From: an uncultured Alphaproteobacteria bacterium
GTDB taxonomy: Bacteria > Pseudomonadota > Alphaproteobacteria > HIMB59 > GCA-002718135
Direction: 5' to 3'
NCBI GenBank assembly: GCA_902575815.1
Contig: CACGTA010000005.1
Location: 2,213 to 66,212 of the forward strand
Length of the DNA: 64,000 bases
Within the stretch, counting starts at the first letter, position 1. Each line of letters begins with the position of its first letter. Shown here piece by piece: positions 1-64,000 of the stretch. The notes under the pieces are model-generated. The model was not told the DNA's origin and searched no databases. It saw only the letters and a list, made by a program, of their open reading frames with translations. Both the position numbers and the translations under genes were made by a program.

Positions 1-1003
1 AAATTTAAATTTGACTGCAGGTAGATCAGTTGCTTGTGTAGACAGAAATGGATCAGGAAAATACGGTATATATGTAGCTAATTATGGAGGCCCTACTAGA
101 TTTTATGAAATTGAAGAAAATGAAGTTGAAGATTTAGCTCCAATTCTTGGAATTGATCAAATAACTGGAGGAAGAGCTGTAATCTCAGGTCATATAATTT
201 CAAATAATATGGATATATTTGCAGCCAATGAGAGGGGTCCAAATTTTTTATATGAAAATACCAATGGTAGTTTTAATGACATAGCAATTGAAAAAAATGT
301 CCAAGATACTTTTCAAAATGGTCGAGGCACTACATTAACTGATTTTTTATATAGAGGAGAGCTTGATATCGTCACCAGTAACTGGGAAGGGTATCATCGT
401 ATTTTTGTTAAACAAAAAGAATCTTTTCTTGATATGTCTTCACTTGGATTTAGATCACCAAGTAAAATACGAACGGTAATATCTGCTGATTTTGATAATG
501 ATGGGTACGATGAGATTTTTTTAAATAACATAGGGCAGCCAAATAAATTATTTAAAATTTTAGATGGTGGTAAATTAGAAGAAATTTCATTAAAGAACGC
601 TCTTGAACCTTTTGGGCTTGGAACTGGTGCAGCAGTAGCGGATATAGATGATGATGGAGTACTAGAATTACTCATATCACATGGGGAATCTGGCGCACAA
701 CCTCTTAGTTTGTATAAAGGGAATGTATTAGAAGAATCTTCCTATTTGCGTATTAAACCTTTAAATTCTTTTGGTGCACCAGCAAGAGGTGCAACAGTAA
801 CTTTAAATTCAAATATGAGAAACCATTCAAAAACAATCGATGCTGGGTCAGGATACTTATGCCAGATGGAGCCAATTGCACACTATGGCATCAGAAAAAA
901 TGAAGTTGTAGAAAGTATTACAATTAAGTGGACAAATGGTAATGAAGATAACTATCAAATTAAAGATCTAAATCAAGTTTACGAATTTAGACAGCCTATT
1001 TAG
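1..1003 (+). CDS. CRTAC1/ASPIC-UnbV family FG-GAP repeat protein, 5'-truncated by the window edge
   Basis: The reading frame is open to position 2. FG-GAP-like repeats are present (DFDNDGYDEIF, ADIDDDGVLELL). The C-terminus is UnbV/ASPIC-like (GATVTL...IDAGSGYLCQMEPIAHYGI...ITIKWTNG). Confidence 0.7.
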   Translation, partial: NLNLTAGRSVACVDRNGSGKYGIYVANYGGPTRFYEIEENEVEDLAPILGIDQITGGRAVISGHIISNNMDIFAANERGPNFLYENTNGSFNDIAIEKNVQDTFQNGRGTTLTDFLYRGELDIVTSNWEGYHRIFVKQKESFLDMSSLGFRSPSKIRTVISADFDNDGYDEIFLNNIGQPNKLFKILDGGKLEEISLKNALEPFGLGTGAAVADIDDDGVLELLISHGESGAQPLSLYKGNVLEESSYLRIKPLNSFGAPARGATVTLNSNMRNHSKTIDAGSGYLCQMEPIAHYGIRKNEVVESITIKWTNGNEDNYQIKDLNQVYEFRQPI

Positions 1004-1844
1004 TATTTTTGACATATTTTTTAAATTTTAATAATTCTCCTTTATTAATATCAATAGTATATTTTTTTGAAGGAAAATTTTTATTACCAACGTCAACTTT
1101 ATATTCTTTAAAAGCTTTTATTCTCTCTTTTTGAATATTTGTAAATACTTTATTAAAATTTCTATATATTTTTGCATGTCTTGGAGTTCTCCAGTTGCTG
1201 TTTCCTAATATATCTTCTGCAAATAAAAATTGAACATCAGCATCTTTTCCAGAACCAATAGAAATTGTAATTAAATTTGTATTGGAATCAATTTCTTTCA
1301 TAATTTTTTCTGGTATGCACTCAACTTCCACACCCCAAGCTCCAAGATTTTCTAATTCTTTAATGTCATTAAATATTTTTTTTGCTTCTTCAGAGGTTTT
1401 TCCAAATGGTTTCATGCCACCTGTCCAAGTAGATCGCATAGGGACAAATCCTACGTGTCCTTGAAAAGGAATTCTAAATTCGTTCAAATATTTTATGAAA
1501 TTTATATTCCAACAACCACAATGGATAGAATCAATTCCTATTTCCATATATTGTAATGCCTGCTTAATAGCACTTTCCTTATTTGCATGTTCCAACCAAT
1601 TAATCCCTACTGTAAAAAAAGTTTTGGGTGCAGCTTCCCTTATTTCTTTAAGAGGTGAAGGCGGTCCTGCAATAATAAGATCAATTCCTGCTTCTTCACA
1701 TGCTGCTGCTTCTTCTGGATTAGTGACATTTATTTGTGTTAATTTTTTTTTTCCTTTAATGTTAATAAGATCTTTAACAGTGTAGTTTCTAACACCAGAA
1801 TGTAATCCCATAGAAAATACTTTTTTATATTTTGTTATTTTCAT
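996..1844 (-). CDS. PanB-like (ketopantoate hydroxymethyltransferase family) protein, divergent paralog 1
   Basis: PanB-family blocks are present: GHVGFVP, VEVECIP, SIGSGKDADVQFLFAEDILG, PRHAK. It is a paralog of 62634..63461. I prefer the ATG at 1844. The longer ORF to 1904 starts with TTG and would overlap the divergent gene at 1896. Confidence 0.6.
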   Translation of the reverse strand: MKITKYKKVFSMGLHSGVRNYTVKDLINIKGKKKLTQINVTNPEEAAACEEAGIDLIIAGPPSPLKEIREAAPKTFFTVGINWLEHANKESAIKQALQYMEIGIDSIHCGCWNINFIKYLNEFRIPFQGHVGFVPMRSTWTGGMKPFGKTSEEAKKIFNDIKELENLGAWGVEVECIPEKIMKEIDSNTNLITISIGSGKDADVQFLFAEDILGNSNWRTPRHAKIYRNFNKVFTNIQKERIKAFKEYKVDVGNKNFPSKKYTIDINKGELLKFKKYVKNTK

Positions 1845-1895
1845 TACTGTATATTTATTAATAGAATTCTTAAATTTATACACTATATAGTAATT

Positions 1896-2345
1896 GTGTT
1901 TCAAACAAGTGCATTAAAAAAACCCTTTCATTGGAAATGCAAGCATACCTGGAGACGAAGTGCTAAAAATACGCTTTGGTGTCTTCTGGGGTGTTCTATT
2001 GGAGACTTTGGGACGATACTATATTTTCAAATAAACGCTATAAACTGGCCCACCCTTTCAATAATGATACTAGCTATTATCAATGGTTTAATAACTAGTA
2101 TTATTTTAGAAACGATAATTTTATCAAGACAAATGACCATTAAGATTGCTTTTCAAACAGCCTTAACAATGAGTTTTATTTCTATGCTGGCTATGGAAAT
2201 TGCAATGAACTCTGTTGACTGGTTAATTCTAGGAGAAGCAAAACTGGTATGGTGGATAGTTCCTATAATGCTTTTAACGGGATTTTTAACACCATGGCCC
2301 TATAATTATTACAGATTAAAAAAATATAATATTGCCTGTCATTAA
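1896..2345 (+). CDS. DUF4396-like small integral membrane protein
   Basis: Four predicted TM segments and an N-terminal WCLLGCSIGDFG motif. It has a GTG start, with no ATG upstream of the conserved motif. Confidence 0.5.
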   Translation: MFQTSALKKPFHWKCKHTWRRSAKNTLWCLLGCSIGDFGTILYFQINAINWPTLSIMILAIINGLITSIILETIILSRQMTIKIAFQTALTMSFISMLAMEIAMNSVDWLILGEAKLVWWIVPIMLLTGFLTPWPYNYYRLKKYNIACH

Positions 2346-2402
2346 TTAAAATAATTTACAAAAGAATATTGAAATTATCTTAATCGGACATATTTCAAAT
2401 TT

Positions 2403-2867
2403 ATGATTAGAATATTACTTACATTATTATTTATTAGTTCTGGAGCATTTGCAGCTAGCAGTTCCGATGATAGCAGTTCAAATGTGTCAGCTGATGAACA
2501 AGTTATTAAGCTTTACGATAAAGCTTACGAACTTGTTTACTATAAGAAATTTGATAAATCTATTAAATTGCTAGAAAAATTAGCTAAGCGTAAAGATCTT
2601 GGTAATAAAAAAGCTGATGTGTATAATTTACTTGGTTTTAGTTATAGAAAACATAGTGAGCCAAATTTAAACAAAGCATTTGATGCATATCAAATCGCAC
2701 TAGAAGCAAACCCTGAACATTTAGGTGTTCATGAATACCTTGGCGAACTTTACATTACGCTTGGAAAAATGAATAAAGCAAATGAAATGTTGTTAAAATT
2801 AGAAAGTTTAGCTGGAACTAATTCTATGGAATATAGAAAACTAAAATCAGCAATTGATAATTCATAA
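2403..2867 (+). CDS. Secreted TPR-repeat protein
   Basis: Signal peptide MIRILLTLLFISSGAFA. TPR-like helices follow (AFDAYQIALEANPEHLGVHEYLGELY). Confidence 0.6.
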   Translation: MIRILLTLLFISSGAFAASSSDDSSSNVSADEQVIKLYDKAYELVYYKKFDKSIKLLEKLAKRKDLGNKKADVYNLLGFSYRKHSEPNLNKAFDAYQIALEANPEHLGVHEYLGELYITLGKMNKANEMLLKLESLAGTNSMEYRKLKSAIDNS

Positions 2868-2874
2868 ATATTAC

Positions 2875-2898
2875 AATTGCTCTTTATGAAGGGCAATT
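2875..2898 (+). terminator. 8-bp hairpin (AATTGCTC/GGGCAATT) after the TPR gene, with no U-tract
   Basis: The inverted repeat is read directly from the sequence. The missing T-run makes terminator function uncertain. Confidence 0.25.
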
Positions 2899-2904
2899 TG
2901 ACCT

Positions 2905-3333
2905 ATGGTAATTTATACTCTTAATTTTTTATTAACAATCTTAATAGGTTCAATGATTTTCTTTATGGCTGTAGTCTCACCCTCAGTCTTTGCCACTTTA
3001 AGTACTAATGCTAGCAGTAAATTTTTAAGAACAATTTTTCCTCGAATGTTTTTATTTGGATTTATAATAGCCATTTTATCTTTAGTTTTTAGTTATATTT
3101 CAAGCAATATTTTAAATTCTATTTTATTAATAATAGTGGCTATTAGTTTTATTATAAATAGAAATTATTTAACACCTAAAATTAATGATTTTAGAGATAA
3201 AGAATTAGAAGGTGATAAAAAAGCATCTTCAAGTTTTAAATATATGCATTTGCTTTCAGTTTTATTATTTGTATTGAATTTTATTATTTTAATTGGGATC
3301 GTAATTAATAACTACTTTAATTATAATTTATAA
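2905..3333 (+). CDS. DUF4149/TMEM205-like membrane protein
   Basis: Four TM helices. The N-terminus (IGSMIFFMAVVSPSVFATL...FLRTIFPRMF) is typical of DUF4149. Confidence 0.5.
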   Translation: MVIYTLNFLLTILIGSMIFFMAVVSPSVFATLSTNASSKFLRTIFPRMFLFGFIIAILSLVFSYISSNILNSILLIIVAISFIINRNYLTPKINDFRDKELEGDKKASSSFKYMHLLSVLLFVLNFIILIGIVINNYFNYNL

Positions 3334-3974
3334 ACTTTATCCTGTCCCACAGGATAAATACTCAAATTTTTCTTACCTAATACATCACTTATTTCCTTAG
3401 AATTGATATCCAACCCACCTGTTAAAATTCCAAAACTTGGTAAAATGAATATTTTTTCATTATGTATAAAAGATGTTTTAAAAATAGTTTTCCCTCTGTG
3501 TACAATTTTTACTTTTGGATGATAGTGACCACAAATTTGAAATAAAGGTGTATCGATAGGTATGTGTGTAAACAAGAATTTATTAATTTCATAATTTGTA
3601 CAATTTTTAAAACCTTCAATTTCTATATTTTTATCATGATTACCCTTGATCCATATGAAATCAGTATAATCCATATATTGACTAAGACTTTTATGATCTT
3701 GATCTTTCAAACTTAAAGTTGAAAAAAAATCATGGAATAAATCTCCAACTATAATTAAATTGCTTGGTTTAATCTTATCTAAACTAACAAAAAGTTCGCT
3801 TAATATTTCTTTGGTATCATACGGAGGTAAGAATTGTTTATTCTTTGCATAACTAATAGATTTTCCAATATGTAAATCTGATACAATCAGGGTATTTAGT
3901 CTTTTCCAATAAAGTGATTTATTTGGGTAAGCATAAAATTCTTCATCACCAAAATTAATTAATTGATAATACAT
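3321..3974 (-). CDS. pdeM: Ligase-associated DNA damage response endonuclease PdeM (metallophosphoesterase)
   Basis: Calcineurin-like phosphoesterase motifs SDLHIGK, GDLFHD, GNHD and GHYHP. It overlaps the 3' end of the lhr-like gene. Confidence 0.8.
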   Translation of the reverse strand: MYYQLINFGDEEFYAYPNKSLYWKRLNTLIVSDLHIGKSISYAKNKQFLPPYDTKEILSELFVSLDKIKPSNLIIVGDLFHDFFSTLSLKDQDHKSLSQYMDYTDFIWIKGNHDKNIEIEGFKNCTNYEINKFLFTHIPIDTPLFQICGHYHPKVKIVHRGKTIFKTSFIHNEKIFILPSFGILTGGLDINSKEISDVLGKKNLSIYPVGQDKVYKL

Positions 3975-6387
3975 TAGCCTCTTTTAATATTTCATTTTCT
4001 AAATCCTCTAAAATATATTCATCAGTTTCCTTTTTTGATAAATTTTCTCTATTGATTTCAAGAATAATTGGAACAGCCAATGGGGAGATACTTTTGAGTT
4101 TTTTTAATACAATTTTTTTATGCATTTTTTTTAAAATTTCTCTTAGTCTATCATAATCTATCATATTCTTTTTTGCGTCTTCATATGATGATTTTAGAAG
4201 AATGTGATCCGGCTCATTTTTTTTGAGAACTGTATAAATTAGATCAGAGCTAAATAAAACTTGCTTCCCTGTTTTTTCCATTCCTGGCAACCTTCTTTCT
4301 ATTAAACAAGATATAATTGCATTATCTCTAAACAATCTTTTGACTATTGAAGTTTCTTCAAGATAATTATCTAAATGTTTATCTAACAATCCTAAATTTA
4401 GAATTGTTTTAATTTCTTTAACTTCTTTTAAAGACCATAAAACAATAGCATAATCATTTGCAACAAAACCTAGAGGTTTATAGTTAAATTCCTTAACGCC
4501 TCTAAGCAATAAAAAACCTAGTGTTTGATTGGCATGCCATCCTGCAAAAGTATAGATAACAGTATAAAAATTTTTTTTTCGAGGGAATTGTTCTACTAGA
4601 TATTGATTTTTTTTAGGAATTTTAGATATTTTTTTTTGTCTTTTTAACCATTCAGTAATTTGCTCTGGATATGAAACCCACATATTACTTTTTGACAATA
4701 AAGCCCTAACTGAGTTAGCCAAATTTGTTGATAATGGCATTCTGCCTCCAGAGTATGATGGAATTTTTGAAATTAAAGATTTGCTTCTTTTAACTTGTAC
4801 TAAATTATTTTTCATTGATTGAAATTCTAGTACTTGACCGGCAAATATAAATGAATCACCTTGAGAAAGATTTTGAATAAAAACTTCTTCTATATTCCCT
4901 AACGTTTTTGTTCCAAGTTTTATTTTTAACATCGGATTTTCAATTATTGTTCCAACATTCATGCGGTATTTTCGTGTTTCTCTTCTATTTACTAGCTTAT
5001 AAATATTTTTATTTTCTCTCAATTGGAAGATTCTCTTAAATTGATCATAATTTTTTAAAACATATCCACCGTCTTGTATGAGATTAATCAGTTGTTTAAA
5101 ATCATTAAGTTTTAATTTTTTGTATGGATATGCTTTGGTAATTTCTTTGTAGAGAGCATTAATATCAAATTGCCCCGCACAAGCCGTTGCAAAAATATGT
5201 TGAGCTACAACATCAAAACTTCCTTCTTTTAAATCTATTTTATCTAAGTTATTTTTTTTTATTTCTTCAATAGCAGCTTTTGCTTCTATAAATTCAAAAC
5301 GATTAGTAGGTACTAAAATTGCTTTTGAAGGTGTATTTAAATTATGATTTGATCTTCCTACACGCTGTAATAATCTATTAATTCCTTTAGGTGCTCCAAC
5401 TTGAATAATTTTTTCTACGTCTCCATAATCTAATCCGAGTTCTAATGAAGAGGTTGCAACGACACAGTCAACTAATCCTTTGCTAAGATTATTTTCTACT
5501 TTTAAACGTAAGTTTTTTTCTAATGAACCATGGTGAACAGCAATTTTTAATTTTTTCTTATTAATTAGCCATAAGTTTTTAAACATATATTCGGCTTGCG
5601 CCCTCGTATTAACAAAAATAATAGTTAATTTTGATTTCATTATTTCTTTATAGATTTCATTAATAGAATACGTAGCCATATGACCAGACCAAGGAATACG
5701 TTCTTTTGATTCTAGAATTTTAATCTTAGGTAAAACTGAATTTTCATAAGAAACAATTTTTGGTTTTTTTCGGCAAAGCCATTTTTTGGCGTCTTGTTTA
5801 TTCTTGAGAGTTGCTGATAAACCTATTCGTTGTAAATTTGGAGAGAAAGTTTGTAGTCTTTCAATATTTAAACTTAGAAGATCAGCTCTCTTATTATCCA
5901 AAAAAGTGTGTATCTCATCAATAATTATATATTTTAGATTATAAAAAAATTCTTTCGCATTCTCATACGAATTTAATAATGCAAGTGACTCTGGAGTTGT
6001 AATAAGGATATTAGGAGGTTTTTGTTTTTGTTTATGTTTTTTATATGGTGTTGTGTCTCCTGTTCTTACTTGAAATGAAATATTTAAATCAAGCTCTTTT
6101 ATAGGTTTCTCTAAATTTCTTACAATATCGTTTGCAAGAGATTTTAATGGAGAAATATAGAGAGTATGAAGACCCTTAAATTTTTTTAATTTTATTAAAT
6201 CATCTATTGGATTAATAAACCCTGTTAATGTTTTGCCAGCACCAGTAGGAGCAAATACAACAACATCAGACCCAGTTCGAACATGATAAAACGTTTCAAT
6301 TTGATGAGGAAACCAGGACCATCTTTTTTTCTTAATCCACTTGTTTAGGGGGTGTAATAATAAGGGATTCGATTTATTTATATTCAT
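3955..6387 (-). CDS. lhr: Ligase-associated DNA damage response DEXH-box helicase (Lhr-like)
   Basis: Helicase motifs are present: Walker A APTGAGKT, DEIH box (IIIDEIHTF), SAT (LSATL) and motif VI QRVGRSNH. A long Lhr-type C-terminal domain follows. The start is either the ATG at 6387 or the ATG at 6405. Confidence 0.85.
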   Translation of the reverse strand: MNINKSNPLLLHPLNKWIKKKRWSWFPHQIETFYHVRTGSDVVVFAPTGAGKTLTGFINPIDDLIKLKKFKGLHTLYISPLKSLANDIVRNLEKPIKELDLNISFQVRTGDTTPYKKHKQKQKPPNILITTPESLALLNSYENAKEFFYNLKYIIIDEIHTFLDNKRADLLSLNIERLQTFSPNLQRIGLSATLKNKQDAKKWLCRKKPKIVSYENSVLPKIKILESKERIPWSGHMATYSINEIYKEIMKSKLTIIFVNTRAQAEYMFKNLWLINKKKLKIAVHHGSLEKNLRLKVENNLSKGLVDCVVATSSLELGLDYGDVEKIIQVGAPKGINRLLQRVGRSNHNLNTPSKAILVPTNRFEFIEAKAAIEEIKKNNLDKIDLKEGSFDVVAQHIFATACAGQFDINALYKEITKAYPYKKLKLNDFKQLINLIQDGGYVLKNYDQFKRIFQLRENKNIYKLVNRRETRKYRMNVGTIIENPMLKIKLGTKTLGNIEEVFIQNLSQGDSFIFAGQVLEFQSMKNNLVQVKRSKSLISKIPSYSGGRMPLSTNLANSVRALLSKSNMWVSYPEQITEWLKRQKKISKIPKKNQYLVEQFPRKKNFYTVIYTFAGWHANQTLGFLLLRGVKEFNYKPLGFVANDYAIVLWSLKEVKEIKTILNLGLLDKHLDNYLEETSIVKRLFRDNAIISCLIERRLPGMEKTGKQVLFSSDLIYTVLKKNEPDHILLKSSYEDAKKNMIDYDRLREILKKMHKKIVLKKLKSISPLAVPIILEINRENLSKKETDEYILEDLENEILKEANVLSIN

Positions 6388-7377
6388 ATGGATTTCATTA
6401 ACCATCAGCTATTTATCAAAGATATAAATGTACATATAGATCCAATATTGCCGAAAAAAACAGCAATTATTACACATGGTCACGCAGATCATGCCCGATT
6501 TGGACATGATCATGTTATTGCTACTAGGGAAACAATAGACATAATGAAAATTCGCTACGGAGATAAATGTGCGAAGAAATTTACTCCTCTTAGATACGGG
6601 CAAAAATACTCAATTAAAAACTATGATTTTACTCTTTACCCTGCAGGACATATTTTAGGGAGTGCTCAAGTTTTAATTGAAAAAAATAATCATCGCTTAG
6701 TCATCACAGGTGATTATAAAGTAGGAAAAGACGAAACATGTAAAAATTTCAAACTGGTTAAATGTGATACTTTAATTACCGAAGCAACATTTGGATTACC
6801 CATATTTCAACATCCAGATCCCAAAGATGAAATTCAAAAACTCATACGATCTGTAAAGATAAATAAAAATAATTGTCATATTGTTGGTGCATATGCACTT
6901 GGCAAAGCACAAAGAGTAATGAATCTTTTACGTCAGCAGAAATATAATGAGACAATTTATATTCATGGCTCTCTAGAAAAGTTATGCCAATATTATTCAA
7001 AAGAAAAAATTAATATTGGAAAGTTTGAAAAAGTTTCTTCAAAGGATAAAAGCTTTTATGAGGGTAAAATAATTATTGCCCCTCCTTCAGCATTAAAGGA
7101 TCGTTGGTCAAGACGATTTCCTAATCCTATTATTTGCATGGCAAGTGGATGGATGACAGTTAAGCAAAGAGCAAAACAACAAGGTATTGAATTACCTTTA
7201 GTTATTAGTGATCATAGCGATTGGAATGAATTACTAGATACAATTAAAAAATCAAAAGCGAAAAATATTCTTATTACGCATGGTCAAGAAGATGCATTAG
7301 TTTATTATTGTAAGAAACAAAATCTTGTTTCAAAGCCTCTTTCCATCCAAGGAAGAAGTGATGAGGAAATAGAATGA
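6388..7377 (+). CDS. Ligase-associated DNA damage response exonuclease (metallo-beta-lactamase / beta-CASP fold)
   Basis: HGHADH metallo-beta-lactamase motif with later His/Asp motifs. Its end overlaps the ligase start by ATGA. Confidence 0.8.
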   Translation: MDFINHQLFIKDINVHIDPILPKKTAIITHGHADHARFGHDHVIATRETIDIMKIRYGDKCAKKFTPLRYGQKYSIKNYDFTLYPAGHILGSAQVLIEKNNHRLVITGDYKVGKDETCKNFKLVKCDTLITEATFGLPIFQHPDPKDEIQKLIRSVKINKNNCHIVGAYALGKAQRVMNLLRQQKYNETIYIHGSLEKLCQYYSKEKINIGKFEKVSSKDKSFYEGKIIIAPPSALKDRWSRRFPNPIICMASGWMTVKQRAKQQGIELPLVISDHSDWNELLDTIKKSKAKNILITHGQEDALVYYCKKQNLVSKPLSIQGRSDEEIE

Positions 7378-8942
7378 AAAAATTTTCTTCCTTACTTCAC
7401 AATTTGATTTTAACTCCAAGTCGAAATAATAAAATTAAATTACTTCAAGATTATTTTAAAATACTTGATATAAATCGTGCATATGCGCTTGCAATTTTAT
7501 CTGACCAACTTTCATTTCAATTTATTAAAGCATCTAAACTCAGAGAACTTGTCTATGAACAAGTAGATCAACATTTATTTGATTACTCATATGACTATGT
7601 TGGGGATTTAGCAGAAACAATATCATTAATTTGGCCAACAAATAAAGAAGGTAAATCACAAAATTTATCTACCTTAATAGAAAATATAAAAAAAATTAAA
7701 AAGTCTGAAATTAATACAGAGTTGAGTCAACTTTTAAGTCAACTATCTAATAACGAAAGGTGGACTTTAATTAAAATTTGCACAGGTGGATTGCGAATTG
7801 GAGTCTCTCAAAGATTAGTAAAAACTGCTCTAGCTGATCTGTACAAAAAACCTGTAAATGAGATTGAAGAAATTTGGCATGGTCTAGAATTTCCATACGA
7901 AAATTTATTTCAATGGTTAAGAAATGAGACATCAAAACCAAAAATAGATTTTAAAAAATTATTTCACCCCATGATGCTTGCTAATCCTATTGATGAGGAA
8001 AGAGATTTTAAAAGATTGAACGCTAGTGAATTTCAAGCAGAATATAAATGGGATGGAATAAGAGTTCAACTTATGGTTTCATCAAAAAGTGTATCACTGT
8101 ACTCAAGAACAGGTGATAATATTTCATCAGCATTCCCAGAAATAATTGAAAATACTAAAGGTGATGCAGTTATTGACGGAGAATTACTTGTGGGAAGAAA
8201 TTTTAAACCCTCTGGCTTTAATGATCTACAACAAAGGTTAAACAGAAAAAAGGCATCAAAAGATCTTCAAGAAAAGTTTCCTGTCTTCATTCGAGCTTAT
8301 GATATCCTTTTTTATAAAGGAAAAGATCTTAGAAAATTATTTCTTTACGAAAGAAGAAAATATTTAGAAAAATTTCAGAAAGAAAATAAAACTAATAAAA
8401 TTGATTTGTCATTAATTATAAAATTCAAAACTTGGAAAGAATTAACAAAATATAAAAACAATCTTCATGATGATTTAAATGAAGGTGTTATGATTAAACT
8501 TAAAAATAGTGAATATCTGCCAGGAAGAAAAAAGGGGTATTGGTACAAATGGAAAAAAAATCCAAAACTAGTTGATGCTATTTTAATGTATGCTCAGCGA
8601 GGACATGGTAAAAGATCATCATATTATTCAGATTTTACGTTTGGTGTTTGGAAAGAAAATGAATTAGTTCCTATAGGAAAAGCCTATTCCGGTTACACAG
8701 ATAAAGAACTATTAGTTTTAGATAAATTTATTAGGAATAATACTACCAATAAATTTGGTCCTGTAAGAGAAGTAAAAAAAGAAATTATTTTAGAAGTAGC
8801 CTTTGACGATGTCTTTCCCAGCAGTAGACATAAATCAGGTGTTGCTATGCGTTTTCCTCGAATTCATAGAATTAGGTGGGATAAACCTACAAATGAAGTG
8901 CTTTCAATTGAAGAATTTAAGAAAGAATTTAAAATAGGTTAA
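7374..8942 (+). CDS. ATP-dependent DNA ligase
   Basis: Adenylation motif I EYKWDGIR, motif IV-like EGVMIK and an OB-fold C-terminus. It sits in the lhr/pdeM/exonuclease cassette. Confidence 0.85.
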   Translation: MKKFSSLLHNLILTPSRNNKIKLLQDYFKILDINRAYALAILSDQLSFQFIKASKLRELVYEQVDQHLFDYSYDYVGDLAETISLIWPTNKEGKSQNLSTLIENIKKIKKSEINTELSQLLSQLSNNERWTLIKICTGGLRIGVSQRLVKTALADLYKKPVNEIEEIWHGLEFPYENLFQWLRNETSKPKIDFKKLFHPMMLANPIDEERDFKRLNASEFQAEYKWDGIRVQLMVSSKSVSLYSRTGDNISSAFPEIIENTKGDAVIDGELLVGRNFKPSGFNDLQQRLNRKKASKDLQEKFPVFIRAYDILFYKGKDLRKLFLYERRKYLEKFQKENKTNKIDLSLIIKFKTWKELTKYKNNLHDDLNEGVMIKLKNSEYLPGRKKGYWYKWKKNPKLVDAILMYAQRGHGKRSSYYSDFTFGVWKENELVPIGKAYSGYTDKELLVLDKFIRNNTTNKFGPVREVKKEIILEVAFDDVFPSSRHKSGVAMRFPRIHRIRWDKPTNEVLSIEEFKKEFKIG

Positions 8943-9765
8943 CCAAATTATTTTCACTTAGATTTGTCCATAAATTTGAAAAGCTTTGTTTAAATTTTTT
9001 TTGTGCATTTTCAGCATGCTCTTTTTTTTCAAATACACTATAAATACAAGATCCACTCCCGGTTAGTCTTGAAAATATAACATCATCAAAATCTTCTAAG
9101 AAATTTATTATGGATAAAAATTCGGGTTCATTTTTTTTAAGAATTTTCTCAAAATCATTTCCAGAATCTTGATCATTAATTTCTTCTAAATCAAAGTCAG
9201 AATTATAATCAAAATCTGAAGGTTTAAATGAATCATACATTTTTTTTGTCGAACATTTGAAAGACGGTCTAATTAATAAGAAATAATATTTTGGAAAATG
9301 AACGTTGGCAATTAAATCACCCCTTCCTCTAACTAGAGCATCTTTTTGATTCAAAAAAAAAGGAATATCGGAGCCGAGATCAACATAATCAAATATATTT
9401 TTCTTCTTTATTAATTCAAGATTTTCCAAAATTTTTATAACACTTGCAACATTAGATGAGGCAGAGCCTAAGCCAGCTTCATAAGGAAAATTTTTTGATA
9501 TAGTAAAAAGAAGTTTGGGTTTATCTTCATGTATATAAGTAAATAATTTATCAACAATACAATCCTCAAATAGATTATTTTTTGGAGCGAATTTACCTGT
9601 ATAAATTACTTCAAATTTACTGTGAGGTTGAACAGTTATCTCATCATAAAGATCAATGAATGTTATACCAGTGCGAATATTATGATAACCATCATCCCTT
9701 TTATTTATAATCTTTAAAAATAAATTAATTTTGGCAGGTGATTTTTCAATTATTTTATCCGGCAT
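8929..9765 (-). CDS. ispE: 4-diphosphocytidyl-2-C-methyl-D-erythritol kinase
   Basis: N-terminus PAKINLFLKI...RDDGYH and GHMP kinase motif GLGSASSN. Confidence 0.85.
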   Translation of the reverse strand: MPDKIIEKSPAKINLFLKIINKRDDGYHNIRTGITFIDLYDEITVQPHSKFEVIYTGKFAPKNNLFEDCIVDKLFTYIHEDKPKLLFTISKNFPYEAGLGSASSNVASVIKILENLELIKKKNIFDYVDLGSDIPFFLNQKDALVRGRGDLIANVHFPKYYFLLIRPSFKCSTKKMYDSFKPSDFDYNSDFDLEEINDQDSGNDFEKILKKNEPEFLSIINFLEDFDDVIFSRLTGSGSCIYSVFEKKEHAENAQKKFKQSFSNLWTNLSENNLVNLF

Positions 9766-11065
9766 TAATATTATCTAATTTGCTTTGAACATCTTCAGTT
9801 ATTTCATCTTCTGGTTCAGCCAATTCTAGAGCTTGTTGCCAAAAATGAATTGCTTCTCTTTTTCTATTCATAGCATAATAAATATCGCCAAGATGGTCTA
9901 GAGATATTGCTTCACCAGGGGCAATATCTATTACTTTTTCCATTAACCTTGCAGCCTCTGGAAAATTATTTTTTTTAAAATGAGCCCACGCTAAACTATC
10001 TATAATATAAAAACTATCAGGGTTAGCTTTATATGCTTCCTCTAACATTTTTAACGAACGATCTAGTTTGATATCTCTTTCAACCCAGCCATATGCAAGA
10101 TAATTTAATACATTTGGTGTACCCGGCTGCAGTTCTAATGATTTTAAAAAATCTTTTTCTGCAAGTTCCCAGTTATCTTTTCTTTCATAACAAATACCCC
10201 TCATGTAATATATGTTCCAAAGATCATCTTGATTTTCTTTAATCATTTCATCATAAATTTTTAATGCTAAGTCAAACTTTTTATTATAACGATAAAAATC
10301 AGCAAGGACTCGTTTAAGTGAATAATTATTATTATTATTTTCAAGTATAGATTTTATTTGTTTTTCAGCTTCTTCGTAAGGACTATTAAACAAGTAATGA
10401 CGAGCAAGATTATTCTGTGCATCAAGATAAAAAATATTATTTTTATTAACTTGTTTGTATATATCTACTGCAACTTGATGCTGACCAACCTGATCAAACA
10501 ACTCAGCTTTTATTATGATTGCTCTATCATTTTCAGGATCAATAATTTTTGCAAGAGATATATAAAATAACAAAAAATTATAATTTAAACGTCTTTGTTC
10601 ATTATTCGAATAAGAAGAAGATACAATCTCAACAAGCGCCCTACTTATAGTATCGATATCTTTGAGTGAATTGTTTGAAAAAAAAATAAATTCTAGTACT
10701 TCACTGGGTTGTTCTAAATTTTTTCTAAGCTCGATAATTTTATTAAATTTTTCTTCTTTATAAAATGATGCGGCTGTAATTATGAGAGCTTCGGCATTGT
10801 TTTTATCCTTGGTTAAAATATTTTTGGCAATTTTTGATGCTAAATCTACATCTTCAGTAATTATGGCTGCGATAGCTTTATCCAAAAAACTGTCTTCTGA
10901 TAGGTTTACTTCGTCTATATCAAAGTTAAGAAGAGTCGAGCTATAATCATAATTTTCATAAGCAGATTGAGATATTAGAAAAGATGAACTATTTAGCGCA
11001 AAAGCACTAGAGTTAACTATTAAAATAATTGAGATAATTTGTAGTTTTTTAATTAAATTAATCAT
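9755..11065 (-). CDS. Secreted TPR-repeat protein
   Basis: Signal peptide followed by multiple TPR units (YYMRGICYERKDNWELAEKDFLKSLELQP, HLGDIYYAMNRKREAIHFWQQAL). A TPR gene upstream of ispH's partner ispE is a common alphaproteobacterial arrangement. Confidence 0.7.
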   Translation of the reverse strand: MINLIKKLQIISIILIVNSSAFALNSSSFLISQSAYENYDYSSTLLNFDIDEVNLSEDSFLDKAIAAIITEDVDLASKIAKNILTKDKNNAEALIITAASFYKEEKFNKIIELRKNLEQPSEVLEFIFFSNNSLKDIDTISRALVEIVSSSYSNNEQRRLNYNFLLFYISLAKIIDPENDRAIIIKAELFDQVGQHQVAVDIYKQVNKNNIFYLDAQNNLARHYLFNSPYEEAEKQIKSILENNNNNYSLKRVLADFYRYNKKFDLALKIYDEMIKENQDDLWNIYYMRGICYERKDNWELAEKDFLKSLELQPGTPNVLNYLAYGWVERDIKLDRSLKMLEEAYKANPDSFYIIDSLAWAHFKKNNFPEAARLMEKVIDIAPGEAISLDHLGDIYYAMNRKREAIHFWQQALELAEPEDEITEDVQSKLDNINAG

Positions 11066-11112
11066 TTCAAAAATAGTTGAGTTACACTATGAATAGATAA
11101 TTGTAATTTTCC

Positions 11113-11823
11113 ATGAATCAATCAAATAAAAAAAATTTAGAATTTATAATTAATTCTGGGGTAAACTACTTCCTTCAGGATTCTCCTAGAAACTGGTTTG
11201 AAAATGAGAAAAAATTGGGGCAGTCTGATTTTAACAAAAATACTGGGGATAAAAAAACTCACATTGATGAAGTCATAAAAGATTTAAAGAACCATAAATC
11301 TTCTCTTCAAAAAACGGCAACAAAATTGGTAGTTTATGATGGTAACTTAAACGCAAAAGTAATGTTAATTGGTGAAGCGCCAGGTAGTGATGAGGATCAA
11401 CAAGGAATTCCATTTGTTGGAAGAGCCGGACAACTTTTAAATAAAATGCTTTTGGCCATTAATTTACAAAGAGAAGACGTTTATATTACTAATGTAGTTA
11501 ATTGGAGACCACCTGATAATAGAACGCCTAATGATAATGAAATTTTAGAATTTTTACCCTTTTTGCAAAGACAAATTGAAATTATTAAACCTAAATTTAT
11601 CTTCCTATTAGGCGGAGTTGCAGCAAAAGCTATTTTATCAACGCCTCTTGCTCTTGGAAAACTCAGGGGTAAATGGCATGAATACAAATCACTTAACTTA
11701 GAACAAGGTATTCCCACAATAGCTTCCTATCATCCTGCTTTTTTACTTCGATCTCCTCAGTATAAAAAACATTCATGGGAAGATTTACAAATGTTACAAG
11801 AAAAATTGATAAATGAGTCATAA
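11113..11823 (+). CDS. Family 4 uracil-DNA glycosylase
   Basis: GEAPGSDEDQQGIPFVGRAGQLL motif and C-terminal HPAFLLR. Confidence 0.8.
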   Translation: MNQSNKKNLEFIINSGVNYFLQDSPRNWFENEKKLGQSDFNKNTGDKKTHIDEVIKDLKNHKSSLQKTATKLVVYDGNLNAKVMLIGEAPGSDEDQQGIPFVGRAGQLLNKMLLAINLQREDVYITNVVNWRPPDNRTPNDNEILEFLPFLQRQIEIIKPKFIFLLGGVAAKAILSTPLALGKLRGKWHEYKSLNLEQGIPTIASYHPAFLLRSPQYKKHSWEDLQMLQEKLINES

Positions 11824-13558
11824 AAAATTTTTAATTTTTTGTTTTTTTATTTTCTTTGTAATTTTTTCGAAACAAATCCATGCATATCAACAAGATATAG
11901 TTATCAAATACGATAATATATTTTCATCAAAGGTTCTAAGCGATGAAGACGTATATAATTATCAACAAGCTTATAAATTTCAAGAAATATGCAAATGGAA
12001 AAGTGCAAATAATTTTATTTTAAAAATAAAAAATAAATCTTTGCTTGGACATATATATGCTCAGAAATTTTTACATCCTAATTGTTATCGATCGAAGTAT
12101 TTAGAGTTATATTATTGGCTCAAAAAATATAACGATCATCCTCAAGCTAAACAAATTTATAAATTAGCAATTAGACGAATGCCAGCTGGTTATAAAAGTC
12201 CAACAAAACCCTCTAATCCTATTGGCATAGTATCAGAACAGGTAATAAATAAAAAAACTAGTAAATATAAAAGCTCCAAAAAACTATCGAATAGTCAGAA
12301 AGCTGAGAAAAGAAAATTAATTAATGGTATCAAATCAAGAGTTAATAAAGGGTGGCCAACAGGGGCAGTACAACTATTAAATCAAAGAGATGTAGATCTA
12401 TTATTAGATCAAGTTGAAATAGATCAACAAAAAGAATTAATCGCCAAAGGATATTTCTTAGCAAATAAAAATGACTTAGCAATTCAATACGCTTCTGAAG
12501 CTCTTGTAAATTCTGCAAAATATGTTCCTTATGCGGCTTGGACTGCTGGTTTATCTTCTTGGAGGCTAGAAAAATATGAAGATGCTGCAAAATATTTTTC
12601 TCTCTTTTCGATTAGTTTAAAAGATGATGCGTGGCATCAAACATCAGGAAGTTTTTGGACAGCTAGATCATATGCAAAACTTGGTCGTTATGATGATATT
12701 AATTTTTGGTTAAAAAGAGCATCAAATAATCCAAATAGTTTTTATGGAATGCTTGCATTAGAAATTTTAGGTGTAGATGAAAAAATAGAATGGGTAGCAC
12801 ATACTGATCTAAATAAAAATAATAGTACAATTTTAAATATACCAGCAGGAAAAAGAATACAGACACTAATACAAGTTGGATTTGCTGATGAATTAGAAAA
12901 GGAAATTGTGCATATCAATTCCATTTTAAATAGAGAAATAGCAAAGGAGTCTATTCAAATTGCCGAAAATTTTGATCTTGCCTATACACAATTAAAAATA
13001 GTCAATAAGCTTGAGAACTTTGGTATGGATGTTCCTACTTACCTCTATTACCCAACTAGTGTTTGGAAGCCACGAGATGGTTTCAAATTAGAAAAAGAAT
13101 TACTCCACGCCTTTATGCATCAAGAATCTATGTTTAATATAAAAGCTAAAAGTAAAGACGGTGCCATAGGATTGATGCAGGTATTACCTTCAACGGCAAA
13201 ATTTATCACCAAAAGTAAAGATGTAAAAAGAAGCAATAGTAATATTCTTAAAAATCCAGAAATAAATCTAGAGGTGGGGCAAGAATACTTGAGGTATCTT
13301 CTAGATCTAGAGCAGGTTTCAAGAAATCTTATATTTCTAGCAGCAGCATATAATGGCGGTCCAGGAAATTTACAAAAATGGAAAAATGAAACAAATTATA
13401 TGGAAGACTCACTCTTTTTTATGGAAAGTATTCCATCAAGAGAAACAAGATGGTTCATAGAAAAGATCTTAACAAAATATTGGATTTACCAAAATAAAAA
13501 CAATAAAGAAATGCGTTCCCTAAAAATGCTAGCAAATGGAAATGATCCGCTTTATTAA
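11813..13558 (+). CDS. Soluble lytic murein transglycosylase (SLT domain)
   Basis: Signal peptide. The SLT catalytic region is HQESMFN...AIGLMQVLPSTA...AAAYNGGPGN. Confidence 0.8.
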   Translation: MSHKKFLIFCFFIFFVIFSKQIHAYQQDIVIKYDNIFSSKVLSDEDVYNYQQAYKFQEICKWKSANNFILKIKNKSLLGHIYAQKFLHPNCYRSKYLELYYWLKKYNDHPQAKQIYKLAIRRMPAGYKSPTKPSNPIGIVSEQVINKKTSKYKSSKKLSNSQKAEKRKLINGIKSRVNKGWPTGAVQLLNQRDVDLLLDQVEIDQQKELIAKGYFLANKNDLAIQYASEALVNSAKYVPYAAWTAGLSSWRLEKYEDAAKYFSLFSISLKDDAWHQTSGSFWTARSYAKLGRYDDINFWLKRASNNPNSFYGMLALEILGVDEKIEWVAHTDLNKNNSTILNIPAGKRIQTLIQVGFADELEKEIVHINSILNREIAKESIQIAENFDLAYTQLKIVNKLENFGMDVPTYLYYPTSVWKPRDGFKLEKELLHAFMHQESMFNIKAKSKDGAIGLMQVLPSTAKFITKSKDVKRSNSNILKNPEINLEVGQEYLRYLLDLEQVSRNLIFLAAAYNGGPGNLQKWKNETNYMEDSLFFMESIPSRETRWFIEKILTKYWIYQNKNNKEMRSLKMLANGNDPLY

Positions 13559-13564
13559 TAGGTT

Positions 13565-14092
13565 ATGCCAATTGATACTTCTCTAGATTTTGTTCCAATA
13601 AATATTGCTGTTATTACAATTTCAGATTCAAGAACTAAAGAAAACGATACATCTGGAGACACATTAGAAAAGCGTATTACTGATGCTGGTCATACAATGA
13701 TTAAACGGACAATTATACCAGATGATGTTTCTCAAATAAAAGATACCTTAAACACAATGTCAAAAGAAAAAGAGATTGATTGTATTATTACAACTGGTGG
13801 TACTGGTCTAACAGGAAGAGATACAACACCAGAAGCTGTAAATGCTATTGCTAGTAAACATATTGATGGATTTGGTGAATTATTTCGCCAAGTTAGTTTT
13901 GAAAAAATTGGTACATCGGCTATACAATCACGAGCTGTTGCAGCCTTAATAAATAGTACGTATGTTTTTTGTTTGCCAGGATCAACAGGTGCATGCAAAG
14001 ATGGTTGGGATGAAATTTTACAATATCAATTAGACATTAGACACAAGCCCTGTAATTTTGTTGAAATCATGCCAAGATTAAATGAAAAGTAG
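13565..14092 (+). CDS. moaB: MoaB/MogA-family molybdenum cofactor biosynthesis protein
   Basis: TTGGTGLTGRDTTPEA motif and LPGSTGAC. Confidence 0.75.
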   Translation: MPIDTSLDFVPINIAVITISDSRTKENDTSGDTLEKRITDAGHTMIKRTIIPDDVSQIKDTLNTMSKEKEIDCIITTGGTGLTGRDTTPEAVNAIASKHIDGFGELFRQVSFEKIGTSAIQSRAVAALINSTYVFCLPGSTGACKDGWDEILQYQLDIRHKPCNFVEIMPRLNEK

Positions 14093-14706
14093 TGAGTGAT
14101 TTTTCTATAGAGAAATCAATTGGTAGACCTGTAATTGGTTTAGATGAAGTTGGCAGAGGTCCATTGGCAGGCCCTGTGGTGAGTTGTGGATGTTATTTTT
14201 CTAACTATAATGATTTAGAATCAGAAATACCTATAACCGATTCAAAGAAACATACAGCAAAACAAAGAGAAAAATTATTTTTATTTTTTAAAAAATTACA
14301 AAAAGAAAGAAAACTTCAATATTACTTAGGCTACGCAAGTGTTGAAGAAATAGATGAAATTAATATTTTGGAAGCAACAAAATTATCGATGAAAAGAGTA
14401 ATAGATAAATTTAATTTTGAAAATCCACATCTTATTATTGATGGAAACTTTTCATTAAATTATCAAAATGAAAAATCTATAATAGGTGGCGATAAAAAAT
14501 CTTTATCGATTGCAAGTGCATCTATTATTGCAAAAGTTCACCGTGATCGACTGATGAGTATACTTGATAGCAAATTTACATTTTATGATTGGAAAAAAAA
14601 TGCAGGTTATGGAACTAAAAAACATATTGATGCAATATACAAACACGGGATAACTAAGTTTCACCGAAAATCATTTGAGCCAATTAAATCATTATTAAAA
14701 AAATAA
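14092..14706 (+). CDS. rnhB: Ribonuclease HII
   Basis: GLDEVGRGPLAGPVV and SIASASIIAKVHRD. The GTG start overlaps the moaB stop. Confidence 0.9.
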   Translation: MSDFSIEKSIGRPVIGLDEVGRGPLAGPVVSCGCYFSNYNDLESEIPITDSKKHTAKQREKLFLFFKKLQKERKLQYYLGYASVEEIDEINILEATKLSMKRVIDKFNFENPHLIIDGNFSLNYQNEKSIIGGDKKSLSIASASIIAKVHRDRLMSILDSKFTFYDWKKNAGYGTKKHIDAIYKHGITKFHRKSFEPIKSLLKK

Positions 14707-15414
14707 CTAAGTAAGTTTTAAAATGCCAGAATAATCTAATATTATATTACTTATTTTCCATTTAAATCCATTAAATTTGAATATTACAGTAAAAGGTATA
14801 TCTTGATGATAAACTGATAACTTAAAATGGATTGGGGTAATAAAAAAAAAATATTGCGTAGCATTAAGTTTATTAATTAATCTATTAATTTTAATTTTTA
14901 AACTTTCTTTATTTTCATCAAAAGGAGTGTTTTGCGAATTATCGTTTGTATTATTAACAATATCAGACTCTTTATTAATATTAGATTCTGAAATATATTC
15001 ATTAAAGCTATAATATCCGATGTTCATTAAATATTTTTGAAAATAAATAGGTAATTCTTTAGAGTTATCATAAAAATAAAGCATAATTTTTGGATCAGAT
15101 AATTCTCTCGATATAGATTTAGAAGAATTAAGAAATGTTTTTAAAATAAATTCCTCACTAAATTCACCACTCAAATCAGTATTATTATTTTTTATAATCA
15201 AAATTTTTGATAAATTTGTTAGATTACTTTCAATAAATTTTTTTGAATTTATATACAAATTATTGCTTAATTCACTATCAAGTACGAAACTTGATAATGA
15301 TTCATAATTTTTACCACCAACATAATTAGATATTTTTACAAAACTGAAAATAAAAGTTGTAAATAGATATAAAAAAATAAAAAGAATTATAAAAATTAAA
15401 AATTTAATATTCAT
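14707..15414 (-). CDS. Hypothetical N-terminally membrane-anchored Asn/Ser-rich protein
   Basis: A single N-terminal TM segment and no recognisable motif. The long ORF has no competing frame. Confidence 0.5.
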   Translation of the reverse strand: MNIKFLIFIILFIFLYLFTTFIFSFVKISNYVGGKNYESLSSFVLDSELSNNLYINSKKFIESNLTNLSKILIIKNNNTDLSGEFSEEFILKTFLNSSKSISRELSDPKIMLYFYDNSKELPIYFQKYLMNIGYYSFNEYISESNINKESDIVNNTNDNSQNTPFDENKESLKIKINRLINKLNATQYFFFITPIHFKLSVYHQDIPFTVIFKFNGFKWKISNIILDYSGILKLT

Positions 15415-15502
15415 TAAAATTATATTACCACTTATTTAAAATTTACAATTAATTTAACATGCATAATTTGCATACCAAATATTATTTTATTATGCTTCAA
15501 AA

Positions 15503-15589
15503 AGATGCGACAAACACTAAATAGTTATTAAGTTTCATCATTCCTCCCATTTGATGAACTATTTTAGGGGTCTACGGACCCCTTTTTTT
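15503..15589 (+). ncRNA. Candidate small RNA or ccrM leader: 7-bp hairpin with a C-rich UUCCUCCCAUU loop, followed by an intrinsic terminator
   Basis: Hairpin TTCATCA (15534-15540) / TGATGAA (15552-15558). Terminator GGGGTC-TACG-GACCCC plus T7. A weak promoter, TTGCAT-N17-TATGCT, lies at 15468-15496. No + strand gene lies upstream for the terminator to serve. Confidence 0.35.
15567..15589 (+). terminator. Rho-independent terminator (GGGGTC tacg GACCCC TTTTTTT)
   Basis: A perfect 6-bp GC-rich stem, 4-nt loop and 7 T residues in an AT-rich intergenic region. Confidence 0.65.
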
Positions 15590-15693
15590 ATGTTTTTAGC
15601 TAAATTATATGGTTATCCCTACCTTAAGATTCCCCCTGTTGATAACTCAATTGACCTGACTCCATATCTGCTTAAAGATTCTTTTTATCAATT

Positions 15694-16764
15694 ATGAAGA
15701 AAAATAAGATCATTTTAGGCGATTCAACTAAGGAAATGAAAAAACTAAAAGACCATTCTGTTGATCTTATTTTTGCTGATCCACCCTATAATCTTCAATT
15801 AAAGGATACTTTATACAGACCTGATCAAACAACAGTCGAAGCAGTTACACAAGATTGGGATAAATTTAGTACGTACAAAGAATATGATCAATTTACCAAT
15901 GAATGGCTTAGTGAATGTAAAAGAGTGTTAAAAAAAGGTGGAGCACTGTGGGTGATAGGTAGTTATCATAATATTTTACGTGTGGGTTCTACGATTCAGG
16001 ATGAAGGTCTATGGATTTTAAATGATATCATTTGGCATAAAACAAATCCTATGCCAAATTTTCGTGGTACACGTTTTACAAATGCCCATGAAACATTATT
16101 GTGGTGCACAACATCAAGAGAAGCGAAATACACATTCAACTATCAAAATCTTAAAGAACTAAATGAAGGAAAACAAATGCGAAGTGACTGGTATATTCCT
16201 ATTTGTTCAGGGAAAGAAAGACTGCGAAAAGATAATAATCAACGATCACACCCAACACAAAAACCAGAAGCTCTACTCTACCGAATTCTATTAGCCTCAA
16301 CAAACAAAGGTGATCTTGTTCTTGATCCTTTTTCAGGAAGTGGAACAACTGCTGTTGTTGCAAAAAAATTACAACGTAACTTTATTGGCATAGAAAAAGA
16401 TAAAGACTACGTTAAACTTTCAAAAGAACGATTAAAGAAAACCAAAGTATTGAAAGAAGAAGTTGTCATTATTTCAAAGAGCAGAAAAGAATTACCAAAA
16501 GTTCCTTTTGGTGAATTAGTCGAGCAAGGAATTATTCCACCTGGTGCTGTATTAACTGATAAAAAAGAACGTTTTAAAGCAACGGTGAGTATTGATGGAA
16601 CACTTAAAATAAAAGATTTAACAGGTTCTATTCATCAAATGGGAGCAAAGATACAAGGACTACCAAGTTGTAATGGATGGGATTTTTGGCATGTAAAAGA
16701 TAAGTCTAAATCAATACTACTAGATGAAATACGATCTAATTACCGTAAAGATAAATTGAATTAG
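15694..16764 (+). CDS. ccrM: Cell-cycle-regulated N6-adenine DNA methyltransferase (GANTC-specific CcrM family)
   Basis: The DPPY motif (IFADPPYNL) precedes the AdoMet motif ([11 protein letters not shown]), the beta-class order. The roughly 80-aa CcrM-type C-terminal domain is present, and the 356-aa length is typical. Confidence 0.9.
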
Positions 16765-18083
16765 TATTTTTTTGCTACACGCTGATAAATTTTCGGCATG
16801 TAGACAAATAGAGTGAGTGCTCTTACAATAAAGAAAAAGCAGAGAGACATCCATAATCCTGTATTCCCAAAACTTGCTATTAAAAAGAAAGAGACAACAA
16901 CATAGATGGCAACAGAGATGATCATGGCATTACGCAGTTCTGTTGTTTGCGATGCACCAACAAAAATACCATCAAATTGAAAACAAAAAGAAGCAGCAAA
17001 AGGAATGATGATTACCCAGTAGGAGAATGAAAAACTAATCTCTCGAATGTCAGGTAAATCAGTCATCATAATAATAAAATAATTTTTACTAAAGAAAAAG
17101 ATTACACATATCACTAGGCCAGTTACTGTACTTAAGATAAAGGAATTTTTTATGACATCTTTTAATAATTGTTTATTTTTTGATCCAATAGAATACCCAA
17201 CAATACCCTCTGTGGAGAAAGCATAAGCATCAAGAACATAGGAAGAAAGCATAATAAGATTAAGCAATATTACATTAGCAGCAACAGTTTCTTCACTGAT
17301 GGATGTTCCTAGATAAGTAAAATATAAAAAAGAAAAAGAAAGAAGAATAGATCTAATAAATATATTAAAATTTATATTAAAAATATTTTTAACTTTATTG
17401 AAATTGAAAATTTTTTTTATATCGAATTTCAATTTAGTCATCTTTTTTAAGTCATAGAATGTATAAAATAAAAAAATTATTGTTGTCAGCGTTGAGGCAA
17501 CAAGCGTCCCTAACGCAACACCTAAAACGTTTAAGTCAAAATATAAAACAAAAACTAAGCTGAAAATTATATTTGAAATGGAATAAAAACCTACAATGAG
17601 ACTGGATGTTTTTGTTTTTTGTAAACCAATAAACAATCCTGTGATCACAAAAATAGTTAGCTCACCAAAAGAAGAGTAAATACGAAAAGTAAAATAATCT
17701 TTGAAATAAAGTTTTGTTTCCTTCGATAACTCAAAAATAGATAAGGAAATATTATATATGTATTTTTGAAAAATAACTAATAAGAGGGAAATAATAATAA
17801 CAAAAGAAATATTTCTTAAAAAAATATTTATGATTTCTTCATAATTTTTGGATCCATCTGCTTGTGCTATCATTCCAACCGTACCTGATCGTAAAAAACC
17901 TAAACTACCAAAAAGAATGGAAAAGACACTTGCCGCAATACTTGTAGCAACCAAGTAACTAGCATTATCAAGGTTGCCCATCAAACCCGTATCAACAATA
18001 GCCACAAAAGGAATGACTAAATTTGCAAAGAAAATAGGGATAGATAGTTTAAAAATATTTTGAATGGATGATATTGACGTCAT
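16761..18083 (-). CDS. MATE family efflux transporter
   Basis: 12 TM helices and an N-terminus ([23 protein letters not shown]) typical of the MatE/DinF type. Confidence 0.8.
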
Positions 18084-18152
18084 TTTAAGAATAAGAATTT
18101 TAATAAGTTAATTGTTTTGAGGTTTTTTAAAATTTGTTCAAGTAGTAAGAAT

Positions 18153-18180
18153 AAAAAAACCCCCGTATGTGGGGGTTTTA
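18153..18180 (-). terminator. Rho-independent terminator on the minus strand (CCCCC acauac GGGGG UUUUUUU), 70 nt upstream of the MATE start codon
   Basis: 5-bp all-GC stem followed by 7 U on the minus strand. On the plus strand the tail is only TTTTA. Confidence 0.6.
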
Positions 18181-18353
18181 TAAATTCGGCTCATCACCTA
18201 ATGCGAGGCCTTTTAAAAAAAGGTCTGCTTAAATTGCTTGTTTAGCTTTGGTTGTGGACACCACCCTTATTGTGTTGGCGGACTCATTTTTTTAACTCCT
18301 TTACTTGGGAGCACGATCAATTTTAACTATATGAGATTCTAATTTTTTTTCAA
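18181..18353 (-). promoter_or_regulatory. Candidate leader or attenuator RNA for the MATE gene: promoter-like TTGAAA-N16-TATAGT, SD AAGGAG and a 6-codon uORF (MSPPTQ*)
   Basis: On the plus strand the -35 is at 18348-18353 and the -10 at 18326-18331. The SD is at 18297-18302 and the uORF at 18267-18287. The segment is unusually GC-rich for an intergenic region in this genome. Confidence 0.35.
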
Positions 18354-18460
18354 ATAGAATATTGGTAAAAACTAATACTAAAGTATTTGGCAAATGAATT
18401 AAAAAGAATATAATTCACTATCTTTATTTCTGAAATCTTATAAAGCTCTCATAAGTTTAA

Positions 18461-18940
18461 ATGAAAATTGGCAAATACAAATACGAATTTGATTTCTTTA
18501 GTTGGATAAAAAAAACAGAACTCGTAGAGCTAGATAGAGTTAATCCATCTGATGATCCTGTTCGCCCTGAACTTGATAATGATTTTCGTAGAGCAAAGGG
18601 AAGAAAAATTTTCGGTCTAAAGTATAAAGACGATATTGAAGGCGTAGCTTGTTTTGCTTTTACTAACGAAATACCCACAACTATTAAAGAAATGGATTTA
18701 ATGAGCATTGAGGAAGATCAAGCAACCATTCCTATTGCTTACACAGTCTGGTCTTTTAAAAAAGGTGCAGGGAAAAAAATTATGAAAGAGTTACAAAAAT
18801 ACATTAAAGAAAAAAAGCAATTTCAAAGCATTGTTACTCTTTCCCCTCTAACTCCTGTTGCTACCCATTATCATATTCGAAATGGCGCAAGATTAATTAA
18901 AATTAACCCTACAACACAGAACTTTGAATATAAAATTTAA
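18461..18940 (+). CDS. Small GNAT-fold-like protein (putative acyl-CoA N-acyltransferase)
   Basis: Motif-A-like WSFKKGAGKKIMKEL and C-terminal SPLTPVATHYHIRNGA. This is a weak recognition-level call. Confidence 0.4.
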   Translation: MKIGKYKYEFDFFSWIKKTELVELDRVNPSDDPVRPELDNDFRRAKGRKIFGLKYKDDIEGVACFAFTNEIPTTIKEMDLMSIEEDQATIPIAYTVWSFKKGAGKKIMKELQKYIKEKKQFQSIVTLSPLTPVATHYHIRNGARLIKINPTTQNFEYKI

Positions 18941-18945
18941 GAATT

Positions 18946-19740
18946 TTATTCAGAAATAGTTGTTGTTGATTTTACATAATACGCATCAAGATAACAAGAT
19001 CCATCTGTCCACTCATCAGCATAAAGACTTGTGGATGTTCCAAATGCTATATCAATTTTAGGAGCTATTAATCCAACAGTATAATTAGATTCTAAACTAT
19101 AAATTTGGGTAAAAGTATCAGTATTTACATCGGGATCGTCCATAGCCAGTCCGTATTTGCCAGTTAGACTTGATATATCTTTTGTATAATTTGTGGTTTG
19201 ATTCGATCCGCTATCACAAGCTGCATTTGCACAAATTGTTGTTCCGCCTCCTGTTGTATCTGTCTGTAAATAAAATACATTTTCTTCTGCATTAGCAGCA
19301 GCATCAGCTTCACTAGCTTCACATACTCCATACTGCAAAGATTTATATTTACCAGTCGTAGAATTATAAGTAGAATCAGATTCTGTTCTACACCAACAAT
19401 TACTGTCTATTTCCACATAACCTTTCATTGAAAATTCTCTTGTTAAAGTGGGCTTAACATGGCTAAAAGTAGTACCAATTGGAAGTCCAGAGGTTGAAAC
19501 AAATGATCCTACCTCTGATCCAGCTGTTACAGAAGCAACATCAAAAGTTTTATTCCCAGTTCCAACTGTTGTAGCGCCTGTGCAAGTTGTGTCAGTCTTA
19601 CTAGCAAGTGGAGCTGCGGTGCACAGTTCTATTTTTGTTAATGTAACTTTATAAACTGTTGCTTCACCAAGTTCTGCAAAAGACTGAAAAGAAAAATTGA
19701 GACAAAATAATAGTGACAAAAGTGATATTATAATTTTCAT
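18946..19740 (-). CDS. Secreted Thr/Ser/Gly-rich protein with 8 Cys, function unknown
   Basis: Signal peptide MKIIISLLSLLFCLNFSFQSFA. The mature part has 8 Cys. Its start overlaps the upstream gene's stop by ATGA. Confidence 0.6.
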   Translation of the reverse strand: MKIIISLLSLLFCLNFSFQSFAELGEATVYKVTLTKIELCTAAPLASKTDTTCTGATTVGTGNKTFDVASVTAGSEVGSFVSTSGLPIGTTFSHVKPTLTREFSMKGYVEIDSNCWCRTESDSTYNSTTGKYKSLQYGVCEASEADAAANAEENVFYLQTDTTGGGTTICANAACDSGSNQTTNYTKDISSLTGKYGLAMDDPDVNTDTFTQIYSLESNYTVGLIAPKIDIAFGTSTSLYADEWTDGSCYLDAYYVKSTTTISE

Positions 19741-20624
19741 TCGACTAACCTCGTTATTACTACTCCCGTACCTTCTGACTCAATGGCTTGTTTGTTACTC
19801 CTTCTAACAATACTAAGTAGTTCTGTACTCATATCAAATTGAACAAATGCTTTTTCACTAACAAAATCTGTTGACGCAGTTGGTGTTTGTCTTGGTGGAT
19901 AAATAAAAGTAATTTTTGCAAAGTTATCAGTTCCAGAAATATTATTATCATCAAAACCTACTTCTGCTATTAAATTTGGTGTTAATGCCATTTCTAAACT
20001 AAGTGTTTCACCTTGAGAATCTTTTGAATTTTTTTCAGCTTCCCATCTATATGATTTACCAATTACATTTACCCATGGAATATATGGAACTTGACCAACA
20101 ATACTAATATCATAACCATCAAGTGTTCTTTCAGTGTAGTCTCCAACAGTTTTACCTCCACTTATTGCAGAATAATAATTTGCTAGGGCATCAAAAGCAG
20201 ATGATCGTAGTTCTACCCCAACACTAGCTCGAGCATTTCCTTTTTCATCGTAATCAAAGAAAACATTTGCGCCTGTCATAGAAGTTTTACTATCTGATAA
20301 TTTTCTGTAACCTACTCCAATATTTCCAGCTATTCGACTTTCACCTCTAATTTTGTGATCACTTAATTGTAACTGGATAAAAGTTGCATCAACACTATGG
20401 TGTATTGCAATTGGCCTTACTGTTACAATAGAAAATTCAGGTTTATAATCCTCCCCCATGTCAATACGAACTTGTGTATCGCCCTCACCATCTAATATGT
20501 TTTCTACAGCTTCGGATAGTCCTGATGTAAATCGATCTATAAGTCCTTGTTTAATTTTTTCTTCATCTCCAGCAAAGACATTAAAAGAAATAAGAAAAGT
20601 GATTAGAAGTATTATTAAACGCAT
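19737..20624 (-). CDS. Inverse-autotransporter (intimin/invasin-type) beta-barrel domain protein without a passenger
   Basis: Signal peptide MRLIILLITFLISFNVFA. The pattern matches the intimin beta-domain: NIGVGYRKL, ANVFFDYD, SVGVELRS, ALANYY, ERTLDGYDISIVGQVPYIPW. Confidence 0.55.
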   Translation of the reverse strand: MRLIILLITFLISFNVFAGDEEKIKQGLIDRFTSGLSEAVENILDGEGDTQVRIDMGEDYKPEFSIVTVRPIAIHHSVDATFIQLQLSDHKIRGESRIAGNIGVGYRKLSDSKTSMTGANVFFDYDEKGNARASVGVELRSSAFDALANYYSAISGGKTVGDYTERTLDGYDISIVGQVPYIPWVNVIGKSYRWEAEKNSKDSQGETLSLEMALTPNLIAEVGFDDNNISGTDNFAKITFIYPPRQTPTASTDFVSEKAFVQFDMSTELLSIVRRSNKQAIESEGTGVVITRLVE

Positions 20625-20640
20625 AAGTATTTATAATCAT

Positions 20641-20678
20641 AATACTAATAAAATATAAGTGTTTTTTCTATTAGTATT
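20641..20678 (-). repeat. Perfect 10-bp inverted repeat (AATACTAATA / TATTAGTATT) with an 18-nt spacer
   Basis: Read directly from the sequence. It lies between the HExxH gene and the barrel gene and overlaps the HExxH gene's stop codon. Confidence 0.4.
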
Positions 20679-21565
20679 TATTTCCATCCTCGAAACCAAT
20701 TTGTTTCAGCATATTCTGATAACTTATATGTACACCAATAGCTGTTTTTCTTAATTTTTTTGAATTTTTTATGATTATATCTTTCTGGCCAATCATCTTC
20801 AAAACCATAAGATCCTCCATGAGCCCTACCTGATCTTTCTGCTAAATGACAGACCATAGGCAATGGATCATATGGATCATCAGACGTTGGCGCCATATAA
20901 ACTGAGTCTTTCAAATCAGGGCAACTTTCATCACCATGTTCATAAATCATTTTACCAAGAATATACTGATTGTTTTCATTACTGAGAACACTAGGGCCAC
21001 TAACATGGCCGTTTCGATTTCCTTTCGTACATTTCCATGAAAAACCGTTACCATGAAGTAATTCGTGAATTGTAATTTTTATAATATCTTCTCTGGAGCC
21101 AGCTCTCTTCATAAATGTATAACCTGAGTGAACACCCATTTGCCCACCATCCCTATGTGTAAAGCTATCAACAAATGAGTAATATAATTTTTTTGGATTA
21201 TTAAAACCAAGATTTTGAATAAAATAATCTGGATAATTATTATTCCATCCTTTTTTTGTGCCTTTCTTATCAAGTCTTACAAAAGAAATATCTAATTTAC
21301 CATCTTGCCTATAATCTAATTTATATTTCTGTTTATTGCCGGTTAGCTCAAACATTTTCTGATTCATTTCTTCAATTATTTTTTCCAATTCACCATTAAT
21401 GTCTAACTCATTGTCTTTTCCATTTATATCAAGCATATAAATAAAATGGATTTGGTAATCATCATTTGTATCTGGTTGGTCTTCAAAAAATCTACCATCT
21501 TTAAGATCTGAAGCATTTGCTGAATTAAAGATTAAAACCAGGGTAATTATAAAAATATATTTCAT
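20678..21565 (-). CDS. Secreted putative zinc metallopeptidase-like protein (HExxH)
   Basis: Signal peptide MKYIFIITLVLIFNSANA. It has a single zincin-type motif, TIHELLHGNG, and several Cys. No closer family is recognised. Confidence 0.45.
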   Translation of the reverse strand: MKYIFIITLVLIFNSANASDLKDGRFFEDQPDTNDDYQIHFIYMLDINGKDNELDINGELEKIIEEMNQKMFELTGNKQKYKLDYRQDGKLDISFVRLDKKGTKKGWNNNYPDYFIQNLGFNNPKKLYYSFVDSFTHRDGGQMGVHSGYTFMKRAGSREDIIKITIHELLHGNGFSWKCTKGNRNGHVSGPSVLSNENNQYILGKMIYEHGDESCPDLKDSVYMAPTSDDPYDPLPMVCHLAERSGRAHGGSYGFEDDWPERYNHKKFKKIKKNSYWCTYKLSEYAETNWFRGWK

Positions 21566-21683
21566 AATATAATTAAATATTAAATTTTTTATTAACTCAA
21601 CTAAGTTTCAAAAAAATTCCCTTTTTATTTTAAAATATGAACTATTTACTTAACAAATCGATATAAAATAAATATTGTTGGAA

Positions 21684-22790
21684 ATGGCCTACCAGATAAA
21701 TACTAATTATTCCGTTACTTTTGATGATGTTCTGCTCTCACCAGCATATTCGGAAATTAAACCTAAAGAGGTAGATACATCGATTACCATTGGAAAAGTC
21801 AAATTACATATTCCAATACTCTCTGCTGCTATGGATACAGTGACAGAGAATAAAATGGCGATCAATCTCGCACTACATGGTGGTCTAGGAGTTATTCACC
21901 GTAATATGCCAATTGATAAACAAGCAAGCGAAGTTAACAAAGTTCATAGCTTTAAAGTTAACGCTAAAAAATTTCAACATGCTGTAATTAATTCTAATGG
22001 AAAGATTGCGGTGGGCGCTGCAATTGGTGTTGAAAATAACGCGTACTTACGACTATTAGAATTATTAAAAGTTGGTGTTGATATAGTCTTTATTGATGTT
22101 GCTCATGCACATACAAAAACAACTTTACTGTTTATTGAAAAAGCAAAAAAAGTTTTAAAGAAAACACCTCTCATAGTTGGAAACATCGCTACAAAAAAAG
22201 CTGCATCAGATTTAATTAGTGCTGGTGTAGATGCTATTAAAGTAGGTATTGGACCAGGATCAATTTGTACAACAAGGGTTGTGACTGGTGTTGGTATTCC
22301 TCAACTCTCCGCTGTGATGGATACATATCAAGCTGCCAAAAAATTTAAAATTCCTGTGATTGCAGATGGAGGAATAAAAACATCAGGTGATATTGCGAAA
22401 GCTATAGCAGGCGGTGCAAGTGCTTGCATGATAGGGTCTTTATTTGCCGGCACTGAAGAATCACCAGGAAAATTATTAACGATTAAAGGTAAAAAATTTA
22501 AATCCTATAGAGGTATGGGTTCGGTAGGAGCAATGCAAAAAGGTTCTTTTGATCGATACTCCCAAGAAGAAACAAAGAATGCAAAAAAATTAGTGGCAGA
22601 AGGTGTGGAAGGGATGGTTCCATATAAAGGTAAAATAGAAGATGTAACGTATCAACTTGTTGGCGGTTTAAAATCGTCAATGGGTTACACTGGTCATAAA
22701 ACAATTAAGAAAATGCAAGGCAATTGTAAGTTTGTGTTTATTTCTAAAGCAGGAGCCCGCGAAAGTAATGTCCACGATGTCATTATGTAA
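21684..22790 (+). CDS. guaB: IMP dehydrogenase lacking the CBS (Bateman) subdomain
   Basis: [17 protein letters not shown], catalytic loop [11 protein letters not shown], flap GMGSVGAM and C-terminal ESNVHDV. A roughly 18-aa linker replaces the roughly 120-aa CBS pair. I prefer the ATG at 21684 over the TTG at 21675. Confidence 0.85.
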
Positions 22791-22832
22791 TAATGTATCG
22801 AATCATCATTGAATTGATACAATAAAACAAAA

Positions 22833-23324
22833 ATGACCTCAGCATCAACAAAATATAAGGTAGCAATTGTGATGGGAAGTAAGTCTGATTATGCTACCAT
22901 GAAAAATTGTGAAAAAATTTTAAGATTACTGAAAGTAAAGTTTGAAACCAAAATTGTTTCTGCACACCGTACACCAGAGAGAATGTTTAAATTTGCCAAA
23001 GCAGCTGAAGATAATAATTTTTCTGTCATTATTGCCGGTGCAGGAGGCTCTGCACATTTACCAGGGATGATTGCATCATTAACAACTATACCTGTGATCG
23101 GTGTACCAATAGAAAGTCGTAAATTAAAGGGATTGGATAGTTTGTTATCTATAGTACAAATGCCAAAAGGTATTCCTGTTGGTAGTGTGGCAATTGGTGA
23201 AGATGGAGCAATGAATGCTGGTTTATATGCAGCTTCCATTATTGCTCTTACGGATAAAGAAACTAAGAAAAATTTAAAAAATTATCGAAGTAAACAATCT
23301 AAAGCTGTTAAACAAAAACCATAA
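22833..23324 (+). CDS. purE: N5-carboxyaminoimidazole ribonucleotide mutase
   Basis: VSAHRTP and GAGGSAHLPGM motifs. Confidence 0.9.
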   Translation: MTSASTKYKVAIVMGSKSDYATMKNCEKILRLLKVKFETKIVSAHRTPERMFKFAKAAEDNNFSVIIAGAGGSAHLPGMIASLTTIPVIGVPIESRKLKGLDSLLSIVQMPKGIPVGSVAIGEDGAMNAGLYAASIIALTDKETKKNLKNYRSKQSKAVKQKP

Positions 23325-23327
23325 GTC

Positions 23328-24371
23328 ATGAATACACCCACACTTGGCATTATCGGTGGTGGACAATTAGGAAGTCTTTTAGCAGATGCAGCAAAAAAAA
23401 TAGATATAAAAACCGTCATATTAAGTGATGATCCTGATGCGCCCGGGAAACATTTTGCGACTAAATTTATTTTTGGTCAGTATGATGATGATACAACAAT
23501 AAATAATTTTATTAATGCAGTTGATCTTGTTACATATGAATTTGAAAATATTCCCTTCGCAATACTAAAAAAGATTAATGAAAAGAAACAAGTTTTACCT
23601 AAACCAGAAATTAATCGACTCATTCAACACCGGGAAACAGAAAAAAAATTTCTCAATGATAATAATATAACAACAACAAAATATGTGATTGTTAAAAATG
23701 AAAAGGATTTGAGTGAAAATGTAAACTTGCTTCCTGGTTTGTTAAAAACAACAACATTAGGATACGATGGTAAAGGTCAGTATAAATTACAAACTGTAGA
23801 TGAAATTACGAACGAAATTGATTTTACAAAAGAATACATTTTAGAAAAACTCATTAATCTTAAAAAAGAAATTTCAGTCGTCATTACTCGTTATGATCAA
23901 AATAGTTATGAGATCTATGAACCTATTGAGAATGTTCATGAAGAACAAATTTTAAAATATTCAACAATACCAAGTGATATTTCTGATAACATACGAATAA
24001 AATCAATTGAGTGGGCAAAACACGTTGTAGAAAAACTAGATTATATTGGAACATTATGTGTAGAATTTTTTATTGATACTGATGATAATTTATATGCTAA
24101 CGAAATTGCTCCTCGTGTTCATAATTCTGGGCATTTGACAATGAACTCTCATAATATTAGTCAATTTGAAAATCATGTACGAGCAGTATGCGGCTTAGAA
24201 AAGATCGAAACAAAAAAATTATATAATGCTAAAATGATTAATTTAATTGGTGATGAGATATCACTTTACCGAAATAAAACATTTAAGGATAACGAATTTT
24301 TTTATGATTATTTAAAAACAGAAATTAAACAAAAAAGAAAAATGGGTCATTTAACGATTATAGAAAAATAA
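23328..24371 (+). CDS. purK: N5-carboxyaminoimidazole ribonucleotide synthase
   Basis: ATP-grasp fold (GYDGKGQ, ANEIAPRVHNSGH). It directly follows purE. Confidence 0.85.
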   Translation: MNTPTLGIIGGGQLGSLLADAAKKIDIKTVILSDDPDAPGKHFATKFIFGQYDDDTTINNFINAVDLVTYEFENIPFAILKKINEKKQVLPKPEINRLIQHRETEKKFLNDNNITTTKYVIVKNEKDLSENVNLLPGLLKTTTLGYDGKGQYKLQTVDEITNEIDFTKEYILEKLINLKKEISVVITRYDQNSYEIYEPIENVHEEQILKYSTIPSDISDNIRIKSIEWAKHVVEKLDYIGTLCVEFFIDTDDNLYANEIAPRVHNSGHLTMNSHNISQFENHVRAVCGLEKIETKKLYNAKMINLIGDEISLYRNKTFKDNEFFYDYLKTEIKQKRKMGHLTIIEK

Positions 24372-24381
24372 ATTATTAACT

Positions 24382-25278
24382 TTAATTAAATTGATCAGTT
24401 AACTGCGTTACTAATTGATATTTATTGGCAACATTTACTAAGTCTTCTCCTTCACGAAAAGATTGCTTATCTAATTGTTTAGTGGGATCTCCTCCAGGCC
24501 ATATTCGCCAACTATCATTATCAATGACATCAGATAAAACTAACGAATTATCCCATACTTTAAAACCAAGCTCAAACTTAATATCAACCAAATGTATAGG
24601 ACCATCAATTGTCTTAATAGTTTTCCATTTGTCTTCAATAAGCTCAAAACTTGGAAGAATAATTTTATTAATAGCTATTTCTAATTCTTGATCAGACAAT
24701 AATTTTTTGGTTTTCATCAAGCTTTTGCTTGTTATAGGTTGTTTGGCAGAAAATAACTCCCATTCTTCTCCAGTTTTAACAAAAGGATCCGTAAATACAC
24801 CCTCTTCCCATTTTCCATCTTTTAAAAATTGTCTTCTCGCTTCACTCTCATTCATTTGAACAGGTTCTTCAACATGTGGAGGGATAACAACCGCTTGTTT
24901 ATGAAATATTTCCCAAACTAAGTTTTCAAATTGATGAGGATTGCTTTTATCTTTTTCAAATTGAGTGTTTCTGCTTAAATAACTTCCCCATGCATAGCGT
25001 CTAACTACAAATTCTAAAGGAAGCATAATGCAGTTGTAACTTAAAAGACTATTTGGCGAATCTTGTTTAATAAATGATGTTGAGATACCTGCCTTGCTTA
25101 GCATACTAAACACATTACTTGTTTGTTTTGTCTTTTGTATTCCAATATCTTTAATTTCCTCTTTCTTCGCTGCATCCCCACCTGTTAAAAAATCTTTTGT
25201 TACAATTCGAATGATATTTTGATCATTTGTTTTCTCAATAATTTTTGTTTTTCCTTCAACTAAAAAAGAATTACTCAT
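24382..25278 (-). CDS. purC: SAICAR synthetase (long form)
   Basis: N-terminal EGKTK motif and purine-cluster context. The ATG at 25278 gives an 8-nt overlap with purD. The upstream ATG at 25320 is also possible. Confidence 0.75.
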   Translation of the reverse strand: MSNSFLVEGKTKIIEKTNDQNIIRIVTKDFLTGGDAAKKEEIKDIGIQKTKQTSNVFSMLSKAGISTSFIKQDSPNSLLSYNCIMLPLEFVVRRYAWGSYLSRNTQFEKDKSNPHQFENLVWEIFHKQAVVIPPHVEEPVQMNESEARRQFLKDGKWEEGVFTDPFVKTGEEWELFSAKQPITSKSLMKTKKLLSDQELEIAINKIILPSFELIEDKWKTIKTIDGPIHLVDIKFELGFKVWDNSLVLSDVIDNDSWRIWPGGDPTKQLDKQSFREGEDLVNVANKYQLVTQLTDQFN

Positions 25279-26548
25279 CAATATATCTCCAGCCGATATC
25301 TTTTCGATAATATCCCTCATCCCAATTAATTTGATTGATTATATTGTGAATATTTTCTCTAATAGTTTTTAAATCCTTACCCGTATTAGAGATATTTAAG
25401 ACGCGCCCACCATTAGAGAGCCATTTGTTTTCTTTAAGCATTGTTCCTGCATGAAATATATAGTCATCCATTGTTAAAGTAAGATTTTCCAAATTATTAA
25501 TTGGTGTTAATTTTTTATAATCCTCAGGATAACCATGAGCAGCCATTACTACTGTCATGGCATAATCATTTTTCCACTTAATTTTTTTTATTTCATTTAA
25601 GGTGCCTATCGCTGATGCATGAAGGAGTTCTAATAAATCTGTTTCTAATAGTGGAATAATTGCTTGTGTTTCCGGATCGCCAAAACGAACATTAATTTCG
25701 AGTAAATTTGGACCCTTATCTGTTAGAATTAATCCTGCATAAAACATTCCTTGATACTTGATGCCTTGTTCAGCAAGATGTTGAACGATAGGTTCAACAA
25801 ATGTTTTGGATAATTCATTCATTTTATTTGACGAAATAGAAGGAACAGGTGTGTAGGCTCCCATACCACCAGTATTTAACCCTTTTTCTCCTTCTAAGAT
25901 TTTTTTATGATCTTGTGCTGTTGTAAGTGGCAACACAAATCCATTTTTATCAACAAGTGAAAATAGGCTTACCTCTTCACCAACTAAAAATTCTTCAATA
26001 ACAACAACTGAACCAGCATCACCAAAAGAATTATCTTTAAAACATTTTATCAGTGCATCTTTTGCATCTTCCATTGTTTGACAAATAATAACTCCTTTTC
26101 CTGCTGCTAAACCATCAGCTTTAATAACAAGAGGATAGGATTGGTTTTGACAAAAAATGAAGGCATCATCATAGTTGTCAAATACGTCATAAGCAGCTGT
26201 TGCTATATGTAATTTTTTACAAATATCTTTTGTAAACTTTTTTGATTTTTCTAGTTCAGCTCCCATCTGATCAGGGCCAAAGACTAAAATAGAATTGTTC
26301 ATTAAAAGGTTGGATAATCCTTTAGTTAAAGGTAGTTCTGGACCTATTACCACGAGATCAATTTTATTTTCTAGACAAAATTGAAGAATAGCATCATGAT
26401 CATTAACATCTGTGATAATTGAAGAAGCAATCTCACTGATACTATCACTTCCAGGAATACAATATAAATTAGAACAATTAGGAGATTGTTTTATACCATA
26501 ACATAATGCGTGCTCTCTTCCACCATTACCAATGACAAGAACGTTCAT
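25271..26548 (-). CDS. purD: Phosphoribosylamine-glycine ligase
   Basis: MNVLVIGNGGREHAL and the ATP-grasp motif ADGLAAGKGV. Confidence 0.9.
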   Translation of the reverse strand: MNVLVIGNGGREHALCYGIKQSPNCSNLYCIPGSDSISEIASSIITDVNDHDAILQFCLENKIDLVVIGPELPLTKGLSNLLMNNSILVFGPDQMGAELEKSKKFTKDICKKLHIATAAYDVFDNYDDAFIFCQNQSYPLVIKADGLAAGKGVIICQTMEDAKDALIKCFKDNSFGDAGSVVVIEEFLVGEEVSLFSLVDKNGFVLPLTTAQDHKKILEGEKGLNTGGMGAYTPVPSISSNKMNELSKTFVEPIVQHLAEQGIKYQGMFYAGLILTDKGPNLLEINVRFGDPETQAIIPLLETDLLELLHASAIGTLNEIKKIKWKNDYAMTVVMAAHGYPEDYKKLTPINNLENLTLTMDDYIFHAGTMLKENKWLSNGGRVLNISNTGKDLKTIRENIHNIINQINWDEGYYRKDIGWRYIDE

Positions 26549-26568
26549 GAAAAAAAATAATTCATTAA

Positions 26569-28056
26569 TTAATTATTTGAAGCAAGACTTAAGAATGAAA
26601 GTTTTTTTAAGCTTTCGTCATTCAAGTAATCTAAAGGTCTGACTGGATACTCTCCAGTAAAATAATGATCAGTAAATTGAGGATTATCATTATCTCTCTC
26701 ATCATAACCAAGAGCTTGATACAAACCATCTAATGATAAAAATTTTAATGATTTAGCTCCAATATATTTACACATTTCCTCTAAATTTTTGTTTGCAGCT
26801 AATAATTCTTCTTGGGTCGGAGTATCAACTCCATAAAAATCAGGATATTTAATTGCAGGTGAAGCAATACGCATATGGACTTCTTTTGCGCCAAAATCAT
26901 AAAGCATTTTTATTATCTTAGTGGATGTTGTTCCTCGAACCAATGAGTCGTCAATTAAAACAACTTTCTTTTTTTTAATAGAACTTTGGTTAGGATTTAG
27001 TTTTAACTTTACACCTAAACTTCTAATTTGCTGGGTTGGCTCAATAAATGTCCTCCCCACATAATGATTTCGTATTAATCCTAATTCAAAAGGAATACCA
27101 GACTCTTGACTAAAACCAAGCGCAGCAGGAACACCTGAGTCTGGAACTGGTACGACTACATCAGGTTTTATATCGGTTTCTTTTGCTAAGTATGTACCTA
27201 AATTTTTTCTATATTCATAGGCGGTTTTATTTTTTAAAATACTATCTGGCCGCGAAAAATAAATATATTCAAAAACACATGGTTTGATTTGTTTTTTTGG
27301 AAAAGGTCTTCGACTTTCAACTTTATTATCTTTAATAACTACAACTTCTCCATTTTCAATTTCACGGATAAATTTTGCACCTATAATGTCTAGCGCGCAA
27401 GTTTCAGAGGCAAGGATAAATGCATTTTTAAATTTACCTAAAACAAGTGGTCGAATACCTAACGGATCTCTTGCACCAATCAACGTACCATTAGCAATAA
27501 TTGATAAAGCATAACCACCTTGAATTTGCATTAAAGCATCAATAATTTTATTTAAAATATCTTTCTTTTTTGAACGAGCTACAAGTTGAACAATTGTTTC
27601 GGTATCTGATGTTGTTTGAAATATTGCACCTTCACGTACCATTTGCTCTCTTAAAAGTAGTGCATTAGTTAAATTACCATTATGAGCAATACTAATAGCT
27701 CCACCATGAAGGTCAGCATAAAAAGGTTGTATATTCCTTATTGTTTCACCGCCCGTTGTTGAATAGCGATTGTGTCCTATCGCAATTTTTCCCTTTAACT
27801 TGTCTAATGAGTGTTTCTTCGTAAAATTATCGCCAACCAATCCAAATTTTCTTTCTGAGTGATAGGAGTTGCCATCATAACTTACAATTCCACAACCTTC
27901 TTGACCACGGTGTTGCAACGCATGCAAACCAAGAGCTGTTAAGGCAGCAGCATCCTTAGTTCCACTTATTCCAAAAACTCCACACTCCTCATTAAATCTG
28001 GGAACATGAGATTGCCTTACCTTGAATTTTTTTAAGAAATTTTGTCGATTTTTCAT
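26569..28056 (-). CDS. purF: Amidophosphoribosyltransferase
   Basis: Ntn Cys in CGVFGI, preceded by a 24-aa N-terminal extension. The PRPP motif VVLIDDSLVRGTT is present. Confidence 0.9.
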   Translation of the reverse strand: MKNRQNFLKKFKVRQSHVPRFNEECGVFGISGTKDAAALTALGLHALQHRGQEGCGIVSYDGNSYHSERKFGLVGDNFTKKHSLDKLKGKIAIGHNRYSTTGGETIRNIQPFYADLHGGAISIAHNGNLTNALLLREQMVREGAIFQTTSDTETIVQLVARSKKKDILNKIIDALMQIQGGYALSIIANGTLIGARDPLGIRPLVLGKFKNAFILASETCALDIIGAKFIREIENGEVVVIKDNKVESRRPFPKKQIKPCVFEYIYFSRPDSILKNKTAYEYRKNLGTYLAKETDIKPDVVVPVPDSGVPAALGFSQESGIPFELGLIRNHYVGRTFIEPTQQIRSLGVKLKLNPNQSSIKKKKVVLIDDSLVRGTTSTKIIKMLYDFGAKEVHMRIASPAIKYPDFYGVDTPTQEELLAANKNLEEMCKYIGAKSLKFLSLDGLYQALGYDERDNDNPQFTDHYFTGEYPVRPLDYLNDESLKKLSFLSLASNN

Positions 28057-28057
28057 C

Positions 28058-28627
28058 TTACTGTTGTCTTGTTAAAAGTGTTTTTGCAATCATCTGTAAT
28101 GCTCTAGGATAAACCTTATGCTCTTCTATCAATATTTTCTTTGAGAGTGATTCGGTATTATCTTTCTTCAAAATCTTTACTTTTTTTTGCAATATAATCT
28201 TTCCAGAGTCAATTTTAGTGCTAACGTAATGAACACTACAACCAGAATAGCTCGCTTTAGCCTTTATAGCCTGATCCTGAGCATTTAACCCTTTGAAAGC
28301 TGGAAGATAAGATGGATGAATATTGATTAATCGCGATCGCCACTGCCTGACAAATTTTGAGTCTAAAACTTGCATAAAACCAGCCAAACAAATGATATCT
28401 ATATTTTTTAGATACTTCATGACTTTGTTTTCGAAATTTTTTCTTGGGATAAAATGTATAAATGGAATTTTATTTTTTTTGGCAATAGTTAAACCTTTTG
28501 CTTTGGAATTATTAGAGACGACTAATTGAACCTCTACTAAACTTTGTTTTGTAAATGATGATTGTATTAGTGATTCTAAATTGGAACCTCTTCCCGATAT
28601 GAAAATAGCAACCTGTAATTTTTTCAA
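28058..28627 (-). CDS. purN: Phosphoribosylglycinamide formyltransferase
   Basis: SGRGSNL and INIHPSYLP motifs. Confidence 0.9.
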   Translation of the reverse strand: MKKLQVAIFISGRGSNLESLIQSSFTKQSLVEVQLVVSNNSKAKGLTIAKKNKIPFIHFIPRKNFENKVMKYLKNIDIICLAGFMQVLDSKFVRQWRSRLINIHPSYLPAFKGLNAQDQAIKAKASYSGCSVHYVSTKIDSGKIILQKKVKILKKDNTESLSKKILIEEHKVYPRALQMIAKTLLTRQQ

Positions 28628-29658
28628 CTAATTGTGCACCTTGATGATTTGTTAACTTCTATTTTCCCAATTTCAAAAATATCTAAATTTTCATCTTTTA
28701 TTAATTGCTCAAATTCTTTGTAATTATTTTTTGAAATAGTCATTATCAAACCTAATCCACAATTAAAGGTCTTCAACATTTCTTCATCTGAAATGTTAGC
28801 TAAACTTTGAAACCATTGGAAAATTTCTTCATCACAAATAAATTTTTTATCAATCCTTGCTGATAAATTTTCAGAGAGCATTCTTGGTGCATTGCCAATA
28901 ATACCTCCACCTGTAATATGAGAAATACCGTTGATAAGATTTGTCATTAAAATTTTTTTTAAAAAAGGAAAATATAATTTTGTTGGAGCCATTAAGGCTG
29001 CTGCATTAGTTTCATAAGATGATTTAAATTCTGTTTCTTTATGTAAATCTATATTTTTATCTTTTAAAACTTTTCGAATGAGAGAATATCCATTTGAATG
29101 AAAGCCCGAAGATCTAATCCCATATAGAAGATCATCTTCTTTCATGACATCTCTTTTAGGTAGAATTTTTTTTCTCTCTACTGCACCAACACAAAATCCA
29201 GCAAAATCAAAGTCATCTTTTTTATAAAGCCCAGGCATCTCTGCTGTTTCACCGCCTATAAGTGAACAATTATTTATCTTACAAGCTTCAGTGATGCTTT
29301 TCATAATTTTTAAAAAAGAATTTTTATCAATTTTAGAAGAAGCATAATAATCTAAAAAAAATAATGGCTCTGCACCGTGGCAAAGAATATCATTAAGGCA
29401 CATACCAACAAGATCATGACCTAAACCATCTAAAAAATCAGTTTCAATCCCTAATAATATTTTTGTCCCTATGCCATCTGTACCAGAGACTAATAAAGGG
29501 TCATCATATCCACAATTTTTAAGGTCAAAAATACCACCAAATCCACCAATTTTGTCAAAATTTCCATTTCTGTTTGTTGATTTGCTTAGCTCAGAAATAT
29601 CTTCAACAAGGGCATCTGTATTTTCTATATCAACACCTGCTTCTTTATATGTTGTCAT
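28624..29658 (-). CDS. purM: Phosphoribosylformylglycinamidine cyclo-ligase (AIR synthetase)
   Basis: YKEAGVDI, SGTDGIGTK and GGETAEMPG motifs. Confidence 0.9.
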   Translation of the reverse strand: MTTYKEAGVDIENTDALVEDISELSKSTNRNGNFDKIGGFGGIFDLKNCGYDDPLLVSGTDGIGTKILLGIETDFLDGLGHDLVGMCLNDILCHGAEPLFFLDYYASSKIDKNSFLKIMKSITEACKINNCSLIGGETAEMPGLYKKDDFDFAGFCVGAVERKKILPKRDVMKEDDLLYGIRSSGFHSNGYSLIRKVLKDKNIDLHKETEFKSSYETNAAALMAPTKLYFPFLKKILMTNLINGISHITGGGIIGNAPRMLSENLSARIDKKFICDEEIFQWFQSLANISDEEMLKTFNCGLGLIMTISKNNYKEFEQLIKDENLDIFEIGKIEVNKSSRCTIS

Positions 29659-29671
29659 ATTTAATTAGTTT

Positions 29672-29686
29672 TAAACGAATCGTTAA
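29672..29686. promoter_or_regulatory. Palindrome TAAACGAATCGTTAA in the divergent purM/purL promoter region
   Basis: The core AACGA-A-TCGTT is a perfect palindrome. It contains a GANTC site (GAATC, 29677-29681). The 7-mer ACGAATC recurs inverted at 29718-29724. Confidence 0.25.
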
Positions 29687-29731
29687 CGAGTAAACTATTA
29701 ATATAGTAAATTAAGTTGATTCGTACTCATA

Positions 29732-32659
29732 ATGACAAATACAATTCAAATTCTCTCCATTGAGAAGACAGGGAAAGAAAGCTCACTACAAAAAGAACAT
29801 AATAATAAATCCATCAAAATTATAGATGGATATTTCTTTTCGAAAAATCTTGATGGTCAAAAGTTTACTAAAATAAGTAAACTTATTTCTAATGACGTTT
29901 CTCAAACAATATTAACAAAAGAAAATGTAAATAAGGTTTTATCTAGTTATAGTAATTTCAATTGGGTTGTAGAAATAAAATTTTTACCAGGTGTAACTGA
30001 TAATATAGCTACAACCGTAAAAGAAATAATTAAAGATAATCTAAAAAGTAGTTTTAAAAGTTTTGAACTAGGTTCAACAAAAATTATTTTAATCAAAGGA
30101 AGAAAAGAAGATATTATCAAAATATCTAAAAATGAAGCAAATCCCTTAATTCAAACAATTAAGATTTATCCATTTAAAAAATATTTAAATAATTTTAAAA
30201 AAGATCAATTTAAAATAGAAAAGGTAAAATTACCGAAAAAAAAATACAGTAAAAAAGAAATTAATTTAGATATTTCTGATTATCATCTAAGTCTCATTGG
30301 TAAACTTGGTATTGAAGAAAATGATAAATCTAGAAGAGGAACACTTGGCTTAGATCTAGAATCTTTAAAAGCCATAAGAAATTATTTTTCCACTATAAAA
30401 CGTAAACCAACAGATGTAGAAATTGAAACATTAGCACAGACGTGGTCCGAGCACTGTAAACACAAAATATTTTCAGCTAAAATTGATGACATTAACGAAG
30501 GTATATTTAAAAAATACATTAAAGGCGCTACTGAAAAAATTATTCAATTAAGAAAAGATAATTTTTGTGTTTCTCTTTTTACGGATAATGCGGGTGGAAT
30601 AGAATTTAATAAAGATTGGATTATTTGTCATAAAGTTGAAACACATAATACACCTTCAGCATTAGATCCTTTTGGCGGAGCAATCACTGGAATTGTTGGT
30701 GTAAATAGGGATTGTCTTGGATTTGGGAAAGGAGCAAAACCTATAGCTAATACGTATGCATATTATTTAGCAGACCCAAATAAAAAATATCAATTGTATC
30801 GTCAAAAAAATAAGGATCCAATGCTTCCAGCAAATTTTATTGCTAAGGGTATTATCAGTGGTGTTAGAGTTGGGGGAAATTGCTCAGGTATTCCTACTCC
30901 TCAAGGTAATGTGTATTTTGATGACCGGTTCGCAGGAAAGCCCCTTGTATTTTGTGGAACAGTTGGGATTATTCCAAAAAAAATTAGAGGAAAATTATCA
31001 CATAAGAAGAAAGCTAATCCAGGAGATATCATACTAATGGCTGGAGGTAGAGTGGGAAAAGATGGTATTCACGGTGCAACATTTTCATCAGAAGAGTTAG
31101 ATCCTAATAGTCCAGTTTCTGCCGTACAAATTGGTGATCCAATAACACAAAAGAAAATGTCTGATGTCATCATTAGAGAATTGCGTGATGAAAATCTTTA
31201 CTCAAGCATAACAGATAATGGAGCGGGAGGATTATCATCATCAATTGGAGAAATGGCGAAAGAGAGCGGTGGTTTTATAGTTAATCTTGAAAAGGTTCCC
31301 CTCAAATATAATGGTTTATATCCTTGGGAGATTTGGGTTTCTGAATCACAAGAAAGAATGACACTAGCAGTACCTCCAGCAAACGTAAAAAAAGTTATTA
31401 AGAGATTTAATGCAAGAGGTGTGGAAGCAACAATAATTGGTAAGTTTATTAAAAAAGAAAAAGCTATAGTAAAATATAATAAAACTAAAATTCTCAATTT
31501 AGATATGGAATTTCTTCATGAAGGTTATCCTAAATTAAATTTAAAAACATCTTTTCCAAAAATTAAAAAAGAAAAGAAAAAAATAATTAAAAAAAGTTCC
31601 TTAATAGATAAATTACATAAACTTCTCTCTAGTCCAAATATTGTATCAAAAGAATTTATAGCCACGCAATATGATCATGAAGTACAAGCTACCTCTATTA
31701 TAAAACCATTACAAGGCGAAGGCAGAGTTTTTGGAAATGCTACTGCTATTAAACCTATATTTGATGATGAAAAATCAATAGCTCTTTCTCAAGCTGCATA
31801 TCCTCAGTACGCCGAAACAAATCCTTATGATATGGCTGGGTGCTCTATTGATACAGCATATAAAAATTTAATTGTAAGTGGTGCCAGCTCAAAAAAAATT
31901 GCAATTCTTGATAACTTTTGTTGGTGTAGCTCCGATGAACCTGATCGCTTATATCAATTGAAAGAAGCGGCAAAAGCTTGTTATGATTATGCAGTTGCTT
32001 ACCAAACACCATTTATTTCAGGAAAAGATAGTATGTTTAATGATTTTAAAGGTTTTGATAAAACTGGGAAATCAGTAAAAATTTCAATACCTCCAACTTT
32101 GCTTATTTCTTCTATTGGGGTGGTAGATAAAATTTCACACTTAACAAAAATAACACCAGATGATGGTGATATACTTTTAGTTTTAGGAAATACCCGTAAT
32201 GAATTACAGGATAGTGTTTATTCCAAAATTATAGGTTATGAAAAATCAAAAAATCCAGTTGTAAATAGCAAGGATGCACTTCGCACATATAAAAATTTTG
32301 AAAAAGCTAATAAACTCGGAATTATAAATTCAGCAATTGGAATAGATTTGGGTGGAATTGGAATTGCAATTACAAAGATGGCAATTGCTTCAAAGAAAGG
32401 TTTAACTATTGATTTAAAACTAAAAAATAAAATCTCAGTTGACCAATTTTTATTTTCTGAAACACAAAGTAGAATTCTTGTTTCCCTTAAAAAAAATAAG
32501 TTAGCCAATTTTAAAAAATTATTTAAAGCTTCTGATTATACAATTATTGGTAAATGTACGGGTTCAGATGTAATTGAGTTTAAAGATAACAAAGAAATTA
32601 TGAGAGGTAAAATTTCAGATTTTGCTAAGTCATACAAACAAAATATTAAAGGGTTATGA
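29732..32659 (+). CDS. purL: FGAM synthase synthetase subunit of the large-PurL type, with an N-terminal PurS-like domain and no glutaminase domain
   Basis: The protein is 975 aa. WSEHCKHKIF matches the large-PurL signature (SEHCRHKIF), not the small-PurL WSEHCSYK. The N-terminal 180 aa or so carries a PurS-like segment (VEIKFLPGVTDNIATTVKE). No separate purS gene is present. Confidence 0.85.
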   Translation: MTNTIQILSIEKTGKESSLQKEHNNKSIKIIDGYFFSKNLDGQKFTKISKLISNDVSQTILTKENVNKVLSSYSNFNWVVEIKFLPGVTDNIATTVKEIIKDNLKSSFKSFELGSTKIILIKGRKEDIIKISKNEANPLIQTIKIYPFKKYLNNFKKDQFKIEKVKLPKKKYSKKEINLDISDYHLSLIGKLGIEENDKSRRGTLGLDLESLKAIRNYFSTIKRKPTDVEIETLAQTWSEHCKHKIFSAKIDDINEGIFKKYIKGATEKIIQLRKDNFCVSLFTDNAGGIEFNKDWIICHKVETHNTPSALDPFGGAITGIVGVNRDCLGFGKGAKPIANTYAYYLADPNKKYQLYRQKNKDPMLPANFIAKGIISGVRVGGNCSGIPTPQGNVYFDDRFAGKPLVFCGTVGIIPKKIRGKLSHKKKANPGDIILMAGGRVGKDGIHGATFSSEELDPNSPVSAVQIGDPITQKKMSDVIIRELRDENLYSSITDNGAGGLSSSIGEMAKESGGFIVNLEKVPLKYNGLYPWEIWVSESQERMTLAVPPANVKKVIKRFNARGVEATIIGKFIKKEKAIVKYNKTKILNLDMEFLHEGYPKLNLKTSFPKIKKEKKKIIKKSSLIDKLHKLLSSPNIVSKEFIATQYDHEVQATSIIKPLQGEGRVFGNATAIKPIFDDEKSIALSQAAYPQYAETNPYDMAGCSIDTAYKNLIVSGASSKKIAILDNFCWCSSDEPDRLYQLKEAAKACYDYAVAYQTPFISGKDSMFNDFKGFDKTGKSVKISIPPTLLISSIGVVDKISHLTKITPDDGDILLVLGNTRNELQDSVYSKIIGYEKSKNPVVNSKDALRTYKNFEKANKLGIINSAIGIDLGGIGIAITKMAIASKKGLTIDLKLKNKISVDQFLFSETQSRILVSLKKNKLANFKKLFKASDYTIIGKCTGSDVIEFKDNKEIMRGKISDFAKSYKQNIKGL

Positions 32660-33420
32660 ACGTATTAGTCTTGTCAGGTTATGGTATTAATTGTGAAAAT
32701 GAAACACTACATGCATTTGAAGTAGTAGGATTTAAAGGAAAAATTATTCATATTAATGATTTGATTCAAAATCCTAAACAACTTAATAACTATCAAATAT
32801 TCGCTATACCTGGTGGTTTTTCTTATGGCGATGATACAGGTTCAGGAAATGCAATGGCGAAAAAAATTATGACCAATTTGTATGATCAACTAACAGATTT
32901 TTCATTAAAAGATAAACTAATCATAGGTATTTGTAATGGATGCCAAATATTAATTAATCTTGGATTAGTTCCAAGTCTAAATAAAAAAGATCCAGAAGTA
33001 GCATTGATTGAAAATAAATCTGGTAGCTATGAGTGTCGATGGGTTGATATAAAAGTAAGTAATAATAAATCACCATGGCTAATAAATATTAGCACGCTGA
33101 ACTTGCCTGTTGCCCATCAAGAAGGGCAATTTATGATACCTATGAATCTACTAAAGAGTATCAAAGCTAATAACCTTATTGGTTTGCAGTACATTAATCA
33201 TCATAAAAAATTAGCAAAAGGTCAATTTCCTTTTAATCCGAATGGATCTAAAGATGATATCGCTGCGCTAACAAATCAAAATGGTAATGTTCTTGCAATG
33301 ATGCCTCATCCTGAAAGAGCATTTTATCATTATCATATTCCCAATTGGCAAAGTAAAACCTTAAAAAAATTTGGGGATGGATATAAAATTTTTATGAACG
33401 CAAAAAAATTCTTTGCATAA
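32656..33420 (+). CDS. purQ: FGAM synthase glutaminase subunit
   Basis: GGFSYGDD, nucleophile GICNGCQIL and HPER. The start overlaps the purL stop by ATGA. Confidence 0.9.
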   Translation: MNVLVLSGYGINCENETLHAFEVVGFKGKIIHINDLIQNPKQLNNYQIFAIPGGFSYGDDTGSGNAMAKKIMTNLYDQLTDFSLKDKLIIGICNGCQILINLGLVPSLNKKDPEVALIENKSGSYECRWVDIKVSNNKSPWLINISTLNLPVAHQEGQFMIPMNLLKSIKANNLIGLQYINHHKKLAKGQFPFNPNGSKDDIAALTNQNGNVLAMMPHPERAFYHYHIPNWQSKTLKKFGDGYKIFMNAKKFFA

Positions 33421-33421
33421 A

Positions 33422-34471
33422 TTATACTGCTATATCTACTATTTTTTTCATCACAGTTGGCATTCTAGAACTAGAATAAGAAGATTTCTTTATCCAATTA
33501 CTTTTTGATAATTTTGCTTTTTTAACATTGCCATAAAAAATTTCTGTTTCTAAATCAAAATGACTAAATGAATATTCAAATAAGCCTTTAGATTGTAATT
33601 TTGTTTTTATTTTTTGTATATCTTGATCAGTGGTTAATAATTTCTTATTTTTAACCCAGACATCATTTGGTACTTCAAGCATTGAGGCCAACATACCTTT
33701 ATTTGGTCTACTTCGCACAAGGATTTCATTCTTTTCATTCACAATTACATAGGCTCTTGTATACTTTATAGGCTTAGTAGTTTTCTTTTTTAGTTTTAAA
33801 GGAATTTTTTGCTGTAAATTTTTTTTATATGATTGGCAAAATTTATTAATTCCACAAATATTACATTTAGGGTTTCTCGGAAGACAGATCTCTGATCCGT
33901 AATCCATAAAAGACTGAATTAAATTTGAAGAGTATTTATCTGAAATGAATTTTTTTCCCAAATCTTTAAGTTTATTTTTGACTTTATTAATTGGTTTATC
34001 GATAGCATATAACCTAACCAAAATTCTCTCTATATTAGCATCAAGTGGCATAACTGGTTGATTGAATCCTATTCCAAGAATCGCTTTTGCTGTGTAATCT
34101 CCAATACCAGGAAGTTGAATAAGTTCATCATAAGTTTTTGGTATGTTATTTTTAAAATTTTTTTTAATTATTTTTGCAGATTTTAATAAATTTCTTGCTC
34201 TTGAATAATAACCAAGGCCGGACCAGAACTTTAAAATATTTGGCTCTGAAGTTTGCGCTAATTTATTTAGTGAAGGCCATTTTAAAATAAAATCATTAAA
34301 TTTATTTTTTACGGTATTTACTGTTGTTTGTTGGAGCATATACTCACTTACAAACACAAAGTATGGATCAGGTAAATTGAGAGTATTTTTCTTCCGCCAC
34401 GGTAAATTTCTGGCATTCACGGAATACCATTGAAGCAAAAACTTTATTACTTGTGTTTCGTGTTTAAACAT
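33422..34471 (-). CDS. mutY: A/G-specific adenine DNA glycosylase
   Basis: HhH-GPD region (LPGIGDYTAKAI), a 4Fe-4S cluster loop (C..PKCNIC...C) and a NUDIX-like C-terminus. Confidence 0.85.
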   Translation of the reverse strand: MFKHETQVIKFLLQWYSVNARNLPWRKKNTLNLPDPYFVFVSEYMLQQTTVNTVKNKFNDFILKWPSLNKLAQTSEPNILKFWSGLGYYSRARNLLKSAKIIKKNFKNNIPKTYDELIQLPGIGDYTAKAILGIGFNQPVMPLDANIERILVRLYAIDKPINKVKNKLKDLGKKFISDKYSSNLIQSFMDYGSEICLPRNPKCNICGINKFCQSYKKNLQQKIPLKLKKKTTKPIKYTRAYVIVNEKNEILVRSRPNKGMLASMLEVPNDVWVKNKKLLTTDQDIQKIKTKLQSKGLFEYSFSHFDLETEIFYGNVKKAKLSKSNWIKKSSYSSSRMPTVMKKIVDIAV

Positions 34472-34504
34472 ATTGCTTTCATATTTAGGTACTATAAATT
34501 ATTT

Positions 34505-35026
34505 ATGCATATGGACAAAAAAAATATAAAGCAAAAAAGAACATTTGTTCCACAATCTATTGGCGATACTCTTAGGAAGATTAATAGAAAATTTTCCTCT
34601 AAATATAATCGTACAGAATTTATAATAAACTCCAAATGGTCTGAAATTGCTGGTAGTTATTTTAAAGAATATTCAGAGCCGTTAAATGTTTCAAGGGTTC
34701 GTGATTTTGAAAATGATGTAGGTGAGACAGTTTATAAAAATTATCTAAATGTGAGTGTTGCCCCAGCCGCAGCCATTGAATTTCAACACTTTAAGGACAC
34801 TATAATTGAAAAAATTAATACTTATTTTGGCTATAAAGCAATAATAGACTTGAGAATTCATCAAAATTACATACCTAAATATACTCATATGAAACAAAAT
34901 AAAAAAAAACAAATTGATAAAGACGAAATAGAATTTGTTAAGCAAAACGTTAAAGAATTTCAAAATTCCGATTTAAAAAAATCGCTATTAAATTTAGGTA
35001 ATAAAATTACAACTGAGGACAAATAA
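34505..35026 (+). CDS. DUF721 (DciA-like) protein
   Basis: The conserved alphaproteobacterial position between mutY and dsbA/smc, and a WSEIAG...LNVSVAPAAAIEFQ pattern typical of DUF721. I prefer the ATG at 34505 because the ORF start at 34430 overlaps mutY head-on. Confidence 0.6.
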   Translation: MHMDKKNIKQKRTFVPQSIGDTLRKINRKFSSKYNRTEFIINSKWSEIAGSYFKEYSEPLNVSRVRDFENDVGETVYKNYLNVSVAPAAAIEFQHFKDTIIEKINTYFGYKAIIDLRIHQNYIPKYTHMKQNKKKQIDKDEIEFVKQNVKEFQNSDLKKSLLNLGNKITTEDK

Positions 35027-35637
35027 TGAAAATTAAAATTTTATTTATTTCTATTACACTATCACTACTTTTTATTAATGCCAAAGCAGCTGAAAACTCA
35101 ATACTAGATGTAAAAGATAATGATTTTTATATTGGGGAAGACAATGCTCCAATCACAATCATAGAATATGCTTCAATGTCTTGTAGTCACTGTGCAGATT
35201 TTCATAATGATACTCTAGAAGAATTGAAAAAAGAGTTTATTGATACTGGTAAAGTTAAGTTTATTTTTCGTGATTTCCCATTTAATTATCCAGCTCTTGC
35301 TGGAAGTATGATTTTAAGATGTGTCCCAGAAGATGTAAGATATGATTACATGAATGGCCTTTATAAGCTCCAAAATAATTGGGTTAATAGAGATCCTTCC
35401 AAAACAAAATCTGAGTTATACAAAATTATGCAAAGTGGTGGTATGCAGCAAGAGGACTTTGATACATGTTTGAGCAATGTTGAATTAGAGAATCAGTTAC
35501 TTGAGGGTGTAATGGAAGCTCAGAGAGAATATAAAATAGGTTCTACCCCTTCATTCATTATTAACGGAGTACTTTATTCCGGGAATAAAAACATAAAAGA
35601 GTTTAGACAAATCATCGATAAAATATTATCACAATAG
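35026..35637 (+). CDS. DsbA-family thiol:disulfide oxidoreductase
   Basis: Signal peptide. The thioredoxin active site is CSHC, and GSTPSFIING is also present. Confidence 0.8.
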   Translation: MKIKILFISITLSLLFINAKAAENSILDVKDNDFYIGEDNAPITIIEYASMSCSHCADFHNDTLEELKKEFIDTGKVKFIFRDFPFNYPALAGSMILRCVPEDVRYDYMNGLYKLQNNWVNRDPSKTKSELYKIMQSGGMQQEDFDTCLSNVELENQLLEGVMEAQREYKIGSTPSFIINGVLYSGNKNIKEFRQIIDKILSQ

Positions 35638-38283
35638 TTGATGATTAATTTTAGGACCCTTAAAGTCAAAGGCTTTAAGTCTTTTGTTGAACCAACAGAA
35701 ATTTTAATTGAAAATGGTTTGACAGGTATTGTGGGGCCAAATGGATGTGGTAAATCCAATCTTGTTGAAGCTTTTAGATTCGTTATGGGTGAGCTTTCTC
35801 CAAAACAAATGAGAGGAAGCGAATTAGATGATGTTATCTTTAATGGTACAGATGATAGACCAGCATGGGATATTGCAGAGGTTTCAATAGATTTAGATAA
35901 TAAAGCACGAAAAGCACCAAGTATTTTTAATGAAAGTGATACCATTGAAGTAACCAGAAGAATTTGGCGTGGTGAAGGATCAGAATATAGAGTTAATGGC
36001 AAGGAAGTCCGTTTAAAGGATGTTCAATTACTATTTGCTGATGCAGCAACAGGTGCTCGTTCAACATCAATGGTTAGTCAAGGTAGAGTTGGTGCTATTA
36101 TCGCTGCTAAGCCAGAGCAAAGAAGAACTTTACTCGAAGAAGCTGCGGGAATTACAGGCCTACATTCAAGACGGCACGAAGCTGAATTACGATTAAATGC
36201 AACTGAAAATAACTTAGAACGTGTAAAGGACGTATTAAAAGCACAAGACGAACAACTTACAATATTAAAGAAACAATCAAAACAAGCTGAAAGATATAAG
36301 TATATTCAAAAAGATATTACAAAAGCAAGAGCAAGATTGTTTTATAAAAAATGGATTGATGAAAAAGATAAATTAAAAAATGCTAATGAAAAAATTCAAT
36401 CTGAGACAAATGTTGTAAATGACCAAACACAAGTTGTTGCACAAATAAATGTCGAATTTGAAAAAGTTCAAGATAGCCTTCCAAACCTGAGACTCCAAGA
36501 AAGTAAGGTTGCAGCTGAACTGCAGAAATATTCAATTAGTTTAGAAAATCAAGAAAAAGAGATTGAAAGAGCAAATCTTGCAGTAGACGAAACAAAAGTC
36601 CGTATAGAGCAAATTAAAAATGATATTGATAGAGAAAAATTTTTATTTGAAGATGCAAAACAAAATCTTGAAAGAGTACAAGAAGAAAAATCAATACTTT
36701 TAAAACAACAAGGTGATCTTTTTATTCAAACTGATAATGATCTAAATAATGAAAATGTTTCTAATAAAAAAAATAATAATCCAATTATTGATTATCTAGA
36801 CTTTGAAGATGGTCTTGAACAAGCAATTGCTGCAGTTTTTTCAGATGAGTTAATTGCATCTATCGATGAAGAAGAGAGTATTTTTTGGAGAAACTTAGAT
36901 GTAGAAGATTCTTCCTTTAATTCAGAAATTACTAAATTTTCCTCTCTGATCAAAGCACCAGATAATTTGAAAAAGAAATTAGAGTTTGTTGGATTAATTG
37001 AAAATAAAGAAAATGTTTTAGAAATTCAAAAAACTTTAAAGCCAGGTCAGATATTAGTTAGCAAACTAGGAGAAATTTGGAGATGGGATGGGTATGTATC
37101 TAAAGGTAAACAAAATAATTCAACTAAAGCAATATTGGAGCAATTAAAAAATAGACGAATAAAGCAATTAAGTGCAGAGGAAAAACAATGGAATGATATT
37201 TCTGCAAAAGCAAATCAAAGAATAGAAGAACTGAATTCAAGGCAAAATACATTGATTAGTGAATTATCTAATCTCCAATCCATTCCTGAAGATGTATCAA
37301 GTGAAAAATTAAAAATACAAAAGTTGATTGATGAAAATAAGAATTCTTATGAACAAATAGCTGAGCAGCTTCGTCAAACTGAACAAAATTCTAATGAGAT
37401 CAATAAGAAATTAAAATTAGAAGAAATTAAATTAAATGAATTAAGAGAAGAGAGAATTAGAACCGAAGGTCAAATTAATACGATTAATGAAGCAATTAAA
37501 TTATTATCAACTCAGGTAAAAGAAAGATTGAGTGTAGAACTAGAAGAACTTTACAATCTTGGAGAAATCAATCCAAATAAAATTTTGGGTGAGACTGATG
37601 ATTTAGAAAAAAAGTTAGAGAGACTAATTGCTGAGCAAGAACGTTTAGGTGGTGTTAATCTTTTAGCAGAACAAGAATCAAAGGATTTAGAAGAAAAAGT
37701 AAATACGATAAAGAAAGATCAAAGTGACCTTTTGAGTGCAATTGCAAAACTAAGAGAAGCAATTGATTCACTTAATACAGAAGGTAGACAACGTTTACTT
37801 GCAGCATATGGAATAGTGAATGAAAATTTTCAAAAACTATTTACCAGGTTGTTTGGTGGTGGTAAGGCTTATCTTAAATTTACAGATGAATCAGATCCTC
37901 TTCAAGCTGGTTTAGAAATATTTGCTAGTCCTCCCGGAAAAAAATTACAAAATCTAAATTTACTTTCTGGTGGTGAGCAAGCTCTTACAGCATTATCATT
38001 ATTATTTGCCGTATTTTTATCAAACCCAGCTCCAATTTGTGTACTTGATGAAGTTGATGCACCGTTAGATGACACAAATGTTGATAGATTTTGTTCCTTA
38101 GTAGAAGAAATAGCTAAAACTTCTTCAACTAAATTCTTGGTTATAACTCACCATAGAATGACAATGGCTAGAGTAAATAGATTATTTGGTGTTACTATGC
38201 CTGAGAAAGGTGTCTCACAATTAGTCTCCGTTGATCTTGAAAAGGCAATAGAAATAAAAGAGCAAGATACTACTGATGAATAA
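35638..38283 (+). CDS. smc: Chromosome segregation protein SMC (unusually short, 881 aa)
   Basis: Walker A GPNGCGKSN, signature LSGGEQALTALSLLFA and Walker B VLDEVDAPLDD. The hinge remnant is YLDFEDGLEQAIAAVF...GEIWRWDG. The start is TTG at 35638 or ATG at 35641. Confidence 0.85.
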   Translation: MMINFRTLKVKGFKSFVEPTEILIENGLTGIVGPNGCGKSNLVEAFRFVMGELSPKQMRGSELDDVIFNGTDDRPAWDIAEVSIDLDNKARKAPSIFNESDTIEVTRRIWRGEGSEYRVNGKEVRLKDVQLLFADAATGARSTSMVSQGRVGAIIAAKPEQRRTLLEEAAGITGLHSRRHEAELRLNATENNLERVKDVLKAQDEQLTILKKQSKQAERYKYIQKDITKARARLFYKKWIDEKDKLKNANEKIQSETNVVNDQTQVVAQINVEFEKVQDSLPNLRLQESKVAAELQKYSISLENQEKEIERANLAVDETKVRIEQIKNDIDREKFLFEDAKQNLERVQEEKSILLKQQGDLFIQTDNDLNNENVSNKKNNNPIIDYLDFEDGLEQAIAAVFSDELIASIDEEESIFWRNLDVEDSSFNSEITKFSSLIKAPDNLKKKLEFVGLIENKENVLEIQKTLKPGQILVSKLGEIWRWDGYVSKGKQNNSTKAILEQLKNRRIKQLSAEEKQWNDISAKANQRIEELNSRQNTLISELSNLQSIPEDVSSEKLKIQKLIDENKNSYEQIAEQLRQTEQNSNEINKKLKLEEIKLNELREERIRTEGQINTINEAIKLLSTQVKERLSVELEELYNLGEINPNKILGETDDLEKKLERLIAEQERLGGVNLLAEQESKDLEEKVNTIKKDQSDLLSAIAKLREAIDSLNTEGRQRLLAAYGIVNENFQKLFTRLFGGGKAYLKFTDESDPLQAGLEIFASPPGKKLQNLNLLSGGEQALTALSLLFAVFLSNPAPICVLDEVDAPLDDTNVDRFCSLVEEIAKTSSTKFLVITHHRMTMARVNRLFGVTMPEKGVSQLVSVDLEKAIEIKEQDTTDE

Positions 38284-38563
38284 TAAAAATAAAAATTTAG
38301 AAGAATTAGGTAAAAAAATTGAAGATTTAGATGGCCAAAACAAAGAGCCTAATATTAAGAAAAAAGAGAGCGGCGCTGGATTTGGTTTCAAAATTAGTAC
38401 AGAAATTATAGCTGCACTAGTTGTTGGAGTTGGAATTGGGCTTATTGTGGATAATTACTTTAATACTAAACCAATAGGGTTAATTATTTTCTTCATATTT
38501 GGCGCATTAGCTGGATTTTTGAACGTTTATCGTGTAATGCGTCGCATTGAAAAGCAAAGGTAA
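38276..38563 (+). CDS. atpI: AtpI/AtpZ-family ATP synthase protein I
   Basis: A small 2-TM protein directly upstream of atpB. Its start overlaps the smc stop by 8 nt. Confidence 0.7.
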   Translation: MNNKNKNLEELGKKIEDLDGQNKEPNIKKKESGAGFGFKISTEIIAALVVGVGIGLIVDNYFNTKPIGLIIFFIFGALAGFLNVYRVMRRIEKQR

Positions 38564-38584
38564 TTTTAATATTCAATAACAATT

Positions 38585-39319
38585 ATGGCCGCAAAAGACA
38601 GTCCACTAAAACAGTTCGAAATAGATCCAATATCTAATATTGAACTTGTTGGCTATAATATTTCATTTACAAATTCATCTTTTGCTATGATGATTACTGT
38701 TTTAGTAATTACTCTTTTTTTAACTTTAACAGTGAATACAAAAACAATCATCCCTTCTAGGATGCAACTTATTTCAGAATTGATGTATAATTTTATAGCT
38801 CAGCTTCTCTCTGATACAGTTGGTGATAATGGAAAAAGATATTTCCCATTTGTTTTCTCTTTATTTATGTTTGTGTTAATTGGAAATATGGTTGGTATGA
38901 TACCATACCAGTTTACTTTCACGAGTCATATTATTGTTACATTTGCGTTAGCGGCAGTTGTATTTATTGGTGTAACTATTCTTGGATTTGTTAATCATGG
39001 TATTAAATTTTTTTCTTTCTTTTATATACCTGGTGTACCCTTTTACATGCATCCACTTCTAATTCCTATTGAGGTAATTTCTTATTTATCAAGACCTATA
39101 AGTTTATCAGTTAGATTATTTGCAAACATGCTGGCTGGTCACACACTACTAAAAGTATTTGCAAGCTTTGTTGTTTCCATGCCTTTTTTTACAGGAGTTT
39201 TTCCTTTAGCTTTCATTGTAGCTTTAACAGGACTAGAAATTTTAATTGCTTTTTTGCAAGCATATGTGTTTGCAATACTTACGTGTTTATATATTAACGA
39301 TGCTTATCATTTACATTAA
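38585..39319 (+). CDS. atpB: F0F1 ATP synthase subunit a
   Basis: The essential Arg region LSVRLFANMLAGH is present. Confidence 0.95.
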   Translation: MAAKDSPLKQFEIDPISNIELVGYNISFTNSSFAMMITVLVITLFLTLTVNTKTIIPSRMQLISELMYNFIAQLLSDTVGDNGKRYFPFVFSLFMFVLIGNMVGMIPYQFTFTSHIIVTFALAAVVFIGVTILGFVNHGIKFFSFFYIPGVPFYMHPLLIPIEVISYLSRPISLSVRLFANMLAGHTLLKVFASFVVSMPFFTGVFPLAFIVALTGLEILIAFLQAYVFAILTCLYINDAYHLH

Positions 39320-39337
39320 TTTAAAATAGGAGGACTT

Positions 39338-39562
39338 ATGGAAATTGAAGCAGCAAAAGTAATCGGAGCGGGTCTAGCCGTTATCGGTGTTATCGGATCG
39401 GGTATTGGAATTGGGAATATTTTCTCATCTTTTATTCAAGCAGTTGGAAGAAATCCGGCGGCAAGAGGTGAAGTTTTTACAATGACAATGTTAGGTTTCG
39501 CATTAGTTGAAGCGATTGCGCTTTTCGCGCTAGTTATTGCTTTAGTTATTTTGTTCGGATAA
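39338..39562 (+). CDS. atpE: F0F1 ATP synthase subunit c
   Basis: A 74-aa hairpin protein with GRNPAA and the carboxylate in ALVEAIALF. A strong SD (AGGAGG) lies upstream. Confidence 0.95.
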   Translation: MEIEAAKVIGAGLAVIGVIGSGIGIGNIFSSFIQAVGRNPAARGEVFTMTMLGFALVEAIALFALVIALVILFG

Positions 39563-39579
39563 GACTCAATAATTAATTA

Positions 39580-40071
39580 ATGCCTCAATTAAATCCAGAG
39601 TTTTTTGTTTCGCAGCTCTTTTGGTTAGCTGTTTTCTTTACTTTTCTATTTGTATTTTTATGGAGGGTATCTCTTCCAAGAATAGCTACAGTTTTAGAGA
39701 AAAGACAAAATAAAATAGATGAGAATTTATCTTCAGCAAAAGAGCTTCAAGAACAGGCAATGGAAATTGAAAAAAAAATTAATGATCAAATCAATAAGGC
39801 TAAACTAGAAACAGATGAGAAAATTAAAGAGACAATCAATACTTTACAAGAAGATGTTTCTTCTCAACTTTCTTCACTTGATAAAGATTTAGAAAAAAAA
39901 GTTTCTGATGCAGAAAAAGAAATTTTAAAAAGTAAAGATAATCAAATGAAAAATATTAACAATGAAATAGCTAAAATAACAAAACTGACTGTTGGGAAAA
40001 TCACAGACATAAAATTATCAGATAATGAAATCAATAAAGTTATTGAAACACATAAAGGTAATTTTAACTAA
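39580..40071 (+). CDS. atpF2: F0F1 ATP synthase subunit b'
   Basis: An N-terminal TM segment followed by a long charged helix. It is the first of two b-type genes, as in alphaproteobacteria. Confidence 0.85.
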   Translation: MPQLNPEFFVSQLFWLAVFFTFLFVFLWRVSLPRIATVLEKRQNKIDENLSSAKELQEQAMEIEKKINDQINKAKLETDEKIKETINTLQEDVSSQLSSLDKDLEKKVSDAEKEILKSKDNQMKNINNEIAKITKLTVGKITDIKLSDNEINKVIETHKGNFN

Positions 40072-40556
40072 TGTTTTCTGATCCTCAATTTTGGGTTGCG
40101 GTATCTTTTATTCTATTTATTGCAGCTATTTTTAATCCAGTAAGAAAAATTCTTATATCTAGTTTAGATACTCAAATTATAGATATAAGAAATAAAATAG
40201 ATGAAGTTGAAAATTTAAAAATTGAGGCTCAAAAAGCTTTAGATGAATTAAAAGAAAGAGAAACTAAGGTAGAAAAGGAAATACAAAATCTTAATTTGGA
40301 ATCCGAAAAAAGAATAGCTGAACTAAAAGATATATCTTCCTCTAAATTATCTGATCAAATTGAAAAAAGAAAAATATTGGCTGAAAATAAGATTGAACAA
40401 TTAGTAAGAGATACCAATAACTCTATAAAAAATTATATTTCAAGTATTGCAATAGATGCTACGAGAAATATTCTACTTCAAAATCTCAGTAAGGATAAAA
40501 AATCTGCATTAATTGAAGAATCTATTACCGAATTTAACGCTGTTTTAAAGAATTAA
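40071..40556 (+). CDS. atpF: F0F1 ATP synthase subunit b
   Basis: An N-terminal TM segment followed by a long charged helix. It is the second b-type gene. Confidence 0.85.
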   Translation: MFSDPQFWVAVSFILFIAAIFNPVRKILISSLDTQIIDIRNKIDEVENLKIEAQKALDELKERETKVEKEIQNLNLESEKRIAELKDISSSKLSDQIEKRKILAENKIEQLVRDTNNSIKNYISSIAIDATRNILLQNLSKDKKSALIEESITEFNAVLKN

Positions 40557-40668
40557 AAGTAGATTAATCAGTCTACATATTTGAATAAAATATTAAGAAA
40601 TTAACATTAAAAGATTTTTAAAATCTATAGTATTATTAACAAACTAAAATTAAAGTTAGCAAATTTAA

Positions 40669-41610
40669 ATGACAAAAAAACTTAATATCTTTCTTGCAGG
40701 ACCTCGAGGTTTTTGTGCTGGAGTAGATAGGGCGATAGAAATGGTTAAGGGCGCTCTTAAAAAATATGGAGCGCCAGTATATGTTCGTCATGAAATAGTG
40801 CATAATAAATTTGTTGTTGAAAATCTCAAATCACAAGGAGCTATTTTTGTAGAGGAATTAAATGAAATTGAAGATAAAAGTAGGCCAGTAATCTTTTCTG
40901 CACATGGTGTTCCAAAAGCTGTGCCCGAGGAAGCATTAAGTTTAAATTTGATATATTATGATGCAACATGTCCACTAGTTAGCAAAATTCATAAGGAGGT
41001 TGAAAATTTTGATAAAAAGAATCTTCCTGTAATTTTAATTGGTCATAGAAATCATCCTGAAGTTATAGGAACTATGGGTCAAACAAATAAAGAAATTCAT
41101 TTAGTAGAAAAAGTGGAAGACGTTAAAAAATTACCCTTTAATCATAATGATCAGATCGCATATGTCACTCAAACTACTTTGTCAGTAGATGATACAAAAG
41201 ATATAATAAAAGAGATAAAACTACATTTTAGTAATGTTATAGAACCAAAAAAGAATGATATTTGTTATGCCACGACTAACAGACAAGAAGCAGTAAAAAA
41301 GATAGCAAATCAATGTGATTATTTTTTGGTAATTGGTGCAAGTAATTCATCAAATTCATTAAGATTAGTTGAAGTTGCAAAAAATTATGGTTCTAAAAAA
41401 GCTATCTTAGTTGAAGATGTAGATTCCTTAAATTTAAATATATTTGAAGAAGCTAAAAATATAGGAATAACAGCAAGTGCATCATCACCGGAAATACTTG
41501 TAAGAAAACTTCTTGATAATTTGAAAAAAAATTTTGAAGTTCAAGTAAATGAAAGGCATTATCAAAAAGAAGATGTATTTTTTAAAGTGCCACAAAAGCT
41601 AAACGTATAA
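40669..41610 (+). CDS. ispH: 4-hydroxy-3-methylbut-2-enyl diphosphate reductase
   Basis: PRGFCAGVDRAI, SAHGV, DATCPLV and ICYATTNRQ motifs, which include the three cluster Cys. Confidence 0.95.
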   Translation: MTKKLNIFLAGPRGFCAGVDRAIEMVKGALKKYGAPVYVRHEIVHNKFVVENLKSQGAIFVEELNEIEDKSRPVIFSAHGVPKAVPEEALSLNLIYYDATCPLVSKIHKEVENFDKKNLPVILIGHRNHPEVIGTMGQTNKEIHLVEKVEDVKKLPFNHNDQIAYVTQTTLSVDDTKDIIKEIKLHFSNVIEPKKNDICYATTNRQEAVKKIANQCDYFLVIGASNSSNSLRLVEVAKNYGSKKAILVEDVDSLNLNIFEEAKNIGITASASSPEILVRKLLDNLKKNFEVQVNERHYQKEDVFFKVPQKLNV

Positions 41611-41611
41611 A

Positions 41612-42562
41612 ATGGCGGTCTTTACTAAATTACTTAAGGAAGATATCGAAAACTTTATCTCTGATTACGCAATTGGAAATCTAGAAAGATTTGAAGAAAT
41701 TGTTGATGGAATTGAAAACTCAAATTTTAAAATTTTTTGTAACAATCAACCATATATTTTAACAATTTTTGAAAAAAGAGTATCTGAGAAGGAATTACCT
41801 TTTTTTATAAATTTAAAAAATTTTTTATATAAAAATAATTTTAAATGTCCAAAAGCTATCTCAGATAAAAATGGAAAAACTTTAAAAAAATTAAAAAATA
41901 AAACTGCTGTTATTGTTTCTTTTCTAGAAGGTAAAAGTATTGAAAAACCAAACTTAGCAATGTGTAAAGAAGTTGGAAAGATGGTTGCTGATTTCCACAA
42001 TCTTACCATAAATTTTGATGAAAGAAGATCAAACAGTTTAGATTTAAAAGATTGGAAAGAAATTTACAAAAAATGCCTCAATAATAAATCTGAAAAGTTT
42101 AATGAAACAATGTCTTTGTTAAAGAGTGAAATAGAATATTTAGAAAATTGTTGGCCAAATAATATTCCTTGTGGTGTCATACATGCTGATTTATTTAGAG
42201 ATAATATTTTTTTTAAAAATGAGAAAATTTCTGGAGTAATAGATTTCTATTTTTCATGTTATTACTTTTATATTTACGACATAGCTATATTAATTAATGA
42301 TTGGTGTTTTAGTGAAAATGGAGAAAACTTTAATAAACAGCACTGCTTGACAATTCTGGAGGAATATCAAAAACTGAGAAAATTAAATGATCTTGAAAAA
42401 GTATCATTAAATATTTTATTAAGAGCTGCAGCTGTTAGAATATTATGTACAAGAGTGTACGACTATATTTTTCATCCGCCCAAAGCAGTCGTTTTTAGAA
42501 AAGACCCATTTGAATATTTAAATATTCTAAAATGGCATCAACAAAATGAAATTTTAGTATAA
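41612..42562 (+). CDS. thrB: Homoserine kinase, type II (ThrB, protein-kinase fold)
   Basis: MAVFTKL...GIENSNF...YILTIFEKR...LPFF and catalytic IHADLFRDNIFF. The ispH-thrB-rnhA order is conserved. Confidence 0.85.
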   Translation: MAVFTKLLKEDIENFISDYAIGNLERFEEIVDGIENSNFKIFCNNQPYILTIFEKRVSEKELPFFINLKNFLYKNNFKCPKAISDKNGKTLKKLKNKTAVIVSFLEGKSIEKPNLAMCKEVGKMVADFHNLTINFDERRSNSLDLKDWKEIYKKCLNNKSEKFNETMSLLKSEIEYLENCWPNNIPCGVIHADLFRDNIFFKNEKISGVIDFYFSCYYFYIYDIAILINDWCFSENGENFNKQHCLTILEEYQKLRKLNDLEKVSLNILLRAAAVRILCTRVYDYIFHPPKAVVFRKDPFEYLNILKWHQQNEILV

Positions 42563-42990
42563 TGATAAATATTTATACTGATGGAGCATGTTCTGGTAAC
42601 CCTGGTATAGGTGGATGGGGGGTTGTAATATTAGATAATAACAAAGAAATTTTATTAAATGGCGGAGATCAACACACAACTAATAATAAAATGGAACTTA
42701 CAGCAGCAATAAAAGCACTAGAACATTTTGTAATAAAAAAAGATTTGATAATTTATACAGATAGCAAATATGTCAAGGATGGTATTGAATTATGGATTAA
42801 AAATTGGAAAAACAATGGATGGAAAACTTCAACAAAAAAAATAGTGAAAAATAAAGAATTATGGATGCAATTAGATAATTTAATTAGTAAACATAATGTA
42901 ACTTGGAAGTGGGTTAAGGGTCACTCAGGTCTTGAATTCAATGAGAAGGCTGATGAACTGGCAAGGCAATATATTGAAAGTAATATTTAG
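42562..42990 (+). CDS. rnhA: Ribonuclease HI
   Basis: IYTDGAC.GNPG.GGWG, TNNKMEL, YTDSKYV, WVKGHSG...NE.AD. Confidence 0.95.
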   Translation: MINIYTDGACSGNPGIGGWGVVILDNNKEILLNGGDQHTTNNKMELTAAIKALEHFVIKKDLIIYTDSKYVKDGIELWIKNWKNNGWKTSTKKIVKNKELWMQLDNLISKHNVTWKWVKGHSGLEFNEKADELARQYIESNI

Positions 42991-43537
42991 TTTATTTTTA
43001 ATTTTTCTGTATTGTAAGCAGACTCTAGCTAATGATTTATGGACGATAGATAAAAATATTTCTAGTATAGAATTTGAAGTTCCAGTTTTGTTTGCAAAAA
43101 ATGTTATTGGAAAATTTAATACATTTGATGGTTTTGTTTCTTTAGATTTATCTAATCAAAATAATAATAAAGCACTAATAAATGTTGATATTGATAGTTT
43201 AAACTTTAATTATAAACGGTATAAAGATTTAGTACTTAGTGAAGTTTTCTTTGATGCAAAAAAATTTCCATCCGGCCTTATAGATACAAATAATTTTAAA
43301 TTTGACTATGAAGATAATAAAATTAATTTGATAGGTGAGTTGACCATCAAAGGTAAGAGTCAAAAGATTCCTATTGATATTGAAGTTATAAAATTAGCTA
43401 GTGAGTTGGTTCAGATAAAAAGTGAAATATCATTCTCTAGAAATGAATTCGATATTGGAACTGGTAGTTGGAAAAACACTACTATTCTTAAAGATGAAAT
43501 AAAAATTAAAGCAAATATTTTTCTTTTCAAAGAATAA
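42932..43537 (+). CDS. YceI-like periplasmic protein (start uncertain)
   Basis: SSIEFEV...G.F..F.G motifs and a C-terminal beta-barrel pattern. Alternative starts, ATG at 42953 or TTG at 42974, would reduce the overlap with rnhA. Confidence 0.7.
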   Translation: MNSMRRLMNWQGNILKVIFSLFLIFLYCKQTLANDLWTIDKNISSIEFEVPVLFAKNVIGKFNTFDGFVSLDLSNQNNNKALINVDIDSLNFNYKRYKDLVLSEVFFDAKKFPSGLIDTNNFKFDYEDNKINLIGELTIKGKSQKIPIDIEVIKLASELVQIKSEISFSRNEFDIGTGSWKNTTILKDEIKIKANIFLFKE

Positions 43538-43781
43538 TTGCTAAAATTTAGATTTTCTTGAATTAAGCTAAACATTCTTTGACAAAATTGTTTACTTAAT
43601 AAGAATTCGTTAAATCCACTTTTTTAATAAAAAGGGTTTAATGCATAAATTTTCTTCAAATTATTTATTTTTCCAGTTTAAATACCAGTTAACATTAATT
43701 GGTAATTTTTTTTTAATAGAAACTGATAAAGCCCTGCCTATACCAGAGATTGCACATGTATTAAAATAACTTTATTTTTCA

Positions 43782-45401
43782 CTAATTATTTTTATTTATT
43801 AATTCACCACACCTCATACCAAGCATCATTGCCGGAGCAGAAGTATTTCCAGAACTTATTATAGGCATTGCAGATAAATCACTTACTCTTAAATTATCAA
43901 TTCCTTTTACTCTCATTTTTGCATCTAATACTGACTCATTATCATTATCGGCTCCCATTTTAGCTGTTCCAGAAGGATGGTAGTTTGTTTTAACAAATTT
44001 TTTACAGTGATTTTCTAGTACATCATTAGTTATTTTTTTATCACTAGGAAGAACAATTTTATCAATTTTATTTGAAAGTGGTTTACTATTCAAAACATCT
44101 AAATAAAATTTTTGTGCAGCAATCATTAATTTCAGATCATCTGGATGTTTTAAAAGGTTAGGCTCAATAATGGGTGGGTCTAAATAATTATTAGACTTTA
44201 ATTTCACAAATCCTTTTGACTTCGGTTTAGTTAGAACGTTAGATATTGTCATACCATAATCTTCATCAACAACACCAATTGTATCTGGATTCATATACAT
44301 TATTGGAACAAATGAAGCCTGAACATTTGGCAGTTCTTTATCATCAAGAGGGTTAATAAAAGCTCCTGCTTCAACGCCTGTAGAGTTTACAACTCCTGAT
44401 CCAAACATAAGAAATTGAATACCATTTCTTAACATTCTTAAACCTTTGTCTTGTTTAAAATAGCCATGTTTCCCATTTGCTTTAGCTATTAGAATACTTT
44501 CTGGATGATCCATTAAATTTTTTCCAACACCTGGCAAATGTTGTATGCATTTTATATCATGATTTTTAAGCTCATCTTTGTCTCCTATTCCAGATAACAT
44601 AAGAATTTTAGGTGTTACGAAGGAACCTGCACAAATAATAATTTCTTTATCTGCATATAATTTTTCAGATTGACCATACTTATCAACATACTCAACACCT
44701 ATAGCTTTGTTATTTTCTATTATTATTTTTTTTATCTTAGTTTCTAGGATTAAATTTAGATTTGGATTTCTTAATTCATTTTCAATGAACGCATATGCTG
44801 CCGAAGATCTTTTACCTTTTTTATTCATAAATTGATAAAAACCAACTCCCTTCTGAGTTTCTGAATTAAAGTCTTCTGTTGATTTAATTCCTATTTTTTT
44901 CATGGTTTCTACAAAATCATAACTTAGATCATTAATATATGGTGAATATGATACATTTAATTTACCTCCTTGATTATGAAACTCATTTTTAAGTTTATCA
45001 TTATTTTCCATATCTTTAAAAATTGGCAGAAGACTATCCCATGACCAATCAACACTATCGTTGTTAAATCTAAGTAAGTCTTGCCACTGATTATATTCCT
45101 CTTTACCACCTCTGATATAAACCTGTGCATTGATAGATGTACCTCCACCTAAAACATTCCCCTGAGGTAAAACATTTTTCCTATCACCTAAGTGATGTTG
45201 AATAGTAGACTCATAATATGTTGCATACTTATTGTTGTTAAGTATTTTAAAAAACCCTGATGGTATATCCAAATAAAAATTATGATGAATTGGTCCAGCT
45301 TCAAACAATGTTACTTTAGATTCATTTTTAAGTAATGATGATGTAGTAGCACAACCTGACGCACCCCCACCTACAACGATAAATTCAGTTGATTTTGACA
45401 T
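43782..45401 (-). CDS. GMC family FAD oxidoreductase (choline/sugar dehydrogenase-like), paralog 1
   Basis: N-terminal FAD motif IVVGGGASGC, GMC signature GGGTSINAQVYIRG and C-terminal HPSGTAKMG. Confidence 0.85.
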   Translation of the reverse strand: MSKSTEFIVVGGGASGCATTSSLLKNESKVTLFEAGPIHHNFYLDIPSGFFKILNNNKYATYYESTIQHHLGDRKNVLPQGNVLGGGTSINAQVYIRGGKEEYNQWQDLLRFNNDSVDWSWDSLLPIFKDMENNDKLKNEFHNQGGKLNVSYSPYINDLSYDFVETMKKIGIKSTEDFNSETQKGVGFYQFMNKKGKRSSAAYAFIENELRNPNLNLILETKIKKIIIENNKAIGVEYVDKYGQSEKLYADKEIIICAGSFVTPKILMLSGIGDKDELKNHDIKCIQHLPGVGKNLMDHPESILIAKANGKHGYFKQDKGLRMLRNGIQFLMFGSGVVNSTGVEAGAFINPLDDKELPNVQASFVPIMYMNPDTIGVVDEDYGMTISNVLTKPKSKGFVKLKSNNYLDPPIIEPNLLKHPDDLKLMIAAQKFYLDVLNSKPLSNKIDKIVLPSDKKITNDVLENHCKKFVKTNYHPSGTAKMGADNDNESVLDAKMRVKGIDNLRVSDLSAMPIISSGNTSAPAMMLGMRCGELINKNN

Positions 45402-45511
45402 TCTTTAAATAAGATTAAATATAATTTATAATCTGTCAAATATATAAGTGGCCCGAACCAATTCAGTTTTTATGTTATTTCTTAATTAGAGTAGTTCTAA
45501 AAACACTTCAT

Positions 45512-45529
45512 TATTGTTTCGAAATAATA
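45512..45529. promoter_or_regulatory. 18-bp near-perfect palindrome TATTGTTTCGAAATAATA in the divergent GMC/SBP promoter region
   Basis: 8 of 9 mirrored pairs around a TTCGAA core, read directly from the sequence. Confidence 0.25.
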
Positions 45530-45598
45530 CCAATTTTTTTTGTTGTATTTTTTAATATGCCGTGTGATGATGAAATTTAATAAATATTGGGAGAGAAT

Positions 45599-46906
45599 AT
45601 GAAAAATAAAATTAAATACCTTCTAAGTTTAGTTGTTACTTTTGCTGCCTTTGGTAGCGTAAGTGCAGGTGAATTAACAGTAGCTACTGTTAACAACGGA
45701 CATATGATTGTCATGCAAGAACTAACTAAACATTTTGAAGAGGATAATCCAGGTATAACTGTTAACTGGGTAACACTTGATGAAGGCACACTTCGTCAAA
45801 GAGTTACAACTGATATCACTACAAAAGGTGGTCAGTTTGATATAATGACTATCGGGATGTACGAAGCTCCAATTTGGGGAGCAAAAGATTGGCTAGAAGT
45901 TCTAGACTTTGATTCTTCATATGACGTTGATGATATTCTGCCTGCAATGAGAGGTGGTTTATCTGCTAATGGTAATTTATATGCAGCTCCATTTTATGGT
46001 GAAAGTTCTATGATCATGTATAGAAAAGATCTTGTAGCAAATGCAGGAATGTCAATTCCAGATAACCCTACGTGGGGACATATAGTTGATGTTGTTGATG
46101 CTATTCATGATCCTGATAATGGTGTTTATGGAATATGTGTACGTGGTAAACCAGGTTGGGGTGAGAACATGGCTTTCATTACAACTGTGGCAAATTCATT
46201 TGGCGCTAGATGGTTTGATGAAAATTGGAAACCTCAATTAGATACTGCTGCTTGGCATCATGCGGTTTCATTTTATGTTGATTTATTAAGTACTTATGGA
46301 CCTCCAGGATCAGAGGCAAATAGTTGGAACCAAATTATGCCTTTATTCAATGAAGGAAAATGTGGAATGTGGATTGATGCTACTATTTCAGCATCTTTTT
46401 TAACAAATCCTGAAATTTCTAAAGTACATGATCAAGTTGCTTATGCACAATCACCTGTTGCAGTTACAAACAGAGGGGCAAACTGGCTATGGGCATGGGC
46501 TTTAGCAGTTCCTGCTGGTACTCAACAAAAAGATGATGCAATTAAGTTTGTTCAATGGGCTACTTCAAAAGAATATATTGAATTAGTTGCTGAAAATAAG
46601 GGTTGGGGTAATATTCCTACAGGTACAAGAACTAGTACTTATGAAAACCAAAACTTTTTGAATGCCGCTAATTTTGCTGATGCAGAATTAAAAGCTATAT
46701 TGTCAGCTAACCCTGAAAATAGTACACAAGACCCAACACCTTACGTTGGTGTACAATTTGCTGCTATTCCAGAGTTCCAAGCAATTGGTCAAGCTGTAGG
46801 TCAACATATTAGTGAAGCCCTAGCAGGTCAAACTACAGTTGAGAAAGCATTAGCAGCAGCTCAGAAAGCGGCTGATCGTGAAATGAAAAAAGGCGGATAT
46901 TACTAG
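45599..46906 (+). CDS. ABC transporter substrate-binding protein (family 1 sugar/polyol type, SmoE-like)
   Basis: Signal peptide. The family-1 SBP pattern is MIVMQ..., YAAPFYGESSMIMYRKDL, WAWALAVPAG. SD GGGAGAG precedes the ATG at 45599. Confidence 0.8.
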   Translation: MKNKIKYLLSLVVTFAAFGSVSAGELTVATVNNGHMIVMQELTKHFEEDNPGITVNWVTLDEGTLRQRVTTDITTKGGQFDIMTIGMYEAPIWGAKDWLEVLDFDSSYDVDDILPAMRGGLSANGNLYAAPFYGESSMIMYRKDLVANAGMSIPDNPTWGHIVDVVDAIHDPDNGVYGICVRGKPGWGENMAFITTVANSFGARWFDENWKPQLDTAAWHHAVSFYVDLLSTYGPPGSEANSWNQIMPLFNEGKCGMWIDATISASFLTNPEISKVHDQVAYAQSPVAVTNRGANWLWAWALAVPAGTQQKDDAIKFVQWATSKEYIELVAENKGWGNIPTGTRTSTYENQNFLNAANFADAELKAILSANPENSTQDPTPYVGVQFAAIPEFQAIGQAVGQHISEALAGQTTVEKALAAAQKAADREMKKGGYY

Positions 46907-46927
46907 AGTTTTATTTGTCTAATTATT

Positions 46928-46960
46928 CTGGAGGTTTATAAATAAACCTCCAGATTTTTT
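46928..46960 (+). terminator. Strong intercistronic hairpin plus T-tract between the SBP and permease genes
   Basis: CTGGAGGTTTAT-AA-ATAAACCTCCAG, with 12-nt arms, followed by ATTTTTT. It ends 3 nt before the permease ATG. Confidence 0.7.
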
Positions 46961-46962
46961 AT

Positions 46963-47823
46963 ATGTCAAACTTAACTAGAAGATTATTACTAACACCTAG
47001 CGTTATTTCATTACTTTTATGGATGATTGTACCATTAGGAATGACGTTGTATTTTTCTTTCATGAGATATAATCTTTTATATCCAGAAAGATTTGGTTTT
47101 ACTGGTTTATTAAATTATGAATTCTTTCTAACAGATCCGGCTATATGGCCATCTGTTTTAAATACTTTACTGTTAGTTGGCTTTGTCGTTATAATTACTT
47201 GCATTTTAGGAATTACATTTGCAGTTTTGCTTCAATCACCTTTTAGAGGAAGAGGTATAGCAAGAGTCATGCTCATATCTCCTTTTTTCATTATGCCAAC
47301 AGTTAATGCGTTAATTTGGGAGAATCTTTTTTTAAATCCCGTGTACGGTCTTTTTGCCTTCATTAGCACTTCTTTAGGTCTACCAGTTATAGAATGGTTA
47401 TCAGAATTACCTTTATTTTCTATTATTATGATGGTTACTTGGCAATGGACACCTTTTGCACTTTTAATTTTTATGACCTCACTGCAATCAATTGATAAAG
47501 AACAAATAGAAGCAGCTGAAATTGATGGCGCATCAGAATGGAATAAGTTTGTTTATTTAACAATACCTCACTTGTTAAGACCAATAGCAATAGTAGTAAT
47601 GATACAAACAATATTTCACTTATCACTATTTGCAGAAATATTTGTCACTACTTCAGGTGGACCTGGATACCAAAGTACAAACGTAGCATTTTTAATCTTT
47701 GCACAAGCTCTTATGCAATTTGATGCTGGAATAGCATCTGCTGGAGGAGTTTTTGCAATAATCTTGGCTAATGTTGTGGCAATTTTTTTAATAAGACAAG
47801 TAGGGAAATCTTTGATGTTATAA
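46963..47823 (+). CDS. Sugar/polyol ABC transporter permease (MalF/SmoF-like)
   Basis: 6 TM helices and the EAA loop IEAAEIDGASEWNKF. Confidence 0.85.
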   Translation: MSNLTRRLLLTPSVISLLLWMIVPLGMTLYFSFMRYNLLYPERFGFTGLLNYEFFLTDPAIWPSVLNTLLLVGFVVIITCILGITFAVLLQSPFRGRGIARVMLISPFFIMPTVNALIWENLFLNPVYGLFAFISTSLGLPVIEWLSELPLFSIIMMVTWQWTPFALLIFMTSLQSIDKEQIEAAEIDGASEWNKFVYLTIPHLLRPIAIVVMIQTIFHLSLFAEIFVTTSGGPGYQSTNVAFLIFAQALMQFDAGIASAGGVFAIILANVVAIFLIRQVGKSLML

Positions 47824-47826
47824 ATT

Positions 47827-48654
47827 ATGAGTAAATTAGATTTTAAAAATTTTTTTGACCTTAGGGTTACAATAATTTGGATAATAACTTTAGTTTATTT
47901 TTTTCCAATATTCTGGATGTTCTTAACAAGTATTAAAACAGAAATGCAATCTATTTCAATACCACCATTACTTTTCTTTGAACCAACTCTTGAAAATTTT
48001 TTTATAGTTCAAGAAAGAACCAATTATCTAAAATATGCATTTAATTCAATAGTTACTTCTGTGTGCTCAACTATTTTGGGATTATTAATTGCTATACCAG
48101 CAGCCTACTCTTTTGCATTTGCACCTTCAAAATATACAAGAGATATATTACTTTGGATGCTTTCTACCAAAATGATGCCTGCTGTTGGAGTTTTAATGCC
48201 AATTTACTTAATAACTCAAAAATTGGGATTACTTGATACTCAGTTGGCTTTGATAATTATTTTTGCAATGATGAATCTTCCAATAATGATATGGATGTTG
48301 TTTTCTTATTTTAGAGAAATACCTAAAGAAATTTTGGAAGCTGTGAGAATTGATGGTGCCTCTACATATCAGCAAATTAGAAATATTGTTTTGCCTCTTT
48401 CATGGGGAGGTTTAACATCAACAGCATTATTATCTATTGTACTTAGTTGGAATGAAGCATTTTGGTCAATCAATTTAACTGCTGACGATGCTGGTACTTT
48501 AACAGCTTTAGTAGCATCATTTTCGAAACCTGAAGGTTTGTACTGGGCAAAATTATCTGCGGTTTCTGTAATGTCCTGTGGACCAATAATAGTACTGGGA
48601 TGGTTTACACAAAAACAATTAGTCAGAGGTCTTACCTTTGGTGCTGTAAAATAA
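47827..48654 (+). CDS. Sugar/polyol ABC transporter permease (MalG/SmoG-like)
   Basis: 6 TM helices and the EAA loop LEAVRIDGASTYQQI. Confidence 0.85.
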   Translation: MSKLDFKNFFDLRVTIIWIITLVYFFPIFWMFLTSIKTEMQSISIPPLLFFEPTLENFFIVQERTNYLKYAFNSIVTSVCSTILGLLIAIPAAYSFAFAPSKYTRDILLWMLSTKMMPAVGVLMPIYLITQKLGLLDTQLALIIIFAMMNLPIMIWMLFSYFREIPKEILEAVRIDGASTYQQIRNIVLPLSWGGLTSTALLSIVLSWNEAFWSINLTADDAGTLTALVASFSKPEGLYWAKLSAVSVMSCGPIIVLGWFTQKQLVRGLTFGAVK

Positions 48655-50057
48655 TGCAAGATGTTGAATTAAAAAAATCTAGTTATAATAGAAATGAATG
48701 TTTAGCTGGGATTGCACATATTGGTGTAGGAAATTTTCATAGAGCACATCAAGCTTTGTATGTAGATAAATATCTTAATTCGACTGAAGATAAAAAATGG
48801 GGTATTATAGGTATAAATTTAAGAAAATCTGAAAGAGAAAATTTTAATAATCTTAGAGAAAGAAAAAGTAAATATATTTTAAAAACTATTTCTACTGATG
48901 GTGTTGAAGAATATCAAGAGATACAATCAATATTTTCATTATATGATTGGAGTGCAAATGATATTGAGGCAGAGTTAGTTTTAAGTGATCCAAGTATCAA
49001 GATTGTAACTATGACAGTTACTGAAACAGGTTATTATATAAATGCTGAAGGAGAAATTAATTCAGATTTAGAAATTATAAAAGATAACGTAAATAAAAAA
49101 GAAAAATCAATAATTTTTTCATTTCTGCATAATGCATTAAATTTAAGAAGGGAAAAATGTAATAAACCAATAACCCTATTATGTTGTGATAATATTAGAG
49201 AAAATGGTAAAATGCTTGAGAAATCACTCATTTCTTATTTAAAACTTTGTAATGATATAGAGTTAATAAATTGGATCGAAACTAATGTGACATTCCCCTC
49301 TTGCATGGTTGATAGAATTACCCCAAGATCGCCTAAAAACTTAGCAAATGAAATTAGTGAGAAATTTAAAATAAATGAGAAATCTTCCGTTATGGCAGAG
49401 CCATTTATTCAATGGGTTATTGAAGATAAATTTATTGATGAAAGACCTAAGTTAGAAAAAGTTGGTGTTGAGTTTGTAACAAATATTATACCTTATGAAG
49501 AAGCAAAAATTAGAATTTTAAATGCAGGTCATTTAGTTTTAAGTTATTTTGGTGTTCTCAACAATTATAAAACATACGACCAAACAATTAAGGATGAGCA
49601 ACTTAAAGAATTTTTTTTTAACTTTCAAAGATTAGAAGCTATACCAGCTCTTGGAAATGATATACCTTTTGATTTAGAGGAATATATGCTTGTAATATTT
49701 AATAGATTTAATAATGAAAATATAGCTGATAAACATGAGAGATTAGTGATGGATGGGTCAAGTAAATTTCCTTTATTTGTATTACCAACAATTCAAAGAT
49801 GTTTTGATTTAAAAAAAATTCCGAATCATTGTATTGATGCAATAGCAAGCTGGTATATTTTTATGAAAAAAATTTACAATAAAGAACTCTTGTTTGATTA
49901 TTATGAACCACAATGGGAGATGCTTAAAAAACTTTTACCAGATAAAAAGATTGATGAATTTATAAATAATAAACAATTATGGGGTAAAATGGTAAATAAT
50001 GAAATTTTTACAAAATCATTAAAAAATAAAATTTTAGAATTAATCGGAAAATATTAA
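48654..50057 (+). CDS. Mannitol dehydrogenase family polyol dehydrogenase (mannitol 2-dehydrogenase / D-arabinitol 4-dehydrogenase-like)
   Basis: IAHIGVGNFHRAHQALY N-terminus, CDNIRENG and VDRITP motifs. The ATG at 48654 overlaps the permease stop (TAATG). Confidence 0.8.
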   Translation: MQDVELKKSSYNRNECLAGIAHIGVGNFHRAHQALYVDKYLNSTEDKKWGIIGINLRKSERENFNNLRERKSKYILKTISTDGVEEYQEIQSIFSLYDWSANDIEAELVLSDPSIKIVTMTVTETGYYINAEGEINSDLEIIKDNVNKKEKSIIFSFLHNALNLRREKCNKPITLLCCDNIRENGKMLEKSLISYLKLCNDIELINWIETNVTFPSCMVDRITPRSPKNLANEISEKFKINEKSSVMAEPFIQWVIEDKFIDERPKLEKVGVEFVTNIIPYEEAKIRILNAGHLVLSYFGVLNNYKTYDQTIKDEQLKEFFFNFQRLEAIPALGNDIPFDLEEYMLVIFNRFNNENIADKHERLVMDGSSKFPLFVLPTIQRCFDLKKIPNHCIDAIASWYIFMKKIYNKELLFDYYEPQWEMLKKLLPDKKIDEFINNKQLWGKMVNNEIFTKSLKNKILELIGKY

Positions 50058-50068
50058 GTATTAAAATT

Positions 50069-51667
50069 ATGAGTAGTTATGATTTTATAATTGTTGGTGG
50101 TGGTTCATCAGGATCTGTAACAACAAGTAAATTAGTTAAAAAAGGCTATAAGGTTTTATTAATTGAAGAAGGAAGTAGGAGTAATAGTATTTTTTTTCCT
50201 ATGCCTGGATATTGGATTAAGAGATTAGAGGGTAGTAGACATTTAAAATTTTATAAATCTGTTCCACAAAAACAATTAAACAATAGACAGCATGATATTG
50301 CTCAAGCAAAAATTTTAGGTGGGGGATCAAGTGTTAATGGAATGGTTTACATGAGAGGTAAGCCATCTGATTATAATAGGTGGGAAGATAGCACTGGTGA
50401 TAAAAATTGGAATTGGAATTCAATTAAAAAAAATTTTATTAATTTAGAAAATAATCAGAGATTAAATAACGAGCACCATGGAATTGGTGGGCCTATTGAT
50501 GTATCGTACTCAAGCTACGTAGCAAAAGGTTCTGAATTATATATCAAAACGATGCAAGAATTAGGTGTTCCCTATAATAATGACTTTAATGATGGAGAAC
50601 AACATGGAGTAGGAGTAATGCAATATACAATTGGAAATAGCCAAAGATGTGATGTTGTTAAAGCCTTAATAAAACCTTTAGAAAAAAGAGAGAACTTAAA
50701 AATTAAATTAAATAGTTTAGTAACAAAAATTATAATTGAAAATAATAAAGCTATAGGAGTAGAGGTTTTACATAATGGCAAAATCCAAAAATTTTTTGGA
50801 GATGAAATTATAATTACAGCAGGTGCATTAATCACACCAAAAATTTTAATGCATTCGGGTATTGGCGATAATCAATTGTTAAATAAATTCGATATAAAAA
50901 CAAAAGTGGATTTAAAAGGTGTTGGTAAAAATCTTCAAGATCATCATGAAGTTCCTATCGTGACAAAAACAAAACCAGGTTATGGTTATTATGGTCAAGA
51001 TAAAGGGATTAAAATGCTTTTAAATGGGCTCCAATATGTTTTGTTTAAATCTGGTCCGGTAAATTCAATTGGAGTAGATAGTTGTTCATTTATAAATCCA
51101 GAAAATTTACAAGATACCTTCGATCCAAAAATTAAACTTTATTGTGTCCCATTAATGTATACTGATAGAGATACAAAAGGTGTAAAACCTGATCACGGCT
51201 TGACACTAACCCCCTGTATTATGAATCCAAAATCAAGAGGACAAGTAACAATTGAGTCTTCTAATCCAAAAGATAGACCTTTAGTAAATCCTAATTTTTT
51301 AAGTAATGAAGATGATTTAAAGCTTATACTTAGCGCTGTAAAATTTGCTAGAAGAGTTTTAAAAACAAAACCTTTATCTGATATAATTATAAATGAATAT
51401 TTACCTGGTAAGGAAATAGATAATGATGATGAATTAATTAAATATTGTAAGAAAATGATTAAGACCAATTGGCATCCAGTTGGAACATGTAGAATGGGTC
51501 GGGATGATGATAGTATGGCTGTTTTAAATTCTAGACTTCAAGTAAAGGGAGTAAGAAATTTAAGAGTTTTTGATGTATCTATGATGCCAAACATAGTTGC
51601 TGCAAATACAAATGGTCCTGCTATGGCAATAGCAGATAAAGCAACAGATATTATGTTAGAAGACTAG
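50069..51667 (+). CDS. GMC family FAD oxidoreductase, paralog 2
   Basis: IIVGGGSSGS, GGGSSVNGMVYMRG, HPVGTCRMG. Confidence 0.85.
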   Translation: MSSYDFIIVGGGSSGSVTTSKLVKKGYKVLLIEEGSRSNSIFFPMPGYWIKRLEGSRHLKFYKSVPQKQLNNRQHDIAQAKILGGGSSVNGMVYMRGKPSDYNRWEDSTGDKNWNWNSIKKNFINLENNQRLNNEHHGIGGPIDVSYSSYVAKGSELYIKTMQELGVPYNNDFNDGEQHGVGVMQYTIGNSQRCDVVKALIKPLEKRENLKIKLNSLVTKIIIENNKAIGVEVLHNGKIQKFFGDEIIITAGALITPKILMHSGIGDNQLLNKFDIKTKVDLKGVGKNLQDHHEVPIVTKTKPGYGYYGQDKGIKMLLNGLQYVLFKSGPVNSIGVDSCSFINPENLQDTFDPKIKLYCVPLMYTDRDTKGVKPDHGLTLTPCIMNPKSRGQVTIESSNPKDRPLVNPNFLSNEDDLKLILSAVKFARRVLKTKPLSDIIINEYLPGKEIDNDDELIKYCKKMIKTNWHPVGTCRMGRDDDSMAVLNSRLQVKGVRNLRVFDVSMMPNIVAANTNGPAMAIADKATDIMLED

Positions 51668-53132
51668 AAGCGATTTTTTTGTTTGATTGGTATATATCTT
51701 TCCAAACCTTATATCTCTTTAAAAGCAATTCGATTTTTTCTTCTTGTGGTTTAAATTTTCTACTAACTACAATATCTTTAATTATATTTTTATTAGGAAC
51801 ATCTTTATCAACATACATTGCTAATCTTGAGACTCCTAATGCTGCTCCGTATTCACTCTGATCACAAACACTAAGTTTTCTTTTTAATATCGTAGATAAA
51901 AGTTTTATCCAAAATAAACTTTTTGACCCTCCACCAACCATAAAAATATTTTCAAAGTTTTTATTAACTTTCAATATTGAGTTTACTCCATCTAAAATTC
52001 CAAAACTTACACCTTCAATTACTGCATACTGTAAAACTGTTGAATTAGTTGTGGTCTTAATTGAATGAAATGAACCCCTAATATATGGATTATTATGAGG
52101 TGTTCTTTCTCCAGATAAATATGGCAAAAAATAGGAAGAGTTATTTACTAAGTTGTTATCTGAATAGAAATTCTCTACATTATTAAGTGTATCAGCAATT
52201 GAAGTATTAGTAACGGCACAAATCCAATCTAAACAATTACTAGCACTTAACATTACAGACATTAGATGCCATTTGTTTGGTAAACAATGACAAAATGAAT
52301 GCACAGCATCCCCAATGTTACTCAAAGAATTTTTTGTAGGAGTAAAAAAAACTCCTGATGTTCCTAGGGATATAAATGATTGATTTTCATTGATAATACC
52401 CATTCCAGTTGCTGCAGCTGCGTTATCACCTGCTCCACCAACAACTTTAATTTCATTAATAAAATTGAATCTGTCTTTAAAATCTCTTTTTAAAATTCCA
52501 GTCTCCTCATTTCCTTCTACAAGAGTTGGCATATGTTTCTCTTCCAAATGTGAGCAAGATAAAAGTTGATTAGACCATTTTCTTTTTTTTACATCCAACC
52601 ATAATGTTCCTGAGGCATCTGACATTTCAGAAAAAAATTCACCAGTTAGAACAAATCTTAAGTAATCTTTAGGTAGTAAAACTTTAAAAATTTTTTTAAA
52701 ATTATCTATTTCATTGTTTTTTATCCAATTGATTTTTGGTGCAGTAAAACCAGGCATGGTAATATTCCCTGAAATTGATCGTACATCAAAGCTTTGTTTT
52801 TCAAATTCTTCACATTCTTGATGTGATCTTGTATCATTCCAAAGAATACATGGTCTAATTACATTCCCATCCTTATCTATTAAAGTAGCCCCATGCATAT
52901 GACCTGATATACCTATAGAAATAGTTTGCGAAAACTCTTTTGGTTTTTTTAACTTTAAAGCTTCAAAGCATTCCATTGTTGAATTAATCCATTCTTGTGG
53001 ATTTTGTTCACTAAAACCATCTTTTGGAGATTGTACAGTGAGAGTTGAGTTAGCTGTGGCAAGGATTTTTTGGTTTTGATCAATTAAAATCATTTTAATT
53101 GATGAAGTTCCAAGATCAATTCCAATAAACAT
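51651..53132 (-). CDS. xylB: Xylulokinase (FGGY carbohydrate kinase)
   Basis: MFIGIDLGTSSIK, GGAGDNAAAATG, MVGGGSKS. Confidence 0.8.
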   Translation of the reverse strand: MFIGIDLGTSSIKMILIDQNQKILATANSTLTVQSPKDGFSEQNPQEWINSTMECFEALKLKKPKEFSQTISIGISGHMHGATLIDKDGNVIRPCILWNDTRSHQECEEFEKQSFDVRSISGNITMPGFTAPKINWIKNNEIDNFKKIFKVLLPKDYLRFVLTGEFFSEMSDASGTLWLDVKKRKWSNQLLSCSHLEEKHMPTLVEGNEETGILKRDFKDRFNFINEIKVVGGAGDNAAAATGMGIINENQSFISLGTSGVFFTPTKNSLSNIGDAVHSFCHCLPNKWHLMSVMLSASNCLDWICAVTNTSIADTLNNVENFYSDNNLVNNSSYFLPYLSGERTPHNNPYIRGSFHSIKTTTNSTVLQYAVIEGVSFGILDGVNSILKVNKNFENIFMVGGGSKSLFWIKLLSTILKRKLSVCDQSEYGAALGVSRLAMYVDKDVPNKNIIKDIVVSRKFKPQEEKIELLLKRYKVWKDIYQSNKKIASSLLT

Positions 53133-53204
53133 ATTATAAATTTATAACATTAATATTTTAAATGATATAAAGAAATTAAAAATACTTATTTAGTTTCATA
53201 TTTA

Positions 53205-54395
53205 TTAAAGACTTTTAAAAATATTATTATAGAAATCTTTTTTAATATTTTTGTCTGCATCTAAAATTTGCATCATTAAAACTGCAGATAAATCATTAAT
53301 AGGATCAACTAAGAAATACGTAGCTGCATAACCTGACCACCCAAATTCACCAATCACACCATATTTGTTTTGAGGTGTGTTATTCATCAAAACTCTAAAT
53401 CCTAAGCCCCATCCATAACCATCTAAATCATTTTCATAGTTTTCATCTTTAATTGTATTTAATGCTGTTATTTCAATTGGGAATAAGTTTTTACTTAATG
53501 AGTTAGTTCGTATTGATTTCAGAGTTTCTAAATTAATCAAGGGTTTTGCATTTTTATCTTTGCCATCAACTAGCATTTTAGCAAACTTGATATAATCTTC
53601 AGCAGTTGAATATAATCCGTGTCCTCCTCTAGAGAAATTTTTGTTATTTGAAGGATATCCATATAAAATTAGTTTTCTTTTGTCGAAATTTAATTCAGTT
53701 AATTTTGATTTAACACTATTATATTCAAACGTTTCAACTAAATGTTTATTTTTATCTTCACTAATAAAGAAATTTGTTTCATTCATTTCTAAGGGAAAAA
53801 ATATATTTTCTTTTAGAATATTTAATATTTTGTCTTTTGTTACAACTTCAAGAATTCTAGCTAAAATATCAATAGAAATTGAGTAATGCCAGTTTGATCC
53901 AGGTTCATAAAGAAGTGGTAAATCTGATATACTATCAATTTCCTCCTCTAAACTTCGGGAAGATGAATGAAATAACTTATTGTTTTCATAAGCTTCAGCC
54001 AAAAAATTATTGCTGCTGTTATAAGTAAAGCCTGCTGTATGTTGCAAAAGTTGTCTTATAGAAGGAATATTATCAACTTGTTTGGTTTCATCAATTTTAC
54101 TATTTAAAGATTGAAGTTTTTTTAGATTTTTAAATTTTGGTAGGTATTTATCTATAGTATCATCAAGAGACAAAAATTGTTTATCTATTAATTGCATTGC
54201 TGCAAAACCGATAATTGGTTTAGTCATAGACCAAATTCTATAATAAGAATTTTTTTTTAATTTATTCTCACAATTTAAATCATTAAAACCTATAACTTCA
54301 TGATATCTTTTATTTTTATAATTAATTATCCATTCAGCACCATTACATCTTCCAGCATCAATATGTTTTTGAAAATCTAATTTAATATTATCCAT
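53205..54395 (-). CDS. Beta-lactamase-related serine hydrolase (class C / EstB-like)
   Basis: The SxxK motif is in WSMTKPIIG. Length and pattern fit the beta-lactamase/transpeptidase-like fold. No signal peptide is seen. Confidence 0.7.
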   Translation of the reverse strand: MDNIKLDFQKHIDAGRCNGAEWIINYKNKRYHEVIGFNDLNCENKLKKNSYYRIWSMTKPIIGFAAMQLIDKQFLSLDDTIDKYLPKFKNLKKLQSLNSKIDETKQVDNIPSIRQLLQHTAGFTYNSSNNFLAEAYENNKLFHSSSRSLEEEIDSISDLPLLYEPGSNWHYSISIDILARILEVVTKDKILNILKENIFFPLEMNETNFFISEDKNKHLVETFEYNSVKSKLTELNFDKRKLILYGYPSNNKNFSRGGHGLYSTAEDYIKFAKMLVDGKDKNAKPLINLETLKSIRTNSLSKNLFPIEITALNTIKDENYENDLDGYGWGLGFRVLMNNTPQNKYGVIGEFGWSGYAATYFLVDPINDLSAVLMMQILDADKNIKKDFYNNIFKSL

Positions 54396-54401
54396 AAAAA
54401 A

Positions 54402-55400
54402 CTATAGTAAACTTTGTATTTTATCTACGAGACCTGAATTAATATTTCTGGGACCAGTATCTATTCTATTTTTGTGTCGACGCTGTCCTGGTAAACGAAC
54501 ACCGTCTAACGAAGTCATCTGATCAAAAAATTTGTTAGCATGTTCGTTCCAATTTTTACCCGCTATCAGCTCAGGAGATAAAGCCATTATAAACTCTCCC
54601 CCTCGGGCTGGACCTCCATCATTATTATCTTCTTTTTTTGCTTCAAAACTAAACAAATCGCCAACAAGACCTGCTGCCAATAACTCAATCATCATTGCAA
54701 TCGCAGAACCCTTATAATCTCCAAAGGTCAAAAGTACACCACCATTTGCTATTTGATTTGGGTCATCAGTTTTTTCTCCATCTTTATTTAATCCTGTTCC
54801 AAATGGTACTTTATGACCGTCTCTAGCTGCAACCTGAACTTCACCCATGGCCATTGTGGAAGTCGCCATATCATAAACAACGGGAGTATTATTTTTTCTA
54901 GGCCAAGCAAATGATATGGGATTGGTCCCAAATAATGGTTTTTTTGCACCCGCTGGAGCCACGCTAGGCTTATATGCCGTGCAAGCAATTCCAATTAAAT
55001 TATTTTCAGCTAAAGCTTCAGTCTCATGCCACAAAGCGGCAAAATGATGAGTATTCGTAATTGTTAAAACACCTACTCCATGCTTACTTGTAGTTTTTAT
55101 TAATTCAGGCAATCCAACTTTAATAGCTACTGGAGCAAAACCATAGTCTCCGTCAACACGAATTGCATTTTGAGTAAGATAATTATTGGTAGGACGAGAA
55201 ACAGCATTTACTTTTTTACTCTTTAGAGAAGCTACATACCCTGGAATTCTAAATAAACCGTGAGAAACACTTCCGTCTCTCTCTGCATGAGTTACCGTAG
55301 TAGAAACACAGTCAGCGTTAAGATCATCACAGCCATGCTTGGTAAGAGCTTTATAGGCTAAATCATATACTTTTTCTAACTCTAAAGGTATCGTATCCAT
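54402..55400 (-). CDS. Ldh2-family (malate / L-lactate / sulfolactate / Pip2C-reductase type) NAD(P)H oxidoreductase
   Basis: DGSVSHGLFRIPGY, FGTNPISFAWP, ATSTMAMGEV, FGDYKGSAIAMMIELLAG pattern. Confidence 0.75.
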   Translation of the reverse strand: MDTIPLELEKVYDLAYKALTKHGCDDLNADCVSTTVTHAERDGSVSHGLFRIPGYVASLKSKKVNAVSRPTNNYLTQNAIRVDGDYGFAPVAIKVGLPELIKTTSKHGVGVLTITNTHHFAALWHETEALAENNLIGIACTAYKPSVAPAGAKKPLFGTNPISFAWPRKNNTPVVYDMATSTMAMGEVQVAARDGHKVPFGTGLNKDGEKTDDPNQIANGGVLLTFGDYKGSAIAMMIELLAAGLVGDLFSFEAKKEDNNDGGPARGGEFIMALSPELIAGKNWNEHANKFFDQMTSLDGVRLPGQRRHKNRIDTGPRNINSGLVDKIQSLL

Positions 55401-55433
55401 TTACTTTTATTTAATAATTTATATTATAAAGTT

Positions 55434-56804
55434 ATGGATAGAGGAATATTAGATGATTTAAAAGACCTTTTGCAGGAAAGAATTTCCTTTTCTGAAAGTG
55501 TTAGAAATAATCATGCTAAAGGTGAGGATGCTTATGATCCTGTACTGCCAAAAGCGGTTTTGTTTCCAGAAAATAACGAAGAGTTATCAAAAATTTTGAA
55601 AATATGTAATCAATTTAAAGTACCCGTAACCGCATATGGAACTGGAACATCACTTGAGGGTCATGTAGTTGGCAATGAAGAAGGTTTTACAATATCTATG
55701 GAAAATTTTAATAAAATAATTTCAATTAATGAACAAGACTTTGACTGTCGTGTTCAAGCTAATGTATCTCGTGAACAGCTTAATGAAACACTTAAAGATA
55801 AAGGTGTTTTTTTTCCTATTGATCCTGGTGCTAATGCATCTTTAGGTGGTATGACTTCGTGTTCTGCATCAGGCACAATGGCTGTTAGATATGGAACAAT
55901 GAGAACGACTGTTCTAGGTCTGACTGTAGTTTTAGCGAATGGGGATATAATAAAAACTGGAACAAGAGCTAAAAAAACTTCTGCAGGATATAATTTAACC
56001 AATCTTTTTGTAGGCTCTGAAGGTACACTTGGAATAATTACTGAAGTTCATCTTAGACTATCACCAATCCCTGAAAGTATTATGAGCGCTGTATGTCAGT
56101 TTCCTGATCTTGACTCAGCTGTCTTAACTGCACAAGAAATAATTCAATACGGTGTACCAATTGCAAGAGTAGAGTTATTAAATAAAGATCAGATGGATAT
56201 AAGTATTAAGTATTCTAAACTCGAGAATTTAGAGAGTTTACCAACACTTTTTTATGAATTTCATGGAAGTGAAATTTCAAATAAAGAATCTATAGATGTG
56301 GTTGAAGAAATCTCTAAAAATAATAATGGTAGTGAATTTAAATGGGCGGTAAACACAGAAGAAAGAAATAAAATTTGGAAAGCAAGACATAATGTTTATT
56401 ATTCGGTTAAGGCGCAGGGGGATGATGTTAGGGTTTACGCTACTGATGTTTGTGTACCTATTTCAAATATTGTAGAGTGTATTAAATTTGCAGAAAATGA
56501 ACTTCAAGGTACTGGACTAAAAGCTCCAATGGTTGGTCATGTAGGTGATGGAAATTTTCATGTAACTATTGTGTATGATCCAAACAAAGAAAATGAATAT
56601 CAATACATTAGAGAGTTTAGCAATAAACTAATTGATAAAGCTCTAGAAATGGATGGAACAATTACAGGTGAACATGGAATAGGTCTTCAAAAAAAGGAGT
56701 ATTTATTAAAACAACATCCAGATAACATTCCTTTAATGAAATTAATTAAGAAAAGCTTTGATCCTAATAATATATTAAATCCTGGCAAAGTTTTTGACTT
56801 ATAA
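55434..56804 (+). CDS. FAD-linked oxidase (D-lactate dehydrogenase / GlcD-like)
   Basis: FAD-binding PCMH domain (VTAYGTGTSLEGH, GSEGTLGIITE) and C-terminal GEHGIG...DPNNILNPGK. Confidence 0.8.
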   Translation: MDRGILDDLKDLLQERISFSESVRNNHAKGEDAYDPVLPKAVLFPENNEELSKILKICNQFKVPVTAYGTGTSLEGHVVGNEEGFTISMENFNKIISINEQDFDCRVQANVSREQLNETLKDKGVFFPIDPGANASLGGMTSCSASGTMAVRYGTMRTTVLGLTVVLANGDIIKTGTRAKKTSAGYNLTNLFVGSEGTLGIITEVHLRLSPIPESIMSAVCQFPDLDSAVLTAQEIIQYGVPIARVELLNKDQMDISIKYSKLENLESLPTLFYEFHGSEISNKESIDVVEEISKNNNGSEFKWAVNTEERNKIWKARHNVYYSVKAQGDDVRVYATDVCVPISNIVECIKFAENELQGTGLKAPMVGHVGDGNFHVTIVYDPNKENEYQYIREFSNKLIDKALEMDGTITGEHGIGLQKKEYLLKQHPDNIPLMKLIKKSFDPNNILNPGKVFDL

Positions 56805-56807
56805 AAA

Positions 56808-57854
56808 TTAATATTTTGGATTATTTATATCTTCATTATAAGCAAAAATTGCAGGACTGCCTCCCGTATATATGAAAATTACATTATCACCTTTTTTTAT
56901 TACTCCTTTTTGGACATAATCTATAAGAGCTGCAAAACCTTTTGAAGTATAAACTGGATCTAAAATAATTGATTCTTTTTTTGCTAAAAGCTTCATAGCT
57001 TCTATTCCTGCTTTTGTTGTAGCACCATATTTTTCACCCACATAATTATTATCATGGTTAATCATTTCATCAGTAAATTTTATATTAATATCAAGCAATT
57101 TAGCTCCTTCATTACAAATTCTTGCTATATCTTTTTTAATATCCATTTCCCAATAAACTGGAGAAATACCCTGAATGCGAGTAGGCCAATTTAATATTTT
57201 AGCTCCTAATACACAGCCCGCTTGTGTCATATTAGCTGCAGTTACAAATAAATGATCTGCCATAAAATTTTGTTCTTTCATTTGCAAATCAATTTCAGCC
57301 ATAGCATTTGCATAACTAATTCCAGCAAGTGTAGTATCTTCTTCTCCAAATCCTCCGTATATTAGTAAAGGCTTTCGACCCTCTTTTATTAATTCTTTGT
57401 ATTTTCTATCTAAATGTTTTGGTATTTCTTCTAAATTTTCACCTTCAACTACCTCAACGTTCGCCCCTAAGATACTATATAATAAAAAATTACCCTGCAT
57501 TAACTTTCCCTTTATTCCATGCATCAATACTAAATAACTATCTAAATTTAGTTTATTAGCTGCAGCCACAGCTTGACGGCAAAAATTAGATTGAGAGGCA
57601 GCACCGGTAAGAATACAATCATAATTATCTGATAACGTTTTAGCCATTATAAATTCTAAATGTCGTGTTTTATTACCTCCAAAAGCGAGTGCGGTACAAT
57701 CATCTCTTTTAATATATAAATTAATATTAAGTTCTTTAGAAATATTAGGGGCATATTCAAGAGCAGTTGGAAGCTGAGCTAAATAAATTCTTGGAATTTT
57801 ATTTATTTTTGTAACTAATTCTTCAACTGATAGCGGATTAAATTTACTATTCAT
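56808..57854 (-). CDS. PLP-dependent enzyme of the ACC deaminase / D-cysteine desulfhydrase / cysteate sulfo-lyase family
   Basis: YIKRDD...FGGNKTRHLEF (PLP-Lys motif) and C-terminal YTGG. Confidence 0.75.
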   Translation of the reverse strand: MNSKFNPLSVEELVTKINKIPRIYLAQLPTALEYAPNISKELNINLYIKRDDCTALAFGGNKTRHLEFIMAKTLSDNYDCILTGAASQSNFCRQAVAAANKLNLDSYLVLMHGIKGKLMQGNFLLYSILGANVEVVEGENLEEIPKHLDRKYKELIKEGRKPLLIYGGFGEEDTTLAGISYANAMAEIDLQMKEQNFMADHLFVTAANMTQAGCVLGAKILNWPTRIQGISPVYWEMDIKKDIARICNEGAKLLDINIKFTDEMINHDNNYVGEKYGATTKAGIEAMKLLAKKESIILDPVYTSKGFAALIDYVQKGVIKKGDNVIFIYTGGSPAIFAYNEDINNPKY

Positions 57855-57884
57855 TTATTGTGTAAAAATTTTATTTTTTTTAAA

Positions 57885-59618
57885 TTAATGACTATGTCTT
57901 TTTACTTCTGAACCTCTTTTACCAATTAGAAAATCAAGATCTGCACCTTTATCAGCTTGCATTACATGATCTATATACATCTTTTGATAACCTCCAGAAA
58001 TCTCAGGTAAAATTGGATTATAATTATCTAAACGATTTTTAATTATTTCATCATCAACTTTTAAATTCATAGTACCTTGATTGACATCTATTTCTATTTG
58101 ATCACCATTTTGAACTGCTGCTAAAGGCCCTTTTACAGCTGCTTCAGGAGCAGTATGAAGGATCACTGTTCCATATGCTGTTCCGCTCATTCTAGCATCA
58201 GATATTCTAATCATATCTCTTACACCTTTCTTTAAAAGTTTTTGTGGAAGACGCATGTTTCCAACCTCTGCCATACCTGGATAGCCTTTCGGTCCACAAT
58301 TTTTCAAAACTAATATAGAATTTTTATCTACTTCTAAATTTGGATCGTCAATTTTTTCATGAAACTCTTCTACACTTTCAAAGACAACTGCTTGACCGGT
58401 ATGTTTCATTAATTCTGGTGATGCAGCTGATGGTTTTATAATTGCACCATTTGGCGCAATGTTTCCTCTAAGAATTTTAATACCTCCATTTTTTGTTAAT
58501 GGATTATCAAATTCTTTAATAACTTCATTATTCCAACATTTAGCATCTTTGTTATTTTCACCAATACTTTTTCCATTTACAGTTAATGCATGTTCTTCTA
58601 GTAAATTTTTTTCAAGTAACCTTTTTATTACAACAGGTACTCCCCCTGCATAATAAAAATCTTCCATCAAATATTTACCAGAAGGTTGGAGATTTACTAG
58701 TGTAGGAATACCTTCCCCATATTTATTCCAATCTTCTAAATCCAGATCTATTTCCATTCTTCCTGCAATAGCCGCTAAATGAATAACAGCATTAGTCGAA
58801 CCACCTATTGCTCCATTAACCTTTATTGCATTTTCAAATGATTTTTTTGTTACAATTTTAGATATAGTTATATTTTCTTTAACCATCTCAACAATTCTTT
58901 TTCCTGACATATGGGCTAATGCATATCTTCTTGAGTCAACAGCAGGTATTGCAGCATTACCAGGTAATGACATACCTAGTGCTTCGACCATTGATCCCAT
59001 TGTTGATGCTGTACCCATTGTCATACAATTACCTTTTGATCTACTCATTGAAATTTCTGCATTAATAAAATCTTCTTCTGTAATTACGCCTGCGTTTAAA
59101 TCAGCGTCAAGTTTCCAAACACCAGTTCCAGAACCTATAGTTTTTCCCTGATGGTGACCATTAAGCATTGGGCCACCTGAAACTCCAATTGTAGGAAGGT
59201 CAACACTTGCTGCACCCATCATTAATGAAGGTGTTGTTTTATCACAACCCATTAATAGCACGACTCCATCAATAGGATTGCCTCTTATTGCTTCTTCTAC
59301 GTCCATGCTTGCCAAGTTTCTAAATAACATTGCTGTTGGCCGAAGATTAGACTCACTTGCTGAAAATACTGGAAATTCAAGTGGGAAACCACCAGCTTCA
59401 TAAACACCTTTTTTAACGGACTCAGCTATCTCTCTAAAATGGCCATTACACGGTGTTAATTCTGACCAAGTATTGCAAATTCCAATTACAGGACGTCCAT
59501 CAAATAAGTGATTTGGATGTCCTTGATTTCGCATCCACCCCCTATGAATAAATGTATCTCTTCGATGTGATTTAGAATTATACCAATTAGAAGATCGAAA
59601 TTTATTTTTTTTATTCAT
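57885..59618 (-). CDS. IlvD/Edd family sugar-acid dehydratase (arabinonate/xylonate-dehydratase-like)
   Basis: RPVIGICNTWSE..PCN, GCDKTTPS, SGTGVW, GNCMTMGTASTM, DARMSGTAYG. Confidence 0.85.
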   Translation of the reverse strand: MNKKNKFRSSNWYNSKSHRRDTFIHRGWMRNQGHPNHLFDGRPVIGICNTWSELTPCNGHFREIAESVKKGVYEAGGFPLEFPVFSASESNLRPTAMLFRNLASMDVEEAIRGNPIDGVVLLMGCDKTTPSLMMGAASVDLPTIGVSGGPMLNGHHQGKTIGSGTGVWKLDADLNAGVITEEDFINAEISMSRSKGNCMTMGTASTMGSMVEALGMSLPGNAAIPAVDSRRYALAHMSGKRIVEMVKENITISKIVTKKSFENAIKVNGAIGGSTNAVIHLAAIAGRMEIDLDLEDWNKYGEGIPTLVNLQPSGKYLMEDFYYAGGVPVVIKRLLEKNLLEEHALTVNGKSIGENNKDAKCWNNEVIKEFDNPLTKNGGIKILRGNIAPNGAIIKPSAASPELMKHTGQAVVFESVEEFHEKIDDPNLEVDKNSILVLKNCGPKGYPGMAEVGNMRLPQKLLKKGVRDMIRISDARMSGTAYGTVILHTAPEAAVKGPLAAVQNGDQIEIDVNQGTMNLKVDDEIIKNRLDNYNPILPEISGGYQKMYIDHVMQADKGADLDFLIGKRGSEVKRHSH

Positions 59619-59649
59619 AAAAAAAGTCTTATCTAATTAAAGAAAAAAA

Positions 59650-60537
59650 TCAAATTTTAAATTTATTATCTTCAATACCAGGAGTATTAACGTTTAGTGC
59701 AAATAAGCTACCATCATATTTATTTTTACCTGAGTTATTAGCAGTAGTAATAAATAAAGTTTTAAGATCACTTCCTCCAAATACACAATTTGTTACATTT
59801 TCAACAGGTAGCTCATAAATTTGATCAACCCTGCCAATTGGATCAATTTTCACAACACACGAACCACCCCAACGACAATTCCAAATAAAACCATCACTAT
59901 CAATGGTTGATCCATCTGGCGCGCCTCTATCAAAATCAAAAAAAAATTTTTTGTCTGATAAACTGCCTTCATCTAAGTTAAATTTGTATTCAAGTAATGA
60001 TCCTTCAGTTGAGTCAGCAAAATAAAATTTTGCATTATCTGGACTCCAAACAAATGTATTAGGTATACCAAGATTTGTTTCAACTATGTTTAATTTATTT
60101 TCTGATAAACAATATAAAGTTCCAGATTTAGTATTTAAAGTCTTTGAGCTTCCATCGTTATTAATATTGTTTTGCATTGTGCCAAACCAGAGTCTTCCCT
60201 TTGCATCGGATGCACCGTCATTTGATCTGTTAGTTAAAATATTTTCTTCTACCTCTTTTATTATTTCATATTTTTTAGTTTGAAAATTGAATTTGTTTAC
60301 TCCGTTGTTTGAAACTAAAGCAATTTCACTGTTTGAAATAATTGATGATGCTGTTACAAATTCAGGTAATTCAAAGGTTTCTAATTTTTCACTTTGTAAA
60401 TTTATTCTGAATAAAAGTGTTTTTGGCTTTATATCAAGCCAAAATAAACTTTGATTAATTGAAGACCAAGTAATACCTTCACCTAAACTATTTTTTACAT
60501 CTTTGTATAATTCAACCTTACTCACAACAAAGATCAA
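59650..60537 (-). CDS. SMP-30/gluconolactonase/LRE family lactonase
   Basis: LGEGITWS...LFWLDI, DAKGRLWFGTM, PNTFVWSPD, APDGSTIDSDGFIWN, VFGGSDLKTLFITTA. The start is non-ATG (TTG at 60537 or GTG at 60525). Confidence 0.8.
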   Translation of the reverse strand: MIFVVSKVELYKDVKNSLGEGITWSSINQSLFWLDIKPKTLLFRINLQSEKLETFELPEFVTASSIISNSEIALVSNNGVNKFNFQTKKYEIIKEVEENILTNRSNDGASDAKGRLWFGTMQNNINNDGSSKTLNTKSGTLYCLSENKLNIVETNLGIPNTFVWSPDNAKFYFADSTEGSLLEYKFNLDEGSLSDKKFFFDFDRGAPDGSTIDSDGFIWNCRWGGSCVVKIDPIGRVDQIYELPVENVTNCVFGGSDLKTLFITTANNSGKNKYDGSLFALNVNTPGIEDNKFKI

Positions 60538-60570
60538 TATAATAAAAATTTAAAATTTATGAAGATAAGA

Positions 60571-61575
60571 TTAAAGATAATGTGCTTTGTCTTTAATACG
60601 AGCCATTACTTCTTTTGTTGCTTCTTCAGATCCATCATGAAATGTACCCATTAGTTTGTCTAAAAAACTAGTATTACCTCCTGAATAATTACATTCAAAG
60701 TATTTGTGATGGATATAGTGCATATAATCACCAGTTGGTATTGATACACCATTTTTGAAAGTCATTTTTTCATATCCAGTATGTCCAGGTGTTGGAGCTA
60801 ATCCAGCATGAAAAACATGATACATTGCAACAAGAGGGTGAGAAGGAATAATCCAGTGTACTAAAATACCTGAAAAATATAACAGATGTTCTATTGGATG
60901 CATAGACATACCAGACCAAGCGCCTGTATTTGTATTACGGTGATGAACTTTATGAGCAATTTTATAAAGTGGTGCCCAGTGCAATAATCTATGAGTTAAA
61001 TAAAAATGTGCGTCTCTTATAAATGGAACAAGAAAGAACATAAAACAACAATATATTGGATAAGCCTCCCAACTTACATATGGGATTATTTGATTTGCAA
61101 ATGCCCAAAATGTAATTACTTCATAAGCTGTCCATAATGGAATAGCACTACAAAAAGTATAAAATAAGTTATCTTTAGTTTGATCATTAAACAAAAACGT
61201 TGAATTATTTTTTTCCAAAGGTCGTGGATTATATTTAAATGAAGTTCCTTGTGTCTTCAGTCTTAAATGAAAGAAGCCTGTCCAAAGCAAAATAATAACT
61301 GCATTTCTGAAAAATATATAGGATATCCAACCTATTTCAAAATTCTTCATTGTCTCTAAAGAAGGAGTCAAAAAAATATATGTAGCAATTGTTATTGCTG
61401 CAAAAACAAAAGTCCATGGAAAAAAAATTCCTGGAAATTTAAAAAAATATTTTAAAAATTTTATTGGATTAAAAAATATATCTTTAGGTGGATTAATACT
61501 AATTGTGCCAAAAGGTTTCCAATGACCTCTTTTATCTCTTGTGCCAAAATCATTATCATTTAACCGATTAGTCAT
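60571..61575 (-). CDS. Fatty acid hydroxylase / sterol desaturase superfamily membrane di-iron protein
   Basis: Histidine boxes HFYLTHRLLH, HKVHHR and HYIHHKYFECNY, plus multiple TM helices. Confidence 0.75.
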   Translation of the reverse strand: MTNRLNDNDFGTRDKRGHWKPFGTISINPPKDIFFNPIKFLKYFFKFPGIFFPWTFVFAAITIATYIFLTPSLETMKNFEIGWISYIFFRNAVIILLWTGFFHLRLKTQGTSFKYNPRPLEKNNSTFLFNDQTKDNLFYTFCSAIPLWTAYEVITFWAFANQIIPYVSWEAYPIYCCFMFFLVPFIRDAHFYLTHRLLHWAPLYKIAHKVHHRNTNTGAWSGMSMHPIEHLLYFSGILVHWIIPSHPLVAMYHVFHAGLAPTPGHTGYEKMTFKNGVSIPTGDYMHYIHHKYFECNYSGGNTSFLDKLMGTFHDGSEEATKEVMARIKDKAHYL

Positions 61576-61613
61576 AAAGCACTTATAGTATATTTTGAGT
61601 AAAAAAAAAGAGA

Positions 61614-62630
61614 CTAAATTGTCGTATCTGGAACCTTCACATCAATAAAATGATTTTTATCTTTTGATTGTTTAAATATTGCTGGAATAATTGTCCTATA
61701 TGCAGAAATTAATCCCCTATGCGGTTTTGGCATTTGATTTCTTACAACTTTGTGAAATTTTTTTAGATTATGGCATGGAATTTTTGGGAACATATGATGT
61801 TCGATATGATATTCCATATTAGAATACAGAAAGCTAAAAAAGGGATTTATTAAAACCGTTCTTGTACTTTTTCTATGATCTTTAATATTATCAGCTAGTC
61901 CAGCATGTTGTGTCATTCCCAAAAGCATTAAAATTGTGTTACCATAAAATGGCGGTAAAATTATCATTATGATTGGTAACCATGATTGTAATAAAACTGA
62001 AGATAAAATGACAAGCAGCCAGAAACCAACATATAATCTTGAACTATTTACAATTTTTTTTATTTCTTTTTCAGGTACGGTAATTTTTACTACAGGAGTA
62101 ATTATTCCAATTGAATGTTTTATAATTTCAAAGTGAGTAAAATGTCTTATTTTTTGAATATTGATGATTGGCCCAAGTGGTAAAAAGTTAAGTAGAAATC
62201 TAATTGGCTCAGTTGGTTTAGGACTATTATTTTCATAATCATATACTTCTTCGTGTGTAAATATTGTGTAGGTATGATGATGATAATGACTCCACTTCCA
62301 ACGTACTGCTTCAAAACCTCCAAGTAGTGAAGTTATATGATAAAATAATTTATTTAAAGTTCTCGATTTAAAATATGTTTCATGATTTGTTTCATGTTGA
62401 ATGCTAATCACTTTACAATAAAAAATATTACCATAAAGAAGAAGTGCTGGGATTGACCACAACGTACCCCAAGTAGCAATACATAAATATCCACTTAATA
62501 TCAGAGCAACAACAAATAAAGATATATCTATTATACCTTTTATATCTGATCTTTTAGATAGTTCTTTTAGAGTTTTTTTATCTATTGTTGGTTTGTACCA
62601 AGATTGTAAATCAACTTCACCTGCAAACAT
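61614..62630 (-). CDS. Membrane fatty-acid-desaturase family di-iron protein
   Basis: Histidine boxes HETNHE, HYHHH and HIEHHMFP, plus TM helices. Confidence 0.75.
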   Translation of the reverse strand: MFAGEVDLQSWYKPTIDKKTLKELSKRSDIKGIIDISLFVVALILSGYLCIATWGTLWSIPALLLYGNIFYCKVISIQHETNHETYFKSRTLNKLFYHITSLLGGFEAVRWKWSHYHHHTYTIFTHEEVYDYENNSPKPTEPIRFLLNFLPLGPIINIQKIRHFTHFEIIKHSIGIITPVVKITVPEKEIKKIVNSSRLYVGFWLLVILSSVLLQSWLPIIMIILPPFYGNTILMLLGMTQHAGLADNIKDHRKSTRTVLINPFFSFLYSNMEYHIEHHMFPKIPCHNLKKFHKVVRNQMPKPHRGLISAYRTIIPAIFKQSKDKNHFIDVKVPDTTI

Positions 62631-62633
62631 AAA

Positions 62634-63461
62634 TTAAAATCTTTCCGACAGTTTTAAAAATTTTTCAAATTCATTTTCGTCAATATTAACTGTGATTTTA
62701 GGATCATTGAAATTTTGATTTACTGTGTCATTATGAAATTCTTTGAATGCACTTACTCTTTCAGCTTGAAGTTTTGCAAATTCTTTTTTAAAATCTCTGT
62801 AAATTCGTGCATGTCTTGGAATTTTTCCTTGAGTATAGCCGAGTACATCATTAGCAAACAGATATTGCCCATCACATCCAGAACCACTTCCCATTGAAAG
62901 AGTCATAATATCAACTTTTTTTGTAATTACTTCAGCAACTTTTGGAGGAACGACTTCGAGCTCAACACCTATAACTCCTGCCTCTTGTAACTCTAAAGTA
63001 TGTTCTAAAATTCTAATGGCTTTATCAGCTGTTTTACCTTGTGCAACAAATCCACCAATCCATGTAGCATTTCCTGGAACTAAGCCGACGTGACTGTTGA
63101 TCGGAACAAATTCATCTCTTAGAGCTCTTAACCATTTATAACTCCAATTACCTCCGTAGATTACATCTGCACCAATATCTAAATACTTATGTGAAAGTTT
63201 CATTGCTTCATACTCAGAAGCAACTTTTACTGCGCCTCCAGATTGCATAAAGCAGGTTGGTGCTGCTTCACGTATTCTTTTAAGTTCATCAAAAGAATTA
63301 TAAATACCAAACTGTGGAGCATCATGAGAAGTACAAATCATATCAATGCCAGCCTCTTCAGCTGCTGCAGCTTCTTCAGCATTATGCACAAACATAACAC
63401 TAAGTTGTCTTTTACCTTTGCATTGTAAGTAATCGTAAACCGTCAGTTTTTTTTTACTCAT
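62634..63461 (-). CDS. PanB-like (ketopantoate hydroxymethyltransferase family) protein, divergent paralog 2
   Basis: SHVGLVPG, LEVVP, SMGSGSGCDGQYLFANDVLG and PRHAR align with the PanB blocks GHLGLTPQ, LECVP, GIGAG..DGQILV.HD and PKFAK. The GDS and KIEGG blocks are replaced. Confidence 0.65.
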   Translation of the reverse strand: MSKKKLTVYDYLQCKGKRQLSVMFVHNAEEAAAAEEAGIDMICTSHDAPQFGIYNSFDELKRIREAAPTCFMQSGGAVKVASEYEAMKLSHKYLDIGADVIYGGNWSYKWLRALRDEFVPINSHVGLVPGNATWIGGFVAQGKTADKAIRILEHTLELQEAGVIGVELEVVPPKVAEVITKKVDIMTLSMGSGSGCDGQYLFANDVLGYTQGKIPRHARIYRDFKKEFAKLQAERVSAFKEFHNDTVNQNFNDPKITVNIDENEFEKFLKLSERF

Positions 63462-63479
63462 AAAATCTCCAAAAAATAT

Positions 63480-63797
63480 TTAACCTATTTTAATGAAAAT
63501 TTTATCATTATCAACTTTAACTGGGTATGTTTTTAAATCCTCACAAGCTGGAGGGCTGAGTGCTTCTCCAGATTTAATATTAAAAATTCCTTGGTGCATT
63601 GGACATTCAATTTCATCATCCATAACCAAACCATCTTCAAGATGTACCGCCTCATGTGTACAAATTCCATCAGTAGCGTAAAATCCGTCTGTTAACCTAT
63701 AAACACAAAAAGTTTTGTCTTGATGATCAAATCTGATGAGATCCTCTTCTTCAATACTATCTGTAGAGCCTACTTCAATCCAATTTTCTTCAGACAT
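63480..63797 (-). CDS. Rieske [2Fe-2S] ferredoxin (small soluble type)
   Basis: CTHEAVHL...CPMHQGIF, which is the CxH...CxxH motif. At 105 aa it has the size of BphF/TodB-type ferredoxins. Confidence 0.85.
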   Translation of the reverse strand: MSEENWIEVGSTDSIEEEDLIRFDHQDKTFCVYRLTDGFYATDGICTHEAVHLEDGLVMDDEIECPMHQGIFNIKSGEALSPPACEDLKTYPVKVDNDKIFIKIG

Positions 63798-63848
63798 AGA
63801 CTGTATATAATATTTATTTTATGAAAATAAATACAAAAAATTAAATTA

Positions 63849-64000
63849 TTATCTTTGTATAAGTTTATTTAATTTTTGATTCTGATCCGAAAGAATTTGT
63901 TTATCTACAATAGTATTTTTCTCAATTAATTTAGATGTTATTCTAATATCACGACCTATTTTTCCTACAATTCCAACACCACATGCTCCTCTTATTTTAT
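63849..64000 (-). CDS. 3' end of an unidentified gene, truncated by the window edge
   Basis: The open frame reads ...KIRGACGVGIVGKIGRDIRITSKLIEKNTIVDKQILSDQNQKLNKLIQR and ends in a double stop, with the first TAA at 63849-63851. It is co-directional with the downstream operon. The family cannot be determined from 50 aa. Confidence 0.35.
   Translation of the reverse strand, partial: KIRGACGVGIVGKIGRDIRITSKLIEKNTIVDKQILSDQNQKLNKLIQR

Follow-up and report, generated by a model that had tools for sequence, protein, structure and literature searches.

A predicted barrel-only inverse autotransporter and its coupled, allele-swapping partner gene at a fixed site in SAR11 genomes

The window, by which we mean the whole stretch of 64,000 nucleotides that was analysed, carries three consecutive minus-strand genes. 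ORF calling placed gene A at 20678..21565 (295 aa, a secreted-type HExxH protein), gene B at 19737..20624 (295 aa, a predicted passenger-less inverse-autotransporter beta-barrel protein of Pfam family PF11924, IAT_beta) and gene C at 18946..19740 (264 aa, a Thr/Ser-rich partner predicted to be exported by Sec). A and B are separated by a 53-nt spacer, in which no standard-type terminator was found, and the stop codon of B overlaps the start codon of C in an ATGA (19737..19740, minus strand) that points to translational coupling. Judged from sequence features, the N-termini of all three proteins have the n-h-c/AxA layout of Sec signal peptides, which is retained across the homologues of each. 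The predicted peptides, all on the minus strand, are MKYIFIITLVLIFNSANA in A, with cleavage before SD; MRLIILLITFLISFNVFA in B (20571..20624), with cleavage before GD and a layout conserved in the family alignment; and MKIIISLLSLLFCLNFSFQSFA in C (19675..19740), with cleavage before EL and retention across the family. These signal peptides, the coupling of B to C and the housekeeping flanks had all been put forward in an earlier sequence-only reading of this DNA, and each is borne out, the flanking genes being identified through a syntenic annotated locus (L011) and tblastn as those for a ccrM-type methyltransferase, a MATE transporter, guaB, purE and purK. A conserved ORF of 159 aa on the plus strand (18461..18940; orf159), which that reading did not mention, lies between C and the MATE gene. 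A search of positions 18000-22000 for known RNA elements returned only a sub-threshold Phe_leader-like match, outside the module. The genes had been taken for an inserted accessory islet, an interpretation that the wider comparison does not support: the SAR11 gene order is guaB-[A]-B-C-orf159-MATE-ccrM, with A optional, ~20 SAR11 species genomes carry the B-C pair at this position between guaB and ccrM, and the GC content of the B-C locus is normal. Recent insertion of an islet is rejected on this normal GC and conserved position, and the B-C locus is a fixed-position site with replaceable alleles.

Gene A contains, as first read, a single zincin motif, HELLHGNG (21044..21067, minus strand; residues 167-174), whose residues H167, E168 and H171 are invariant across 68 homologues. 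No family was found for A in a Pfam search, and the protein had been said to match none that was recognisable; its confident AF2 model (pLDDT 90, pTM 0.89), however, matches the catalytic domains of adamalysin/ADAM, OgpA and fragilysin in the PDB (Foldseek, E ~1e-4, probability 1.0). The superposition on metzincin catalytic domains is moderate (TM 0.35 by query, ~0.5 by target), and there were 32 PDB matches at E <= 1e-3, the listed ones all being metzincins or related zinc glycopeptidases. With metzincins (adamalysin/ADAM M12B, OgpA-type O-glycopeptidases and fragilysin) A has in common the HExxHxxG motif, the H, E, H and G of its HELLHGNGFSW being conserved, as well as the match in catalytic-domain fold. 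The third-ligand position (+11), by contrast, is His or Asp in canonical metzincins and W, M, T, L or Y across the homologues of A. On the basis of the model, a metzincin-like fold is predicted for A, a secreted-type protein with an HExxH motif.

It had been suggested that A, B and C form one secretion or processing module, in which A would mature or release C. The common strand, the proximity of A to B across the 53-nt spacer and the three predicted signal peptides are in keeping with such a module, as is the occurrence of A-B-C together in 11 of the 35 species genomes and 3 of the 80 metagenome loci. These loci are nevertheless confined to the closest relatives of the window. Among otherwise syntenic genomes A is present or missing between guaB and B; it is lacking where the syntenic B is 87-93% identical (L015-L020, L024, L026) and at every more distant B-C locus. 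Where present, A is 95-99% identical regardless of the type of C that adjoins it, and most of its 491 homologues have other neighbours: some lie between MTAP and MtnA, and others form tandem copies close to an ABC transporter. The survey of co-occurrence thus upheld the pairing of B with C and not the trio. The three-gene module, and with it the role of A as processing protease, is rejected on this gene distribution as very improbable; A is an unrelated neighbour and no part of the conserved module.

The protein encoded by B consists of a signal peptide, an N-terminal segment of ~40 aa, an IAT_beta barrel, a linker and a C-terminal stub of 12 aa. The inverse-autotransporter profile PF11924 matches residues 24-236 with 104.7 bits (cut-off 22.3; E 8.6e-30) and is carried by all listed B homologues, and B also matches the intimin and invasin barrel chains 4E1S and 4E1T, in agreement with the intimin/invasin-type barrel that had been recognised at the outset. 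The absence of a passenger, likewise noted then, is confirmed: the polypeptide stops 12-13 residues beyond the linker, where the relatives P0327, P0329 and P0319 begin their passenger domains; its end lies about 13 aa past the start point of Cadherin or Fib_succ_major passengers in relatives, and in long relatives such passengers set in directly past it. A LysM/peptidoglycan-binding region is present in many, though not all, classical type Ve members; Pfam detected no LysM in B, which has just ~40 residues between signal peptide and barrel. The representative library holds 1155 relatives of B; among the top 150, lengths of 280-400 aa predominate. Conservation is uniform and almost gapless over 77 unique sequences. 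Another relative, P0366, is of the long type and has been truncated by IS66. The profile matches and this architecture place B in the beta-domain family of inverse autotransporters (type Ve), as a barrel-only member.

The C-terminal end of B (residues 264-295, DMSTELLSIVRRSNKQAIESEGTGVVITRLVE; 19740..19835, minus strand) comprises an alpha-turn/linker-like motif (V273-R-R-x-N277...I281-E282) followed by the 12-residue stub EGTGVVITRLVE (19740..19775, minus strand). Every short barrel retains the motif, even at 30-40% identity. Residues 271-290 are among the most conserved in B (3.4-3.5 bits), and the stub, at 3.5 bits, is its best-conserved non-barrel part, the N-terminal segment being less conserved. 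When aligned by eye, the tail motif LL.KVRR.N.I.E resembles the linker of intimin, L437-V438-Q439...N441..N443..L446-E447-Y448 (PMC13078405), to which it probably corresponds; the conserved [IL]-E at its end agrees with L446-E447 of intimin. The stub would be located beyond the barrel, at the cell surface. The B polypeptide differs from intimin and invasin, with which it has a homologous barrel in common, in that it has no passenger, LysM or Big domains.

The association of B with C is close to universal. Of 35 species genomes, 33 have downstream DNA in which C could be scored after B, and a C-family gene follows B in all 33, at B identities from 95% down to 40%. Conversely, B lies immediately upstream of C in 71 of the 72 metagenome loci with upstream room (80 loci in all), mostly with a 1- or 4-nt overlap and over a GC range of 0.27-0.67, L115 standing at 67% GC. 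Among relatives, nearly all loci show at the junction an overlap of 1 or 4 nt or else a gap of <=6 nt. A C-family gene comes next even after the distant short barrels P0312 (E 2e-38), P0304 (2e-28), P0300 (2.5e-17) and P0456 (1e-62). A barrel gene with a coupled gene for a predicted Sec-exported, barrel-less partner is the arrangement of a two-partner system, and the proposal that barrel and cargo are encoded separately fits this pairing. One C per locus is the rule; 12 of the 80 metagenome loci have B-C-C arrays, L065 carries B'-C'-C', a B'-C'-C'-B-C array was seen, and one locus (L108) has C-C without an adjacent B. Downstream of P0437, a barrel of 29% identity, there is a coupled ORF with a signal peptide that is not recognisably C and extends for 61 aa on the contig.

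It could be argued that B is a small structural outer-membrane protein or porin and C an unrelated secreted protein that is adjacent by chance. B has no passenger, and neither B nor C has an experimentally known function, both of which would suit this explanation. Start/stop-overlapping adjacency is, however, retained in >100 loci with B identities of 34-95% and in very different genomic contexts; adjacency by chance is unlikely because it would not survive so much divergence. The porin reading is further opposed by the fact that inverse-autotransporter barrels are plugged by their own linker (PMC13078405). We find this explanation scarcely credible. The B-C pair is conserved, and almost obligate, in SAR11 and other marine bacteria.

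The partner itself belongs to an undescribed protein family. The orphan status, the Thr/Ser-rich composition (15.5% Thr and 11% Ser; Thr/Ser/Gly-rich) and the eight cysteines reported from the sequence all hold, with the precision that C has nine cysteines in total, one in the signal peptide and eight in the mature protein. The C of the window has no Pfam or NCBIfam match, seven more members have no Pfam match, PADLOC and PHROGs gave nothing, and a sequence-profile search of the PDB produced a single insignificant match (E 0.41). C has 49 homologues, and across 105 unique sequences in the conservation analysis two conserved frames (residues ~27-110 and ~211-264) enclose a hypervariable, indel-rich middle (~121-210), and C117-C249 is a probable long-range pair among the conserved cysteines. 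The AF2 model is all-beta (pLDDT 85, pTM 0.79), with a helix at residues 2-15 followed by low confidence in the signal-peptide region. It found no match in the PDB or BFVD with Foldseek, Ig-like folds included (best PDB E 0.17, TM ~0.1), and C is predicted to have a fold with no counterpart in the PDB. No homology of C to B was detected (BLASTP best E 3.6; hhalign of the families, probability 1%), and a Rosetta-stone test by hmmsearch of the C profile against 150 barrel relatives, long ones included, gave no fused C-like domain. With regard to plasmid carriage, tblastn of a high-GC C homologue returned zero plasmid matches. A high-GC short barrel matched only classical enterobacterial-type inverse autotransporters.

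The composition and architecture of C raise the question of whether it might be a polymerising fibre or coat subunit, with B as its outer-membrane anchor or assembly platform, in a minimal pilus-like or S-layer-like system where tandem C paralogues would be major and minor subunits; this would be a sub-variant of surface display. The B-C-C and B'-C'-C' arrays would be consistent with it, as would the conserved terminal beta-strands around a variable centre, reminiscent of flagellins and pilins, and the Thr/Ser/Gly-rich composition, reminiscent of fibre proteins. Against it stand the single C that is translationally coupled 1:1 with B at most loci, a monomer model that is confident and apparently complete, with no missing strand, and the fact that the structure comparisons with the PDB and BFVD returned no pilin or S-layer structure similar to C. 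Such a polymer seems improbable to us.

At the SAR11 site the flanks are 93-97% identical, and the C types are only 28-95% identical; that of L011 is 227 aa long. The identities of B and C are decoupled, with B at 88% alongside C at 36-41%, and B at 65-72% alongside C at 88%. Sliding-window DNA identity between loci locates a recombination breakpoint zone at 19765..19815 (minus strand): L011, L021 and L024 are 85-92% identical over B and fall to 40-55% from about nt 810-860 of B, and at this point L029, L034 and L107 climb from ~70% to 80-92%. Given this switch in identity, the last ~25 codons of B therefore travel with the C allele. The last 6-8 residues of B co-vary with C type, perhaps for no other reason than their linkage to the boundary of recombination. 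In the comparison of the window with L029, dS is 0.57 for C and 1.8 for B; omega is 0.1-0.2 for both genes, and no gene-wide positive selection was seen within a C type. C types are thus swapped between B lineages, with a breakpoint in the last ~25 codons of B. The fixed site, conserved flanks and discrete divergent alleles are like those of the flagellin and O-antigen "replacement" loci of marine bacteria and of SAR11 hypervariable region 1, and so are the conserved ends and hypervariable centre of C. In Pelagibacter ubique HTCC1062, hypervariable region 1 contains tandem "Type V autotransporter" genes that alternate with unknown genes (PMC2217521), a likeness drawn from gene descriptions, and the locus between guaB and ccrM is a different site from the HVR1-4 of Wilhelm et al. 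2007 (PMC2217521). The sequence-only reading had considered adhesin-type machinery unexpected in this lineage, a view at odds with those earlier gene listings.

The closest functional parallel that we can draw is with the ZirT/ZirS/ZirU system of Salmonella, reportedly the subject of work by Gal-Mor in 2008 (PMC2270342). Barrel-dependent secretion of a co-encoded protein has its precedent in ZirT/ZirS. Heinz et al. 2016 (PMC4943183) proposed the category of two-partner inverse autotransporters and also suggested barrel-only members as the ancestral form of the family; an arrangement of this kind is accordingly less surprising than it had first appeared. Both systems combine an inverse-autotransporter barrel gene with one or more downstream genes of the operon for barrel-less partners exported by Sec, the function being proposed to depend on the barrel, and the B-C-C and B'-C'-C'-B-C arrays recall ZirT-ZirS-ZirU. 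The two also differ. ZirT has C-terminal Ig-like domains that resemble its substrates, whereas B has just its short stub; the Ig-superfamily fold of ZirS-type partners was not found for C in the PDB comparison; the secretion of ZirS is demonstrated, whereas C is known here from sequence and model; and a population structure of swapped alleles is seen for C and has not been described for Zir. B has exactly the same architecture, an IAT_beta domain and a short tail, as the barrel-only group of Heinz et al. In the parts of that study available to us, downstream genes are scored only by similarity to the barrel protein itself and a dedicated, non-homologous partner family for the barrel-only group is not mentioned (PMC4943183), whereas here the partner is nearly universal. 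Two-partner secretion of type Vb (FhaC/FHA) likewise has transporter and cargo as separate, co-transcribed genes, but FhaC is a 16-stranded barrel of the Omp85 type that carries POTRA domains, and a TPS domain marks its cargo; Pfam found none of these in B-C.

We propose that B-C is a two-gene outer-membrane module, a ZirT/ZirS-like variant of type Ve whose barrel would serve to display or secrete a partner of serotype-like character, and we hold this with about even confidence. B would be exported through its Sec signal peptide and form a barrel, 12-stranded by homology to intimin, whose linker would plug and cross its own pore, so that the conserved stub should emerge on the cell surface. 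C would be produced in a coupled 1:1 ratio from the overlapping downstream gene, exported by Sec, and would supply the passenger function missing from B. Its conserved N- and C-terminal beta-frame may be recognised by B, which would anchor it on the surface, possibly through pairing with the stub or with an extracellular beta-sheet, or else release it, as proposed for ZirT/ZirS. The hypervariable middle of C would then be turned towards the environment. SAR11 has discrete C types, all of them under purifying selection, that lineages exchange by homologous recombination, with the upstream crossover in the last ~25 codons of B. Exchange of C types next to a conserved B is the pattern expected of a serotype-like surface determinant, which may be a target of phages or grazers, or an adhesin. 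The comparison shows the family membership of B, its lack of a passenger, the nearly obligate linkage to C, the architecture of C, the shuffling of alleles and the independence of A; we infer the physical interaction of B with C, the arrival of C at the cell surface and the selective cause of its diversity.

Several observations count against the proposed two-partner module. If a C117-C249 disulfide forms in the periplasm, C could hardly be passed through a 12-stranded barrel whose lumen its own linker already fills; in contrast to ZirT/ZirS, B lacks an Ig-like domain and does not resemble C; no barrel-C fusion was found among the 150 barrel relatives, and L108 has its C genes without an adjacent B; and the model of C matches no structure. 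A plug-in-barrel arrangement like that of LptD/LptE was rejected, a 12-stranded barrel, judging from the known intimin barrel structure, being too small for a 25-kDa protein. It can also be hypothesised that C stays in the periplasm in a stoichiometric envelope complex, bound to the ~40-residue N-terminal segment of B or to the periplasmic face of the barrel, without any display; C might then replace the LysM/peptidoglycan-binding region of long inverse autotransporters or act as a tether, sensor or chaperone-like partner. In favour of this, C bears no more than a Sec signal and disulfides whose conservation is typical of proteins folded in the periplasm, the conserved linker of B is expected to fill the pore of B itself, C is not similar to known passengers and B has no LysM domain. 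Such partners are not normally hypervariable, however, and the middle of C is serotype-like and indel-rich, with alleles that swap while B stays conserved; moreover, the best-conserved non-barrel part of B is the stub, which is expected to be extracellular, and the N-terminal segment is less conserved. We judge a periplasmic complex rather unlikely, yet worth keeping in mind.

If B does display or secrete C, the "beta-only" inverse autotransporters would have an obligate partner, and the two-partner idea would extend beyond the Ig-like ZirS/SinI of enterobacteria. The pair would also constitute a minimal system (~295 + 264 aa) for the handling of a separate polypeptide by an inverse-autotransporter barrel. 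The C family, undescribed and with a confident but unmatched predicted fold, deserves a family definition. More broadly, and with some reserve, we suggest that type V secretion may include a widespread two-partner branch that has gone unrecognised, with barrel-only inverse autotransporters as its outer-membrane half and a cargo of new fold, which in SAR11 would serve as a serotype-like, recombining surface determinant. SAR11 is the most abundant marine bacterium and has, to our knowledge, very few recognisable cell-surface proteins, and its strain diversity is enormous. The B-C locus would provide a concrete surface determinant outside the known glycosylation island of SAR11, and C would be a plausible receptor or shield in the interactions of SAR11 with phages and grazers.

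Genes A (20678..21565), B (19737..20624) and C (18946..19740) are three consecutive minus-strand ORFs of 295, 295 and 264 aa, each with a signal-peptide-like start, and an ATGA overlap joins the stop of B to the start of C; in these sequence-level observations the sequence-only reading was confirmed. The signal peptides were called by eye from sequence features: in each, a hydrophobic core follows a short, basic n-region and precedes an AxA-like site, with cleavage predicted between SANA and SD in A, NVFA and GD in B, and QSFA and EL in C. This layout is kept across homologues of all three families, and a detached N-terminal helix is present in the AF2 models of both A and C. The conserved unit is B plus C, near-obligate and translationally coupled, with A outside it.

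The B-side scan, which took a single genome for each GTDB species, yielded 35 loci; almost all come from SAR11/Pelagibacteraceae single-cell genomes, and a MarineAlpha5 MAG is also among them. A C-family ORF comes next after B in 33/33 genome loci having DNA downstream of B, with an overlap of 1-4 nt or a gap of at most 6 nt, while the identity of B falls from 95% to 40% across these loci. The C-side scan of metagenomes returned 80 loci, and B lies immediately upstream of C in 71/72 of those with upstream room; as the scans are pattern-based, these distribution counts are lower bounds. The sole exception is metagenome locus L108 (ccrM, phosphatase, C, C, hairpin), with no B on its 3.6-kb contig; its two tandem C genes (1781-3407), beside ccrM, have an upstream intergenic region of their own and are followed by a GC-rich hairpin. 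The pairing persists in very different genomic contexts, and one B-C locus, L115, has a GC content of 67%; the taxonomic spread outside SAR11 is deduced from GC content and a few contigs. Distant short barrels are likewise paired with a C-family gene, the genes downstream of the B homologues P0312, P0304, P0300 and P0456 matching the C profile at E 2e-38, 2e-28, 2.5e-17 and 1e-62, respectively. Across this range of loci, a merely fortuitous adjacency of B and C is hardly credible.

Two tandem C paralogues follow B in 12/80 metagenome loci. In the array of locus L065 (B'-X1-X2-B-C), the 342-aa X1 and X2 belong distantly to the C family: their matches to the C profile (E 4e-7 and 6e-8) are confined to its N-terminal half, and the partner superfamily is thus wider than the profile built; both are secreted, Cys-rich paralogues lying in tandem between the two barrels (868-2958). 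In locus L130, an ORF with a signal peptide (1087-1269), Cys-rich and 61 aa long on the contig, follows P0437, a barrel 29% identical to B, by an ATGA overlap and has no recognisable C-family similarity. Barrels may thus be coupled to secreted partners other than those of the C family.

The inverse-autotransporter assignment of B was borne out by the Pfam IAT_beta profile (E 8.6e-30), by weak matches to the NCBIfam invasin, SinH and intimin models, and by matches to the barrel chains of intimin and invasin (4E1S, 4E1T). With a cut-off of E <= 1e-3, exhaustive searching with HMMER gave 1155 relatives, and most of the best 150 of these are 280-400 aa long; by these sequence comparisons, B is a passenger-less inverse-autotransporter barrel, a common architecture. 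Long relatives (P0311, P0319, P0324, P0327 and P0329) carry Cadherin or Fib_succ_major passengers that start immediately where the IAT_beta profile ends, at a position aligning with B residues ~280-290, and B therefore ends where a passenger would begin. Among 77 unique sequences, B is uniformly conserved and nearly gapless, with residues 271-290 among its most conserved; the motif LL.KVRR.N.I.ES.G.GVVI.R in its last 30 residues is kept in short barrels of 30-40% identity. Mapped by eye, V273-R-R-x-N277-x-x-x-I281-E282 would fit the intimin linker and terminal strand, L437 V438 Q439 .. N441. N443 .. L446 E447 Y448 (PMC13078405); should this mapping hold, the last 12 residues (EGTGVVITRLVE) would come out at the cell surface.

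Of the 9 Cys in protein C, one lies in the signal peptide; the protein also contains 15.5% Thr and 11% Ser, and it matched no family in Pfam or NCBIfam. Its AF2 model (pLDDT 85, pTM 0.79) is all-beta, with strands of up to 14 residues; it found no meaningful match among PDB structures (best E 0.17, TM ~0.1) or in BFVD, and a profile search of PDB sequences gave nothing significant. In 105 unique sequences, residues ~27-110 (motifs Y.VT..K.ELC and GLPIGTTFTH) and ~211-264 (PYTV, APKI.I.F.T and a terminal ..ITI[TS][ED]) are conserved, and residues ~121-210 are variable and indel-rich. Two Cys pairs recur family-wide, C40/C53 and C117 with C249 (window numbering), the remaining cysteines being type-specific. 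Between B and C there is no similarity, and among the 150 barrel relatives searched none has a fused C-like domain.

The order purE-guaB-[A]-B-C-orf159-MATE-ccrM is found in about 20 species-level SAR11 genomes, and another clade has aminotransferase-B-C-ccrM. Identity to the window is 93-97% for guaB and purE in almost every locus (a single purE is at 88%), 60-95% for B and 28-95% for C, and the identities of B and C are decoupled: in L011 and L021-L026, B at 86-88% accompanies a 227-aa C type at 36-41%, and in L029, L034 and L107, B at 65-72% accompanies C at 88%. By sliding-window comparison, DNA identity switches near nt 810-860 of B (888 nt in all), which implies that the last ~25 codons of B travel with C. 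Across B lineages the final 6-8 residues of B track the C type: ITRLVE or ISRLN goes with ~264 aa, MARSN or MARTP with 227 aa, IARTSE with 284 aa and ISNGNS with 229-243 aa. Within one C type, omega is 0.1-0.2 for both B and C, indicating purifying selection; between the window and L029, dS is 0.57 for C and 1.8 for B, which confirms that the C cassette has moved from lineage to lineage. On these alignments, this is a replacement locus in a fixed position, where C comes in six or more discrete types. The idea of a recently inserted accessory islet was rejected, since the site is fixed, its alleles are replaced and GC across 18946-21565 (0.31-0.35) is similar to that of the surroundings.

Several features of these surroundings may be recorded. 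The plus-strand orf159 (18461-18940, 159 aa), convergent with C and overlooked by the sequence-only reading, is 85-96% identical in all syntenic SAR11 loci; its family search gave just a weak match to a malonyl-CoA decarboxylase GNAT-like C-terminal domain (E 0.01). The MATE gene and orf159 are separated by 377 nt (18084-18460), an intergenic stretch that is unusually long for SAR11 and holds a strong promoter-like site (18387-18414, plus strand) and, at 18150-18249 on the minus strand, a sub-threshold Rfam Phe_leader-like match (28 bits, E 0.083, the gathering score being 55) that is probably due to chance. Just upstream of ccrM, a minus-strand ORF of 235 aa (14707-15414), Asn/Ser/Ile/Lys-rich with an N-terminal hydrophobic segment, sits in a marked GC dip (0.18-0.24) and had no match in the family search.

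We propose that B and C interact and that C would be the functional passenger, displayed on the surface or released by B by analogy with ZirT and ZirS/ZirU, a model to which we give an even chance. Against it, the probable long-range disulfide of C would hamper threading, the linker would occupy the barrel pore and, unlike in Zir-type Ig-like pairing, B has no Ig-like similarity to C. C as a periplasmic partner is a rather unlikely reading; surface exposure is favoured because C varies in a serotype-like way while B is invariant, and because the presumed extracellular stub of B is strongly conserved. A fibre or coat variant is decidedly unlikely.

Gene A carries the HELLHGNG zincin motif (residues 167-174) as had been read, and can now be placed structurally: its confident AF2 model (pLDDT 90, pTM 0.89) retrieves metzincin catalytic domains (snake-venom adamalysins, ADAM8/17/33, ADAMTS-4, fragilysin) as well as the O-glycopeptidases OgpA and Amuc_1438 (E ~1e-4, probability ~1.0, TM 0.35 by query and about 0.5 by target). 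Its homologues all keep H167, E168 and H171, and nearly all keep G174; two Cys are likewise invariant and a further two almost so, and the canonical third-ligand position is neither His nor Asp. From the model, A is best called a putative secreted metzincin-like zinc peptidase of an undescribed family. Its proposed membership of a three-gene module with B and C is very improbable: where A adjoins B it is 95-99% identical to the window, but it does so in only 11/35 genome and 3/80 metagenome loci, it is absent from syntenic genomes with B 87-93% identical, and its 491 homologues mostly occur elsewhere. One, in SAR11 locus L009 (3289-4155), lies with overlapping ends between MTAP-like (PNP_UDP_1) and MtnA-like (IF-2B) genes; in L010 (4783-7224), tandem A-like paralogues of ~405 aa with an extra N-terminal region adjoin a branched-chain ABC transporter and a TauD-like gene. 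The A-B spacer (20625-20677, minus strand) holds an AT-only inverted repeat, ATACTAATA...TATTAGTAT, with a 9-bp stem and a 17-nt loop, not scored as a terminator by the consensus scan, and a promoter-like site (TTGAAG-17-TATAAT, 10/12) lies within the 3' end of A (20802-20774).

In SAR11 hypervariable region 1, 'Type V autotransporter' genes alternate with unknown genes, as in Pelagibacter ubique HTCC1062 SAR11_0042-0046 ('autotransporter' and 'unknown'; Table 7), and in HTCC1002 four divergent Type V genes stand in tandem (PMC2217521); compared by description, these look like tandem B-C modules, which occur in metagenome loci L065 (B'-X-X-B-C), L127 (B-C-B) and L053. A literature search on SAR11/Pelagibacter inverse autotransporters gave nothing relevant among the top-ranked papers. 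Barrel-only and two-partner inverse autotransporters are both published concepts (PMC4943183); Heinz et al proposed the two-partner model, and ZirT-dependent secretion had been shown experimentally. For the beta-only clade, the sections of Heinz et al consulted give no partner family that is dedicated and non-Ig, nor do they mention its near-obligate linkage to the barrel, its unmatched predicted fold or its allele swapping in SAR11.

Follow-up and report, generated by a model that had tools for sequence, protein, structure and literature searches.

Described systems for demethylating sugars and cyclitols

MocD has been described as an oxygenase converting 3-O-methyl-scyllo-inosamine to scyllo-inosamine (PMC2593844), mocDEF forms a rhizopine-inducible unit (PMC10107442), and MocDEF of Sinorhizobium/Rhizobium is a "ferredoxin oxygenase complex" according to Bahar et al. 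1998 as cited in PMC10107442. This MocDEF model of rhizopine catabolism is genetically defined only. In marine Flavobacteriia, a P450 with its ferredoxin and ferredoxin reductase oxidatively demethylates 6-O-methyl-D-galactose with release of formaldehyde (PMC6292453, PMC9400963, PMC10033563), and dedicated C1-handling functions are encoded nearby. Pathways of the Weimberg and Dahms type couple an SMP-30 lactonase with an IlvD/Edd aldonate dehydratase that acts after it (compare the L-arabinonate dehydratase of R. leguminosarum). Canonical PanB (EC 2.1.2.11) makes or breaks a C-CH2OH bond alpha to a keto group and requires a metal ion for enolisation (PMC7770189).

We analysed a 64,000-nt stretch of DNA (the window) from a relative of Pelagibacterales, a placement that an earlier sequence-only reading had anticipated, and compared one of its minus-strand operons with these systems. 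As in MocDEF, genes for a MocE-family Rieske protein and a flavoprotein reductase accompany one for a His-box membrane oxygenase of the FA_desaturase family, within a carbohydrate/cyclitol catabolic gene context. By contrast, the window contains no MocR, MocA, MocB or MocC genes, the operon adds a FA_hydroxylase-family oxygenase and a PanB-derived partner, a lactonase and an aldonate dehydratase rather than inositol-pathway genes lie downstream, and the SAR11 host is a marine oligotroph. The sequence-only reading knew of no pathway in which a lactonase-dehydratase core is coupled to oxygenases of this kind; the Rieske/desaturase/reductase combination is nevertheless the MocE/MocD/MocF arrangement proposed for rhizopine O-demethylation. 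With the P450 system the operon would share a three-component NAD(P)H-driven monooxygenase in carbohydrate-utilisation loci. However, a soluble haem P450 there stands against an integral-membrane di-iron His-box enzyme here, the flavobacterial ferredoxin is not of the Rieske type, no PanB-like protein takes part there, and activity has been demonstrated for the P450 system whereas we only infer it for the SAR11 operon.

Gene order and conserved neighbourhood

An ORF check of the window bore out seven genes running head-to-tail on the minus strand (56808-63797) with gaps of 3-38 nt (18, 3, 38, 33, 31 and 30 nt in gene order). They encode a soluble Rieske [2Fe-2S] ferredoxin of the MocE family (63480-63797), a PanB-derived TIM-barrel protein (62634-63461), a MocD-like integral-membrane His-box di-iron oxygenase of the FA_desaturase family (Des, 61614-62630), a second such oxygenase of the FA_hydroxylase/sterol-desaturase family (Hyd, 60571-61575), a SMP-30/gluconolactonase-family sugar lactonase (59650-60537), an L-arabinonate-dehydratase-like, IlvD/Edd-family sugar-acid (aldonate) dehydratase (57885-59618) and a fold-type II PLP enzyme of the ACC-deaminase/D-cysteine-desulfhydrase family (56808-57854). 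Pfam assignments (Rieske, partial Pantoate_transf, FA_desaturase, FA_hydroxylase, SGL, ILVD_EDD_N and ILVD_EDD_C, PALP) agree with the family labels given previously to all seven. Separated from the Rieske gene by 51 nt, an ORF cut by the window end (63849-64000, minus strand) retains the 49 codons of its 3' end. In the related locus L008 a reductase ORF immediately precedes the Rieske gene, and the C-terminus of that reductase matches the translation of the truncated ORF (...KIRGACGVGIVGKIGRDIRITSKLIEKNTIVDKQILSDQNQKLNKLIQR); the gene at the reductase position in L001-L004 carries Pyr_redox_2 and Reductase_C, as in a MocF-like ferredoxin reductase. Because this truncated ORF is a ferredoxin reductase C-terminus, the operon extends past the window end, and the portion inside the window appears to be the distal end of a longer operon in SAR11.

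A neighbourhood survey, as proposed with the sequence-only reading, found the block Rieske-PanB-like-Des-(PanB-like)-Hyd-SGL-IlvD-PALP syntenic among SAR11 relatives, both single-cell genomes and metagenome contigs; the gene order is not due to chance. In the closest relative it reads Des-FdR-Rieske-PanB-like-Des-PanB-like-Hyd-lactonase-dehydratase-PLP enzyme; synteny with this relative stops at the PLP gene, and the Ldh_2 and GlcD-like neighbours are not conserved partners. Since the promoter scan, with 48 promoter-like sites where 48.2 were expected, was uninformative in DNA so rich in AT, as was the terminator scan, co-transcription is argued from spacing and synteny only; by these measures the block behaves as one conserved cluster of the transcription-unit type, in line with the single unit first suggested.

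MocDEF-type architecture accompanied by sugar transporters and sugar/cyclitol catabolic genes is found in SAR11, Rhizobiaceae, Jiella, Bradyrhizobium and Paenibacillus. The order Des-MocE-FdR occurs in about 25 Rhizobiaceae genomes as well as in Paenibacillus, where the Des-Rieske-FdR trio lies within a mutarotase/SDR/Amidohydro_2/MR_MLE sugar-oxidation cluster. The rhizobial loci compared are LacI-controlled paralogous units, not true rhizopine loci, and no moc-box was found in L045. A LacI regulator is present at the locus in rhizobia and Jiella, a sugar ABC transporter is encoded immediately after one of the rhizobial paralog clusters, and ribose-type (monosaccharide-type) ABC transporter genes occur in 17-19 of 19 SAR11-like loci. 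Other SAR11 genomes carry the cassette joined to genes for IolD (769 bits, cut-off 715), xylose isomerase, Gfo/Idh/MocA, MR_MLE or DHDPS. The earlier suggestion of oxidative catabolism of a modified substrate thus fits the wider synteny for an alkylated or otherwise modified sugar or polyol, but a lipid-linked substrate is unsupported, the conserved neighbours being ABC transporters of the monosaccharide type and LacI regulators.

Oxygenase components and the PanB-like protein

The Rieske protein passes TIGR02377 (MocE_fam_FeS), NCBI's MocE family model for rhizopine catabolism, with 137.8 bits against a cut-off of 136.15; its ligands CxH...CxxH occupy residues 46-68, and it shares 60% identity with a ferredoxin of this family from R. 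leguminosarum pRLG202. The translation of Des (FA_desaturase, 115.8 bits) contains hydrophobic segments and the His boxes HETNH, HYHHH and HIEHH, and shares 34% identity over its full length with the rhizobial Des encoded beside MocE. Hyd (FA_hydroxylase, 71.2 bits) contains the His motifs HFYLTH, HKVHH, HPIEH and HYIHH in its translation, and the genes for its homologs in Bradyrhizobium and Jiella (46-53% identity) are directly followed by Rieske/MocE and FAD-oxidoreductase genes. Hyd is probably a second client of the Rieske ferredoxin, which would carry electrons to both membrane oxygenases. Judged from sequence, the reductase, the Rieske protein and the two His-box membrane proteins appear to constitute a MocDEF-type three-component oxygenase.

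The PanB-like protein matches Pfam Pantoate_transf over profile positions 91-256 only and falls short of the two NCBIfam panB models, scoring 114 (cut-off 272) and 101 (cut-off 207). PanB structures are the best matches to its AF2 model (pLDDT 92.8; TM ~0.7, 22-26% identity), with which it shares the TIM-barrel fold and conserved beta5-beta8 segments. A His and a Glu equivalent to E. coli H136 and E181 are kept, but all 101 family members lack the Mg2+/keto-acid ligands aligned with D45, D84, K112 and E114, Tyr replacing K112, and H124, E169 and a new E167 are invariant across these members, creating an ExE motif foreign to PanB. Unlike panB, the genes sit by oxygenases, not by panC or panE. 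RHE_PE00443 of R. etli is non-functional as PanB and does not complement panB (PMC3082293). The single panB-annotated gene of the p42e Des-MocE-FdR cluster matches RHE_PE00443 in size and position; RHE_PE00443 is very probably the R. etli member of this family, and would then be a member unable to substitute for panB in vivo.

Among SAR11-like copies, 24 of 31 lie less than 400 bp from a Des or Hyd gene, and PanB-like paralog groups pair with particular oxygenase groups (FA_desaturase, FA_hydroxylase or PhyH dioxygenases), not with the dehydratase. There are also 38 of 80 PanB-like loci with neither a Des nor a Hyd neighbour, including Verrucomicrobia loci amid housekeeping genes, and MocDE(F)-like units in Paenibacillus, Caballeronia, Jiella and Bradyrhizobium have no PanB-like gene. 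The protein is probably neither a ketopantoate hydroxymethyltransferase nor an aldolase, but a diverged partner that seems to co-diversify with the oxygenases. A second PanB-like gene stands between Des and Hyd in L001, L008, L009, L010, L024 and L025 (PanB-like-Des-PanB-like-Hyd). In the window, an AT-rich spacer of 38 nt (61576-61613) holding no gene remnant occupies the place where close relatives have this gene (~0.85 kb); positions 8951-9836 of L008 have no counterpart in the window, and the flanks align at 86-87% identity. Hyd is intact in the window nonetheless, although its associated PanB-like gene is missing.

Proposed pathway and alternative chemistries

The lactonase scores 228 bits against Pfam SGL, and its best solved relative (138 bits) is 7plb of the Smp-30/Cgr1 family, which we take to be the Caulobacter xylonolactonase. 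Against solved sugar-acid dehydratases (8ej0, 5j83/5j84 and 9evv, of which 9evv is named L-arabinonate dehydratase) the operon's dehydratase scores 816-825 bits; it scores 915 bits with NCBIfam subfamily PRK06131 and 835 bits with the L-arabinonate dehydratase equivalog, just below the cut-off of 882. Together they probably form an oxidative sugar-acid segment. Unlike the Weimberg and Dahms pathways, the operon contains no sugar 1-dehydrogenase, no dehydratase, aldolase or other enzyme for a 2-keto-3-deoxy acid and no semialdehyde dehydrogenase, and the PLP enzyme gene comes next instead.

We consider it moderately probable that a MocDEF-type oxygenase is joined here to the upper steps of a sugar pathway that is oxidative and non-phosphorylative, that it removes methyl groups from methylated sugars or cyclitols, and that the C1 unit is dealt with by the PanB-like protein. 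The flavoprotein reductase would be reduced by NAD(P)H and would in turn reduce the MocE-family ferredoxin, from which electrons would reach the two membrane di-iron oxygenases. A small hydrophilic carbohydrate, imported by a monosaccharide-type ABC transporter, would be hydroxylated by these enzymes, the likeliest reaction being methyl hydroxylation of an O-methylated sugar or cyclitol to a hemiacetal that yields the free sugar and a C1 unit. The freed sugar would become a lactone through a dehydrogenase encoded elsewhere, the SMP-30 lactonase would open this lactone, and the IlvD enzyme would form a 2-keto-3-deoxy acid. The PanB-like protein may transfer the C1 unit, as hydroxymethyl or formaldehyde, to tetrahydrofolate or a different acceptor. 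Our best guess is that the C1 half of PanB's chemistry survives in it and acts on the unit generated by the oxygenases, and it is a guess because O-demethylation chemically needs no second enzyme; no folate or C1 genes were seen adjoining the cassette. If the scheme is true, an abundant ocean bacterium (SAR11) could strip methyl groups off modified sugars.

It is rather unlikely that the oxygenases instead hydroxylate the C-methyl group of a branched or deoxy carbohydrate (such as C-methyl-inositol or a 6-deoxy sugar), leaving the PanB-like protein to remove the hydroxymethyl branch by PanB-type retro-aldol/hydroxymethyl transfer beside a carbonyl. Breaking such a bond would be PanB's own chemistry (PMC7770189), and the catalytic face retains H124 and E169 and gains E167. 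Paralog-specific oxygenase pairing also suggests that the protein sees the substrate skeleton, Gfo/Idh/MocA dehydrogenases, which could make the carbonyl, often adjoin, and fucose/rhamnose-type pathway genes lie beside the cassette in L005 and Paenibacillus. However, PanB's metal ligands for enolisation are absent, the sole described oxygenase precedent (MocD) is O-demethylation, and units without a PanB-like gene exist; that we know of no pathway in which C-methyl hydroxylation is followed by PanB-type C-C cleavage counts against it as well. The sequence-only reading had offered the PanB-like protein as the missing aldolase, a class II (HpcH/HpaI-like) 2-keto-3-deoxy-acid enzyme completing a Dahms-type pathway after IlvD. 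It does share an operon with the lactonase and dehydratase, its fold belongs to the PEP-mutase/isocitrate-lyase TIM-barrel superfamily, and the window operon has no other aldolase candidate. This assignment is nevertheless very unlikely: it is unsupported because the Mg2+ and keto-acid ligand positions are gone throughout the family, the very probable R. etli member fails panB complementation, and the paralogs track oxygenase genes, PhyH included, not IlvD. Profile and structure classification gave no HpcH_HpaI Pfam match and none among the 50 best fold matches, the rhizobial PanB-like gene belongs to a four-gene unit without a dehydratase, and a DHDPS-family gene adjoining IlvD in relatives is available for the post-dehydration step.

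A further reading would make Des and Hyd conventional desaturases or hydroxylases of lipids that only happen to sit beside sugar genes. It would agree with their Pfam families and membrane character, but appears extremely unlikely: the NCBIfam lipid-desaturase equivalogs all lie in the range 27-45 bits, with cut-offs of 380-500, the genes in several phyla have their own Rieske ferredoxin and reductase next to them together with sugar transporters or LacI, and up to four or five paralogs per genome lie within carbohydrate islands. Highly improbable, too, is a sulfonate route with the lactonase and IlvD acting as in the sulfo-Entner-Doudoroff pathway, the PLP enzyme as a cysteate sulfo-lyase and the Ldh_2 and GlcD-like proteins handling sulfolactate. 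The top NCBIfam matches do point that way, to D-cysteate sulfo-lyase CuyA for the PLP enzyme (277 bits) and to L-sulfolactate dehydrogenase for the neighbouring Ldh_2 protein (175 bits), but both fall far under their cut-offs (450 and 500); every equivalog for the PLP enzyme is below its cut-off. Moreover, the dehydratase's solved relatives are sugar-acid enzymes, the window contains no sulfo-aldolase, sulfolactaldehyde dehydrogenase or sulfite exporter, and the Ldh_2 and GlcD-like genes lie beyond the end of conserved synteny. The PLP enzyme, whose best solved relative is D-cysteine desulfhydrase (7ysk, 185 bits), fits nowhere in the proposed demethylation scheme. Absent from this position in L009 and L012, the PLP gene also follows IlvD in L005-L007 and L008.

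Operon layout, extent and host

The ORF listing placed seven complete genes on the minus strand at the 3' end of the window, encoding in order the Rieske ferredoxin (63480-63797; Pfam Rieske), the PanB-like protein, a PanB-derived TIM-barrel protein (62634-63461; Pantoate_transf, matched at profile positions 91-256 only), the desaturase-family membrane protein Des (61614-62630; FA_desaturase, 115.8 bits), the hydroxylase-family membrane protein Hyd (60571-61575; FA_hydroxylase), an SMP-30 lactonase (59650-60537; SGL, 228 bits), the aldonate dehydratase IlvD (57885-59618; ILVD_EDD_N and ILV_EDD_C) and a PLP enzyme (56808-57854; PALP). The intergenic gaps are 18, 3, 38, 33, 31 and 30 nt, confirming the tight array with gaps of 3-38 nt described in the sequence-only reading, and its family labels were likewise borne out by the Pfam profile-HMM check. 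A scan of 55300-64000 for consensus promoters and terminators gave no signal above shuffled controls, so spacing and conserved gene order are the grounds on which the seven genes are predicted to form an operon; an Rfam scan of the whole window returned zero matches. The window has a G+C content of about 30%, and the closest homologs come from named Pelagibacteraceae, Candidatus Pelagibacter or marine alphaproteobacterial single-cell genomes.

The truncated ORF at 63849-64000 supplies the last 49 codons of a further gene. It ends in KIRGACGVGIVGKIGRDIRITSKLIEKNTIVDKQILSDQNQKLNKLIQR and matches the C-terminal end encoded by the ORF that immediately precedes the Rieske gene in L008, the closest relative (single-cell genome AG-909-O11), which has a PanB-like protein with 96% identity to that of the window. 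Given that the gene at this position carries Pyr_redox_2 and Reductase_C domains in the related loci L001-L004, we read the truncated ORF as the C-terminus of a ferredoxin reductase (FdR), and the predicted operon thus extends past the seven genes to include an upstream reductase. In one SAR11 lineage (L001-L004, 9188-9580, minus strand), an HxlR-family regulator gene lies between the reductase and Rieske genes. HxlR of Bacillus responds to formaldehyde, and the gene may be taken as a weak hint of C1 release.

The gene order in L008 is Des-FdR-Rieske-PanB-like-Des-PanB-like-Hyd-SGL-IlvD-PALP. Its second PanB-like gene (8951-9836) is without counterpart in the window, where a 38-nt AT-rich spacer at 61576-61613 holds no gene remnant, while DNA identity between the two loci is 86-87% on both flanks of this site. 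A second PanB-like gene between Des and Hyd was found in six loci (L001, L008, L009, L010, L024 and L025). Most likely the window lineage lost this gene with Hyd staying intact, and either Hyd may not strictly need a PanB-like partner of its own or the loss may be recent. Synteny with L008 stops at the PLP gene, indicating that the genes in the adjoining interval 53205-56804 are not conserved partners. This interval encodes a beta-lactamase-family serine hydrolase (best match methyl acetate hydrolase AcmB, 153 bits vs 550), an Ldh_2-family dehydrogenase (best match L-sulfolactate dehydrogenase) and a GlcD-like FAD oxidase whose gene is convergent on the PLP gene, with 3 nt separating the stop codons.

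A predicted MocDEF-type oxygenase set in carbohydrate surroundings

The Rieske protein passes the TIGR02377 (MocE family) cut-off (137.8 vs 136.15 bits), bears CxH...CxxH ligands and shares 60% identity with a Rhizobium leguminosarum ferredoxin that PGAP assigns to the MocE family. The mocDEF genes, MocE included, form a rhizopine-inducible unit needed for rhizopine catabolism (PMC10107442), in which MocD is described as the desaturase-like oxygenase converting 3-O-methyl-scyllo-inosamine to scyllo-inosamine (PMC2593844). The other two components of such a system were also found in the operon unit: the reductase (49 codons in the window, the full gene in L001-L004) and Des, a His-box oxygenase of the FA_desaturase family encoded together with the ferredoxin. 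The translation of Des shows three His boxes together with hydrophobic stretches, and over its full length the protein is 34% identical to a rhizobial desaturase-family protein encoded beside MocE, this rhizobial protein and not an authenticated MocD being the standard of comparison. Lipid desaturation is an unlikely function for Des given that NCBIfam lipid-desaturase equivalogs score 27-45 bits against cut-offs of 380-500. None of the rhizopine-locus genes MocR and MocA/B/C was found in the stretch. The published MocR moc-box is absent from the Rhizobium pisi locus L045, and the LacI-controlled rhizobial loci are therefore not established as the rhizopine locus itself.

Homologs of Hyd with 46-53% identity were found in Rhizobium, Bradyrhizobium and Jiella. 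A sterol-desaturase-family gene is followed by Rieske and FAD oxidoreductase genes in Bradyrhizobium, and the order in marine Jiella pelagia is LacI / Hyd-Des-MocE-FdR-sugar phosphate isomerase/epimerase-Gfo/Idh/MocA. Because homologs of both membrane proteins lie beside Rieske and reductase genes, Des and Hyd are most readily taken as alternative catalytic components that share one Rieske ferredoxin/reductase chain, with electrons, by analogy, presumably flowing from reductase and Rieske protein to the oxygenases. The Des-like and MocE-like frames of the Jiella locus (L095, NZ_CP114028.1, 2911-4473) form one stop-free ORF, the Des part of which is absent from the PLSDB gene table; this continuous ORF could be a fusion, a pseudogene or an annotation gap.

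The lactonase and an IlvD/Edd aldonate dehydratase, the core of a Weimberg/Dahms-type route, are both present. IlvD scores 816-825 bits against the solved sugar-acid dehydratases 8ej0, 5j83/5j84 and 9evv, the last being a named L-arabinonate dehydratase, and much lower against true dihydroxy-acid dehydratases. Its score against the L-arabinonate dehydratase equivalog falls just below the cut-off (835 vs 882), so its exact specificity is not fixed as that enzyme. Among solved structures, 7plb, an Smp-30/Cgr1 protein, matches the lactonase best. Among the seven genes there is no sugar 1-dehydrogenase, no 2-keto-3-deoxy-acid dehydratase or aldolase and no semialdehyde dehydrogenase; DHDPS-family genes flank IlvD in relatives only. 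Within 13 kb of the operon, a polyol/sugar island (43782-53132) encodes a GMC oxidoreductase, an ABC transporter (two permeases and a 439-aa ORF without family match that is presumably the binding protein), a D-arabinitol-4-dehydrogenase-like enzyme (408 bits, below the cut-off of 600), a second GMC oxidoreductase and a xylulokinase passing TIGR01312. The two GMC enzymes, encoded 5-12 kb from the operon, are candidate enzymes for the sugar oxidation that the operon lacks. The PLP enzyme is a member of the ACC-deaminase/D-cysteine-desulfhydrase family and stays under the cut-off of every equivalog, and its homologs in annotated plasmids, at no more than 38% identity and all named D-cysteine desulfhydrase, gave no specificity clue; alpha,beta-elimination on an amino-aldonate would be a speculative role. 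A sulfo-Entner-Doudoroff or cysteate sulfo-lyase route is unlikely on two scores, 277.6 bits vs 450 for CuyA, the best equivalog of the PLP enzyme, and 175.6 bits vs 500 for the L-sulfolactate dehydrogenase equivalog with the Ldh_2-family protein.

The wider neighbourhood survey supports the coupling of membrane His-box oxygenases to lactone and aldonate genes that the sequence-only reading had singled out, in that it recurs across phyla. Ribose-type ABC transporter genes (binding protein, permease and ATPase) stand beside the cassette in 17-19 of the 19 SAR11-type loci, often as two sets per locus. What lies downstream varies, from lactonase-IlvD-PALP (the window and L008) to SGL-SDR-two MR_MLE-DHDPS-IlvD-PALP (L005-L007 and L011), a GMC oxidoreductase with a second ABC transporter, IlvD and DHDPS (L001), Gfo/Idh/MocA with an IolD that passes its equivalog cut-off (769 vs 715; L016) and a xylose isomerase (L014). 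Far from these genomes, Paenibacillus cellulosilyticus carries Des-Rieske-FdR within a sugar ABC-SDR-MR_MLE-Zn-ADH-Amidohydro_2-aldose epimerase ... aldo/keto reductase cluster. The varied sugar modules and the Paenibacillus cluster together indicate that the oxygenase/sugar coupling is not an accident of the window.

The PanB-like protein and the genes it travels with

The PanB-like protein scores 101.4 bits against TIGR00222 (cut-off 207.55) and 114.4 bits against PRK00311 (cut-off 272), failing both. An AlphaFold (AF2) model built from a 38-sequence alignment (pLDDT 92.8, pTM 0.84) has the TIM-barrel fold of PanB, and the top 28 Foldseek matches are PanB structures (TM about 0.7, 22-26% identity), with PEP mutase and methylisocitrate lyase next in rank. 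An alignment was made of 101 family members, taken from the retrieved loci, and the PanB proteins of E. coli and M. tuberculosis. None of the positions of E. coli D45, D84, K112 and E114, which are the Mg2+ and ketopantoate ligands in the E. coli structure, is conserved across the family; the D84 position is G, A, S or T, and the K112 position is Tyr in 84 of the 101 members. By contrast with these lost ligands, the residues matching H136 and E181 do not vary, and a further Glu, new and likewise invariant, stands two residues before the latter and creates an ExE motif. Canonical PanB needs a metal ion for enolisation (PMC7770189).

A rhizobial member of the family appears to have met genetics already. 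The "second panB" of R. etli CFN42, RHE_PE00443 on p42e, leaves a panB mutant auxotrophic for pantothenate and does not complement it even under constitutive expression, and by CD-search it has only 5 of the 12 active-site residues and lacks a metal-binding domain (PMC3082293). The p42e region that we examined holds one panB-annotated gene, the fourth in LacI / Des-MocE ferredoxin-FAD oxidoreductase-PanB-like, which by size and position, not by locus tag, fits RHE_PE00443. The sequence-only reading had offered the PanB-like protein as the missing class II 2-keto-3-deoxy-acid aldolase. This proposal found no support, given that there is no HpcH_HpaI Pfam match at E <= 0.01, that no HpcH/HpaI aldolase is among the 50 best Foldseek matches and that the PanB metal ligands are missing from the aligned positions.

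A scan of 185,579 species-representative genomes yielded 80 loci, which were annotated with local phmmer and hmmsearch. Of the PanB-like genes in SAR11-type loci, 24 of 31 are no more than 400 bp from a Des or Hyd gene; over all loci 51 of 96 lie within 3 kb of one. In about 25 Rhizobiaceae genomes a LacI gene stands ahead of Des-MocE-FdR-PanB-like, and a second rhizobial paralog unit reads LacI / Des-MocE-PanB-like and then directly a carbohydrate ABC transporter. Four SAR11 genomes (L072, L074, L076 and L079) hold two PanB-like genes amid three genes for PhyH-family Fe(II)/2-oxoglutarate dioxygenases, in the order PhyH-PhyH-PanB-like-PanB-like-PhyH-BNR protein-MFS transporter (8307-14885 in L074), and in L028 (9074-10777), a MAG unrelated to these, the PanB-like gene comes after a PhyH gene. 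These arrays and the L028 pair indicate that, judged by gene neighbourhood, the family also partners with soluble dioxygenases.

Paralog groups of the two sides correspond. Group A of the PanB-like proteins occurs with Des group A or Des group B, and group C occurs with Des group C in three genomes that differ in arrangement. Group D accompanies Hyd, one highly divergent copy accompanies a highly divergent Des, and the subgroup of the window's second paralog accompanies PhyH. Such co-diversification with the oxygenases speaks against a role tied to the dehydratase and argues that the PanB-like protein may recognise a specific substrate or a specific oxygenase. The second paralog itself (996-1904, minus strand), 60 kb from the operon and 41% identical to the operon copy, has the same degenerate active site and is divergent from a DUF4396 membrane-protein gene (1896-2345, plus strand), of which no homolog was seen in the fetched loci. 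Further along, the interval 3321-8942 encodes a metallophosphoesterase (3321-3974, minus strand), an Lhr-type DEAD/H helicase (3955-6405, minus strand), a metallo-beta-lactamase/RMMBL protein (6388-7377, plus strand) and an ATP-dependent DNA ligase (7374-8942, plus strand), a set resembling a module for nucleic-acid repair. A glyoxalase/VOC-family gene (147 aa) was also noted, one of a seven-locus family (L014-L019 and L023); in L014, where it spans 9540-9980, the PanB-like gene comes directly after it.

The association is incomplete in both directions. Thirty-eight loci, mainly of Verrucomicrobia and Acidimicrobiia, have a PanB-like gene with neither Des nor Hyd as neighbour; no neighbour is conserved in more than seven of them, bar an opposite-strand shadow ORF, and the Verrucomicrobia examples sit among housekeeping genes. 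Conversely, MocDE(F)-like units without a PanB-like gene were found in Paenibacillus, Caballeronia, Jiella and Bradyrhizobium. A search for domain fusions of PanB-like proteins (Rosetta-stone) returned just tandem or chimeric artefacts and true PanBs.

Possible chemistry and significance

With moderate confidence, we favour a scheme that joins a MocDEF-type oxygenase, lactonase and dehydratase, and a PanB-derived partner. The alternatives of an aldolase, a sulfonate route and lipid modification each fall short in specific tests. The ferredoxin-driven membrane oxygenase system would act on an imported carbohydrate by O-demethylation, the unmodified sugar would then pass lactonase and dehydratase, and the PanB-like protein may keep the C1 half of PanB chemistry and move a hydroxymethyl or formaldehyde unit, for example to tetrahydrofolate. 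O-demethylation would be the most economical chemistry, being the sole role proposed for MocD and having a marine precedent in a P450/ferredoxin/reductase system that oxidatively demethylates 6-O-methyl-galactose, with release of formaldehyde that needs dedicated handling (PMC6292453, PMC9400963, PMC10033563). A serious rival is that a C-methyl branch is hydroxylated and then removed by PanB-type C-C cleavage.

Confidence in the C1-transfer role proposed for the PanB-like protein is low, weakened as this role is by the existence of cassettes without the protein and by the fact that no folate genes were seen near the cassette. Also doubtful is the fuller proposal that the family is a new PanB-derived enzyme class, having lost Mg2+-dependent keto-acid enolisation and kept C1 chemistry, that would serve FA_desaturase, FA_hydroxylase and PhyH hydroxylases by passing the C1 unit of methylated carbohydrates straight to tetrahydrofolate. 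A generic formaldehyde scavenger is unlikely to account for everything, since the paralog groups follow particular groups of oxygenases. A non-catalytic subunit that presents the substrate is less likely given that the partners of some paralogs are soluble PhyH dioxygenases.

Carbohydrate use by SAR11, the most abundant heterotroph of the sea, is only partly understood, and methylated sugars are known constituents of marine dissolved organic matter. The cassette is common in SAR11: of the species-representative loci from the genome scan, 18 belong to the SAR11 type, its individual protein clusters have hundreds to more than 1,000 metagenomic member sequences, and it is multiplied within genomes and placed ahead of different sugar and cyclitol pathways. 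The oxygenase trio is of a known kind, so far defined only genetically. Literature searches found no description of the SAR11 cluster or of the PanB-like/desaturase pairing. Three features appear to be new to the searchable literature: the added oxygenase family, a PanB-derived partner that co-diversifies with the oxygenases, and the way in which SAR11 joins the set, module by module, to pathways for sugar acids, cyclitols and pentoses. If the cassette demethylates carbohydrates, it would provide an enzymatic route for the methylated sugars of marine dissolved organic matter and a second solution to sugar demethylation, unrelated to the P450 system. Were the C1 reading true as well, SAR11 and rhizobia would feed sugar methyl groups into folate C1-oxidation and not into free formaldehyde, and the multi-paralog demethylase cassettes would be a route of methyl-sugar turnover in that pool.

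The question is directly testable because the Des-MocE-FdR-PanB-like unit lies under LacI on chromids or plasmids of tractable rhizobia (S. meliloti and R. etli), where such work would assign a function to the long-noted R. etli "second panB" and give MocDEF-type oxygenases their first biochemistry. Paenibacillus cellulosilyticus, a plant-polysaccharide degrader in whose cluster (L092, NZ_CP054613.1, 3179-14678) the trio is without a PanB-like gene, would offer a tractable Gram-positive system for the sugar-demethylase idea.
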